Source: Octopus vulgaris
Taxonomy: Eukaryota
DNA length: 64,000 nucleotides
NCBI GenBank assembly: GCA_951406725.2
Contig: OX597820.1
Span: 95,790,001 to 95,854,000, forward strand
Reading direction: 5' to 3'
Shown here one piece after another: positions 1 through 64,000 of the stretch; within the stretch, counting starts at the first letter, position 1, and the number at the start of each line of letters is the position of its first letter. The translations under genes were made by a program, and so were the position numbers. The notes under the pieces were generated by a model that saw only the letters and a program-made list of their open reading frames with translations, was not told the DNA's origin and did not search any database.

Positions 1-357
1 AAGCTTTTTCACCAATGGGATCCAAGCACTGTAGCTCCATGAGAGTTTATTGGTCAGCCTATGGACTTATACCTATAACGACCAATATAGTACTTAGTCT
101 AAAGGTGCGGTAGACATGATGGGACATTGAAATAAATGTCAGACAATATTTGTAATCTCAGTATTATAGAGTTTACCTTTTCCTTTTCGGAATCGATAAA
201 AGAATTAACAGTCATAACTTCAACAAAAGTAACCAACCCAACAGGGAGCTTCCAGGTGATCTCTTGACCTATTAGATGTTACAGTAATATATTCTCTAAT
301 TCCATTGTACCGTCTTCTAAAGGGAAGGGCTCATTGAATACACAATTAAAAAAAAAT

Positions 358-656
358 TATTCCTTCTCGAGCCATGCGTGGCTCATAAGGGCCGGTTTCC
401 CGGTTTCTTGGCATATAGGTTCCTCACCTGGACAGGACGCCGGTCCGTCGCAGGTGAGCTGCAAATTGCAGGAGGAAATAGTGAGAGAAAGTTGTGGCGA
501 AAGAGTCAGCAGAAGTTCGGCATTACCTTCTGCCGGAGCCGCGTGGAGCTTAGGTGTTTCACTCATAAACACACACATCGCCCGGTCTGAGATTCAAACC
601 CGCAATCCCTCGACCGCGTGTCCGCTGCTCTAACCACTAGGCCATGTGCCTCCACA
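358..656 (-). mobile_element. tRNA-derived SINE
   Basis: Minus strand begins GGAGGCACATGGCCTAGTGGTTAGAGCAGCGGAC...GGGTTTGAATCTCAGACC (Pol III A- and B-box-like head) followed by a GC-rich body in an AT-rich background. Confidence 0.75.
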
Positions 657-1840
657 TTGAATAAACATTCATTTCAATCAGTTCATATAAGTTAGGGACA
701 TATTGATTGACATGTGGAAAACCATTTTCACCAAAGTTTGGCATGGAAAAAATTGTCGCTTGAGGCAAAAAGTATAACACGCCCAATTCATTTTGGAGCG
801 CTCCTTATCTATTAATATTTCGAGCTTTTACAGTATTAGATACAAAGCGTGAATAACTCCGAAATAATAATTTATACAGTACTAGTCGTTTTGTGTTTTG
901 TTAGACTTGCGATGGAAATTGCTGACTCATATTAAATCCTTGGAAGGAATAGTAACACAGCTCTTTATAATATATTTCAATGTCCACAAAATGGTATGTT
1001 CATCATCGGAACGTCCTTGATTATAAGCTTGCTAAATCATGTTTGTACAGTAATGGTGGAAGTTAAACAAAATCGATAACAGTGTAAATAACGAAGCAAC
1101 ACATAATTGATTTCAGACATCCTCTATAAGTGTGCGGCTTTTTTGCTGGTGTTTACATTTCGTAGTGTTAGTAAATTCAGTGTTTCTTAAAACCCGCTAT
1201 AATAAGATTTACCTTACGTTTGAAACTGTCTTCAGATACGCACTGTAATGTGTTTATATTATTAATTAACATTTCCCGAAATTTACACAAATCAGACTGA
1301 CTAATTTCTTTCTGTTTGAATTTGTGCATACTATCAAGAGCTGTATGTTACTATCCCTTCCGATGACAGAATATGAGTCAGCGATCTCCCAATGAGAGTT
1401 TTACAAATTCCCAAACTAACGGATCGATTTATTGTTCTGCAAAAATTAACATGCAAGATATAATGTAGTGAAATATATATTATAACGGATTGATTTCTCA
1501 TCCAACTTAACGTGTCTTATTTTCTAAGGCAGCCGAAAGTGTAAATGCACAAACAATTATGTCCCCATATCATAGTAGTTCGGAAAACGAGACTGATAGA
1601 ATAAGTACTAGGCTTTAAAAAGAAATAAATCCCAGGCCGCAGTCATATGATTGAAACAGGTAAAATAAGAAAAAAAAGAACACACACACACACACACATA
1701 CATAGATACAATTTGGATTCAGACCTTGTAGTTTTCTTTATTGGTTACCAGGTGTAGTTTTACAACAAAAACCGATAGTATTACTGAAGATACATAGGAT
1801 AAGACCATGAATATCCGAAGCGTATATATATATATATTAA

Positions 1841-2318
1841 GTGTAAACAAGAGAGATTGGATTGAGCAAATACGCTTTTTTGCTTATACAAATTTTCTTC
1901 ACTCCCAGCAGACAGTTGACGAAATATTACAAAATATATTAAAAACATTAAACATTGTATTGATATTATTTCAGCAACACTGAGAAGCGAAGTCCACTTA
2001 TGCGTAAACGCAAAAACCATATCCCATAGAATATGTACTTCACGTTGATTCTATTAGAATTACTTCATTAGCATAACACAATAAAAAAAAAACGATCATT
2101 ATATCGTTAACAGTTCAGCTGGTCAAGAAAATGGGAAATGAAGAAACAGTCTTCAATCGTCAGTGTTGCTGAAATAATCCTGATGTAATGTAATATATTT
2201 AATGTGTTCAATATATTATATAATAATATTTTGGTAAACATCTGTAAAGTGGAAACGAAACAGTTGTAATATTATGCAAAAAAGCGCATTCGCTCAATCT
2301 AGTCTCTCTTGTTTACAC
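1841..2318. repeat. Diverged long inverted repeat (foldback element) between TA/CA microsatellites
   Basis: 1841-1983 (GTGTAAACAAGAGAGA...TTTCAGCAACACTGA) is the imperfect reverse complement of 2160-2318 (TCAGTGTTGCTGAAA...TCTCTCTTGTTTACAC). Confidence 0.8.
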
Positions 2319-2331
2319 ACGCACACATACT

Positions 2332-2394
<63 letters not shown>

Positions 2395-2698
2395 ATATGT
2401 AGGTATGTATATATAAGCAAATATTCGATTGTATATCTGCACATTCTACTCATTATTTGCAATAAGACGTTGTTCTATAAATGTAAACACTTCATTATTT
2501 TTCTCGTCTTTTTTTTACCACTTGTATATTTTCCCGTATTTTTCTCTAAATCAAATACTTCTTCAATTCAATTTATTTCATTTTCCAGTACCTCCTACTC
2601 ACTATGTCATATACGAATTTCTGTCTCTTCGTATGTCTTTCATTTTCTCCATCGTTCACTCATTTTATATACTGCTAACCTTATCACATTTCTTCTTT

Positions 2699-2741
<43 letters not shown>

Positions 2742-3279
2742 GCTCTCTGTCCTCATTGTAGAAATTTATGTATGTTTCAATTTTGTATCTTTCCTCACAC
2801 TTGCTCCATCTCTTCCTCTCACACTTATTTCTCACCCATTCTCATGTTTACTTATGTCTTACAAGCCACGGAACTCCCACAGTCAATATTTCACTTATGT
2901 ATTTGTTTAATCTCCTATTTTATAATACTTCTCTCTTACTCTCTCTCTCTCTTCTCTCTCTCACTTACTCTCTCTCTCTCTCTCTCTTCTCTCTCTCACT
3001 TACTCACAAGGAAGAAAAGGAAACTTTCGTAAAATATTGACAAATAAATGTGGTATCGTTATAAAAAAAAACCTAGTTAGAAAAAAGTTATACATTACTT
3101 AATGTATTCCCAATATAAGCTCTAGTAAAGAGACAAAATACTGGTATATTTTGTTAAAAAAGAAACATCTTTAGAAAAACGTAAACTATGCATTATATGA
3201 TTTATATCCTAGGTCAACTCAAGTAAAGAATTATAACGTTGGTATCTGATATATTATAAAATTTACTGTGTGTGTGTGT

Positions 3280-4323
3280 GTGTGTTTCCTTTATGCACGG
3301 ATCAATCTGTACCAAATTTGGCGCGAAGGTTTTTCATTAGTTGGGGAAGGTTCGGGGGGTCTCTAACTTTGGCCCTTGCCTATATAGGGGGCTATAGCTC
3401 CCACTATACGGCCCATTCGTTTTTTTTCAGCGGTATATTACCAAATTTGGCATGAAGATTTTATATTACTCGGGGAAGGGCCTTATAGGACCCTTGCGAC
3501 TTTTTCCAGCGGAATAATATTGTTTAACTTTTGATAACGCTATAGTATTGTTTCACTAATATTCTTTCATTAATTGCTCTACTTTTATTCTTTCACTTTT
3601 GATAAGACTATAATATTGTTTATACTATATACATACAACTGCTTAAAGAAATAGAGATTAATGTATATTTTTTTCTATGTTCATACATAATTTTTTGTTT
3701 ACAATATTGAAAGATACCACCAAAGATAAGTTGTAATCTCTCCAGAAACAATGATAAAGCAAGGATGGTTGTAAAAAACCAAAAGCGAGCGTCTCAAGAG
3801 AGAAAGGAGATGGGAATTTCTCAAGATCAGCAAACGCATGCTGCAGCACGTCAAATGGAGTCTCAAGGTAAAAGGGAGATTAGACTTTCACAAGATCAGT
3901 AAATGCATGCTGCAGAACGTCAAATTCAATCTCAAGAAAGAAGCGAAATGGGACTTTCTCAAACTCAGCAAAGGGATACTGCCGCACGTTAGATGGAGTC
4001 TCAATACAGAAGGGAGATGAGACTTTCCCAAAATCAGCAAATGCATGCTGCAGCATGTCAAATGGAGTCTCAAGAAGTGAGACGATACTTTTCCAAAATC
4101 TCCAAATGAAACTAATGACATGCATTGCTCAGGTGGTAATGTAAGATTGCTAATACTACCAGCTCCTTCTTAACTTCTTATAGATCTTCTGGAAGGCATT
4201 TCCTTCCAGTGAAAGGATTTTCTGAAAAATATCAGACAATACTAATCTGCATTTCATATAACATGGTTTGGTGCATCTGAGGAGATAGTCGAACGTGGAT
4301 TTACGCCAACGTTCAAAGTTCAA
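3280..4323 (+). mobile_element. Helitron remnant (Rep/helicase N-terminus, pseudogenised)
   Basis: 63-bp (21-aa) repeats at ~3790-4080 (HAAARQMESQ-like), then HCSGGNVRL..PAP..LL.G...FLKNIRQY*SAFHITWFGA...GFTPTFKVQ, which matches the Helitron RepHel N-terminal motif FLxNIRxYNSxFxMTSFG; in-frame stops are present. Confidence 0.75.
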
Positions 4324-4937
4324 TTTCGCACTTCGGCCAAAGAATTTAGCATTTATATCATTCAAATTAAAATGCCAGTCGAGAGCACTGAAATTAGTCG
4401 GAATGCGAGAAAGCGTATTTTCGAGCTTTCGAATATGTTTCGGAACAATCTATTTAATACTTCGAGCAATCAAATTAGCACGACAGCTGCTTTGGTTTTA
4501 TCTCATGATCATTGTTATCACAATCATGTGCTTTCATCCATTGTTTATGCTTTAAGCACGTTATCATGTCTATGTCTTTTCTATGTATTCTTTTATTTTT
4601 GCATAGGTACAGGTATTTATTGTTAAAGATTGCATGAAACTGCATTCCAGCCTTTTCAATCTTTTTAAAGAAAATCGCAATTACAACAAATGCTCATTTT
4701 CTTCGATTTTGAATACATTATGTTGTGATATGTATTCTTCCTTTGCATAATATGACATGTTGGGAAAGTATATATTTCTTTGATTTTGCATTTTTCTTTC
4801 ATTAGGGAAAGGGGGCTGTCTACACTAAGATAATTATTGATTTATAGTCTTGATAAGGATAGTTCGTTTGAGAGGATTTAGCCATCTATTTTCTAGTGAC
4901 CGGGACATCTCGGTAGGTAGGTCTGGGTGTTTCTATA

Positions 4938-5545
4938 CTAACGAACACAATTTTCTGGGGTGATAACGTCGACGTTACGGCTTGTGACCTGTTGTATGAC
5001 ATGTGCTCGCCGTTCTTCCATGGTCAAGCCGGCTTCTTCTGCAGCTGCCCGGTCGCTAACCTTTTGTTGCAAGTCAGCTCGAGGGGAATCCCACTTGACA
5101 GCCACATTAAAGGCATAATGCGCTATTTCCGAACAATTAAGAAACGGCGAGTAGGGAGGCAGGAGTTTCAGACTGATCTGTGGTTCGGCGTCAGCTGGGA
5201 GCTCGGCGTGAATGTGTGGTCCCGCGTTGTCGTAGACTCCCTCTTTCATGAAACAATGTGCGTACTCATAACGCTTTTCCCGAGTTCTTGGAGTATTTCT
5301 TGCATGTGGTCGTCTTCGGGCAACTTCATAGTTATCAACATCCCATCTAGAGCCCATGAGATTGCAGACGCGGAATCAGGCAGCTTTCCGGGAAATGCTG
5401 CCTCTAAGTCCCTCTTTATCTGTTGAAGGGTTGCGAGTGAATTGGCATCAATAATCACCTGAACTACTCCTTTTAATGTCAAGTGTGTCGGCCAGTTGCA
5501 GGTAATCGGTTTGATGCCCCTCGAAGGCGTCAACCAGCTTTGCAC
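4938..5545 (-). pseudogene. Degenerate IS630/Tc1-type DDE transposase
   Basis: Frameshifted ORFs 5246-5545 (HTH-like TLQQIKRDLEAAFP) and 4938-5357 (DNAxxH...LPPYSPFLNxxE). Confidence 0.7.
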
Positions 5546-5661
5546 TATCTTCGTCTGATATACGCATGTACCTTACGCGTGGCTCCATGACTACAAGTTA
5601 GCGTAAGAGAAAGGGATATGAAATGCAACTGATACCGACCGGTTACGAATGTTTCAAGACT

Positions 5662-7190
5662 TTGATTTTTTTATTGCTAACAAAGGGCCAACACAGAGGG
5701 GACCAACACAGTCTAGTTTTTGGGGTCAGGCGGGGCAAATGCCAAAGCACTGAGATGCTTTTAATAATTTATAAAATTATAAAATCGAATGATGGACGAA
5801 CAAAAACACAAAACAAATGAGGAGGTGAAAGGGGTTTTTGCTCCGACCCGACGAGTCCCGTTCCACCACCGATACTCGTAATACGGCCCATGTCATATTC
5901 ACGCGGTTTCTTTCACACGCAACACTCATGCCACACGCATCCATCTGTCCTTGAACATTTTCTCCGACAGGCATATCCTCTCTAGCCCCGCTTTCCTTTA
6001 CAGGTGAAAAGCGAAATATCTCACCAACTCGGGATCAGACATGAAATTACCTGTCACTAATCCTTTCATTCGCGACTTCCATATCACCTCTCTCGGGATT
6101 GCTACTACCGCGAGAAAACAATTCTTACCTTCTTTCTTTAGAAAAACAGGTGGGTCAATTTTCTGAATTGACTCTAACGACAGCTGTACTCTCCTTGTAT
6201 CGAACAAAAGGTGTTCTGCATAAGCCCACACTTCTGACACCTCCGGACACTGGACAATAGGGTGCAGGACGGTTTCCGTCTCCTGCTCGCATCTTGGACA
6301 AGCCGATGGGCCGGGATGATCGTGTCTAGTATGCTTGTCACGAACGGGTAAGGTAACATTGCCAAGCCAGAGACTTTTGGCAGTCATCCAGTTTTTTAGG
6401 CTCGAATGTCCATTGGGAAAGACTGTGCAGTTGATTATCATCGGGAGCTTCTGGGTCACAAAAAAAAATTAACTGTTTCTCTGAAACCCGGTTTCTTTTA
6501 AACAGGACCAACACCACGCCTCCGCCTGCTCGATGGCCTAGAGAAATAAATTTCTCGTAACCGTCCAGGAGCAGATGTCTTGACCCCCTTAACCAGGCTT
6601 CAGTAGCAACAATTACATCAAAATTGCGTGTCCTAAAATTTAGGAAGTGACCTTGCTTCTAACTCGGCGTTAGACTATGTACATTTATGCAACCAGCATG
6701 AACAGCCATTAAGACTTACTTTAATTGGCGGTGGGAGTCTGAGGGGAGTCCGCCTCTTTTTCTTTCTCACTGTCTCGTGGGTTTAGAGTAAAATAACCAT
6801 CTGAAGAGGGCCTACATCATCCCTGTAATCATTCGGTAATATATCGTAATTTTTCTGATTTATGCAGTACACCGCAATATCATTTTTTACATTTTCCTCG
6901 ATCCGCTTGGGGGTCGAACTGACTACCAACAGGCTTACCAGTCTATCGTTCGAACTCCGCACCGCCATATAATAATCGCGTTGTTTTTCTACTGAAGGCA
7001 TTTTAGATTTTTTTAGATTTCTCTCCTCAGTTTTCACTGGGGAGTTGGTTTAACTTTTCTTTATTCATCATAGAGCAATCTTCCCCTTAGTGCTCTCTGG
7101 TGTTGTTTTATTGCTCTCTCTGTAGCTCTACTGCCCTCTGGTGTTGCCGGTTCCTTTTCTGACTCTGTCGCTGCCTCCTCCTTCTTAGAA
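5662..7190 (-). mobile_element. L1/Tx1-clade non-LTR retrotransposon fragment, internally deleted, nested in the Tc1-like element
   Basis: ORF 5998-6459 has LPVRDK...CPRCEQETETVLHPIVQCP (zf-RVT C-terminus), homologous to 10091-10612; AATAAA-type 3' end near 5670; possible ORF1 remnant at 6783-7037 (low certainty). Confidence 0.65.
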
Positions 7191-8366
7191 AATTCTTGGG
7201 TATTCAAAGATTCCATGATAATCCAAGACGGCCAAACAACGTAAGAATAAAATTTTCAAAATTTGTTGGCTTCAACGCCACACAGCAAAAATATTTTAAC
7301 AGCAGTAATAATAATTCCCTCTTGCGCGGAGGAATCAAAAACAAATTGCTTTCAAAAAGCAATAACAGTCTCTTCAACAATCATAAATAACAAACAATTC
7401 AACAATCATCAAAAACGCACACCTCCAAATATACTGCCAAGTAAGTAAGACCAAAGAACATAATGTTGCAGTAGAAAAAAAAACCCTTCGTGGACAGAAG
7501 AATCACGTAATTTATTTCTTCCTTGTAGCTATAACAACATAATAAAATTTGCATGACAAAACATGACATTTAAATTTGTCATTTTTAACATACACATTCT
7601 TAGAATGTGAGTAAAAATGCACATGTAAAATTAGTGCTAAATTGAATAAACTTATTCAGAACGCGAATGCTCACGTCCAAATTTGACGCTTCCTCGCATT
7701 CCGACGGGTATTTTAATTTGAACGATGTAAATACTAAATTCTTTGACCGAATAGCGAAATTGAATGATCGAAAAACGAATTTGAATGGCTAACTTCATGG
7801 CGCTAATTTCTTTTGTTACTTTGAATGACCCCATTATCAAACTGAATGACAAACGAATGAAATTTACTGCAAAATCCTATATTAAAATCAAACAAAGATA
7901 TAATACATTTTGCAATAAAACTGTATACAATATATATTTGGTTGCTATTTCGAGGTAATAAATTATTAATTGCTTTCATCCTATAATAACCAGCGAAGCA
8001 TAGAAAGACTTTATACAATATAAATGTAAAATTAGCTGTATACACATTTTCATAAAGTGTGCAGCGAAGACCAGTTCTATTATCAACTTTGTCGTACATC
8101 ATATGACGTTAGAGTAATTTTCTTTTAATAATAATATTGTATGCTGCTAAATATCAACAAATTTTACAGCGAATTTATCATGTAGCTACCGACAATAATC
8201 GATTGCGTATTCTCCGCATCAGAAACAGCGAGATAGCGTCTATGACCAGGTTGTAGAAATACGATAAGTGGGAGTAAGATAATATTTTCCGTAAATTTAC
8301 AAATAGAGGCGCAGGTAAAATTAGGTATAGAGTTGCTTGGATCAAGCATTCGCTTGAGGTCCTCAG

Positions 8367-8410
<44 letters not shown>

Positions 8411-9960
8411 ACAGGACTTTCATCGAACTAGAACTCCTCCGCAGATCCCTTAGTTGACTTATGAACGGCTTAGATTTAACGCTATTAGAAAAGAAAAACC
8501 AAAATGAATATTATGATATAGGTGTGTTCGTAATGGCTACCAGTATACTACAAATACATATATTCAAACACACACACACACATACACACACACATATAAA
8601 AACACAAATATCCTCTTTTACGTCTGAGGCATTGAATTTTGACTATAATGACGTACTCTTAGCAGAATACGTCGTAGGATCGAACGAATCGATTCTAAAA
8701 TGTATTTCTAAGTCTGGTATTTATTTCATTGATCGCTTTTGCCAAACCGCTACATTACGGAGACTTAAACAAACCAACGCCCGTTGTCAGGTGGCTAGGG
8801 AAGAAAATGCAAAACAAAGATTCACAATACCTACCTAACGGCCTACCTATCTGCCTACCTACTAAGCGACCTACTTATCTATCTACATACATAGATACAT
8901 ACAAATATATACTGCTTTTTAAAATTTCTATAAGGTTCAACTTGATACTAATTTTCTTCCACTCTCGATGTTTTCTTACCGTTCCTTTGTTTTTGGGCCC
9001 TTACCTGCTCGCTTTCACACTAATTAATTTCCTCGCTCAAAATTCGCCTCCTCACCTCCACCAAGATGTGAACTTATACCAAAATGTTCACTTCTGTTCT
9101 GTTTGCAATTTTATCCTCTCCTACTTCCATACAAGACCTTAGTCTCTTTTTTCCTTTCGCTCTACTACACGGTGAGTGTTGTTTTCCCCGTATCTCATCG
9201 AAAGATTACCACATGTTATTCTGTATACAGATTTATTCATGCATATTATGTGCTTATTTATATTTTCACCTCAATTATTAATTGGTTAACAGTTTCGGTC
9301 CGTAGTTTTCTGTTCCATGTTTGTCCATCACCTCGCTGGCGAAACTAGTTGTGCAACGGAATGTAAAGTCTTTAGACTTTAAACATGATAAAACTATAGT
9401 GAATCTGGTCTTCGTGGCCGATGAGAGGATCTCCTCTTTATTTATCCTTTTTCACTAATTGCTTACAGATTCACTTTCGATTTTTCTTCACACACACACA
9501 CACACACATGTACAAACACATGCATTACAGAATTCAACAGTTTATATTTGCTAACTTAATTCACATTTATATATAGGACGAAGGTATCGCGGAAGGAACT
9601 GACACGAGATCACATGGTAAATTCATTGCCGCTAAAGCTCAATGTGTGTGTGTGTGTGTGTTTGTTTTCAACAGAGATACGAACCAGTACTAAAGCCAAC
9701 TTGAATATTTCCCAGTAGCTTCATCACAACTGAGCATACAAAGTAGGTCAAACGTGTAATTAAAGAAAGAAAGAAAGAATGGAGTGACACACACCTGTGA
9801 TTAGTGCAGAAATGCGGAATAAACAATGAATTAATCAATGCAATGATCATTAATATATAATGTCACCAATTACTAGTTGAATAAATTGGAATGGCAGCCA
9901 TGTTTGAAGTCCTGGAGGAAAGTACAAACTATCTAGAAGAGATGAGTTTTAAATTTGATT

Positions 9961-11280
<1,320 letters not shown>

Positions 11281-12604
11281 TGAAAAGACATATACGTAAA
11301 CACACATGTATTCATATACATTTTATATACGTCTAGTGAACCAAATTATTGCAGCAAACAGTAAAGGTGTATATATATATAAGTATGTATGCAAGTATCT
11401 AAGTACGTACGTATGTTTATACCAATATAGTAGTAAACCTTCAGTTCTAACCATGAACCGCCAACTTTGGCTTTTACGTGCAAGTGTACTTGAAGAAAAA
11501 AGTTAATAATCTTTAAAACGAGTAATTTATTCATACGTCTGGCACAAGACAATACAATTGACAAAAGAATAGTCCACTTGATAAATGTCAAATAAATGAA
11601 CATATTCACCTTCTGTGTAGAGTCATACAACACTCCACCTAACATGTTCACATCCAGCAAAATCACAACAATACGTATATGTATACGTAAATGTATATGT
11701 AATTATGCATATATGTGTGTGTATGTGTGTGAGAGTTTCTATATAAATACATGCATCCATGGGCATACATATGTACACGCATGAATATATGGTTATGTAT
11801 GAATATATATATACACATACGTATGTATAGCTTATTATTAGGTGATAAATTCTACCCTAGATTTATGATGTAGTTACTGATTCTTGTCAGTATTTATGAG
11901 AGATGTGAATTAAACAGCAGACACCATTATTTAATATACAATGTCACAAATGATTGGATGAATTGTTTGATATGACAGCGTCATTTACAATCCTATTAAG
12001 GTTACGTTGAAAAATTCATTTATGCACACGCATACACCGGTGTGAGTCAGTATGTGCTTGTGAGTCTATATATATATATATATATATATATTTAAATATA
12101 TATATGAGTGTATCATTGTCTATAACAATATCAGTGGCTTAGCATTCGTAAAAACTCATAACGCTTAAAATATATATAATATATATTTCTCATACGGTGA
12201 GAGAACAAATTTACTATAAATTAGTTAAATTATAATTTAGGCAGTTTAATTTTATGTTGTGAAGATACCCATATTGTTTTTTATAAGCTAAGTATGGATT
12301 TATAGGGGTACAAAAATTTAAGTTTGTCTAAAGGCAATTATAAAGTAGTAAATGTTTGGGTAGGGTAGAAACACCATAGAAAAGGATATAAAATAGCTTA
12401 ATCACTAAAATCATGATGAAGTATATATACAACTTAGTAACTTCAATAGAGAAGATTTATAGAAAATATCTAATAATTCAAGTATTTAAAATTAAAAATT
12501 GCTTATTTGCCTAATTAGCTTGTGTCTATAATCACTGATACCCAGCATTAACTAAAGGAAAAATTAATGCTGTAGGGCATTAATTTTCTATAAATCTTCC
12601 CTAG

Positions 12605-12749
12605 GGAGCGAACCCCTATCATCATCCAGCAGGTAACAGGATTGGTCTGGCAGACAGGTGTTCACGACTGAGGATGAGCAAAATAGCTCGAAACTGAACC
12701 ATCCTCGCTATCCTGTTACCTGCTAGAGGGTAGTAGGGGTTCGCTCTCC
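12605..12749 (+). ncRNA. Foldback hairpin with a degenerate hammerhead-like core in the spacer
   Basis: Arms GGAGCGAACCCCTA..AGCAGGTAACAGGAT / ATCCTGTTACCTGCT..TAGGGGTTCGCTCTCC; the spacer has CTGAGGA-T-GAGC-AAAATA-GCTC-GAAAC (12668-12694); the cleavage triplet is not clean. Confidence 0.55.
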
Positions 12750-12924
12750 ATGCTAGCAATATACATTGTATATAAAGAGTGTAGCGTCGCACCGATAACC
12801 AGCTGGCGAAGATCTGACAGGGGTTAAACTAGTAGTAACATGGAACAACCACTTTGATATTCGCCATGATAGATCGCTAGCCACTACACATTCTTTATTT
12901 TCTCTCCTTGTTTCTTTCGGTGTT

Positions 12925-12962
12925 CCTTTCTGTGGAAGAGCGTAGGCTCGATACGTTAAATA
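12925..12962 (+). ncRNA. Degenerate minimal hammerhead (Penelope pLTR-type)
   Basis: CTTT-CTGTGGA-A-GAGC-GTAG-GCTC-GATAC-GTT-AAA; the core carries mutations; same layout as 49301-49335. Confidence 0.5.
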
Positions 12963-13081
12963 CTCTTTCACTTCCCGAGCGTTAAACTAATACATCTGCT
13001 TGTTATCTACACCACCTGTCTTCGTCTTTCGTTGTTCTTTTTTTAAATTCTCTCTCTCACTATACACACACACACACACCT

Positions 13082-13129
<48 letters not shown>

Positions 13130-14238
13130 GCTTATGTGTGAAGGCGTTCATGTGAGCATATGTGTGTGAATGCCTTGGCGTGTGTGAGTATATGTATGTG
13201 TATATGTAAGTGAGTGGATGTATGTGTGTATATGTACATGTATATGTGTATGTGTGTGTGTGTGGGTCTGTATGTGTGTGAATACATGCATTTGAACTTA
13301 AGTATATTTTTCCATTCGAAGCATAGTTGCTATTTGTCTATGGAGTAGGACCCAATAACCCTAAGATCATGATTCACTTATACTATTGTATTCTTGTATA
13401 TATGTGTTATTCATATTTTCCTGCTTACTTTCCAAGAATAGAAAGTAGGTGGCTCTATCTATCTTCCATATTTAGGTGTATTTCTTTTTCAAATGACCAT
13501 TATAAATCATTTCCTGTCTCATTGTTTCTGTTTCCATCTGCTTCTCTTTCTCTCTCTCTTTGCACTATTTTCTCTTCTTTCTCCCTGTCTCTTTATATCT
13601 CTCTCTCTATTTTAGGGTGTATTATTTCTCATTTTTCAAATACTTTTCATTTATATACCTTTACTATTTTATCCTTTTACCCTAGTCTATTATAGTTTCC
13701 CTTTCTTTTTCTTTCTTTCCTTCCTTCCTTCCTTCCTTCCTTCCTTTCATTCTCTCTTTCTATAATTTCAAACATTTTCTCTCTATATCTTTCTTCTCCT
13801 TTCATCTTTCTCTTGTTTCCTTATATTTCTCCATGTCGTTTGCTTTTTGTCTATCTCAACACACTTATAAAAAATCTTCTCATCTGTCAATTTTTAGATA
13901 TTAGATCTCTGTAAAGCAATGCAATAATGTAGTGCTCTGATGATCCGTTGTGGTTAAGCATCCAATTGTAATTAGAACTTCCATTTCTGTCCTTCCAAAC
14001 AACCACAACGGTGAAACGTAAGTAGGAAACAAATAATGTATACTCATGTGTATCACAATTTCTCCTACATTTGCTATGTATATCCTAATTAGTGACACTA
14101 TTAAGAATAGTGGTAACTACATCACTATTTTGGAAGCAGACTGTATGGTGAATATTTGGAGCTTTATAGCACAGAACTAGCAGTAATTTCCCTCTCAGAT
14201 CCAGTGTAACCTGATTTCTCTGTTGATAAACAGTTTAC

Positions 14239-14310
14239 TATTATAGTCAGTTCCATGAAATTCTGAAACGCTTTATCGTAGCAGTTCTAATTTGGATGGA
14301 AACTAGTCGA
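14239..14310 (-). pseudogene. Probable decayed 72-bp LRR pseudo-exon
   Basis: Exactly 72 bp between CAA (dead acceptor) and GTAAAC; with one frameshift it reads RLVSIQIRTAxDKAFQNFMELTI, fitting LxxNxIxxIxxxAFxxLxxL. Confidence 0.4.
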
Positions 14311-14659
14311 TTGACAATTTATCACATCACATGGCATGCTTAATTTTAAACCTGATATGTAATAACCTCTTGCTCTCTCTCTCTGTGCTTTCTTCTCTCC
14401 CCTTCTTTCTCTCTCTCTCTCTCTGCCTTCTTCTCTCCCCCTCTCTCTCTCTTGCCATTGGCACACAAACTCACATACATACATACACACATACATACGT
14501 GTGTGTATGTGTGTGTATGTACGCGCGCGCCGCTCGCTTACTTTTGCTAATAAATACACACACACACACACACACACGTACACATACACACGCATACATA
14601 AATATGTATATAGGATGCGGTGAATAAACTGAATTACGCATGAATGATAATAACACTGA

Positions 14660-15150
14660 CATCATATTTTAACAGATATATTTACTTAAATTAAATAAAA
14701 AATCTTGAAATACTAATAGTAAATTTATTCAATCCTGCAACTCTTCTGTTTAATTTGGTGAATGCTGCCATAATCTTTGCCTTCAGTGCATCCTTGGTGT
14801 TACAAGGAGTTTTGTTGGTCTCTCGCAAAACTGCGCCCCACACATAAAAGTCAAGGGGGATTATAGTCTGGGGAGTTAGGAGGCCAGATATTAGTGGTGA
14901 TGTGGTCGCAGAAATTGTCTGACAATCATGGCTAGGTTCTCCTGCTTGTGTGGCATGGTGCAGAGTCCTGTTGCCAGACATAGGGTCTTCCAGCAGCCAC
15001 GCTCTTGACACAAGGCAGCACTGCCTCCTCCAGGCAGTTGATGTAGGCAGTTGTGTTGTGTGTGAGACTGTGTAGGAAGATTATTGGAGACATAATGTCG
15101 CCATCATTTGCGATCACTTCAAACTTCACGATGTTGACTGGATGTTGATT
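14660..15150 (-). mobile_element. Tc1/mariner-superfamily (maT/DD37D-like) transposase fragment
   Basis: VWQQDSAPCH and, across a frameshift, WPPNSPDxxPLDFYVWG motifs in ORFs 14932-15129 and 14691-15011. Confidence 0.7.
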
Positions 15151-15842
15151 TTAACCACTGTCGGTACGTGTCTTCAGATTGCACTGTCATCAGATTGATA
15201 CCCAAACACTGAAATATTCGTTTTAGAGATTCCTGCGTGAACGTCAAGTAGTTGAGAATGTAGTTTCCAAATTTATGGCAGAATGAATTGCGTCATGGTA
15301 CTGTTTTTCTCACAGACGGTGCCCGATTGACGCACATGTACGAAATAAGAGAAATATAAGCAAAACACTTCGGGCTAGAAAAAGTTAGAAACTTCACTTG
15401 GGTCTCGTACTTACATCGCCTGTAGACATGACAGGCATTCTGCTATGTTACAGATGCGTAAGCAATCCAGCACTTGTTCGCCAGCAGCGAAGGGACGAAA
15501 ACTAACACAAAGACATGCACACACGCATACGTAAATATAGGCGCACATAAATACACACATGCACACAAGAGACTGCAACAGTTTCCCTCTACCAAATCCA
15601 CTCACAAGGTATTTATCGACCTAGGACAAGAGGAGAAAACACTCGCCCTATTGCTGCGCTGTGAGACTGAACCCAAGACCACATCGTTGTGAAGCAAACT
15701 TCTTAACCACACAGCCAAAGGACAATTTCCGCATAGAATTGACCACAAAACCACGCCTGTAGAGAAAAATACTTATACTATCGTTTCAACATTTTTGTCA
15801 AATACATCAAATATATTTTAAAGGTTTATTTGAAATACTCAC

Positions 15843-15986
15843 AGTTGCTTCAAATTGTGTAGATGTTGCACTGATTCAAACACTTGAGATGTTAAATTGT
15901 TTTTACTGAGCCAAAGGGTAGTTAAAGATGTAACATTTCTGAAGGTATCTTTTGGAATATGGCGAATGTGATTGTCGTTAAGATCT
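15843..15986 (-). CDS. Internal exon (144 bp, phase 2-2) of a leucine-rich-repeat protein; two 24-aa LRRs
   Basis: ttttacag|A GAT CTT...CAA CT|gtgagt; xDLNDNHIRHIPKDTFRNVTSLTTLWLSKNNLTSQVFESVQHLHNLKQL; the 72n length and phase 2 are typical of extracellular LRR genes such as LGR/RXFP-type receptors. Confidence 0.88.
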
Positions 15987-17269
15987 CTGTAAAAGGTATG
16001 AGAAATTATAGCATTTAAATGTTCATCCGTTTTTATAGTTATTTGAATTAGAACGAAATGAGTCATTATAGAATAGATTGCATGCTTTATATCCAGGCAA
16101 ATAGTTAAAAAGACCCAGGAAAGAAAAATGATAATGATAATGCAAACAAGAAAATGAATTGTAGATATAAATAGTTGGCTGGAAATGAAGATTTCTTTGT
16201 TTCCTTTCCTTTTCCTATATTTATCTAAACCAACCCCTATGTACTTGTGGGACACGAACTTACATTTCCTACCATTGTATGAAAGAAATCCCTCGAATTC
16301 CAATGTCCATTCTATAAAGTTTCTAAAATGGATAGAGGAATTCGAATGTTTGCTTAAATATAATGGTAGAAATTCTGTTATGTGTACAGTAGGTGGAGAC
16401 TCTAATCGCACGGACGGTCTTCGACTATTTCTATCAAGGACAATTTTTCCAACTATATTTACATGATAAGAAAAACATGAGTCTCATTCTTTGACGATTC
16501 ATTTTAAACTGAAAAAAACTTCCAATTGCGCTGAAATATTTTGGTCAATGTTAAATTTGATAATTTTCTCGGGACTATTATTAGAAGACATTACTTAAGT
16601 GTATACGATGGCTAACTGACAGTTCGTAGTACATAATATCATATGAGATATATTCAGCCGATTATAGTGTTCTTGCTTGCAATTCAGTAACTTTCAGCTA
16701 ACAGTCAAATTTATATATAAAATGGTTGCAATCAATTTAACCTCCTTTCCGCTTTCTGTAGTGTAGTACATATACACCGGTTCCTCTAACTGATACTTTT
16801 CATTTAAACAATTCGTAATAGAAGACGCTTTTGTTGGATTTCGGTTGAACTGACTTTGTTATATTAGTTTCGATTATCTTATTCAGAACAACATATATTA
16901 AAGAGAAAGTGAAACTCGAAAGGGCAAGAGTGGATGCTGAAAAGCATTTTGTGCAGGGATAGACCATATTGTCAACTGAATGTCTTACACAATTTTCTTG
17001 ACATTATGACAGGATCTTTTTACGTTTGGTCAGTTTAGCCTTTCATGCTATTAGTTAAAACAATGTACCAGTTGTATCAAAATCAAAATCGATTATTTAA
17101 GTTGATTCCTCCAAAAATGCATAAAATCATCGAAACATTAGTTTGTTATTAGGTACAAGCCACTCGTTATAGAGAAGATTTATTATAGATTCGACGGTAA
17201 CCCATTGGCCTATAAATGTTGGCTGTAGTATATTACCAGTATAAAAATTTGCTACTATATAGTATTGGT

Positions 17270-17600
17270 AGTGAATGCACATGGTCTAGGGGTTAGGGTG
17301 TTGGGCTTGCAACCATTAATTCGCTAGTTCGGATCTCGGACCAGGTGATGTGTTGTGTAACTGCATAAGATACCGCGTTTCTCATTGTTTCAGTACATCA
17401 GAATTCAACCGAAAATGTTACATAGTCAGCGCCTTGCTAAGAGAGGGACGACTGCAATGTATTGGCCTCTCATTCACAAGGGAGCCTTGTAACTTGTAGC
17501 CTAAATGTCTTGAAAACCCTATTTAGTTCCGGCTTCATGAATTTGTAGGCTCAAGGCGGACATATTTATTATTGCTGTTCGTTTCATCAGCTCCGAAGAC
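17270..17600 (+). mobile_element. Old tRNA-derived SINE
   Basis: GCACATGGTCTAGGGGTTAGGGTG...GTTCGGATCTCGGACC head, similar to the SINE at 27695. Confidence 0.5.
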
Positions 17601-18185
17601 ATAAAAAGGTAAAGTCAACGCCGCTGGTGTTTGAGTACAGAACGTTGATGGATATAATTGGTAATGAATCTAATAGTCCGAACTCCACTTACCATAATAA
17701 TGAGGAGGATAAAGAGAGAGAGGGGAGTGAGAGAGAGAGAGGGGGAGGTCAAAGAGAAAGTGACAGAAAGACAAAGATAGGGATAGAGTGAGAAACTGCA
17801 TTGTTGTTTGGTTGTGAGTAAATGCATTAGGAAGACACAAAAGGTGTGGTGCATAAAAGCTGGGAGATAGAATGGGTGAGTGAGTGAGAGAGAGAGAGAG
17901 AGAGAGAGTGAGAGAGAGAGAGAGAGAGAGTGAGTGAGAGAGAGAGAGTGAGTGTGAGAGAGAGAGAGAGAGAGCAGATTATGGTATGAAGGGCTCATAT
18001 TTTAAAGTCTGGTACTCATTCGTTGAACTTGAGGCAAAACTTCTTAACCACACAGCCACAGAACAATTTCCGCATAGAATTGACCACAACGCCATGCCTG
18101 TAGAGAAAAAAACACTTATTCTATCGTTCCACAGTTTTTGACAAATACAGTAAATATATTTTAAGAGTTGATTTGAAATACTCAC

Positions 18186-18329
18186 AGTTGGTCCAGGTTG
18201 CTTAGATGTTGCACTGATTCAAACACTTGAGATGTTAGATTGTTTTTACTGAGCCAAAGGGTAGTTAAAGATGTAACATTTCTGAAGGTATCTTTTGGAA
18301 TATGGCGAATGTGATTGTCGTTAAGATCT
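18186..18329 (-). CDS. Internal exon (144 bp, phase 2-2) of the same LRR gene; paralogue of 15843-15986
   Basis: ttttgcag|A GAT CTT...CAA CT|gtgagt; xDLNDNHIRHIPKDTFRNVTSLTTLWLSKNNLTSQVFESVQHLSNLDQL; not in the ORF track because it has no start codon. Confidence 0.88.
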
Positions 18330-18445
18330 CTGCAAAAATCATGAAAAATATAGCATTTAAATGTTCATCCATTTTTATAGATATTTGAATAAGAACGAGA
18401 CGAGTCATTATAGAATAGATTGCATGCATTCTAGCCGGGCAAATA

Positions 18446-18984
18446 TTGGGTTGTCCGGAAAGTTCGACTTATTTTAGAACATGTTTTAGTCCATAAAATA
18501 GGATTTTGCTACACCTCCATTTAGATCACAGTTTAAGCTATCTTTTCGTGGAAGAAGGTTTATGTTCATATAACCTGTGTTAATTCTGTAATCCTTCAAA
18601 ATGGAAGACAGGAAAGTTCATTTTCGGCACTTGATGCTTTGGGAACCAGACAAAAATTGCTGCAGCTCGGCTGTGATGTGTTACCCCATCCTCCATATTC
18701 ACTAGATATTGCTCCTTCGGATTTCCACTTATTCAGGTCTCTGCAGAATTGTCTTAATGGTAAAAATTCCAATTCCTTAGATGACGTAAAAAGATAATTT
18801 GATGAATTCTTTGCCATGAAACCAACTCAATTCTGGGAAGAGGGTATTTTCACGTTAAAGGAAAGATGGAGACACATTGTGCAACAAAATGGTTCATATT
18901 TGGTTCATTAAAAATGTAATGGCAAGTATTTATTGACCATTTTCTTTCCTTTAAAACACGACACGAACTTTCCGGACAACCTAA
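18446..18984 (+). mobile_element. Internally deleted mariner with TIRs and TA target-site duplication
   Basis: TA|TTGGGTTGTCCGGAAAGTTCG ... CGAACTTTCCGGACAACCTAA|TA; encodes LPHPPYSLDIAPSDFHLFRSL (mariner YSPDLAPxD motif); absent from the paralogous intron near 16103. Confidence 0.92.
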
Positions 18985-19689
18985 TATTTTAAAAACTCAG
19001 GAAAGGAAAATGATAATAATGTAAACAAGAAAACAATGAATTGTAGATATAAATGGTTGGAAATGAAGGTTTGCTTTCGCTTTCAATCTTATATTTATCT
19101 AAACTAACCGATATGTACTTGTTAATTAAGGTGGAAATGTGTTGTCCATTAGTTCCATGTTGTATTGTCATAGGAAATACAATGAAAGAAGCAGCGATTT
19201 AGTTCAAAATATATTCTTCCCTTTTGCTTAGGAAACGTGACTATTATACAAGTTATTAATGGAGACATAAAGTCATAGAATGCGGGATAAGATTGTTGAC
19301 TTCATTTTGTACTCGGCCACACATATATGCAAAAAGGAAATTGAAATACGTCGCTTCTAGCTTTCCGCAGGGCGTTTGAAATTACTTATGAGTAATTACT
19401 TGAAGTTACTTGTGAGTAATAGAAGTGTGATATTTCAAGCTTACTATGTGTAAACTAGATGCTGAAAATAAACAATGTAAATTATAATTACAAGCAATGG
19501 AAGAAGCGGGGTGGAGGAGCACGAGGTTCTTTCATTCTATGTTTCGTTTGTTCTTTGATTTGTTTCGGCCTTTGAATTGCGACTATGCTGGGATACAATT
19601 TAGCGGCTTTAGTTTGAAAAAGTCAACTCCAGTACTTCTTTTTAAGTATGATGTTTATACTATCTTTCACTTTTTGTCGAACCGCTATG

Positions 19690-19740
<51 letters not shown>

Positions 19741-20160
19741 CAAAGTAGCTCGTTAGAACATCTTGATAAGGGATGAAAGTAGTAATTGTACTGAGAAGTA
19801 ATGTTTATTACTACATCAATATGGATGTTCGACGTTAATTCCGAGTTAACTCCCGGCAGACCCTCCGTCAGCTGTTTACTGGTGCAACTTGCACCCTGTA
19901 TATATTACAAATAGGGGAGCAAACTCCTACCATCCTTTAGCAAACTATAGGATCACGAAACCGAACGGATTCGGGCTATTTGTGCCCGTCTTTAGTCGTG
20001 ACTACCCGACCTCTAGAAATAGCAGGAATTCGTTCCAGCTCGCGATACATACAAAACTAAGGGACCATCAGTCACTGATCTTGCAACAACCAAAGTAGCT
20101 AGTTAGAAAAACGGTAGTGTCGTCGAACAGCGATATTGATGTGGCGATAAACATTACTTT
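19741..20160. repeat. Element with internal inverted and direct repeats next to (TA)n
   Basis: 19796-19834 is the imperfect reverse complement of 20121-20159; CAAAGTAGCTxGTTAGAA occurs directly at 19741 and 20091. Confidence 0.6.
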
Positions 20161-21862
20161 GAGGGATATTAGTTCGAGTTCTGTGGTTGGTTGTTTACAC
20201 ATTTTTCCGCTTTGTAAGGGTAATTTACCCAGTATTTCAGCTGTTCTAACGGCAATTCTGCATTCCAGAAAATATAGTTTAATTTGTATTATTCAATATA
20301 TACATATATACGACAAGCTTCCACACAGTTTCTACCTATCGAATCACTTGGCCCAAGGGTATGCTAAAAGGCACTTGACCTAGGTGCCGCACAGGAGATT
20401 GAACCTGAAACAACATACGAACTTTTTATCTACAATATGATATTTCGCCTTTCTTGCCCATGCAAGCCATGTTTATGAAGAATATGCTTGTATATTCTCA
20501 ATCAGAGAAATTAGTACAAAGCTTTAAAATTAACTGATTAAATAATTACAGTCACATTAAGCTGTGTACATTTATAATTAATGCATTCAAGTATAACATG
20601 CAAACGTGAGAAGTCCTTCATTTGAGTAACTGCTCCAAAAGAGAACATAATATATACAATGTACTTCAAAAAATACCTAGCTGGTAATTAGAGTGTAGGA
20701 TTATTATGAAGCAGTAAGTATGTACGTGGATTTATGAATTGCAGTAAGGTCTGTTAAATGAATCCAAGATGGATTAATAATAAACAAATTCAGAAACAAA
20801 TTGCAATAGGCCACAAGGAAATATTTATTACAACTCCAGAAATTTGATAAAGCAAACTGGTAAGATATTTCAATTGTCAAAACATTATATATATTTAAAT
20901 GTTCATCAAAATGTAGGATAGAGGTTAAAGAAAAACCTGAATTACAGTATCACAATATTTCTGGTTACTTCTATTCAAATGTTGGTAGAACGCAAAGCAT
21001 AACGTCAAGGATTCTGGCTTGAAATTTGTTCAAACTGAAAACTGCAGAGTGAATTCAAAATTGCTTTCATGTCAAGGTCCCAGGTCGCTCGTAGCAAAAT
21101 TCTTCTTTCTGGGGACTTGGCGAGTCAGAACTTCCTATTTTATAACTGACGAAGAGACCTCAGGCTCGTCCATCAGGTGAAATATGTGGGTGATTCAAGT
21201 AAAACTAAATGGATCCGACCATCACGTGGTGCACCAAAATGGGTAGTTAAAAGTAAAAAACTACGATGTGGGCTGGTGAAGTTCACAAATGCTCTTACTG
21301 CTGCCACAATCGGCTTCAGAATATTAGTAGATCCTTCTAACAGGTAGCAAAGAATTCTTATCAGTTAACCCAAAGAGTTTTGATACTAAATTTTAGCTCA
21401 AGATAGCCCATTGAAAATCCACTAATAATCTACGAACTAAGCAAAACAAATTATGCACACAGCATTTTACTGGTGTATTAAGTAACGCCAGCAAAATATA
21501 GAATACTTCCTCACACAAAGACTTTTAACAAGGCTAAATGCATTTTCGTTTGTGAAATTTCATAAATCGAGACTGAACGACACATATGATACTTATACCG
21601 TGTTTAATACAGCAAAACAAAAGTACCTGAACAATGATAGCCTATTTTATTTGCGGTAAAACAAATCCATACTGGTCATCAATCCTATTGGGGGAAAACT
21701 ATGAACACTTGGTCTTCCGTGTGCTTTCTCTGTTAAGCAGGTAATTGTAGCAAGCATGTTATTTACTCAGTGTATATATTCCAGTAAGTGAACTACTGTG
21801 GGGAAAAATTCCGTTTCATGCTTGGTGTAGTTGGCAATTTAAAAGTTGAGATATTTGCAAAA

Positions 21863-22880
21863 ACTTCTTCTTCTTCTTCGTCTTCTCCTCCCCCTCCTCC
21901 TCCTTCTCCGTCTTCTTCTTCTCCTCCTCCTTCTCCGTCTTCTTCTTCTTCTTCTTCTTCTTCTTCTTCTTCTTCTTCTTCTTCTTCTTCTTCTTCTTCT
22001 TCGTCTTCTTCTCCTCATCCTCCTCCTTCTCCGTCTTCTTCTTCTCCTCCTCCTTCTCCGTCTTCTTCTTCTTCTTCTTCTTCTTCTTCTTCTTCTTCTT
22101 CTTCGTCTTCTTCTTCTCCTCCTACTTCTCCGTCTTCTTCTTCTTCTTCTTCTTCTTCTTCTTCTTCTTCTTCTTCTTCTTCCCTCCTCCTCCTCCTCTT
22201 CCTCCTCCTCCTCCTTCTCCTCCTCCTTTTTTTTTTCGTCGTCGTCATCATGCTCTTCACTGATTTGGTTAAGTGAGCATAGACACCTCTTCTTATGGCA
22301 TAATACGCAAAAATAACGCCATTTTTCTTTCATTCTGATTTTTAACCCAGAATAATATATGCTTATTAGATTGCACACCTGTACTGTTGCTTAGAACCAA
22401 ATTTGGTTTGATAAACAGATAAATGACGGTCAAATATAAATCTTCCTCAGTTGTCATCTTTATCATGTTCATCACAACCACCATCACCACCATCATTCAC
22501 CTTATCCTCTTCGTCGTTGTAGTCAACACAACCACTAACACCACTACCATCATCAACAACAACGACAACGAAAACAACAACAACAACAACACCAATACAG
22601 CCACTACTATCACCACCACCCTTCTTATCTTCCTCATCGTCGTCACCATCATCATTATAACCACAATTACTACCACCACCTTCACCTTCCGTATCATCAT
22701 CGTCAGCAGCAGCAGTAGCTCAACGATTACCATCACCACCATCACCACCACCACCACCACCACCACCACCACCACAATAACAACAGCAACAACAGCAGCA
22801 ACAAAAATAACAACAGACAAACAAAACAACAGAACGACAACAGCAAAAAACAAACAGTAATGATAACAACACAAACAACA
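21863..22880. repeat. Compound trinucleotide low-complexity tract (TTC/TCC, then CAC/CAA/CAT)
   Basis: Seen directly; explains the poly-S/R/L/T/V ORFs. Confidence 0.95.
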
Positions 22881-23126
22881 TCATCTGTAACTTAGAAGGA
22901 ATTTAATTGACTTCAAAGAGGAATTGAAATCGTGTTTAACGAGGATATCGGTCAGATTTTACTTGTGAGTCAAGTACCTTCCTTGTATTGTTGTGGATGA
23001 AGAATATGAAGTTGAAACTAGCTAATGATACAGGTTCTGAATAATTGATGGTTGTATAATAATGAAATACGTTGAGCTAACCATAGTATATAGGATACGT
23101 TTTAGCGTAGAAGGTAATATCTCGGA

Positions 23127-23448
23127 ACGCCCAGCCAGCCAGTTGTTTATTATGAATAAAAATCTTACCTTAGTCTCATATACACGCTTTGGAAGAACAG
23201 GTAGTGGTGACTTTCTAATGTTCAGTTGAATACGAGGGCGTTAATGTCCAGCCAGTCAGTGGGTTATTATAAGTATAAATCTTACCTTAGTCTTATATAA
23301 ACCTTTTAGAAACGCAGTTAGTGGCGACTTTCTGATGTTTGGTCGAATAGGAGGACATCAACGCCCAGTCAGTCAGGTTTATTATAAGTATAACTCGTAC
23401 CTCAGTCTTATAGACACTATTTGGAAAAGCAGTTGTAACGACTTTCTG
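23127..23448. repeat. ~118-bp diverged tandem repeat, ~2.7 copies
   Basis: Units start at ~23127, ~23245 and ~23362 (CCAGxCAG..TTATTAT..CTTACCTTAGTCT..GACTTTCT). Confidence 0.85.
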
Positions 23449-25799
23449 TATGGAAGCCATGGGCACAAGCGCGGGTAAAGGTGATCGCGGCTGTGGATCT
23501 CAGATGTGGCAAATGTGATTGTGTTTCATTTTAATCTTTTCCTATTCGAGAGCTTAGGTGAATATATCCGTTCACGGAAAGTCATTTTTGTTTTCTCATA
23601 TTTATTGGTTATGGCTCAATAAAGAAAACATTTGTTTCTTTCCATGAGGCAAACTGATTCAAAAGGAAGAGAAAAACTGTAAGTTGTCATATTAACGATT
23701 TAAAAACTTTAGTCTTAAAAATTAACTTCGATTAATGAAATACTGAAGTGAAATACTAAAATGAAATATTTATGAACTACTTCAGAAGATCATATCTTTA
23801 TACAGAGTACTTATCAACCAAAGTCACTGCTGGGCATTCGCCGACAAGAATAGTTTTTGGTGTTAATCAAAACCGAACTACAGATAGTTGGTTGGAAGCC
23901 TAAACGTTGGTTAACAACACTCAACTCGCTAGTAAGAATGAGATATTGGCCCTCTTTGGTCTATGAAACACAGCCTCTCAAGATATCGACAACTGGCATT
24001 TTGATGATAGAATGAATTGACTTAACCACGTATAGAAGAATCACAATTTTAATTTAATATAAAACAATAATTCAATATAACTTTATTCCTTAATATGAAT
24101 GTAATGAGATTATATTATAGGAGATTGAATATCGAAACTGAATAACTACATAGCGTGTGAATTACTTGAGAAAATCGTACTTTGTTTGAAATTAATATAA
24201 TCTTTAAAACTGATATCTTAATTAGATTTTCATATTTCATATGTAACGAAAATCAACGTTAAAATGGTTGCACACAAAAAGAGAAATTATGGCGAACAAA
24301 TTAAAAGATATAAAATATCAGAATGAAATAACAATGAGCAGCATTGAAATAACTATAGCCATTTAATGTCATTTAAAGTTTAGCCAGACAAGAAAGATTG
24401 GATCTTCACATGGATCCAAAGATTGGATCTTCACATCCTCAGGTTTCTCTGAGACTAGTGGTTTAATTTAGATTATGCATAATCGTTGTTTAGCTACAAA
24501 GAAATTCTGATTAAAGAAATCCGGATCAAATGCATTACAGCTATTCATCCCGTCTTGTAGGGAGTATCTACGCCTACATTATCTTATGTGCTCTTGCTTT
24601 TGTGAGCTATAAGAGCGTGCCTTGAGGGCGATTTTGCTGTTATTTTCAGCAATTGGAGCGACAACGTTGAGATCTCTACATTTGGTCGACTAATTGCTAA
24701 TTTAATCTTCTACCGGTCGACGTCTGCAGGAGAAAACAAAACTAGAAAGAAGGAATACCCATAATGGCTAGTGCCTGATTTGGGGATTTGGGGAGACAGA
24801 CGTGGAGCTCGTATGTAGCTAACTAGCTTCAAAAGATCAAATGCAGATAGAGTAGCAACAGAAGAGATTGAATGAGGATGTTGTGTATCTCTGGGCCCTT
24901 TGCCATTTAGCTGAGATATTGTAGTACTAATATAATAGAGAGATTAAGGAGATAGTGCGTCAATGGGCTCGAGGCTGTTTCAGTGTTATACATATCTATG
25001 TTATTTATGAGAAGATCAACCAGACGTTTATAACTAGAAAAAAGCAAACTGTTACTTATGTATGATAGAATAATTTCTAAATAAGAAATCATTCTCGCAT
25101 CCATTGCTGCGTGTAGCAGCAGCAGCATCGTAAAGAGGAGATCAGTCTGTCATTGTATATCTTAATTGAACTTAAAGAGAGCCAAAAGACGATCAGAGCT
25201 GAGGTGTTTTCTGGCCATGAAAAAAGGAGGCTGGAGTTTGGGCCACAAAATTTTGGATGTTTTTAATGTAAGGTTATCACAAGAGATCATAACAGGTTGT
25301 GACGTTCAACATTTCTCGTAATACAGATGATTTTACTTGTGTTTTTTTCCAAAAAGTAGAGAGGGTGGCGTGAAAGACTTTTTCTATGATATATGCATTA
25401 AGTGTATCTTCGTGCTAGTGAAGACCTTTTCTATAATAGACCTTTTCTATCTCAGTTCGTCGGGAGTTCAGTCGTAACTCTACGGAACTTGACCCAGAAA
25501 CTAAAAACATAAAAGACATAAGATGAAAGTTTTGACGGCAATGAAATGGTCGATGAATCGACCGTATTATATGGATTGTTCTTTTACAGAACCCTGACTG
25601 ATAAAAAGTAAACTCAGTTTTACAGGATTTGAACTCAGAAAACAAAAGGAAGTGTCAACTATTATAAGACATACAGTCTTCCCTTTCTACTATATCTCCC
25701 ACTTCTCCGAGTTCTAATTTAGAATTTATTCTATCATCTATACACAAATATATTACTGGTCGCAGTAAATTATCACATATTCAAGAACAACACTCAAAC

Positions 25800-26960
25800 A
25801 ACCTTGGGTACAAAGACACGCTGTCTCTTCAACCTATCTCTCATTACACCAACGGCTTCTGTCACTTCCAGGTAGCATGCTACCCAGTGGCCCGGGAACG
25901 AAATTTGCAAACTCAGGTCCAAGTTCTTTTACAAAGAAAGCTGATCTTTTCTCAATCTTAATATCAAAACAAACACAGGTATAATATTATTTTTTATTAT
26001 TATACAAGTAATGCTTCAAATCACACCAAAAACTTTTCTACACTCACTTGTAGAAAAGTTTTCCAAGAGAATGTCCAAAGTTTTTTCATTGCACAAGATT
26101 TATGTACATGAATTACAGCACAGTGTATCAGACGATGTTGCGTCATTGTGGTATGGAGTCAGGTCTTCAACCAGCAAAATGTGCTGAACATTCGCTCGCT
26201 TGATGCAACAGATACAGGCTTGCAGTATGATGACATTTTCATCACAAAGACTGGTCTATTGCGCTCTCAGAAGAATGATGATTTGGTGAACAAAGTTCAA
26301 GCATTAGTGACCATGGTCACCTTAGGTCCAACCTCTTGGAGGAAAAGGTCCAGAGAGTGGTTTCCGCTGTGTATAAAATATGTACCAGGAAACATGTGTT
26401 TTAATCACTTTTGTATATCTTAAATGTTTCCACTTATGGTGCAAGCGCCATCAAAGGAAAAAGCAGCATAATTTTGAGCTCAGATCAATGTTGAATCAAC
26501 AAAAAACATCCAGAATAACGTTACTTAGTGTCTCCGAAGTGTAGTCAGGAGAAAATCTTTGAGAACCTATTGGTTTTCAGAAACATAACGACAATAATTG
26601 ATTCCTGTTTCATGCCAGAGCAATCACATATAATACCGATGAACATGATATCTTTATCATTTTTTATTATCTCATGTAGGGTGTTATGATCGTATGCCTC
26701 TAGCATTTCATCTTGTATGATATCAGCTTGGAATTTACTCGCCGTTTAAGCCGCTGAATTACTGGAGAATTACTACCTCCATCATGGTACGCCCAACACA
26801 CCTATCTACCTTATCATGCTATTGGTACGAATATTGTGTTGTCTTCCCTTGCAATTCTAACTTCTCAGAACGCCACCGCCCTAAAATTGTTCACTCGCCC
26901 TTATGTCGACTTACAGATGTTCAAAACAGAACATCAGCTGTTTTAATCGTAACAGTTTCG
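25800..26960 (-). mobile_element. hAT (ZMYM1-like) transposase remnant
   Basis: The minus strand around 26330-26500 reads CFSFDGACTISG..IQK.LKHMFPGTYFIHSGNHSLDLFLQE, matching the hAT DGAxxMxG...HCxxHxLxL motif; boundaries approximate. Confidence 0.65.
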
Positions 26961-27694
26961 GAAGACGTGCTGAAGTCATAGGAAGAGATTGAACTATATA
27001 AAAACCCTATAGTCCGAATAAGCTGTAGGAACAGCATTTAAAGGCTTCACGCAGAATGGTGAAAACAGGTTAGCTTAGTGAAACACAAAATTACATGCAA
27101 ATTATTGACAACAACCGAAAATAAAAGTAAGGAAGAGAAGGGATCTCTTTTTCTTAGTATTTATCTGAGAAAAGCTTTCAAATTATATTAGAGAGAATAT
27201 CTACAGCTAGGGATAATAAGGAAGAGTTCATCTATTGGGAAAGAGCGGTCATGTTTTTTCTAAAATTACTTACAAATAACTTTATGAAGAATTATGAGAC
27301 TTCATCTCAATTTAATGCTTGTAGTTCAGAACAAGAGACACTGAGAAATCCTTAATGAGGTAACTTGGCCTACTGGTAATAACAGACAAATTACAGTTTT
27401 CAAAAGAAAAGCACACCTCGGATAATGTATTCCAAATAGTCACCCATCAAAAAGATGTGACGGTCACAGCTGAATACCTTTCGCCATTGGTCTAATCAAA
27501 CAAAATTGCCTTAACAACGACAACAACAACAACAACGAAAAGAACAATTAAGACAACGATGATAACGACAGCAACTTCAGCACAACAGATAATGCCATTG
27601 TATAGCTATTTATCATAATTGTTTTATCTGAGACTTTACTCTTCTTTATTAATGTATGCGATTTAGACCTTTTTTTCAGAAGTATTATATTTAT

Positions 27695-28058
27695 CCCAGT
27701 GAAAATCCCAGTGAAGGCGCATGGCTCAGTGGTTAGAGCGTCGAGCTTACGATCGTGAGGTTGTGAGCTCGAATCCCGGACCGGGCTGGGTGTTGTGTCC
27801 TTGAGCAAGGCACTTTATTTCACGTTGCTCCAGTTCACTCAGCTGTAGAAATGAGTTGCGACGTCACTGGTGCCAAGCTGTATCGACCTTTGTCTTTCCC
27901 TTGGATAACACTGGTGGCGTGGAGAGGGGAGGCCGGTATGCATGGGCGACTGCTGGTCTTCCATAAACAACCTTGCCCGGACTTGTGTCTAGGAGGGTAA
28001 CTTTCTAGGTGCAATCCCATGGTCATTCATGACCGAAGGGGGTCTTTACCCTTTATTT
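27695..28058 (+). mobile_element. tRNA-derived SINE with a 7-bp target-site duplication
   Basis: GGCGCATGGCTCAGTGGTTAGAGC...CTCGAATCCCGGACC head and GTGTCCTTGAGCAAGGCACT core; TATTTAT on both sides (27688-27694, 28059-28065); the empty site is seen at ~31137. Confidence 0.85.
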
Positions 28059-28748
28059 TATTTATATTGCAAGTAAAGACATTGTTTATTTTTAATATGC
28101 ATTTAATTCCGAAACTTGAATTTATATCCTAACATTCTTTACCTGACAGCATCCTGTTATTTAATATTAATAAATCAAGATGTGTTGGTCTGTGGAATGA
28201 TAAATCTAAAACTAAGAACTTATAAAGCAAGTTCACAATTTTGTGATATTCTACACGTAAGAATTATATGACAATGGCATATAAACTGCATTTTAACATG
28301 AAAATCAAAAGGAGAAATATGTCTGAAATTTACAAATGTAATAAAATAGACAAATTATATAAGAACTAATTAGTTCACATTAAACAATATTTCATCTTAG
28401 TTGAATTACAATTATATTCACTATAAATCACACCTTTGTAACGGAAGAGTATATTTGACAGAATTCACTTCACAGTATATCGGTTAATTATTTTTTATCG
28501 ATCCCAAAAGAATCAAAAGCGAAACCAAAGCTGTTAAGATCTGAAATTAGAAAATCCTTGTTACACGGTGGAGCATATCTATATATACTCACATGTTTTT
28601 TTTTTGTACTCAATATCACTAGAATATACTTAGACTTTTTACGTTCTGAGTTAAAATACTACCGAGGTCGACTTTATATTTCACCTTTTCAGGATAGGTA
28701 AAATAAAGTACAAATTGAACACCGAAATCGACGTAATCGACAGCCTGT

Positions 28749-28789
<41 letters not shown>

Positions 28790-28861
28790 TGTGTATGTGT
28801 GTGTGTGTGTGTGTGCGTGAGCGCGTGCGTGTGAGTGCGTATGTATGTATATATATACATA

Positions 28862-29713
28862 CGTGGTCTGATTAATAAGTATCCGGACTGTTACAGTTCT
28901 AAAACACGCAGAATGAAGCCACTTGGCACATATTGACCTTGCACTTTGTTGTGCATGCGCTGTAAGGCTTAACGTTCTGGCTCACTTCCGTTGTTTACAG
29001 CAGTGCGTGGAAGGAAAGGAAGGTGTGTAGCGTGTGATAATTGCATTGAACATGACAGAGTGTTGAGCAGAGAATCTGCATCAAATTTTGCCAAAAGCTT
29101 GGCGATACCAACTCAGAGGCCTACGCAAAGTTTTCAAAACGTTTTCATCGTTCTCGACACAATCAAGGAGATCTAATGCAACTGAAACCCGAATCTCTTC
29201 TTGGTCAATTGAATTCAGTTTGGGCACAAAGTTGGCAGTCACGCATCTCATACCCAAATCTTCAGTGATAATGGACTGAGGTGAACTTTAACTAATCTGC
29301 ACATTCTCTGATAACTCATGGATGGTGATTCGACGATTTACCCTCACAGCTGCACGCACATCTGCGATGCTTTTCACATACCTGCTAGTTGCGGCCTCAA
29401 TATCGACATTTTCGGCCATCTTAGAAACATCTGAACTACTCGTACACTTGTGTGTGGCTCATACACTCCTCTACATACACGTTCTGCAACTTTGCGTAGG
29501 CCATTGAGCAGGTATCAATGCAACGATCATTCGCAACACACCTTCCTTCCAAGCACTGCTGTCAACAGCGAAAAGGAGGTAGGACGTAGAACGTGAAACT
29601 TTAGAACGCATGCACAGCAGAATTCAAGGTCAATCTGTGGCAAACGACTTTACTCTGCGTGCTTTAGCTTTGTTACTATGGTAAGAGTCCGGATACTTAT
29701 TGATTGGACCTCG
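28862..29713. mobile_element. Non-autonomous mariner built from two inverted 5' ends, TA TSD
   Basis: TA|CGTGGTCTGATTAATAAGTATCCGGACT ... AGTCCGGATACTTATTGATTGGACCTCG|TA; the left part encodes EQRICIKFCQKLGDT on +, the right part DTCSMAYAKLQNVY..CMSHTQVYE on -. Confidence 0.8.
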
Positions 29714-29726
29714 TACTCAGACATAT

Positions 29727-29768
<42 letters not shown>

Positions 29769-30935
29769 GCACGCACACATATATATATATATATACATAC
29801 ATACATAATACATACATACATTGTGTATATATGTATGTATATTTACTGACTAGAACCCTTGAAACTTTCGCAGCGAAATCGTGTGAGTAAACAAGTCGCA
29901 GCTGATGCGACAAAAATTTTGACACAAACGTTTAAGTGAAGTAGTTTGTGTATGTCTTCGAAAGGCTAAGCATTTTGCCTGGGGTGCTAACGGTTCTGCC
30001 AGATAACTGGTAGCCGTAATTGAGGACGTCTGTTCTAGATTTTGCAAACAGATTTTCAGCACGAAAGCGTTTGGTTTCGATGTGAACTTTTTCCCTATAC
30101 AACCATATTCAGTAGGGAAATAAGTGATGTAAAATGAGTAAATTTAATTCTTTAATTAAGAATCGAAAGTAAACAGTGGAAAACATAAGGCGAATCTGAC
30201 CACTTATTTAGACGAATGTTCTGTAAGTATATTGTATTCTGGCATAAGTACCCAAACTTTCACCACTTATAGTACAAAATTACTGAGGGTTAGCAAACAA
30301 CACATTCATGCTTTTCCACCTGAATAAAACAATTAATATAAAATTAAAATATGGAAAAAAAAAAGGCATCGGAGGGGCGATGCACACTCTGCGTCTGCAT
30401 CTGTAGGTAAATTATTTCGCAAATTATAATATGGCTTACCCATGCATTTTAATTGAATTCTGTGTTTCATTAAAGAGAATTAGAAGACTAAAAAGATGAC
30501 AGCTAAAAGTAAACATGATAAAATATTCAACGACTTCCAAAGATGGCAGGCGAATCAAACGCACTGTTGCTCGTTATTGGCTATAAATAATATAACAACA
30601 AGCTTATCGAGTTCTATTAAAAAAAAAAACAATTATTTCAATTTTTTTTAAGTATCACCATTACTGGTATTTATACTCCGGTGAAATTTAAAGACCAGCT
30701 CTAAAATAAACGAAATCCTCGAATCCACCACTGTACACACACATACACAGTCGGATATCTGTGTATGTATGTATGTATGTATGTATGTATGTATGTGTGT
30801 GCGTATGCATGTATGTACCTACAGCTGTCTAGGTGATTAGGTACACCATGATCTATACACACGCAGACGTGGGTCAATATATATATATATCGGTGTGTTG
30901 GTGAGGCAATTCGTTGCTAAACCCTTAATTACTTA

Positions 30936-30975
<40 letters not shown>

Positions 30976-31040
30976 GATTTATATATATATACGATTTATA
31001 TATATATATACGATATATATATATATATACGATATATATA

Positions 31041-31086
<46 letters not shown>

Positions 31087-31100
31087 GATATATATATATA

Positions 31101-31352
31101 TGTATGCGATTTAGACCTTTTTTTTCAGAAGTATCATATTTATATTGCAAGTAAAGACATTGTTTATTTCTAATATGCATTTAATTCAGAAACTTGAATT
31201 TATATCCTAACATTCTTTATCTGACAGCATCCTGTTATTTAATATTAATAAATCAAGATGTGTTGGTCTGTGGAATGATAAATCTAAAACTAAGAACTTA
31301 TAAAGCAAGTTCACAATTTTATGATATTCTATACTTAAGAATGATATGACAA
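31101..31352. repeat. Duplicate of 27655-28275 lacking the SINE
   Basis: TGTATGCGATTTAGACC...GCAAGTAAAGACATTG...GTTCACAATTTT is nearly identical in both copies. Confidence 0.9.
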
Positions 31353-31463
31353 TTTTAAAATGAGAATCAAAACGGTAAGATAACAGAAGAAAGAAAGAGA
31401 CCTCAATATTATGTAAATAGAGGAAATTTATCTGTAAAATAATATGTGACAATTATTCGGTAG

Positions 31464-31531
31464 CCAAGATAAAACTCTGAGTTTCGGATGCCGAGGTGGA
31501 AACCCACAACACCATCTCTTCGGTTATCTGG
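31464..31531 (-). ncRNA. Mirror-image hammerhead variant on the opposite strand
   Basis: Left arm of the same palindrome; the distal stem II is GTGG-gttt-CCAC here versus GTAG-actt-CTAC in the right arm. Confidence 0.65.
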
Positions 31532-31537
31532 AGATGG

Positions 31538-31605
31538 CCAGATAACCGAAGAGATGGTGTTGTAGACTTCTACCTCGGCATCCGAAACTCAGAGTTTTAT
31601 CTTGG
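31538..31605 (+). ncRNA. Minimal type-I hammerhead ribozyme variant (U4C core)
   Basis: GATAA-CCGAAGA-GATG...CATC-C-GAAA-CTC-A-GAG-TT/TTATC: stem I GATAA/TTATC, quasi-palindromic stem III, GUU site at 31594-31596. Confidence 0.65.
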
Positions 31606-31636
31606 CTACCGAATAATTGTCGCATATTATTTTACA

Positions 31637-31690
<54 letters not shown>

Positions 31691-31840
31691 CGTATATACA
31701 CGCAGGTATGAGTTAGAGCATACACCTCATCACAGACTTAACGAACTGTGAACCCCAATATAATGTAAGACACTCAGATCTTTGATCGCTTTTCCGATGT
31801 AACCACTGATTTTCACTCTTCTCTCTACCTCTGACCTCTT

Positions 31841-31926
31841 CGGTCTGACAATGTCTACCATTAGCAACGAGGCAAAAATATAACATATATTTTCCCCACC
31901 GTGGTAAACAGAAACGATCGTAAACA
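31841..31926 (+). ncRNA. Degenerate minimal hammerhead
   Basis: CTGACAA-TGTCTACCA...TGGTAAACA-GAAA-C-GATC-GTA; 9-bp stem II with one mismatch, palindromic ACGATCGT stem III, G8 mutated to A. Confidence 0.55.
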
Positions 31927-32012
31927 ACTTCACTCTCCCTCTCACCTTTATTAATAGTTAAATAATGGCTCACTAGCGCGACAAACACTTGTTTGTCCTC
32001 CATTTTCTTCTC

Positions 32013-32078
<66 letters not shown>

Positions 32079-32111
32079 CAGATATAATTTCCGGAGACAT
32101 GAGGAAAGCTG

Positions 32112-32168
32112 TTGATCACACAGCTGTTCATTTCACAACCGTTGTGAAATGAACCGTTGTGTGATCAA
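32112..32168. repeat. Short palindrome, 28-bp arms with a 1-nt loop
   Basis: TTGATCACACAGCTGTTCATTTCACAAC-C-GTTGTGAAATGAACCGTTGTGTGATCAA, 2 mismatches, 40 bp from (TA)n. Confidence 0.85.
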
Positions 32169-32607
32169 TCTGCATTGTTATGGATGGATTCACCTTCTCT
32201 GAGAAGTTAACAGTCTTTTTAAAAGCTTTTTATAAAACTGTGCATCATTGGAAAGCAATTTGAGTCTGCTTATAATTTGACTTTAAATTTCATAGAACTC
32301 ACTCCTAATACTTCATGAGGATAGACACACTCTCTAGGATGTCTGGAAAACATATATATGTGATTTAGCTGATGAATACTGGACATTTGTATTTGCTGCA
32401 ATACTTGCAGCTTTAAATAAAATTGTTCTTGGTATGAAACAATTGTACTAAACTACTAATCCATTCTTGTTGCTTTTTTCTTGGTTATAATCACCCCACA
32501 TTATTTTATGGTTAATACCAAAAACAATTCTGGTGCATCTAAGTTAAGTGCCATATTCATTTGAATTCATTGGAATTCACTTGAATCTTAATTGTTTTTG
32601 GCTGAAA

Positions 32608-32645
<38 letters not shown>

Positions 32646-32759
32646 CATTTAAGATCTATGTGATCTTCCTCTAGCATATGGTTATCCACCTAGTGGTTTT
32701 TAGCCCTAAATATACACATATATATATATATATATATCTGTATGTATGTGTGTGTGTAT

Positions 32760-32850
<91 letters not shown>

Positions 32851-33049
32851 GTACTGTTCCGTGATGGTAAAGTCAACAAAAAGAATTCTATCTGGTGAGA
32901 GATAAATAGTATTTGATAGACATGTTTTCATGGGCTAGTAAAAGATTTTTTATATCTGAGAACATTTTTTATATCAAACGATGCATACAAAACGATGCAT
33001 ACATAAATTCTTTCGCAAAACTCTGCACAGTCAAAAATATGCACAGTCA

Positions 33050-33265
33050 GAATATTTTGATTCACCCGTCCGCCAGTTTTGAAGATAATCAAACCAAAAT
33101 TTAATAAGTTCGAGCCATTTATCTAATAAATATTACTGCCAAATTCGGTGAAAAATCCATCCAGGCGTTTTCCAATAATTGTGCAAGCACTAAGACAAAC
33201 AGACAAACAATGACGAACGACTATAATACCCTGCATTCGCTCACGCATGCAGGGTAATAAAAATA
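33050..33265 (+). mobile_element. Helentron-associated (HINE/DINE-like) non-autonomous element, 3' end
   Basis: CCAAATTCGGTGAAAAATCCATCCAGGCGTT core, GACA/AACA microsatellite, then the hairpin TACCCTGCAT..ATGCAGGGTA (33227-33256) and an A-rich tail. Confidence 0.55.
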
Positions 33266-35187
33266 AAATACAGTGAACTAAAGGTTAACGGATTCGATAG
33301 GGAGTCGGAACTTAGTCAAGATTAAGAGATTACGTCTTCAGCGAAATGTAAATAATCGCTCAGACGCAAAACCAGTTTAGCAACAAGGTAGATCAATTTG
33401 AAGTGGTCAGTTTAGTTGAATACATCGAAACAAGTACTTGACTGGTACTTTATTTTTCGACCCCCCCCCCACCGGAGGGATGAAAATCAGTTAACCTCAG
33501 TGGGACTTGAACTAAAAATGTAAGCTACTAGAATAGATAGTGGGTATTCAAGCCTTCATCAAGTTTGTTGATAGTAAAGCTAGTAAAGCTGAATGCATAC
33601 AACCCAAAATTGAAATCAGATAACAAAGCCTTATACCGCTAGAACTTCCCCTCGTAATCAGGTCTTATTGCTGCTGTAAACTTGTAGCAGTCTCAGAAGG
33701 TTTACGACGCCAGTTGGAAGAAAACTTTCCTAAAGGGTAAACCATTAGAAACATCTGTTAAGGACCATGATAGGTTGACTTATGTGATGTTGCATATAAA
33801 CTGACACTGGAAATATATGTAATGCAAGAAATGCATGTTATTTCATATAATATTACATTTTTGTTAAATTCTATATATTTCGATTTCGGAATAGATTACC
33901 TTGTAACAATTGGAATTTTATATTATCGGGCAATCAGGTTTACTATTTATATCGTTCATAACATCATTAACGGGTACAGTGACTTTCGGTTTTCCTCTAG
34001 AAATCTAATCTTAACCATGTATTCGTCCATGGAAACATGATATAATGAAAATCATTCAAACTGGTATTAATGTTATTAACACGAGGAAAATATAAAATGA
34101 AAGGAGGACGATCGAGACGTTATCAAATTACATATATTAAACTATTTGATCTTGTCGACAATGCCAAAAAGACTAAAGGAATTAAGGAAAAAGAGAGCAG
34201 ATAAATAAATTAGTAAATAAAGGATAGAGAGAGAGACAGAGACAGTGGAGAGAGAGAAAACAGATTGAGAGATATTCAGTAGTATTCTTAAATTGCCGTC
34301 CATTATATCGTCGTGGTTATCAGTGATTCGATTAATTTTTACTTGTTATCTATAACTAGCCTAAAGACTCCAATTACATTTTGGAGACATTGATCATTAG
34401 GAAAATACCGAAAGTTTATAATATGCAGGAAGTAATACATGAAGAATAAAAGGTTAATTGGCAGTTATTTCAAAGTAGATAATCACAAATAGGCAAATCT
34501 TAATTGCTATCCTAAAAGTAAATCTGTCCATATAAAAGCAGTCACGTAGTTCATAATCCTTTCCCACTGCGCAGCATATTGAGCGTCTTGGATTAACAGA
34601 TTGCCCAATAACTCGTGAGTAGAATTTGTTTAACAGCAACTGTGTAGAAGCCTTTCGCAAGAGCTGCAAACGGCTCCTGGTTCAAATTTGGTTGTAGAGT
34701 GTATTCATCTAAAAAGTGGCACGATTCTTTCACCACTCCTTCACATATATATCCACTAATTTTTCCGCATCTGCAGACGTGATGATTTGATTAGCTATAA
34801 GTCTGTTTAACTATCTCCTCTTCCATTTGAGAAATCCATATTTCTTATATCTTCTGAAATGAATTTTGCCTTTAATATAATAGTATATACAGATATATTT
34901 ACCTTTATATATATCCACCTAATTTCGTCGACGAAAGGTCGGATTTCACCTGAAGAAATGACGAAATGGCGCAGTTGCGCATTAACGTGAAATTATGTTA
35001 TACTGCGCAATTATTATGCGTTGTTAAATAAATGACAACGCTATTGAAACGCGTGTAATGATGTTTTGATCTTTCTATACTTTTTTCTTTACCATACACA
35101 CACACACTCACATATATTCATGTATGTATGTATGTATGTATGTATGTAGTATGTATGTAAGTATGTACGTATATATGTAATGTATGT

Positions 35188-35239
<52 letters not shown>

Positions 35240-35250
<11 letters not shown>

Positions 35251-37665
35251 CATGATTGTATTTGTGGTGTTTTACTAGATTAAATCTTTTGTGTCTAGTA
35301 ATTCTGCCGTACAGTGTTTGCTTTTGCCGTGCATGTGTGATTCCGTGTTCCAGTCGTCGAAATTTTGGTTTATCTTTATACAGTGGCTTTTTATGATAAT
35401 TAATAATGAAGTGGAAGCTCCCATTAAGGAAGATAATTGTATATGCAATCATTCAAAATATAGTTCCAGAATTTAAGGACTGGTTTCACCAAGATAGAAA
35501 AAAAACAATAAAGATGCTGGCTACTGTAAATGTTATAATGTTATTTTGATAAATGCCAAATAAAAAAAGTCCATCCTACTGAAATACAAAGTTTCTGTCA
35601 AACATGAGAAATGCTTTGATGTGATTAAATTTAGTGTTAATATTTCTCAATTCAGTGAAAAAGAAATCAGTAGAGAGTGAAAAAACAACCAAATGTGAAT
35701 TGCTTTTTGATGGCTATTGAGTATAACATTTTCTGTGAAAACATTGATAATCTTATGCCGGTAAGGGAATATTTCTGGGATGAAACACCACTGAAATGCT
35801 ATCAAGAAAAATGTATGCATTTTATTCACCTGGGAATAGCCTTTCATGGAAAAACTGATAAAGATTATCTGCAAAACATGTTTTCTTTAATCATTGATGA
35901 ATGTACAGAAATTTCAGTTAACCAAATTCTAGCTACGAATGTAACTTAACTTCGGTTTCAATAAGCATGTTATTGTAGATACTATGTTAGATACTCTAGC
36001 TGTCGTCAAAGGAACGGGTCTTGTTATTTACCTATACTGTCAATTCTACTTGCCATGAAAACAAATATTCGTCTATAAAATATTGAATTTACAAGTAAGA
36101 ATTTTTAACTCCACGATGGGCACCGAAACTGTGTTCCGGTAATTACAGAACGATAATATGCATTTGTCCTTACTTAGCTCTGTGTACTAGCCAAGCTGTC
36201 CATGGTGAATTGCCCAGGCATTTAGAAATCTTTGAAAAATACTAAACTTATTATTTTTCTCACAGCGACTGAAGAAGAAATAGTAGTTATAGGTAGAATT
36301 TAAAATATAGTTAGAAGAATTTAAAACATAAAAAATAAATAGTCCTGGTCCAAACATGCCTAGAAGAGTAAAACTCCAAGCCTTGAATTGCAGGAGGTTG
36401 GTACACAGTGGATGTACGCTTCAACAAAATAATTCATTGGATTAACACAATTTCTGCTTCACTAGAGGATATCCTGTCCCTACTAATGAGGAAATGCAAC
36501 CTACAGGAGGAGCTTACGACACCTGTCAGTATGAAGCTATTGAAAAGAAGCAAAAAGCAAAAGAAAAGAAATTTGATGTTTACCTTATTTATTTCCGAAG
36601 TGAATCCACCGATGATGAATTTAGGGAATGTTGAATTGTAGTTTGAGCATGTCAGTTTACATAATCTGCATTTAATATCCTTAGAATATAAACAACAGGT
36701 TGACGACTTAAAGGCGAATGTTTGAAAATCTTGGTAAACGATATCGACCCAAGTGAATTATTGAAGAATCTTAAATTCCCCAAAATTGATCCACGCATTG
36801 GAAGTAATTACAAAAATATTAAAGCTGTTTACTTTGTAGAAAAGGCAAGACCATATTTAATTACTAAACATTTAATGAAAATTTAAAACTGTTTGAAATT
36901 CCTTAATGTTTACTTTCATTGAAGATGGGATTTTTAAAAATTTAATTTATTAAACTGAAAATAACATAGGATTCTACGCATCTCATTCTTCCAGCTGTTC
37001 ACTTGCATTAGACCTACACCTATTATTCTACTAGCTGTTCATTTTCCATTCATTGTCAGAAAGCTGTCTAAACGTTCAATAGACAAGTTATTGTTTAACA
37101 GCAGATAATTTCCTTATCTCTACTGAATTTCCTTATCTCTACTGAATTTCCTTATCTCTATTCCTGAATACAAATTAAAAGACAAATTCTGAATTCAAAA
37201 TATTTTGTTATTCAGTTATTAGTCCGATTTAATAATCTTGCCATATTTGTCAATGTACGTTGAAAGGATAAGCTCTGTAATAAACTGTGCCAAAATGAGA
37301 AATAATTATTTGTCAAAAGCAGAGCATATGAAAGAGATTAATTGCAAAGCAATTTATTACTAGAAATATTGTGGGAAACACTACGTAGAAGACCAAGAAA
37401 TAATTAGTGAAGGTGATTAAGAAAGGCTGTGTAAGCAAAATGTACTACGGAAAGAATAAAAGGAGTAGACAGAAAATAACGAATTGCTTACTGCTTTAAA
37501 TGGAACTGACGAAGAAAAAGTGAAGAAGAAGGAGGAGGAGCAATTATTATGTTCTACATATAAAGTAAATAAAATATCGTTGTATTTCTATTTTAACACA
37601 ATATTGGTTTTTCTTTCGTGTCTAGTAGATCTGAGAGTTTTATGAAAATCTCACTGGCGGCTCTG
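35240..37665 (+). mobile_element. Decayed hAT-like transposon
   Basis: FSLIIDECTEISVNQ (hAT first catalytic Asp motif, FSLxxDESTDIS) in ORF 35677-35949; BED-finger-like remnant upstream; CTGGCGGCTCTG-type right end near 37665; left end unclear. Confidence 0.6.
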
Positions 37666-38489
37666 ATATAGATTTCCCACTATACGTACATCAGCTGAAA
37701 TAGCTTGGATATCTTGTTCGCATGTCCGATTTTCATTATCTCCATAGGTTCCTCTACGACTAAGTACACCATGAACAAAGTTTGGATAGTATAACAAAGA
37801 AGCAATTCAAGGATCACTCGGAGGTGATTTCAATGACAAGGGATACAACTTAACACCAAAATGGGGAGAAAGTGACGTGCAGGCAGAATTAGAGTGGACC
37901 TCTTCAAGCAAATAATTACTTATCCTATCTGTGAAAGACGTTGTACAGCAAAGAAATAATGTATAATCTAGAATTAGGACATAGCCATCAAAAAATCAAC
38001 ACCTAAAGAAGAAGGCTACTATCGGGTTTGATAAATAATTATATCCACATCGTCTGCAGTTGTATAAAGTGGTGAATATGGAGGAGAAAAGTTAAAATAG
38101 CTTATTTACGAACGAAGAGTTTTTAAATATTGGACTAGCATCGAGTGATATAGATTTTTCTTGTTCTCGTCATAACCAGTGTAGCATTGACTTGGCGCCT
38201 TAGAAACCTGTAACCAAGATCGCTATTGTTCATCAATTATGATATAAAATAATCCTGTTTATTATCGGCACAATACCTGAAATTTATGGGGAGGGAGTTA
38301 GACGATTTCCTCGGCCCCAGTGCTCATATGGTACTTATTTTATCAATCCCCGAAAAGAGGAAAGGTAAAGTCGACCTCGGCAGAATGTGAACTCGGAACG
38401 TAAAGCGGGAAGAAATGCCACGAAACATTTTTCTCGGCGTGCTAAAGATTCTGACAGCTAACTGGGAGCTGTCTTTACGATATAAAATA

Positions 38490-40490
38490 ATTGTAATAAT
38501 AATAATCGAAACCCTAAAACAACGTGTGCAGGCAAAAACATTAAAGGTGCAACGCTACACCAATCGCATATCGCAGTTCCAACAAAACAGGTTATTCTCA
38601 AATAATCAGAGGGAGTTTTTAAGCTCTTAGGAAATACAAAAGATAATATACCACCTGAAGTGGAAGAAACACGCCAATTTTGGAATAACATCTTGGGGAA
38701 AGAAGTTTCCTACAACCACGGTGCTAAGTGGATTCATTCTGTGAGATCCGAACTCCATCGCCCGAAGGCTCCACGGAAGGATCATGTACGCATAACAACG
38801 GAAGATGTAATTGCACGGATATTAAAACTGCGAAACTGGGAAATGGCAGGACCAGACAGAATTCCAGGCTATTGGCTCAAGTGGGTTAGGTCAACACACT
38901 GCGAATTGCAGTTCCGGAATGGATTGTTGAGGGAAAGACAACATTGTTGTTGAAATATCGGTCTAAGCGCAATGACATTGTCAATTACCGACCTATTACT
39001 TATCTTAACCTCTTATGGAAAGTGTTAACAGACATCCTCGCAAGAAACATATATCCGTTCCTTGCGGAAAACAATCTACTTCCCGTAGAATAAAAGGGAT
39101 GCCGAAAAGGATCCAAGGGTACCAAGGACCACCTTGTGATAGACAAGGTTGCAATGAAGAACTACAAACGGAACCAAAAAACTTGTACATGGCCTGGATA
39201 GACTTTAAAATGGTTTATGACATGTTGCCGCATCCGTGGATTCTGGTAATATTCAACATGTGTGGAATAGCTGACAACGTTTGTGCACTGATTAAGAACA
39301 ACATGCCTAGTTGGAAAACACTTCTCTTCTGTAACAACCAGCACTTAGCCGAGGTAACAATCAAAATAGATATCTTACAGGGAGATTCCTGTTCATCTTT
39401 TTTATTAGTTATAGCCTTGATCCAACTTTCTCTCGTCCCACGCAAAGTCAATGCGCGCTGTGAATTGAGAAATAATGGACCTAATTTCAACCACATTCTC
39501 TTCATGGATGATTTAAAACTGTTCGCAAAAACAGAGCCTGAAAAGAAAAGAATGGTTGAGCCTGTGCAGATGTGCGTTGAAATTCGGTAGCTCGAGGTGC
39601 GGTGTCCACTTTGAAAGGGAGTAGGGATGAGCAGATTGTAGATGCATAGAATTGCCAAACAGAGAGCGAATGGAAGACCCGAATGATGATGGGCATAAAT
39701 ATCTTGGTATCTTGGAACTGGACAATATCTTGCATAGATAAATGAAAGACAAGGTCGTCATATTAGAAGCGTCTTATATTTCAAGCGTCTCAAACTTCTC
39801 TTGAAGCTAAAACTCAACTCGAGGAACCATGTAACTGCCATCAACATATAGTGCATCCATTCTGAAATGGACTTGAGCGGAGATTAACCAACTTGATCGC
39901 ATTAGCCGAAAGACAACGACAATGCATGGTGCCTTCGACCGCAAGGCGAACGTACACAGACTCTACATGAAAAAGTGTAAAGGTGGACGTATGGGAGTGC
40001 ATCAACAGTGACAGACAAATCATGACAGAATATTTGGTAAATAGCAAACAAGGACTTGAGAGTGCTATGACCAATAGCACATGTGAGAGAAGAAACTCTA
40101 CTCCGCATGATATCACATGGTAAGTTCCACCGTGAAACTAACGACCAAGACGCATCATGGTGGTGGCTCAGCAAGGGTGACCTAAGAAAGGCGACTGAAA
40201 GCCAAATCAACGCTACCCAGGATCAGGCATTGAATACCAATCCAGTGAAAATGGATATATATACCACCCAAGTGAAGCAAACCACTGCAGAGTGTGTGAA
40301 GAGGGGCAAATGAGTGACTCATATTGCTAGGGCTTGTGAAAACCTTAAGTAGAATGAGTACAAGGCACGACAAGGTAGCCCAAAACCTTCATTGGCTGCT
40401 ATGCCAGAAGTATGGATACAAGGTAACGGGTGCTTGGTACCAACATACATAGGAAAAGGAAATGGACGAAAAGGGAAAGGCAAAAATCCA
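38490..40490 (+). mobile_element. Dong/R4-clade non-LTR retrotransposon (RT pseudogene)
   Basis: AGPDRIPGYWLK, YRPIT, KNLYMAWIDFKMVYDMLPH, ILQGDS, HILFMDDLKLF, then RHDKVA-like ..LHWLLCQKYG; many frameshifts; starts in a TAA-rich tract. Confidence 0.85.
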
Positions 40491-40539
40491 TTTCGTCCTG
40501 CGTGCTAATGATTCTGTCAGATCGCCGCCTTAATAATAA

Positions 40540-42635
40540 CACTGGTCAACAACCAAAATGCTTCTGAGACCAGAGTAGCAATTTCCAAGTAATTTTAGGT
40601 CACTGGATATCATGGCTAAAACTGTTTTTAAGACACACGTACGTGTCACAACAGGTTCCAACAGGCTTGCGGAAGTATGTTTCTTACCGCACTCACTGTC
40701 CCACTGCTCTTCAGTATTGTTCCAGCAGTCATAGGAGGTGGTTGTGCTGTGCAAGTTTATATACTGAGGTGAAAGGTAAGGGATTTTCCTAGTCAAACAC
40801 TTTTTAAACTTATAATAAATATGCATTGAGTAAGTTATTGATATGCATGTGATGGCATTTTATATTAATTTTATTTTTCTACTGAATGATATAAACACTT
40901 CTGCTTAGCTGTCATGTTCTGTATGATAATCATAAATTTATGAGCGAATTATCAGTTTATCTGCTAATTGTTTGTTGTTTTCTTCTTTAAAATGCCTCGC
41001 ACTTGTGTGAATAAGGCAGATAACTTCTGCTACATTTGTAGTGAGGCATATAACTGCTATGGTTAGAAAGGTATATCACATATATTTTGGATGCAAGATT
41101 GGCGACCAGGATAAGAAGTGGGCTCCTCACATGTACTGCAACGCTTGTGCTACTAACCTTCGCCAATGGTTGAACAAAAAGAGAAAATAAATGTCTTGTG
41201 TTTTGCCAATGACGTAGCGGGAGCCAATAGACCACACCAACAATTGTTATTTTTGCATGGTACTTCCAGTAAAAAAGGGCTTTGTCAAAGAAGGAAAAAG
41301 AGTCCATTCTGTATCTAAACATTCCATTAGCTACCGGCCCAGTTCCTGATAAACTACCGTCGATATTCTTCGAGTCAGAAGAAAGTGATGAGGAGGAAGC
41401 AGAGTAGGATGACAATGCTAGATTACAGAATGACCCAAAGTTTGATGAAACACACTCCTCTAGACCACATCTCATAGCACAAGGGGAACTCCATGACCTT
41501 GTCAAGGATCTACAACTACCTAAGAATAAAGCAGATCTACTCGGCTCTCGTCTGCAACAGTGGAGTCTCCTAATAGCTGATGTAAAGGTTTCAAAATTTC
41601 ATGACTGTCAGCAGCAGTTCAGCAGTTTCTTCATAATGAAAAGTGATTTATGGGCCGGCAAGAATTTTAATGGTCTGATGGAAGTGCTTGATATTGAATA
41701 CGAACCCAGTCAGTCAAGGCTGTTGATAGATTCATGAAAAACTTGTCTGAAAGGTGTCTTGTTGCAAAATGGCAATAGTGAACCTTCCGTTCTTGTGGGC
41801 TATGCATCACATATGAAAGAATCTTATGAGAATATAAAGCTTATGCTGCAATGCATAAAATACAGTGAATATCAATGGCAGCTCTGTTGTAACTTAAAGG
41901 TAATTGCTTTTGTAATGGGCTTGCAGGGAGGATGCACCAAGTACTGCTGCTCTCTGTGTGAATGGGACAGCCATGCAAGAGATTCCCACTGTATCAGGAG
42001 AGACTGGCTACCTCGTCAGTCATTGAAGCCTGGGACGAACAATTTTCAACATCCACATCTCACTGAAACAATCCAAATTTTTAGCTACAACCATTACACA
42101 TAAAACTGGAGTTCATGAAAAAACTTTGCAAAGGCTATGAACACTAACATAGAAGAAGGAGGTTTCATTTATCCTCAGAATTGGTAGAAAACCTCATCAA
42201 GGCTTACACATGGGATGTAACATGTCACGTTAAATCCACGTTTTGGACTTACATTTAGACTTTTCTCCAGCAAACTGTGGGGCAGTTAGTGACGAACATA
42301 GTCAAGGGTTTCACCAAAATATTTCAACCATGGACAAGTGATACCAGGGAAAATGATGCAAAATGATGCTTGCTGGAGATTGGCAAGAGATTATTTTTCA
42401 GCTCTCTATAAGCGTCAAGCAAAAAGGCAGAGAGTAGATACGGACAACAGCTTTAGATATAATGGCACATATTGCACGTTGTAATAAAATAGTCAAATGT
42501 CACGTGTTGTGTATCTTTATGCCTATAGCTAATAAGTTACTTTTCAAGGTGATATTTGGATTCAGGACATGAAAATACTTAAGAATTTATTAATCCCATT
42601 AAAGAAGCCCCCAACTTTTCAAAAATTGAGTAGTG
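40540..42635 (+). mobile_element. Chapaev3-like (CMC superfamily) DNA transposon, pseudogenised
   Basis: TAA|CACTGGTCAA ... TTGAGTAGTG|TAA termini with a 3-bp TAA TSD; encodes CVNKADNFCYICSE, YFGCKIGDQDKKWAPH, REPIDHTNNCYFC and GLQGGCTKYCCSLCEWDS. The family name is from recall of these motifs. Confidence 0.7.
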
Positions 42636-42655
42636 TAATAATGATGATGATGATG

Positions 42656-42734
<79 letters not shown>

Positions 42735-42736
42735 CA

Positions 42737-43076
42737 ACGTGTCTCTAAAAGAAATAGAGAAACTTTCAAATTACAAAGACCTGGAAATAGAGGTAACTAG
42801 AATGTGGAATCTAAAAACAGAAACATTTCCTATCATAGTAGGTGCATTAGGCATGATAAAACAATATTCAGACAAATACATAACAAAAACACCAGGACTT
42901 ACAAACACATATAACATACAGAAAATTGCACTACTAGGCACTGCACACATCCTACGCAGAACACTTTCAATACAGTAACCATCAGAGCATCACAACAAAT
43001 CACAGCACACACCCAAGGCACACAGAGCTGCGCTCGGTAATGAAGTGAAAGCACGTTATAAAAATAAAACTACTGA

Positions 43077-43078
<2 letters not shown>
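42737..43078 (+). mobile_element. 5'-truncated Dong/R4 LINE 3' end inserted in (TAA)n
   Basis: KEIEKLSNYKDLEIEVTRMW..PIIVGALG..IQKIALLGTAHILRR (restriction-like endonuclease C-terminus); TAA arrays on both sides. Confidence 0.85.
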
Positions 43079-43132
<54 letters not shown>

Positions 43133-43298
43133 TATCATGTCTAATTCGTATGGTTTGTCAATACGATAATTAACTGAAATTTTCTGCACTATAGTACAGG
43201 TAATTTCATCATTTACATTTTTATTTTCTATCCCACATTCCGATTAGTATCATTTCAATCGTCTTTAGATCCCTCATTTCTATATATATAATAAGATT

Positions 43299-43363
<65 letters not shown>

Positions 43364-43421
43364 CATTATTGGTGAATTGAAGAAATGGAGCTGAACGCAG
43401 ATTGAACAGAAATCGTTTTAT

Positions 43422-43508
43422 TTCATTCTACACGTGTTTCGAAAGGCACAAATTACCAAAATCCGATGGAATAATGGGACCATATTGTGTCTTTCTCTTC
43501 AGGAAGAA
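43422..43508 (-). ncRNA. Identical hammerhead ribozyme on the opposite strand
   Basis: Mirror copy in the left arm; predicted cleavage between 43429 and 43428 of a minus-strand transcript, which is the sense of the host LRR gene intron. Confidence 0.82.
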
Positions 43509-43560
43509 AATAGGAAATCCGTTGGAAAAACAAAAACAGAACAGAGGCGGATTTCCTATT

Positions 43561-43647
43561 TTCTTCCTGAAGAGAAAGACACAATATGGTCCCATTATTC
43601 CATCGGATTTTGGTAATTTGTGCCTTTCGAAACACGTGTAGAATGAA
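43561..43647 (+). ncRNA. Type-I hammerhead ribozyme with an intact core
   Basis: TTCTTC-CTGAAGA-GAAAGACACAA...TTGTGCCTTTC-GAAA-C-ACGT-GTA/GAATGAA; canonical CUGANGA and GAAA, GUA cleavage triplet ending at 43640, palindromic stem III ACACGTGT, then AATAAA. Confidence 0.82.
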
Positions 43648-43865
43648 ATAAAACGATTTCTGTTCAATCTGCGTTCAGCTCCATTTCTTCAATTCACCAA
43701 TAATGTTCTAATTTCAATTATCCGCACCAACGCACGGTTGCAACACCATATGGTTGTACCTCCAACCGTGCTGTTTTACTGCTGTTTTACTGCTGTGATT
43801 TTTGCTACTAAGGTATCGGTTAAACTTTTGATTAATCTACTACAAGATTATTCATCTTTCTATTT

Positions 43866-43904
<39 letters not shown>

Positions 43905-44734
43905 CTGTTTAGCATTGAAGCAGTAGTTAAGAATGATGGCAGAGTGGTTGAGAATGTTGAAACCCTTCGTTAGTATTATGAGATATATATAGAAATAGCG
44001 CGCACGAAAACACATGCTAATTGAATCATTCGGTAGAAAAAGCATGCACGATGATATTAAGAAACCACTGGATTGAAATCTTAATTGCGTAGGAAAATTC
44101 TTATTTTGAAAAGAGTCGAAGTAAGCGTTGACCTTAATGGAATATAATACAGTCTGTAAGATATATTTCGGAGTCTTTAATCTCACAAAAGCCTGTGTAT
44201 CACACATGTAGCAGATATTTACAAAATTCACATACACTCAAGGAGAAAGTAATACGGAGACATGACAATCGCAAGATTAGGATTATAAATTACTACTCTA
44301 CCTAAAAAGAAGTTGTAGAAATTATGTCCTGGAATCGAAAATGTTATAAAAACATTCAATATCGATTTTTAATTCTTTTAGATACTGCAAGTAATGTCAG
44401 ATGCAGACCTAGATTGCAAAACAAAAAAAAATTGTTTTGCCATTTAAATACGAGAAGTAATGTTAGATGCATTCCTAAATTACAAGACAAAAACTGTGTT
44501 ACCATTTAAAATAAAATCTCACACTAATTAAAAATTGATTCTCGGTATCGAGACCAACAACATGGTACTTAGCGTTGTAAATAGAAATCGGTAGTAAGAG
44601 GAGCGAATAACAATCAGTATTTTCAAGTTTTATACACTTACATGAGGCAGTGCAAAATAAATTAATTGAAAATGGGCAAGGGGGAAGGGTTATCATTTAA
44701 AGTTTGATATAAGCTTATAATAATTATAAGCATA

Positions 44735-44778
44735 TAATAATAATAATAATGATAATAATACTTCTAATAATAATAATG

Positions 44779-44824
<46 letters not shown>

Positions 44825-44853
44825 TGATAATAATAATTATAATAATGATGATG

Positions 44854-44910
<57 letters not shown>

Positions 44911-44925
44911 TTTTTATTATTGTTA

Positions 44926-44981
<56 letters not shown>

Positions 44982-45014
44982 GTTAGTGTTATTATTGTTG
45001 TTGTTGTTGTTGTT
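44735..45014. repeat. (AAT)n array followed by the inverted (ATT)n array
   Basis: Seen directly; orientation switches near 44910. Confidence 0.9.
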
Positions 45015-45500
45015 TTACTTCGCAGAGCGCTCGGTTTTGTTTGCTCTGGTTGATTCTGTGAGAGCGGGCAGTAGCCTGTCGTCAGAGGTCAAACAGGGTC
45101 TCTTTCTGCACAATATAAACTTTGATACTTGGTTCTTAATTATCGAGGAAGACATTCTACATCCAAGTACCAGTCTCAAAATCCTGGTTGTGTCCAGCAG
45201 AGCAATTTTGGATGCTTGCTCTGCTCTCTTGTTAATTCCGATTTCTCTGACATATTTCTTGAACTTGATTGTTAATGCACCATGTGCCCCTACAACTACT
45301 GGAATGACATACACTCTCCTCATTGTCCACTCGTGCGTTTTAATAATTTCTAGTCCATTGTCACTTATGCGAGCATCCCCAGATATTGTAATATCTATAA
45401 TCTTTTTTTCCTTTACCTACCACAACAATGCCTGGCGTCCGAGCCTCGATTAGGGAGTCGCACTGGATTGTAACTGTGTCTTATGTTTATTGTTCTTGAT
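45015..45500 (-). mobile_element. Dong/R4 LINE 3' fragment
   Basis: VIPVVVGAHGAL...SKIALLDTTRILRLVL; ends in CAA/TAA repeats on the minus strand. Confidence 0.7.
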
Positions 45501-46581
45501 CACTCCTTCTGGTTCATGTTCGTAGCATTTCCGTGCTCCGTCCAGGCCGTACTTTTCATATAGACCCAGTGAACAAACTTAGTCACGTTATTGTGCCTCC
45601 TCCACCAGCACCACCAGCACCACCAGCACCAGCACCACCACAGTAGCTTAACAATAATTAAATTAGCAGCTTTAAGCACCAACAAATGCATGCTGTTTAA
45701 GAAAAAGGGTTACATGATATATTCACAAATAAGTGATTATGTCACCTCCCTGTCTTTTTAAGAACTTTGTAATTTATGGAAGTGGAAGAATTTGGAGTCT
45801 TCCCTCTTGTAAGGAGTCTCTGACAAAGCAGTCTTGTATTAGATTCCAGGTTGAAATGGCCAATACCTCCAACAGCCCACTAAATGAAAATGATGTCATA
45901 ATATTATTTGGTTCACACAATCTGTACCTAAATTATGATGACTGGTTGATGATGATGGTAATGAAATTGCATGTTTCAGTTTTCCTCACCCAAAGAGATC
46001 GCTTTTCTGCCGACAAAAGAAATAGACAAATCAAGAAGAGCAATCAAAACCGGTGAATATGTTGTGATGAGTCCGTCATTGGCTATGCTGATGATCATAC
46101 TGATGATCGACTGTGAAATGAGCAAGACTTGTTAACATACCTTGAAAATACCTGAGGCAAGATCGGTTAGTTTTCAATGCGAAAAGAAAAGAATAAAAGG
46201 AAATTGATAAAAAGAATAAAACAAAATAAATAAAATATGATTGATTAATAAGTGACCATCAATATGAATGAAAACCATTTGCCAGTGTGTTTCATCGAAA
46301 CTCAGAGATCAGAAGTTTCAAGTACTTTAGGTCTTATGATGCTGAAAGTAAGAAAGATTTCCTGATACATAAAGGGTGTCTTGGAGTGCCTACTTCATTA
46401 CATCTGGCAATTGCCAATAATCAGCTACGTAATATAATTATTGTCATCAATGAAAAACTGATGACTCTCCACTCAAGGACTGAAATTTCTAACAGATTTG
46501 CAACAACTACCAGTGTGTTAACAATATGTAGCATGTATTCAAGGCAGTTTAAATATGCATTTTACGCTTAAGTAGACTGTG

Positions 46582-46653
46582 ATCAATCAACCAGAATTTT
46601 AAAGCAAGGCAAAATCTTGCTCGGTGATATCGATCTTAGGATTGTTATTTATT
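46582..46653 (-). pseudogene. Possible decayed LRR pseudo-exon
   Basis: tgttag|A ATA AAT AAC AAT CCT AAG ATC GAT ATC..TTT GCC TTG CTT TAA; INNNPKIDITEQDFALL* matches the N, I, F and L spacing of an LRR, but has a stop and no donor. Confidence 0.3.
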
Positions 46654-48766
46654 CTAACATACAGAATGGTGCAATTGCAAAAGAATACGGGGTAAAGAGC
46701 TAACAGAAATGACATCCTCCTTCTTACTGAATGTGGAGAACATAACTTAGTAATCAGTAACACACTATTTTGGCAAACAAGCACAGACAAGGGTTCCCAG
46801 CGCCATCTGCGATCAATGTACTTGTATAAAATTGACTTTGTCAGTATACAGATGCGCAAGTATTAGGTTGGACAATTAACAAGTATCAAAACTGAGATCA
46901 ACGAGGTTGAGCAGACCACGACTGAATACGATATTACATGGCAATTTATCTCGGTGAATTTATGAAATAATGTCAACAGATATCAAAACCGCAGAATATC
47001 AGAGTATTTTAACTAGTTCTGACAAGATACGTCGTCATCCATAAGTCTAGAACTCTACGACATCCCTCAAAATACATGATGCACTAAAAAACAGGATATG
47101 CTTGCAGATAGCCAGAAGCCTTATTCTTTATAGCGAATAAACATTGAAAATAATTTGACGAGAACATTGTCTAAATCGTGCAGATGACCAACAGGAAATC
47201 AACAGTTTCACATGTATTCAAAACAAAATTAATGATCACGAAAGGAACGATTGCCTGCAAGCAAAGCCTGCTCTCTAGTATCATAAGCGCACCATAAAGA
47301 ACAACTAATAGAAGGCCAAAATATTTTAATACTATATATTAATATACCTATAATCCAAGTAAAAATTTCCGGTAACTTTGTCTAAACACATTACAAAACT
47401 AACCAAAGTACAAGCACCTATCAATAGCCGGTGAGTAGAACATTTCAAGTCAATGATGAACAACTTAGGTATATCATCTGACAATGCCAAAAAAAAAAAA
47501 AGAAAGAAAAAGAAATGCAATATGTTCTTTAAACCACAAAAGGGAATCGAAGTCTAAGGATTTCAAGGAACGAGATGTCAGTAACAAAACTCTATGCACT
47601 GGGCCTCAAAGAAGTAAATATATCTTACATTGGGACCATAGTTATGAATGATCAACATTAATGGTTAGACAATGTCATACAAATGGTGGATCATCAGTGG
47701 TCCAAAAAGAACTACTTTACTTTTAACTGAACGAAGGAAAATGCCCTTAATGAAGATAAAGAATGCAGTTCAAATTTGTACTAAAAGAAATTGTTAAAAA
47801 GAGAGTTATCAATATATTTGAGATGAGAAACTTTTGCTGTTAACCAACCGAGATCTACACACACTGTCTATAACAGAGCAGAATATTTTGTCATCAGTTC
47901 GAACATTTCAACGATAGGTTTGAGTGTAGCAATGTTAAACGATCAACTCAGAATCTCTTTCCCTGCAACACATCTTACTTTTGTGGAAATAGAGTTCTGA
48001 GCGATATAGAAATGTTCAGAAAGCGAGTTCTAAAGTAGTGAAATATCAGTCTGTTTAGACATTCTTTGAGACTATAACCTAGGACGGCCTGTGATTGGAT
48101 CGTAAGACTCATATTCGGCCAATAGAGTTAACATACCAATCCACAGAATAAAAGTCTGAAGAACAATTATCTTGGACCATAAGATATTTCCGTCAATAAA
48201 AAGTGTAACCTCAACTAGTAGGCCAATACAACATTAGTCCGATATTTCAAAGATCACGTAAACCGTCTATCACTCCCGATATAGATAAGAATAATTCAAG
48301 ACATACAGTCACATATATTGCATAAATATAATTTTTTTTTTAAATATCATTTCCTTCTAATAGTAAAGTGCATTCTCTTGATTACGATCTTCCCAAAATA
48401 TATATTCAATTTTCTTGTCATAAGAGTAGCACTCCATAGTTTCCTGAAGTCAAATATTTCCAGATATATTCTCTTTCGTTAACGCTAAATAATGAAAAAG
48501 AGAATATTCTATTGCTTCAAATTCACACATCCTTCAGTTTTGTTGTTTTTTCTTCTGTACTTTCATATTTATGCTAGTCAATATTGTAAAATCAGTTCAC
48601 AAATAACGACCTATTTCCAGCTGACGTACCTACAAAAAATGGCATTTATCTGTTTGAAGCGTAAGCCATAAAACAATGATAGTATGGCCAATGGTCTGTT
48701 GTAGATAACTTATGAAAAGGTGAAAGAGTCAAGAAAAAAAAAAGAAGAAGAAACTATTACACTTAC

Positions 48767-48838
48767 AAATGTCTGATGCTTGGTAAATTGTGAAAGATAT
48801 GCTCGTTTATACTGTGAAGTCGATTTTTCTGCAGCTGT
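48767..48838 (-). CDS. Internal exon (72 bp, phase 2-2) encoding one LRR
   Basis: aatttcag|A CAG CTG...CAT TT|gtaagt; [25 protein letters not shown]; same strand and phase as the 144-bp exons. Confidence 0.85.
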
Positions 48839-48936
48839 CTGAAATTATAAATATAAGAATTAATATATATATATAAACATACATATAAATTAATATATAT
48901 GTGTGTACGTATGTATATATATATATATGTATATAT

Positions 48937-49023
<87 letters not shown>

Positions 49024-49300
49024 CATATATATATATATATATATACACATACATACACACACATATATATATATATATATACACATACATACATACATAT
49101 ATATATATATATACACATACATACATATATACATATATACACATACATATATATATGTATATATATATATATATATATATGTATAGGCTAATCGAAAATA
49201 AAAATTTAAAAAAATTTTTAAAACAGCAGAAGTCAAAAGCGCGTATAGAACGAATGTATTGGGTTGACGCTAAGTTTAAGTTGGAAAATAGGTAGGAGGT

Positions 49301-49331
49301 GTTTACCGTTTTGAGCATAGCTCTTCGTCAG

Positions 49332-49335
<4 letters not shown>
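49301..49335 (-). ncRNA. Degenerate minimal hammerhead between (TA)n and (GA)n
   Basis: Minus strand TTT-CTGACGA-A-GAGC-TAT-GCTC-AAAAC-G-GTA-AAC; G12 is mutated to A (CpG context). Confidence 0.55.
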
Positions 49336-49394
<59 letters not shown>

Positions 49395-49461
49395 GGTCCG
49401 GAGAAAAGGGGAAAATTGTCCAATAAAAGCTGGTTGAAGTAAATATATTGCAGAATAATGA

Positions 49462-49632
49462 GGCAATCTTACGGTTCTAGTATATGTTACGTCAACTGAC
49501 CACGTGTATTTGTTTATATATGATCGTCGATTTCCGTAAACAACTTTTATTTTTTTACATTTATTTTTTTACATATGGGGTTGGGGGAAATGGGATCTTT
49601 GGGGTTAGGGTTAGGGTTAGGTTTAGAGTTAA

Positions 49633-49667
<35 letters not shown>

Positions 49668-49839
49668 TGGGGTTAGGGTTAGGATTAGGGTTAGGGTTAG
49701 GACCCTAACCCTAAAGATCCCATTTCCCCCCAACCCCATATGTAAAAAAGTAAAAGTTTTTTTACGGAAATAGACGATCATATATAAACAAATACACGTT
49801 GTCAGTTGACGTAAAATATACTAGAACCGTAAGATTGCC
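49462..49839. mobile_element. MITE with ~140-bp TIRs, a 9-bp TSD (Mutator/MULE-like) and an internal telomeric repeat
   Basis: GAATAATGA|GGCAATCTTACGGTTCTAG ... CTAGAACCGTAAGATTGCC|GAATAATGA; (TTAGGG)n at ~49601-49701, then CCCTAACCCTAA. Confidence 0.88.
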
Positions 49840-50400
49840 GAATAATGATTGTTCACATTGGCAAAGGTTACATATTGGTTTGCAGAGAAGATAGCTGTTT
49901 AAATAAATAGCAGTATTCGACAAATAGCAATTTTGTTAGCTCACGAGGGCGATAGGCAAATTTTGCACAGGTGGAATTTGAATTTAGAAGCTAAAGGTGC
50001 TTTATTGATTCTGTCAATCTACCGTCCTTTATATAGATAAGATAAATTTCCGCCATGAGGTATAAGCTCTGTATGATATGGTGATTTATGGATATATATG
50101 TAGATGTCCAAAGCACAAATTCTTTAGTAGTGCAGTATCGTTCTGCAGCAAATATGAGAAAGCTAGATATTTATATATACACAGATGTATGCTTGTGTAT
50201 AAGTTATGGTGGTACATTTCGTATATAAAAACGTAATACCGTAACTTACGCAGAATATTCGCCGAATTTCCTATGTAATTTCCTCCTATTACAAGGTGGC
50301 AAAGCGAAAGAATATATATTAAAAAGTTAATTCAGGTTTTTAGAAAATCGCTGTCCAACATCAATTGCATTTTGTATTTATGTTCACATCCAAGAATATA

Positions 50401-50414
50401 TCTACACATCTATA

Positions 50415-50502
<88 letters not shown>

Positions 50503-50602
50503 GCGCTCTCTCTCTCTCTCTCTATCTATCTATTTATCTATCTACCTATCTACCTATCTATCTATCTACGTACATACCTACCTACTTACGTATCTATCTA
50601 TA

Positions 50603-50672
<70 letters not shown>

Positions 50673-50712
50673 CTTATCTATCTATGAGTCTACCTACCTA
50701 TCTATGTACCTA

Positions 50713-50760
<48 letters not shown>
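50401..50760. repeat. (TATC)n/(TC)n compound microsatellite
   Basis: Seen directly. Confidence 0.95.
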
Positions 50761-50761
<1 letters not shown>

Positions 50762-51433
50762 TTAAGCATTAATATAAACGTATAAAAGTTTTTAAAATGT
50801 TTTAAATAATAATATTAATTCATATAGTTCTATCCGACTTGTGTGATAACTTCGTTGATATTTCCATAAAGTTGATGCAACAATACAACAGAAAATAGTT
50901 CTTTATTAGATTAGAAGCTACGATCACAGGCGTAAGACAATGTTAACAGAAGGATGCTAATTCATTATCTTAGTGCCGAAAGCCGAGCACCTATTTCATT
51001 TGATCGGAAATAACGACACGACTCAATTTTATCACTTCACTAAATCTTGTGCGTGATTTAGAAATATTTTTAGATCAGTAGTATTGATAATTGAAAACCT
51101 CAGAAACAATTGATTTAACGATTTCTTCACACTTTTAGAACCGGCATTGTGGCTTTTAAAACTTTCTAATCGAAATAACTTACATGTTATTAATGGAACA
51201 TTAGTGTACCAGAATTATCAATAATGTACCAATCACATATAGTTATTGTTTTCGATGTAACGAGAATGTTATATAGTTTAAATAATTTTTAGTTTCTTAT
51301 ATTTTATAGAAAATAACCTGAACCCATTACCAAGACATTGCGTTAAATATCATCTCAACTAAGCAAGCAATTAAGATGTTACTCGTTCTTGTATATAGCA
51401 AGTGAAGTTTATAAATAAACAGTATCTCCTTAA

Positions 51434-51570
51434 CTTCAAAGTCTCCCTTGACCACAAGTGGCCTGAACTCTTTACATGAACACCACCCTGTACATAACTC
51501 CATGTCCCCCCTACATGGCCTTGCTTTTTGCTTTTTGAGCCAAAAAATTAACTAACTAACTAACTAACTC
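51434..51570 (+). mobile_element. Short 3' tail of the CR1-like LINE with a (TAAC)n terminus
   Basis: AAGTCTCCCTTGACCACAAGTGGCCTGAACTCTTT...CCCCCTACATGGCC matches the reverse complement of 53082-53160. Confidence 0.8.
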
Positions 51571-52296
51571 TCCCCCCATGTGAACTATTTGAAGATTTAC
51601 TCTATTAAAATCAATAACACCAGCATAGTCATATAAGTTTGAGTAAAAAATAATTTCAAATAATTGACTAGTTATGACTCTTAAGGCATTTACACAAACA
51701 CTCATTGATTGGTTGTTTGGTTAATCGATACAACAAATAAGCCGTTAAATACTGCTACCTTTTCCGAAACTTAATATACCTGTCCAAAATTTAATCTCAT
51801 TACGGAATGTTTGTTTTCTTTTTAATCATTTGAGACTTGATGAATAGTAAATATGAGTAGCGAAATTTTATATCGAATTATTGATGTATCATTGGCTTTG
51901 AAGAAAAAAGTTCAATAAAAACAATTAGTAACATATTCGAATCGATTCCTTTTTAAAAACACTTTCTCTGTGTTTACTTTTTAAATTTAAATACTGTGTT
52001 AGCTTTTATATTTATTGTTTGAAGTATAGGGAAAAAATCATTACAGCTAAAAGAAAAGTGTTGTTTGAACATAAGACTAAACTGTTTAGTGTATTTTTTT
52101 TCTTTGGCTTCCGCATGTCAGCTTATAAAATAGGGAACGGTACTTTATATAGTGAACAAATTGAAATGTCACGCACTAAGAGTCAGTCAATCACGTGCTT
52201 CTGCCGAGAGAAATTAAACTAGTTGATGGCATAAGAAATAAAATTTTGATAAAGAAAACACTTCAAGCGGTATGTAATATATAACATACACGCACG

Positions 52297-52357
<61 letters not shown>

Positions 52358-53061
52358 AAACACACACACACATACACACATCACTCAATCAAGGTTATAA
52401 TCAAGGATCAACAGAATAAACAATATTGTTTGAAGTTGCCAATAACAGTTTTGTTTTATCCATAAAAATCATCTAATTAGATGAAACCAATATAAATATG
52501 AATGATTTTATATTGATTGCTTATGTAGTGTAATGTGTAATTGACGATTATAATATAATACTAGTACTTACTTTATAAGCTTTAGAGACATTAGACAAAG
52601 CCAACATTTGTGTAATTTGAAAATTGTCATGAAACACGATAAAAAACACTGGTATCTATTTAGTCTGACGTTTAATTATTTTTGCAAAATACTTGCACAT
52701 ATCTGTATTTCTAGATTATATGTTAGGTTTAATCAAAGTTTAGGTTTCGAAAGTAGTTTCCTAGACATCGGTTATATACCATAAACTCCTGCTTTGTTTT
52801 GTATGTGTTTTCTGTCAGTACTTCTCAATCACCATTTCTCCTCTCTATTTCTCTACCACTGATATAAGAAATCACGAAGTGAGGATATTGTTAGATTTTT
52901 CATTATATCACTGCAATATTGGTTTTCTGAGTTAATAATTTATTTAAACAATATATTCAAGAGAAATGAAGGGTTTTGCTATACGGTGATATTCATAGCT
53001 TATCCAACATTATTAGCGGCATAAAAAAGCACGAATATTTCCGAAGTATTATGCTCTATAA

Positions 53062-53806
53062 GAGTTGGTTATGTTAAGTTAGGCCATGTAGGGGGACATG
53101 GAGTTATGTACAGGGGTGTTCATGCAAAGAGTTCAGGCCATTTCTGGTCAAGAGAGACTTTTAACCGAGCGTTCGTCGGCATCTTCACTATCTCGTCCGG
53201 CAGCTTATTCCACGGATCCGCAACCCGGACAGAGAAAGCCCCTCTCCTTCGATTGAGATGAAATCGTCGCAGATAGAGCTTTTCGGAGTGACCCTGCAGC
53301 CTACGCTCTGGAGCAGGAGTGAAGAACAGCTCTTTCGAGAGGTTACACTTTCCGCTTATGATGTTGTGAGCAAGAATGAGATCACCACGGCGTCGTCGTT
53401 TTTCTAGAGAATAAAGGTCGAGCATCTTCAGCCTTTCTTCATAATGCTTGAGACCAAGAACCATGCGGGTAGCTAGCTTCTGGACTCTTTCGAGATGATT
53501 TATATCTTTGAGGAGATAAGGAGAAGAGCCTTGAATCCCGTACTCCAATATGGGTCTCACCAGCGTGACATAGAGCGGTAGGAATATGGCTGCTGTGAGC
53601 ATTCCGAATGATCGTCGAATCAAAAACAGAACTCCGCGTGCTTTGTTGGCAGCATGGACGCACTGGGCCGAAGGCGAAAAGGAAGAATCCACCAAGATAC
53701 CCAGGTCCTTTACCTGGTTGGTCCTCTCCAGCAGCAGATGACCCGGCTCGAAATAAAGTTGAGTTGCAGGAGAAGAGCCAACAGGCAGATGACAGCACTT
53801 TGACAC
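53062..53806 (-). mobile_element. 5'-truncated CR1/L2-group LINE (RT C-terminus)
   Basis: KDLGILVDS..LYVTLVRPILEYG..SPY..LERVQKLATR..LEKRRRRGDLI..FSVRVADPWNKLP; TAAC-like tail. Confidence 0.88.
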
Positions 53807-56800
53807 TTTCAGACACAGTATCTATTTCCAGTGTATATTGTATTAAGTGGATGGCAGAGAAATATTCTATCGATACGTGTTGGTTCATCTCACTGGAGGT
53901 GTTGAACTGGGTATTGCACACGTAAAATTCCACTGCTTAGGACTGAGCTCAAAAAAGGTTTCAACAGGTATGAGAACTTAATTTTACGTCTGCTAATTCT
54001 GGGACAACGTTAAAGTTCAGATGCCTAGGGTATGCACAAAGCAAGCTATATGCAGATGGTGATACTTTTTTTTAGAATCAGCGACATGAAAGAAACTAGA
54101 TAAATCCAGTATGCAATGCACTTCAGTCTTTGACGAATAAACATACTGACAAAAAAGAAATTTTGTAGTAGGTGACTCGAATGTAAGTTAGACGTACAGA
54201 ATGTACTATTGTTCAAAGCACAGTGAGACAATCGCTTAGTATATAATCGTGAACTACTGTTTAATTATTCCAAATTCTTAAAACACTTTATACTTCAAAT
54301 AATTATTGGAAATACAGCTTCGTTTTGTCGATTGTGACATAAAAGATCGTAATGGTAGGCAACCTTTCATGGAGGAAATCTACGCCATAAATCATTGTAA
54401 AACCAATAACTTCGAATCAAAGGCACAGAAAACGTATTAGACAATGATAACATCATAATTCTGGAAAACAATTTTTTCTGCAGATATGGTTGTAACTTAA
54501 TCTAATCCAAAGATCTTTAGAGAAGTTTGTGTATTTTCACAATCTAATTGCAGTCGAAAATATTTCAAAAATTACATAAACTTTTATTTTTTGATCTTAC
54601 AGGGAAGCCTTACTGACTGAGTACTATTCTTGAGAAAATTAGCTTTTCAAACTACTAATACGAATCTATCTCAGTTAATTTGGAGTTAACGTGATTGCAT
54701 ACTACTGTAGAAATATTTTGAATGGAAAAGATCAATGTAGATGCTGTTTAGAACAATTCACATAGAACTATGATAAGTGTGTACACGCTCTACATATCTT
54801 TCGAAACTGAATAACCGTGTAAGCCATTGTGATGTATCGCAGGAATGGAATATGTCACTCATTTATAACTTGAGGATGTACATACGAATGCTAATGTGTG
54901 CCAACATGCACATACCCTTCACTCTCTCATACTCACATGCACATACATATAGCTAACTATCGTCAATGTGTATGGATCTTTGCACTCTAATAGTGAATGA
55001 TCGTATGTGCATGATTGTGTACATATTTACGTGCTAGTAGTGTTCGTTTGAGTATCTCTCTTTCTCTCTCACTCTCTTGCAGACTCACACTTTTACATCG
55101 TGACAAATGATTTCTGCGACAGGAAGTTACCGTTAGCACTTTAATATCAGAGATTGTTTTGTGCTGATTCTCTTTTAAACTTGTTTTTTTTTCTCCAGAT
55201 TTATAGCATTGAAAATTTTGAACAAAAACGATGGGATTTGGACACAAAGCTTCTATCTCCGTGCAATGAAAGCTGATATTAAAACGGTTTTATTTTAATT
55301 ACAAAAACTTGCTTTGTAGCATAGGAATACGACCACCAATTCTAGGAGACGAAGCACTTCATTTTAATCAACTAGTTCTTGTTGCGTTGACTCAGTAAAT
55401 TTGAAAGGCAAAATTAGTTTCAACTTAATCTGAATTCAGAATATAAACACACATTCGTCGATGACAGGTCGTTACGTTTTCCATTACGGGAAAATAATTG
55501 ACAAAGTATGTTATGTAGAACCACTCATTGTGACCCAAAGAACATAGAATTATATAACACACTAAAGGAAAAAGAAAGGTAATATAAATATCACCAACAG
55601 AGGAGAAAAGGACGCGAGAATAATCCGCCTGATGGCAAACGATTTAAGGTTTAATAAGTGTATGGGATTACAGGCATTGAATAGAAAGTTAAAAATAGAC
55701 TCTCCAAGCTGATAAAAGCAGAGCAGGATTATTAATTTCAAATCTGACATTACGAAAATCTCTCCTGAAAGTGAAATACAAATGTGTATCTCAAGAATGT
55801 GAAGTAGTTGATGTACAGTTGAGCACGTAGTCTCATGGAGCCCAATAGTAGCAAAAATAATACTTCCTACTGAGGACACAAATTTTTAGAAGAGGTATAT
55901 AGTCGATTAATACTTATTCTATCGATCCCAAAATGACAAAGTTGGCCTCAGCGAAATTTGAACTCAAAACGAAAAGCCGGAAGAAATGCCGCCAAACTTT
56001 GTGTGGCGTGCTAATGATTGCGTCAACTCATTCACAGTCTTACAATAGTTGTAAAAATAATGCAAACCATGTACTCTCGAAGGCAAATATGTTGAAGTGG
56101 GATAATGAAATTTGGACTATATATACAAATAATATCACGGAGATGAAAGGAATTGAAAAGTTAGGATAGAAACTACAAACCATATTGAAATATCCTCGGG
56201 CAATAATTCTGTCCAAGATATCAAAAACTAAGGCACCAAAGTAGCGCAGAAATTCTTTGAAAAGTACTGTTATATCCAGAAACCTACCCGACTTTATGGT
56301 TGCAGAATTACCTAGGTATAAGAATCTACACTCGGGAGAGTATACAAATGCTACTTTTTCTGTAACGAAGACTCAAGACTCAACTTTTTTTCAGGACTTG
56401 AAAAACAAAGTGGTCACTCAATTAAATGATACAAGGCACACTGTGAAATAGATCGATCCCATAAAGAGAAAAGCAAAGTCGATATCAAATGGATTGATTT
56501 TAGAATGTAAACAAACGTAATTTAAGATTGCGATTAAATGATGAGGAATTTCAACAATGGAAATAATGAAAATCATACAAATTGTTGAGATGCAATCACT
56601 ATATTTGAAAATGATAATAGAGGTAGCTACGGAAAAAGAAGATCATCGATTCCATTTTTGGAGAGTAAAAGAGACGTATATGTAAGTGTAAAAGAATAAA
56701 TGTTACTAGTTAACGAGATCGCATCAGATTTAGTAAAGAACCTGCTATATGGTCGGATTAGTTATAAGGAGCAATTGAATAAATTCTGTATGGCTGGATT

Positions 56801-56994
56801 CTCTGTATTTTGTGCACAAATTGTATGGTATCATCGTCAATTCCTTTAAAACAATAAAAACCGATAATTATTTCTTACTGTAAAAAAAAACAACAACACC
56901 AGACCTACGCCACGTGGTAACTCAGTGATTCAGAGTATTTGGTTTTAGTATTTGCCTGATAGTTAAAAGCGTATTGCCTACTACCTACCACCTT

Positions 56995-57410
56995 GGGTAG
57001 GTGCATGTCGGGCAAAATGCTTAGCGGCCATTTCGACCGCCTTTACGTTGAGTTCAAATCCCCGCAAAGTCGAGTTTGTCTTTCATCTTTACCGGCTCGA
57101 TAAAATAAGTAGCAGCCAAGTACTGGGGTTGATGTAATCGACTTCCCCTTGCTCTAAAAGACTGATGCCCGGTACCAAAATTTGAAACCTTTATTATTAT
57201 TAATGCAACAAATTAATAGAAACTTTAGCTCGTAGGGGAAATGGTTAGCAACACTATTTCGGCTCGTTAGCGTTCAACTCGTGCCGAGGACAATTTTGTT
57301 TTCCATCGTTTCAGAATCGATAAAATAAAGTACCAGTCAAATACCAGGGTCGATGTAATCGACTAACTTGCTCCCCCTAAATTTGCAGGCTTTGTAAGAA
57401 ATTGGAAATA
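56995..57410 (+). mobile_element. Two tandem copies of an abundant SINE-like family
   Basis: TTCATC..TCGATAAAATAAGTA..TACTGGGGTxGATGTAATCGACT motif; related fragments at ~1570-1670, 28630-28745, 33390-33520(-), 38280-38460(-), 55900-56030(-) and 63765-63960. Confidence 0.65.
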
Positions 57411-58439
57411 TTATAATTCTTCACTCTGGACGCTGAATATGTTGCATATGACACATTCCTGAAGAAAACCGACGTTGCTGAATGGAACAATTTTTTTCAA
57501 CAGAAGCACTCGCTTACTGGTAACATAAAACTATTTGAAATTTCTCCCTAGAAAAGTTGTCAAATGAAATCAATAGTGCTTATGTTTTATCATATATATC
57601 AGCGATATAAAAAGGCAATGGATATCTCTAGCTACGTCTATAAAATGTTCCAAACAGAAAACAAATAAAAAGTAGAAAACTACTTTAATTGCAACACAAT
57701 ATATTTATAGCAACCACGAATTGAAAGAAGACACACATATTCTAACACCGGGCTTAAGTATATTAAAGTAAGAATATTGTGAACAACAACGAGAGCAACA
57801 TCAGGAACGGTATGCATGCATTCAATACTGTAATTGTAACTACGAAGAATTGAAAAGTATATTTCACAAACGTTCTTTCGAGCGTTAAAAATATCTCGAT
57901 GTAGAACTTCGCTTGGCTGATTTTTGTACATATTACAGGCACCATAGAAATTCGAGAGAAGAGGAAAGTAACCTTATAGCATCTTACAAAAAGCCAAAGC
58001 AGATATTTTCCTATTATATATATATAGGTAAGAAATGAAGTCATATCTGGCAGATATTTTAAATGATTTTTTTTTTTTTGAAAGAGAGGAAATATGCCAC
58101 CTGTAGTATCATACGTGTTATTTTTAGATAGAGAGCAGAATGAAAGCGCAATTCGAAATGGTACGCGACTCATAAGAGGGAATCGTAGTATATGGGAGGG
58201 AGAAACACAGTAGTTACCATCAGCGATATCTGTTACGATGTTCACCTCTAGGTAATAGTTCGTGCCACAATACATTCGTGTGGTCACGAACATTTAATGA
58301 TATGTGGTTATGACATAACATTTAATGATATGTAGTTAGTGGTTAGGTTGGGTCACCAGGGATATACAGTCATGATCACCCCATAGGACCACAAAACAAT
58401 ACTAGATCTGTCGAAGATGTTGAGAAGACCTTAAAACTC

Positions 58440-59700
58440 ACTTGGTACTAAATGACCAGGAACTACTACATAGTAAATACATCATCAAATTCACTTGTGA
58501 AGAGGGTCCTAAAAGGAGTCCGGGGTGGGGGTGAGTAGACATATTCAAAAGAACAAAAAACACACAACAGAAAAACCAAAGAAGGCAATCAAAATACAAG
58601 GTGAGAATTGCAAAATCTGATCTTACATTGTTTATTTTGTCCTCTATAATCATTATCTGGTCTTCTTGCTTCAGTAGTGTGGTCAGTCATTATGGGGAAG
58701 TCCCATAAGTACCTGTAATACTCATTCACTGTCACAGCTTGTGCTTTGTATTCATACGTCTTTCCTGTAATTTCAATGCCCTACACTCGGCTAACATTCC
58801 AATGAACTCTTTTTCTTACGCCATCATGTCTACCTTTAAACTGTTTTCCTGTTAGCTTACTGCACTCATCAAGAAATGATTGATACTTTCGTCTCCTTTT
58901 CTGCATATTATACAATTTTTTGTCAACCTTTTATCAGATTCGTCTTTATAGTTTGTCACTGAGCGGCTATATTTAGCGCTTCGGTCTCTCGTTTCAGGTT
59001 TCTCTCTGAAAGCCATAGCCAGCGTTTTTCTATTTTTTTAATTTAAGCATTCCCGGCTTATTTGGAGCATGCCTTTCATCACTTTGCTCTGTTGTTCATT
59101 CTTCTGTTCTTCAATCCTCCCACGATCCAGTAAATTTTGAGGCATCTCTTTCTGCCAATATTATACTTTCTTCCCTATGTGCCATATAATTTTTCAAATT
59201 CATTATCACAGTACTAACGCGTTTAATAATCTCTGCCCCATTCCTTTTTTGGTAAGTACAGTCTGACGGTATTACTTTTAGGGTACGTGTTGTATTATGC
59301 GCAGCGTTTAGTTCTGTAGCTCGACCTTTGTCCATTTCAGAAAGGGAGAAGATTATCTTAATACTAGTACAGCTCATGTATTTATTGCTTTAATAATATT
59401 CCCCCCACTTAATTTTGTTTTGAGTACCATCTTAATTCTTCCCTTGAACTTTTTCATTTCTTGTATTTTCCTATCATCTTTGAACACCTCTATGTATTTC
59501 TATCCCCCATTAATCCACTGCGATGTTGTGATAATTTTATGCCATGAGAGTTTATCTTGTGGCCTCACTTCATAATTAGAACTGCACACTTATTTACTCT
59601 AAACTGCATTCTAATTTCCTTGCTGAATTTTCTTGCTGTTTGGATTAGAGAATCCAGGTCTTTCTTATACTTTTGTATATAGTCTGAAAGCCTAAAGGGA
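58440..59700 (-). mobile_element. Old Dong/R4 LINE remnant
   Basis: The minus strand near 59560-59680 reads DLDSLIQTARKFSKEIRMQFRVNKCAVLIMK, the post-RT thumb motif FSxDIxMxFGxxKCA. Confidence 0.55.
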
Positions 59701-61607
59701 AGTCACACCGTTTTCCCAGATTCAACATGAACAGCAACAAAAATCGCCAAATCACCAACAAGGCCAACTACAACAACAAAACGAGCAAAACTAACGTGGT
59801 CGCCAACAACAACAACAACAACAACAAAAACAAACAGTAACTAACAGAAAAGCAAGATCGACAATAAGAACGATAACAGTAGCAACAGCAACAATAGTTG
59901 CCAGAACAGCAACACCATCAGGTCATTTACACGAAATCAGACTCATCGTTTGCTAACCGAACGCAAGACCGGATTGATTTAATAATAGAAGACAACACAG
60001 AGTTCAACCGAAAAGTCTGGCAATGATTAGCTAGGCTAGACCTATTCGTGCTTCTCCAGAAAGAGGAATGTAACATTAGAAAAACTACCACTTATAAATG
60101 AATAAAGAAAACAATTTAGAATTGATAACCTAACACCAGCAGAAGCAGAGATGTAATAAAGGACGTACAGGAATCAATAATACATGTGAAAAAAAGAAAG
60201 CATTAAGGAGTGAACAAAAGATGAGCAGCAATAGAGGAAGGTTAAAGAGATTAGCAGCAGAAAAACACGCCTTACAAACGGAGACCACACCTGCTCGCCG
60301 ACCTACACTGTGAATCGATTATCATTGCTAACATGTTTAGTAATATCGGAGTTATTGCTTCTTTTCCATTTCGAGGTGTATGCACACTGAGATATTTTTG
60401 AATTCTATACATGGAATATTTCGGTAACAAGGATAGGATCGGCAAACAGAATACATATATTTTCATTGGCCGATCTGCTTCCCCGTTAATCTTTTTAGGC
60501 GTGTCTACGATAATATTGCACACCAGGTCTGATGCTTACTTATATATACTTATTTTCAATTTTCATGTGAAAATGTCAGCGCAGTGTCCAATATAAATAC
60601 ATTTAACAACTATGGCAAACATGTGAATATCTTACTGTTAAAAGGACTGTGCATCCCGAATTAAAGTGACCTATTGTTTCTTTTTGTGCTGATAGTACAG
60701 GGTACGGCTGATAATGACCACTTATTTTATAATTTAATACGTGTTTGGTGAGGCAAGGCATTAATCTTGTGTCTCTGAGAAAGCAAATCATCGGTCTCCG
60801 ACTTATAAGGTTTTCAAGTAGTATTGGCTCTCATATTTCTTGATTTCTTTTTGCAGGGCGTTGTAAATATCGGCCTTCGAGAGTTAAATTTTTAACATGT
60901 TGATGCAATCCTTTCTATTTTCATTAAAGTACCAGTTAAGTGCAGAAGTCGAGGCTTTCAGCTAACCCACTTTCCTCAGAACTGCTGACCTTATATAAAA
61001 CCATTATCATTTCTATTGTGTTATCAATATTTAAATACATTTAAGTTTCGGAGTAATTCATTTCTAGTTAATACTTAATTGCCTCCTCAAATATAACCCA
61101 GGTGCTATTTCAACCTTTATTATTCCCTTTTAAAACAAATTAATCTTTCTTTACTAACCACAAAGAATTTTTATTTAAACAGTGTTGTTACTTTGCAATA
61201 TCTCTCTATTCATGAGAAAACTATTTCTTCTTCGTATACAGGTTAAATATTACATCTAGTTTTTTATCGGTTTTAGTGCAGTGCTTTAGCATTGCAGTGG
61301 ATATATTTCTAGTTCTCTTTTCTAGCTACTTCAGATCACTTAATGTCCGGACCGGTTTATTTAACATGTAGTTTAGGACTAATATGCCTAATATATTTAT
61401 CAATCGGTCTCTTATTGTTGATATTGAGTTCGGTTTTTAATATTATTTCTGATTATTTGGTAGTAGTCTTATGTATATTTTCTCCTTCACATTTGAATGT
61501 TATAGCTAGCAGATGCATTAGATTCTAAGTAATTGCCGAGGTAATTCTATTTTCATTTAGGTTTCCGAACATATAGTGATTTTAGCTCTTGTCCTTGGTA
61601 TAATTAA

Positions 61608-61629
61608 GAGTAATAATAATAACAATAAC

Positions 61630-61662
<33 letters not shown>

Positions 61663-61705
61663 TAATAATGAAGAAGAAGAAGCAAACGAAGAAGAAAAGG
61701 AGAGG

Positions 61706-61738
<33 letters not shown>

Positions 61739-61907
61739 AGAAGAAGAAGAAGAAAGAAGAAGAAGCAAAAGACGGAGCAAAAGAAGGAGAAAAGGAGAGG
61801 AGAAGAAGAAGTGGAAGAAGAAGAAAAAGAAGAAGACGAAGAAGAAGAAGAAGAAGAAGCAAAAGACGGAGCAAAAGAAGGAGCAAAAGAAGGAGAAAAG
61901 GAGAGGA

Positions 61908-61942
<35 letters not shown>

Positions 61943-62133
61943 AGAAGAAGACGAAGAAGAGAAGAAGAAGAAGAAGAAGAAGAAGACGAAGAAGACGAAG
62001 AAGAAGAAGAAGAAGAAGAAGAAGAAGAAGAAGCAAAAGAAGAAGAAGAAGAAGACGAAGAAGAAGACGAAGAAGACGAAGAAGAAGACGAAGAAGAAGA
62101 AGAAGCAAAAGAAGAAGAAGAAGAAGAAGAAGA
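61608..62133. repeat. (AAT)n followed by a long compound (GAA)n purine tract
   Basis: Seen directly; explains the poly-E/K/R/S ORFs. Confidence 0.95.
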
Positions 62134-62758
62134 ATGTGTGGGAAGAGGGTCGAAAGTGTGACTCACACTGTTAGTGGTTGTGAAAGACTTGCGCAGAATG
62201 AGTTCAAGCGTAGGAAACGACAAAACAGCCCGAAACCTTTCACTAGCTACTATACCGTAAGTGTGGATATGAGGTTACGGGTGCTTGGTACCAACATACA
62301 AGATAATGGACTGAAAGGGAAGGCAAAAATCCTCTTGGACTTTGATTTCCAGACAGACAAAGTTTTAGAGCACCGAAGGCTGGATATAGTAACCTTTCAG
62401 AGGGACAAACAAGCAGTGCCAGGCGATCAACATGTCATCATGAAAGAAAGAGAAAAATTGATAAATATGGAAACCTGAAAATTGAGATCGCTAAAATGTG
62501 GCAGCTACAAGAGTCGCACATACATGTTATCTATTCCTGTTGTCATCGGAGTATTGGGTTCAATACCACCCAATCTGAAAAATAAACATCTGAAAACTTC
62601 AGAGATGCCCTACAATCTGGATGTATTGTAAAAGTCGGCATTACTTGGAACTGCACGTCTATCTGAGGTCATTGTTGTGACTTGACAAACAGTCAAACCT
62701 CCGCTAGATACCATATCTTCAATGAACAACTTCACAATATTGTATACTGTGCGACATC

Positions 62759-62760
<2 letters not shown>
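62134..62760 (+). mobile_element. 5'-truncated Dong/R4 LINE (CCHC knuckle plus restriction-like endonuclease)
   Basis: CGKRVESVTHTVSGCERLAQ..DFDFQTDKVLEHRRLDIV..VPGD..KEREK; ends in (TAA)n at 62761. Confidence 0.8.
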
Positions 62761-62811
<51 letters not shown>

Positions 62812-63014
62812 GCAAAATACTCTCTATGTAATCCCAAGGTTTAAAAGAAACCTTTTTTTTAATGTATTAGACATTCACTAGTACAACACCAAAAAAACCC
62901 AAATACATGGCACACTAGGCATAACAACAACGTGAACTTCCAACCTGTTGTCTCTTGAGGTCTCTGGGTGAGACTTGGAGCCAACTTGTACAGACACAAA
63001 GCAAAAGTCAAACA

Positions 63015-63077
<63 letters not shown>

Positions 63078-63632
63078 GAATGCCCTGATGCAGTACCAGA
63101 CAGTGGCTCTCATGGCTTCTGATCTTAACTGATTGGGGGTGTTATCATGTACATTATTTTGTCTTGGTATAAAAGATGGGCTACAGTGAATATTCCGCTT
63201 AATACCACATATTTCTTTGTCAGTTGTTTGACCATAACCAGTTGAGCATGTCCCTTGGTGGCTGACGATATGTGCATCTTTGATCATGAGCAGAAGTAGT
63301 GGGGGAATATCATAGCCATATGTTGAGAGGGATCCTTTGGGGATGGGATAATTCACGTCTGGAAACATAGGTAATTTCGTTCAACAACCTTAAAAACCCT
63401 TATTCAATAACCTTTTGAGCGGGGTGGGCTACTTAACCTCAAGAAAATCCTGACCTCCTGCAAGGCCACGCGCTGTATATCTTGATATGCGATCACCATA
63501 TCGCGCACATATGGTTGTGATGGATGTGCCTAGTGTACTCTTATCAGTCGGGTAGTCACGATGGCTATACTGGGCTTCGTATATTTTATCCCAGTGTCAC
63601 TTTGACGACATGCACTGTTCTCTCACTCAATG
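63078..63632. mobile_element. Unclassified interspersed repeat abutting (TAA)n
   Basis: Sharp compositional block starting AATGCCCTGATGCAGTACC right after a TAA array; no coding motif recognised. Confidence 0.35.
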
Positions 63633-64000
63633 ATAACTGCCTCCCTCCACTCTTTCTCTTTCCCCTCCTCTTCCAATGGGTTCTCAGTACTACTGTAATC
63701 ATTCACTCGAGAGGATAGCCATTTAACAGCTCTCTCCCAGTATCTTCTTCTTATTATTATTATTAAGGCAGTTAGGTGGCACAATCGGTAGCAAGCCGAC
63801 GAAATGCTTAGCAGAATTTCGTCCGTCTTTACGTTCTGAGTCCAAATTCCGCCGAGATCAACTTTTGGGGTCGATTAAATAAGTACCAGTTACGCACTGG
63901 GATCGATGTAATCCACCTAATCACTTCCCCCAAATTTGAGGCCTTGTGTTTCCAACAGAAAGGATTATTAAGGTGGTGAGCTGGAAGAACCGTTAGCATA

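Follow-up and report, generated by a model that had tools for sequence, protein, structure and literature searches.

The portions of the literature on which we draw describe a characteristic insertion footprint for Penelope-like elements (PLEs), in which inverted pLTRs carry a tail at one end only (PMC3846280, PMC8557442). Dual hammerhead motifs on opposite strands, 100-700 bp apart, have been described in Schistosoma, a layout of the same type as that considered here, and cleavage by PLE hammerheads is reported to be dimer dependent and weak (PMC4209133). With a Poseidon element in vitro, both target strands were extended, the tail corresponded to the stretch between two reverse transcriptase (RT) start sites, and insertion proceeded without hammerhead cleavage (PMC11167929). 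The Hydra clade is marked by the motifs RWK, DKT, CxCX5C, CxxC, and CxH around a conserved E and N and by an EN that lacks the CCHH motif; File S2 of the same study holds 26 Hydra rows, five of which have a stem III of the form actc-x-gagt, one of them identical there to the motif reported below, and the role of hammerheads in PLEs is called unclear (PMC8557442).

We analyzed a 64,000-nucleotide window of the Octopus vulgaris genome (contig OX597820.1, positions 95,790,001 to 95,854,000) that contains a palindrome of two 99-bp arms around a 6-nt spacer, AGATGG (Table 1). This feature very probably consists of two 5'-truncated pLTRs of a Hydra-clade Penelope-like retrotransposon set head to head, likely left by one insertion event and by now only a passive remnant. 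The original prediction had described 99-bp arms, a 6-nt loop, and about five differences, four of them clustered, and the coordinates and mismatch list agree: the arms differ at 31447/31622, 31498/31571, 31502/31567, 31503/31566, and 31505/31564, four of the five falling inside 8 nt. Distal stem II on the motif strand reads GTGG-GTTT-CCAC in the left arm and GTAG-ACTT-CTAC in the right, as first stated. The extent proposed there, 31433 to 31636, was correct for the arms and too small for the element, since family sequence continues along the left copy as far as 31369; BLAST against the family reference aligned 31531-31369 on the minus strand at 94%. The left arm thus has a tail of about 64 nt, and the tail sequence also lies 5' of the open frame in full-length copies. 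The left end of the palindrome has no TA run and stops short of the tail's final ~8 nt, and the CA/TA run at this locus adjoins the right end only. No target-site duplication (TSD) was readable in the palindrome flanks; TSDs are optional in microsatellites. Relative to the nearest subfamily majority, the left arm has two differences, one of them in the tail, and the right arm has four.

Table 1. Parts of the palindromic locus and its immediate surroundings, in window coordinates
Feature	Position	Strand	Description	Basis
One-sided tail	31369..31432	-	Left copy beyond the short end point; family sequence running from pLTR into 5' UTR	
Left arm, 5'-truncated pLTR copy	31433..31531	-	Outward to the left	
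Left-arm predicted type I dimer-type hammerhead	31464..31531	-	Core CCGAAGA 31523-31517; cut nucleotide 31473	Descriptor scan, constrained fold
Junction spacer AGATGG	31532..31537	+	Parent sequence directly upstream of the motif, retained on the right arm only	Family majority
Right arm, 5'-truncated pLTR copy	31538..31636	+	Stops at the family's short end point	
Right-arm predicted hammerhead	31538..31605	+	Stem I first; core 31546-31552; stem II 31553-31583; GAAA 31584-31587; palindromic stem III up to 31595; cut nucleotide 31596	Descriptor scan, constrained fold
Distal stem II mini-hairpin	31562..31573	+	Derived changes 31564, 31567, and 31571 relative to family GTGG-ATTT-CCAC	
(CA)n/(TA)n microsatellite	31637..31690	.	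Right end, likely target	Sequence; most family loci end beside TA runs

A search of the animal's own genome with the right arm returned at least 55 matches (40 of 337 candidates scored). In one parental locus (L061), two pLTRs flank a broken RT-nuclease frame followed by a LINE insertion. Two others (L148 and L150) hold tandem 2.59-kb units (2,588-2,590 bp) that differ by 0 to 6 bases plus small indels, some with an open frame of 717 amino acids in which RMRWK (RWK), SDKT (DKT), CSCRNKELC (CxCX5C), CGLC (CxxC), and CPH (CxH) occur. As in the Hydra clade, there is a single ORF in a unit under 3 kb, with RT followed by a C-terminal GIY-YIG EN; the EN match was subthreshold (E of 0.058 with Pfam on one protein piece), and Pfam gave no match on the full parent protein. 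In most of the family loci shown, the ends lie beside TA runs, pointing to insertion at (TA)n. Placement in the Hydra clade is suggested by the motifs and by the likeness, judged by eye, of the protein to the published Hydra-1_Obim. The feature is of a known kind, and the family is a new member of it. A non-LTR retrozyme, that is, tandem head-to-tail noncoding hammerhead repeats, was rejected because the pair is head to head and the tandem units are protein coding.

Several sequences in the parental and family loci were recorded in passing. In L061, a LINE-type reverse transcriptase frame (588 amino acids, minus strand) occupies 3340-6700, between the PLE frame and the 3' pLTR. A frame of 231 amino acids on the minus strand of L062 (598-1290) is a candidate Tc1/mariner transposase, judged by motif likeness. 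In L005 (1590-1610) and in the family majority, a pyrimidine run followed by CAG immediately precedes the hammerhead and recurs at the short end point, resembling a 3' splice site; in the Penelope element of D. virilis, the end of an intron adjoins the hammerhead (PMC4209133).

Each arm had been said to contain a hammerhead-like motif with a CCGAAGA (U4C) core and a GUU site, and a descriptor scan found it in both. The order in each arm is stem I, CCGAAGA, a 31-nt stem II, GAAA, ACTC-A-GAGT, U at the cut site, and stem I again. GAAA, three helices, and an NUH site (here GUU) are all present, with a stem I of 6 bp and an interrupted stem II; the core departs from the type I sequence CUGANGA in both arms, whereas older subfamilies have CUGAAGA. 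With its 1-nt loop, stem III could be closed only between two molecules, at a predicted -7.4 kcal/mol, and the unconstrained best fold of the single arms differs from the hammerhead by 1.8 and 2.4 kcal/mol. The hammerhead would cleave only as a dimer of same-strand copies, such as those of the tandem parents, and not inside the palindrome; truncated copies carry the motif because it sits in the pLTR. Across both strands of the window, the descriptor scan gave three matches, the two arms and an AT-rich one at 32369, while the Rfam scan of the window gave 86 matches at E ≤ 1, none of them a hammerhead. The third descriptor match, at 32369-32450 (CTGATGA ... GAAA, with a 60-nt AT-rich stem II), is weak and may be due to chance. 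A short imperfect inverted repeat at 32105-32176 corresponds to a subthreshold miRNA-like hairpin match.

We sorted 119 distinct motif copies into six subfamilies (115 copies), leaving 4 unsorted. Among the subfamily majorities, 7 of 10 unpaired sites had changed versus 4 of 38 paired sites (P = 0.0004), or 4 of 31 paired sites when those fixed by one search pattern were dropped (P = 0.0013, with unpaired sites again at 7/10); other patterns fixed further sites and the paired and unpaired classes were set by eye, so that support for a fold conserved between subfamilies, as these sequence comparisons suggest, is moderate. Between subfamily majorities there were no two-sided compensatory changes, three one-sided changes that kept a pair, and one lost pair. 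The proposal that the fold had been under selection is favored by the apparent conservation of the stems across subfamilies and not by the compensatory pair on which it had been based. The idea that stem II became steadily less stable along the lineage was rejected, as the predicted energies (-14.2, -14.9, -13.0, -13.0, -12.5, and -13.7) follow no clear trend.

The U4C core and the bulged stem II might have been private decay, but both proved to be family traits. Exact-pattern matches in the genome numbered 3,756 with C4 and 843 with U4 in an identical context, and a looser U4 pattern reaching older subfamilies gave 2,718. C4 was found in 32 of 39 copies of the window's group and in all 8 distinct young copies; U4 was found in 43 of 44 copies of the three oldest groups. 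The youngest group had identical motifs in 33/33 matches at 31 places, with U4C at every one of the 31 young places checked (loci picked by an identical nuclease domain; 150 of 23,296 candidates scored). A 42-row tree formed a ladder from U4 to C4 subfamilies, with strong support at 2 of 36 inner branches, a bootstrap that had not settled, and no outgroup; the direction U4 to C4 was taken because the three U4-end subfamilies show a divergence of 5.8-7.8% and the window's group one of about 4%. U4C is therefore inherited and recent, and not decay. The very young Hydra-type subfamily (L148 [G000:C3:37227500-37237499], L150, and L151-L180) has an identical nuclease domain at more than 120 places among the matches listed; its copies are spread over most of the large contigs, frequently arranged as inverted pairs or tandem arrays and in some cases with 717-amino-acid frames, and it has likely been amplified recently.

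The change from G-C to A-U in distal stem II had been offered as a sign of selection, and the genome-wide counts for that pair do not bear this out. Of 1,109 arms in one pattern frame, 1,051 had G-C, 29 G.U, 25 A.C, and 4 A-U. Single changes that break the pair (A.C) and those that keep it (G.U) were equally common (P = 0.68), as neutral decay predicts; counting against the neutral reading, A-U doubles exceeded independence (4 versus 0.86 expected; Fisher P = 0.009). The four A-U copies stand on different sequence backgrounds. L147 and L021, both A-U copies (L021 outside the pattern), have one further change in common and may form a tiny A-U sublineage. For the right arm, an A-U subfamily was rejected, since its exact stem-loop was seen once among 29 A-type matches and the other copies lie on other backgrounds.

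Judged against the nearest subfamily majority, the right arm carries the derived letter at three of the four clustered sites and the left arm at the fourth. Five differences placed on 99 sites clustered to this degree in 0.4% of 200,000 random placements, and like clustering was seen in 2 of 36 family pairs, the present one and the badly aligned L096. The family sequence at distal stem II forms an inverted repeat of 5 bp, and template switching on DNA can produce paired changes of this sort in the absence of selection (PMC8794818); either a single mutation copied over this 5-bp DNA mini-hairpin or two independent transitions may lie behind the symmetric pair. The four-in-8-nt cluster stays somewhat unexplained. 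Distal stem II is not a general hotspot (22 of 204 differences in 35 other pairs versus 25.2 expected by length), and RNA editing fixed by reverse transcription was rejected, there being no sense-strand A>G excess (0.012 versus 0.019 for T>C). Misassembly of a long palindrome as the source of some of the clustered differences would account for the rarity of the cluster and for a right-arm variant unique in the assembly; it is very improbable, as all four changes are transitions, like ordinary family mutation, and no indels accompany them. Among the contigs of four runs, possibly from other individuals and of a kind that drops rare variants, none matched at 100% over 31565-31567, which speaks neither for nor against the right-arm variant.

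Inverted pairs made up 40 of the 70 pattern-found loci (L031-L100, the first listed places on two contigs), or 36 of 65 without five loci picked for close matches. All were head to head, and in 28 of the 40 one arm was tailed and the other short. The locus in the window has the PLE footprint of an inverted 5'-truncated copy with a tail at a single end. In the mechanism we propose, the element's GIY-YIG nuclease would nick AT-rich microsatellite DNA, and reverse transcription would begin on both sides of the break, from the short end on one side and from the tail end on the other, two fixed positions that lie shortly downstream of the hammerhead; the two cDNAs would terminate prematurely, their 5' ends would be joined, and the differences between the arms would date from after insertion. 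We infer the two starts by analogy with another clade in vitro, and the published alternative is a self-priming fold-back (PMC3846280), by which the inverted arm would arise from one cDNA or antisense RNA and not from two priming events. Fold-back suits the usual agreement of arms in their markers and the junctions of L003, L013, and L015, which are centered on a short natural palindrome in the parent, but the two different fixed arm ends in 28/40 pairs fit two RT starts and the junction here is a 6-nt nonpalindromic spacer, so that we consider it somewhat unlikely. It would alter the mechanism only, not the identity of the element.

The arms had been suspected of representing separate subfamilies and two template molecules, but both are nearest the same subfamily majority (at two and four differences), and two templates are therefore not needed. 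Within pairs, the arms agreed at subfamily markers in 30/32 and 32/35 cases, and arm distance was 0.066 within pairs versus 0.093 to other arms (37 pairs with at least 60 shared columns, query-biased loci included). The few discordant pairs (3 of 35 at a two-base marker, 2 of 32 at a second one) could reflect either two RNAs or a single RNA with two unlike pLTRs, and the parent L061 does carry two unlike pLTRs (C2:58710490 and C2:58716711). Nothing of the kind is seen in the window's pair. In L011, L012, and L015, the arms differ at the two-base subfamily marker and the tailed arm has the same allele in all three, which makes them two-template candidates. For the window's pair, an origin of the arms in two RNA templates (separate masters, or the unlike pLTRs of a single transcript), with the A-U stem on one of them, remains improbable: the A-U copies with a further common change (L021 and L147) speak for it, and the single A-type match to the right-arm stem-loop and the other backgrounds of the remaining A-U copies speak against it, while two identical RNAs would be indistinguishable from one. 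The reading of the palindrome as a selected ambisense ribozyme unit, retrozyme- or viroid-like and working on both strands, is largely refuted and hardly credible. Both arms do contain a complete motif and the stems are conserved among subfamilies; nevertheless, a single transcript holds one motif and its complement, with the hairpin that buries the motif predicted to be favored (-169.7 kcal/mol for the whole-palindrome transcript versus -83.1 with the motif forced), stem III requires a same-strand partner, junction points vary between loci, changes in individual copies disrupt and preserve pairs equally often, and the parents are protein-coding tandem elements.

The window contains a further palindrome at 43362-43707, and the expectation that the architecture would recur across families held: this second family has it, and it is the published PLE insertion footprint. 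Of 42 matches to the segment 43548-43707, at least 39 are identical copies. The parent, a tandem unit of 3.6 kb, contains an open stretch of 899 residues, a CUGAAGA core, and the same short or tailed ends. The two palindromes had been called unrelated, which is true of their DNA and not of their parent proteins, which are 40% identical over 483 residues; they are sister families of one element type. Within 43362-43780, the arms are identical over 160 bp, the core is the canonical CUGAAGA, and a tail extends to the right of 43710. In the parent of this family, RT and nuclease are separated by a long Ser/Asn-rich stretch, and a clear CxCX5C is absent.

Taken by itself, the palindrome matters little, being one among the many stumps left by elements of a known type, and it illustrates how a lone apparent compensatory pair can mislead without family counts. 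Specialist interest lies only in the U4C core inherited by the lineage that was amplified last. Tentatively, it is possible that a master copy whose core was weakened from U4 to C4, with its stems conserved, founded the lineage that then gave the latest burst of copies, the pLTR fold being kept mainly for a role other than fast cleavage, for example binding or positioning of the element's protein. A recently amplified family with U4C fixed and U4 ancestors in the same genome make direct comparison possible. If the noncleavage reading were true, the six subfamilies would be a natural allelic series for asking what purpose the Penelope hammerhead serves.

Core variants of this kind have been described elsewhere. 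A viroid U4C hammerhead cited by Perreault et al. (2011; PMC3088659) is reportedly much slower in vitro and still sufficient for infectivity; the core change is the same, whereas the present U4C is fixed in thousands of retroelement copies within a predicted dimer-type motif. The minimal dimer-type hammerheads of metazoan PLEs (Cervera and de la Pena, 2014; PMC4209133) resemble it in having a type I motif in the pLTR, a palindromic helix III, and a long, bulged helix II, and the variants in the available portions of that report include U3-A8 and not U4C. Our literature search found no published PLE U4C case among the records listed, and studies of dimer cleavage of PLE hammerhead variants may list one. 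All 26 Hydra rows of File S2 in PMC8557442 start with ctga, in contrast to the C at position 4 in the present family, and as that file was made by a descriptor search, such core variants may be missed there; the present stem II is also longer than those of the Hydra hammerheads and is interrupted, and the motif sequence was not found in the available portion of the supplement. The head-to-head inverted pLTRs of Adineta Pen2a and others (PMC3846280), tailed on one side and inserted at AT-rich targets, are like the present locus, at which pLTR ends alone remain, the tail is about 60 nt versus 30-40 nt, and no TSD is seen. A likeness is also seen to the Hydra clade of C-terminal EN+ PLEs (Hydra-1_Obim, Penelope-3_HM, and Penelope-13_HM; Craig et al., 2021, PMC8557442), with which the family has in common a single ORF, RWK, DKT, and CxCX5C, as well as a unit under 3 kb, (TA)n targets, a 3' hammerhead, and a palindromic stem III with a 1-nt loop. 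In Penelope-3_HM, actc-a-gagt and the cut letter t are identical to those of the present motif, and Penelope-13_HM, like the palindrome described here, has an inverted truncated copy with the motif on both strands.

What the first reader, a model, noticed from the sequence alone, without database searches (positions are those of the whole stretch)
43362..43868. Perfect 160-bp foldback carrying back-to-back hammerhead ribozymes on both strands, embedded in (TA)n
Seen: two identical arms, each with a complete CUGAAGA / long stem II / GAAA / C-ACGU-G / UA hammerhead followed by AATAAA, pointing outward. The block continues to ~43868 (extra hairpin GCACGGTTG..CAACCGTGC at ~43733-43771) and is bracketed by TA tracts. 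Established: minimal type-I hammerheads with palindromic stem III mark Penelope-like element pLTRs and retrozymes, often cleave as dimers, and Penelope insertions often carry an inverted pLTR. Inference: this is a very young, protein-free, ambisense ribozyme element. A transcript from either strand would have to choose between self-cleavage and a 160-bp dsRNA, a possible ADAR or Dicer substrate. The minus copy lies in the sense of the host LRR intron.
Basis: partly seen in the sequence, partly recalled or inferred. Interest (0 to 1): 0.9.

Follow-up and report, generated by a model that had tools for sequence, protein, structure and literature searches.

The report
Truncated Penelope retrotransposon with inverted end
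The mirror-image pair of hammerhead ribozyme motifs is the clipped tail end of a common, very young, protein-coding jumping gene in an octopus genome, a shape this family makes routinely and likely by copying its RNA twice from two fixed start points, so it is not a new self-contained ribozyme element.

Summary
The perfect 160-bp inverted repeat, both hammerhead motifs and the TA flanks are real. They are not a protein-free element. The block is the 3' end of a young Penelope-like retrotransposon (PLE): 1,823 exact copies of half the ribozyme, intact 895-aa RT/GIY-YIG-type ORFs in 3.6-kb tandem units. The window copy is a direct piece plus an inverted piece joined at a 4-nt microhomology; its junction is unique in the genome. 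This is the family's usual insertion shape: 49 of 70 sampled insertions; 24 of 70 carry whole ribozymes on both strands. Inverted pieces start at one fixed site, direct pieces end at another ~150 nt downstream, pointing to two separately primed cDNAs (inferred). The ribozyme fold covaries across subfamilies, but each strand's transcript holds one ribozyme, made after its antisense arm, so the hairpin should win (127 kcal/mol). It lies in an LGR5-like intron. Modest extras: the family is Hydra-like yet has lost the cysteine linker proposed to target microsatellites and still sits in (TA)n, and its 'tail' is about four times the usual 30-40 bp.

The parts
43281..43361 (.). left (TA)n target tract
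   Evidence: 48 of 49 two-piece insertions of the family have (TA)n on both sides
43362..43551 (-). inverted piece of the element's 3' region (190 nt, includes the 26-nt 'spacer'); outer end at the family's fixed site B
   Evidence: 100% identical over 190 nt to other copies; 56 of 58 site-B ends in the sample fall within 18 nt of each other
43429..43502 (-). hammerhead motif, core to predicted cleavage base (43429), in the sense of the host pre-mRNA
43548..43551 (.). CGGA microhomology shared by the inner ends of both pieces
   Evidence: junction 25-mer has 1 match in the genome
43548..43868 (+). direct piece: 3' end of the PLE unit (pLTR), ending at fixed site A
   Evidence: matches the intact tandem unit L032 with no mismatch apart from an 11-nt gap
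43567..43640 (+). hammerhead motif, core to predicted cleavage base (43640); long stem II, palindromic stem III (dimer type)
   Evidence: covariation in 16 sequences
43708..43868 (+). 'tail' between sites B and A (150 nt plus the 11-nt duplication), with hairpin 43732-43771 and a duplication at 43769-43796
43869..43900 (.). right (TA)n target tract
18330..48765 (-). host intron (about 30 kb, limits approximate) of an LGR5-like receptor gene that holds the insertion
   Evidence: exon blocks of P0108 at 48837 and 18328

Best explanation
This is the 5'-truncated 3' end of a young, protein-coding Penelope-like retrotransposon inserted into a (TA)n tract, built of a direct piece and an inverted piece that share 160 bp, likely because two cDNAs primed on the two cut DNA strands at two fixed start sites were joined through a 4-nt microhomology. 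Shown: identity to an autonomous element, the two fixed outer ends (site A and site B, about 150 nt apart), TA flanks, variable inner ends, microhomology. Inferred: the element's RT/endonuclease cut both strands of the TA tract; one 3' end primed copying at site A, the other at site B; both stopped early, and where both had passed the ribozyme the product is a perfect foldback with a ribozyme on each strand. The ribozyme is a selected part of the parent element's RNA (predicted to cleave as a dimer or with the element's protein); in this insertion it is predicted to be locked in double-stranded RNA and silent. Confidence: about 0.97 for the identity, about 0.65 for the two-primer route.
For: 1,823 exact matches to the ribozyme's 3' half, 0 for the control. 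[quoted passage not shown] Of 70 insertions formed by the first 100 matches on C1: 49 inverted+direct, 12 direct ending at site A, 9 direct ending at site B; 24 with whole ribozymes on both strands; 24 outward-pointing pairs, 0 inward. Site B serves alone as a 3' end in 9 of 70, as a priming site would. Neither piece is a copy of the other: the direct piece has the tail, and the inverted piece reaches further 5' in 28 of 49 (also in the window, by 30 nt); in 10 of 49 they do not overlap at all. 16 of 21 cleanly resolved junctions have 2 nt or more of microhomology against 16% expected. Same two ends in subfamilies 62-75% identical and in a second family in the same intron. In vitro, an Anolis PLE cuts and extends both strands and starts at two internal sites that delimit the tail (PMC11167929).
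Against: Inner ends of the two pieces lie within 40 nt of each other in 17 of 49 insertions against 5.9 by permutation and cluster at short palindromes or hairpin bases, which a fold-back (self-priming) step also predicts. 28 of 49 junctions could not be resolved to the base. Pfam gives no RT or GIY-YIG hit for the ORF itself (GIY-YIG in 1 of 16 homologues) and no solved structure matches. The sample was chosen by a ribozyme motif, which favours copies that overlap there. No biochemistry or reads across the junction.
Confidence: 0.85

Rival explanations
1. Same parent element, but the inversion arises by self-priming: one cDNA or antisense template folds back at a palindrome and is copied again (model of Arkhipova et al. 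2013, PMC3846280).
For: Excess of near-equal inner ends, 17 of 49 versus 5.9; junctions at palindromes such as CCGG, TTCGAA, CCATGG; the window junction uses the TCCG/CGGA arms of a small natural hairpin.
Against: 10 of 49 insertions have no overlap; in 28 of 49 the inverted piece holds sequence absent from the direct piece; in the window the loop sits in the inverted piece, the opposite of a snap-back from site A; site B is also used alone in 9 of 70. Two same-sense cDNAs can also anneal only at palindromes, so these junctions fit both models.
Confidence: 0.2
2. An autonomous or MITE-like, protein-free ambisense ribozyme element that moves as a foldback unit and switches between self-cleavage and dsRNA.
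For: The ribozyme fold is under selection in the family; foldbacks are frequent; one other locus (L034/L098) has the same inverted inner end and a similar junction.
Against: The junction is unique; the other foldbacks have different junctions; no tandem units as in retrozymes; one ribozyme per strand, made after its antisense arm; 127 kcal/mol penalty; the covariation belongs to the parent lineage, not to the foldback.
Confidence: 0.03
3. The perfect inversion is an assembly or chimera artefact.
For: Perfect palindromes can be made by library or assembly errors (general knowledge); no contig listed spans this junction.
Against: The left end falls at the family's site B next to (TA)n, the spacer is element sequence absent from the right arm, and 49 of 70 insertions, including 90-95% diverged ones, share the shape.
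Confidence: 0.03
4. A host-recruited regulatory hairpin or ribozyme in the LGR5-like intron.
For: It lies in the intron with one ribozyme in the host's sense.
Against: Zero substitutions from the active element, so too young to show selection; kilobases from either exon; a second, unrelated insertion of the same kind sits in the same intron.
Confidence: 0.02

Closest known systems
Hydra clade of Penelope-like elements (Craig et al. 2021, PMC8557442), e.g. Penelope-13_HM, Hydra-1_cRog, Hydra-1_oBim
   Same: DKT motif, RW motif, C-terminal GIY-YIG-like domain with CxxC and CxH, (TA)n insertion, 3' hammerhead with ACAC/GTGT-type stem III. Penelope-13_HM is listed with a 5'-truncated inverted copy and the same hammerhead on both strands (Files S1, S2).
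   Different: 3.6-kb unit (described members mostly under 3 kb), 895-aa ORF with long S/N/G-rich inserts, CxCX5C linker lost, stem II region of 55 nt, a hammerhead sequence unlike Hydra-1_oBim's.
Metazoan PLE minimal hammerheads (Cervera and de la Pena 2014, PMC4209133)
   Same: Type-I core, unstable palindromic stem III suited to dimer cleavage; that paper already reports pairs 100-700 bp apart on opposite strands.
   Different: Longer stem II and an 8-nt stem III palindrome; activity not tested here (low in vitro for their minimal motifs).
Poseidon PAc of Anolis (Frangieh et al. 2024, PMC11167929)
   Same: Two internal start sites delimiting a tail, both target strands used, AT-rich target, stem-loop in the tail region.
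   Different: Tail there 30-40 bp and inside the ORF start; here about 150 nt and upstream of the ATG.
Non-LTR retrozymes (bioRxiv 10.64898/2026.07.22.740005)
   Same: Short, non-coding, pLTR-derived, type-I hammerhead.
   Different: Retrozymes are head-to-tail tandem repeats with two or more same-strand ribozymes; this is a single head-to-head product.
L1 twin priming (recalled; search listing only)
   Same: Inverted 5' piece joined by microhomology.
   Different: Here the second start site is fixed and the two pieces usually overlap (38 of 49).

Membership tests
Penelope-like element (EN+) | Single ORF with PLE-type RT and C-terminal GIY-YIG endonuclease in the parent element | tested here: met
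   895-aa ORF, RT motifs and YVG/R/H/E/N-type EN region aligned with 15 of 106 homologues; Pfam did not call either domain
Penelope-like element (EN+) | Tandem or partial-tandem units forming pLTRs, inverted 5'-truncated copy, tail | tested here: met
Penelope-like element (EN+) | Hammerhead in the pLTR | tested here: met
Hydra clade | DKT in place of DKG; RWK motif | tested here: met
   SDKT present; RWL in place of RWK
Hydra clade | EN with CxxC and CxH around conserved E and N, no CCHH motif | tested here: met
   CNLC..E..N..CPH read from the ORF by eye against the Fig. S7 legend
Hydra clade | CxCX5C linker between RT and EN | tested here: not met
   SGCRSRNEYSD in 31 of 36 copies read, none with the full motif; 74 of 74 homologues long enough keep it; absent in older subfamilies
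Hydra clade | Insertion into (TA)n | tested here: met
   48 of 49; older subfamilies too
Hydra clade | RT phylogeny with named Hydra references | tested here: inconclusive
   No named references held. A quick tree puts the family beside linker-bearing P0001/P0002 (SH-aLRT 98), so it is filed as Hydra-like, not as a member
Type-I hammerhead ribozyme | Conserved core and three helices with covariation | tested here: met
   core columns invariant in 16 sequences; 9 of 21 pairs change on both sides, 1 of 500 shuffles as high; slid controls 2-3
Type-I hammerhead ribozyme | Self-cleavage | not testable with these tools
   no genomic footprint at the cleavage base
Non-LTR retrozyme | Head-to-tail tandem units, each with a ribozyme on the same strand | tested here: not met

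The most novel reading that the evidence does not exclude
This octopus PLE lineage integrates by a regular two-primer mechanism from two fixed RNA sites about 150 nt apart, finds (TA)n without the cysteine linker that was proposed to aim PLEs at microsatellites, and as a by-product has seeded some 400-500 near-perfect hairpins (extrapolated from 24-29 of 70) that could feed the animal's RNA-editing or small-RNA systems and silence the family.
Probability: 0.4. Interest if true: 0.55.

Novelty: new variant of a known kind. Interest (0 to 1): 0.3.

Why it matters
The foldback itself is ordinary for Penelope-like elements. The family behind it is useful: how PLEs make inverted pLTRs and tails is still open, and more than a thousand young copies with two well-separated fixed ends let self-priming and two-primer models be told apart from genome sequence, with intact ORFs for an in vitro test. 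The loss of the cysteine linker with TA targeting kept is a natural counter-example to a published targeting hypothesis.

Tried and rejected
Rfam scan: no hammerhead family hit, only hairpin-shaped miRNA models below threshold. Pfam and PDB sequence searches did not name the ORF. Unconstrained folding of one arm does not give the hammerhead fold. Sequencing runs: no RNA holder listed on record; contigs of 4 of the 24 listed runs were laid on 43505-43868: the best contig of X1 (RNA is a guess) has the canonical pLTR order without the 11-nt duplication, no listed piece spans the window's junction, and contigs cannot show RNA ends, editing or small RNAs, so this says nothing either way. Test for cleavage-defined 5' ends: among 70 + 19 insertions one inner end falls at the cleavage base; ends cluster about 10 nt upstream at the base of stem II and at other palindromes (sampling is biased). 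Tail hairpin: z -2.2, 5 of 200 shuffles as stable, 2 of 27 predicted pairs with two-sided change: weak. AATAAA as a used poly(A) signal: DNA copies run 220 nt past it and 4 of 15 diverged copies read AGTAAA; not supported. Counts from gapped patterns over-count on one strand; only the other strand was used (389 site-B and 737 site-A ends next to TA). No earlier notes on this genome.

Full report
Observation. The two arms, 43362-43521 and 43548-43707, are exact reverse complements over 160 nt with 26 nt between them. Each holds CUGAAGA, a 55-nt stem II region, GAAA, the palindrome ACACGUGU and a GUA triplet, at +43567-43640 and -43502-43429; a descriptor finds 3 matches in the window against 0.14 expected. 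TA tracts flank the block. Rfam returns no hammerhead family. Exons of an LGR5-like protein (P0108, labelled Octopus vulgaris by its source) map to the minus strand at 111618, 74421, 48837, 18328/15985 and beyond, so the block lies in an intron of about 30 kb.

What it belongs to. A genome search gave 1,440 candidates, of which 40 were scored, most differing from the window only by an 11-nt gap. A 26-mer from the ribozyme's 3' half has 1,823 exact matches, the control 0. [quoted passage not shown] 20 of 147 scored RT matches lie in open frames of exactly 899 codons, so the family is young and probably active. The ORF has 106 homologues at 28-42% identity; Pfam and the PDB do not name it.

Anatomy of this copy. 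Against the natural unit L032 the window is an inverted piece of 190 nt (43362-43551, including the 'spacer') followed by a direct piece (43548-43868); they share the 4 letters CGGA. The junction 25-mer occurs once in 2.8 Gb, so the foldback has not spread as a unit.

The shape is the family's norm. The first 100 of the 1,823 matches form 70 insertions, with 24 outward-pointing pairs and 0 inward. Fetched and aligned: 49 of 70 are inverted+direct, 12 direct only ending at site A, 9 direct only ending at site B; 24 of 70 have a whole ribozyme on both strands; 56 of 58 site-B ends fall within 18 nt; 48 of 49 have (TA)n on both sides. Of 19 further loci chosen by the site-A end, 10 show both pieces. 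Sites A and B are about 150 nt apart; the stretch between them is the single-copy part 43708-43868, the 'tail'. Copies 62-75% identical keep both ends and the TA flanks. The 70-locus sample was chosen by a ribozyme motif and so favours overlaps there.

Mechanism. The direct piece always holds the tail; the inverted piece reaches further 5' in 28 of 49, the direct in 14, and 7 are level; 10 of 49 do not overlap (11 counted, one being a full-length unit that I removed); inner ends are uncorrelated overall (rho 0.05). Neither piece is then a copy of the other, and site B works alone as a 3' end. I infer two cDNAs, primed on the two cut strands at A and at B and joined by microhomology: 16 of 21 cleanly resolved junctions have 2 nt or more against 16% expected; 28 of 49 were not resolved to the base. 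This matches the Anolis PLE, which cuts and extends both strands and starts at two internal sites that delimit a 30-40 bp tail (PMC11167929, main text read). Against it: 17 of 49 have inner ends within 40 nt (5.9 by permutation) and ends cluster at palindromes, as the self-priming model expects (PMC3846280, passages and Discussion read); two same-sense cDNAs can however also anneal only at such places.

The ribozyme. In 16 sequences (the window and 15 of the 16 diverged copies with a motif, from 20 loci fetched) the core is invariant except the free position 7 and the triplet is GUA, GUC or GUU; 9 of 21 pairs change on both sides (1 of 500 shuffles; slid controls 2-3), 7 of them in stem II; one row (L151) is misaligned at stem III and relatedness inflates the shuffle test. 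Stem III stays self-complementary, the dimer-type design described by Cervera and de la Pena, who also report pairs on opposite strands 100-700 bp apart and low in vitro activity (PMC4209133, parts 1-2 of 4 read). In the foldback, a transcript of either strand makes the antisense arm first and contains one ribozyme; forcing the ribozyme fold costs 127 kcal/mol, against 7-9 for a lone arm. It is therefore predicted to be silent here. Inner ends show no peak at the cleavage base. Expression, editing and small RNAs could not be tested.

Known relatives. The Hydra clade is defined by DKT, RWK, CxCX5C linker, CxxC/CxH, (TA)n insertion and canonical hammerheads (PMC8557442: abstract, passages, section 11, supplement part 2 and search hits read; Fig. 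S7 seen only as scrambled text). Its table lists Penelope-13_HM with a 5' inverted copy and the ribozyme on both strands, i.e. this very arrangement. The present family meets these marks except length and linker: 31 of 36 copies read SGCRSRNEYSD where 74 of 74 long-enough homologues keep the cysteine motif, older subfamilies lack it too, and a quick tree places the family beside linker-bearing proteins (SH-aLRT 98), so the loss is likely secondary. That paper takes TA insertion as support for a targeting role of the linker; this lineage keeps TA insertion without it (help in trans from another family is not excluded). I file it as a PLE and as Hydra-like. It is not a retrozyme (bioRxiv 10.64898/2026.07.22.740005, part 1 of 5 read; its supplements were not seen). 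Five literature searches showed no description of this family or of a 150-nt tail; a repeat annotation of the species counts 31 recently active PLE families without clade detail in the passages read (PMC13282606), so it may sit in that library.

Verdict. Real sequence feature, ordinary origin; a variant family with two points of specialist interest. Interest 0.3.

Noticed in passing
window 32074-32608: A second, unrelated hammerhead-bearing insertion between TA tracts in the same intron (motif at +32369-32447, stem III palindrome ACAATTGT, 28-bp inverted repeat at 32112-32168). 2,392 genomic candidates; all 9 opposite-strand partner hits end at query 284-290 while direct hits end near 409, the same two-end pattern with a tail of about 120 nt. 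Parent ORF not sought.
   Followed up: partly
window 42733-43080 and 45015-45416: 3' fragments with a restriction-like endonuclease look (KEIEKLSNYKDLEIE..W..PIIVGALG), inserted in (TAA)n tracts; resemble Dong/R4 non-LTR elements (label recalled).
   Followed up: no
window 18188-18328 and 15845-15985: A two-LRR exon of the host gene is tandemly duplicated with near-identical sequence; the annotated protein P0108 uses one copy, so they may be alternative exons.
   Followed up: partly
L032:8916-9839 (minus): 3' part of a different PLE family (YVGETARS..EH..HAEQEH endonuclease) directly upstream of the tandem array, separated by a TA-rich repeat.
   Followed up: no
L034/L098 (G000:C1:58287784-58288292): An independent foldback whose inverted piece stops at the same base as the window's, with the direct piece starting 6 nt earlier; suggests a stall or annealing hot spot at the TCCG/CGGA hairpin.
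   Followed up: partly
L141-L160: Older subfamilies carry asparagine-run inserts in the RT-EN linker, like those reported for Adineta Penelopes.
   Followed up: partly
window 49602-49701: Interstitial (GGGTTA)n telomere-type repeat, about 16 copies.
   Followed up: no
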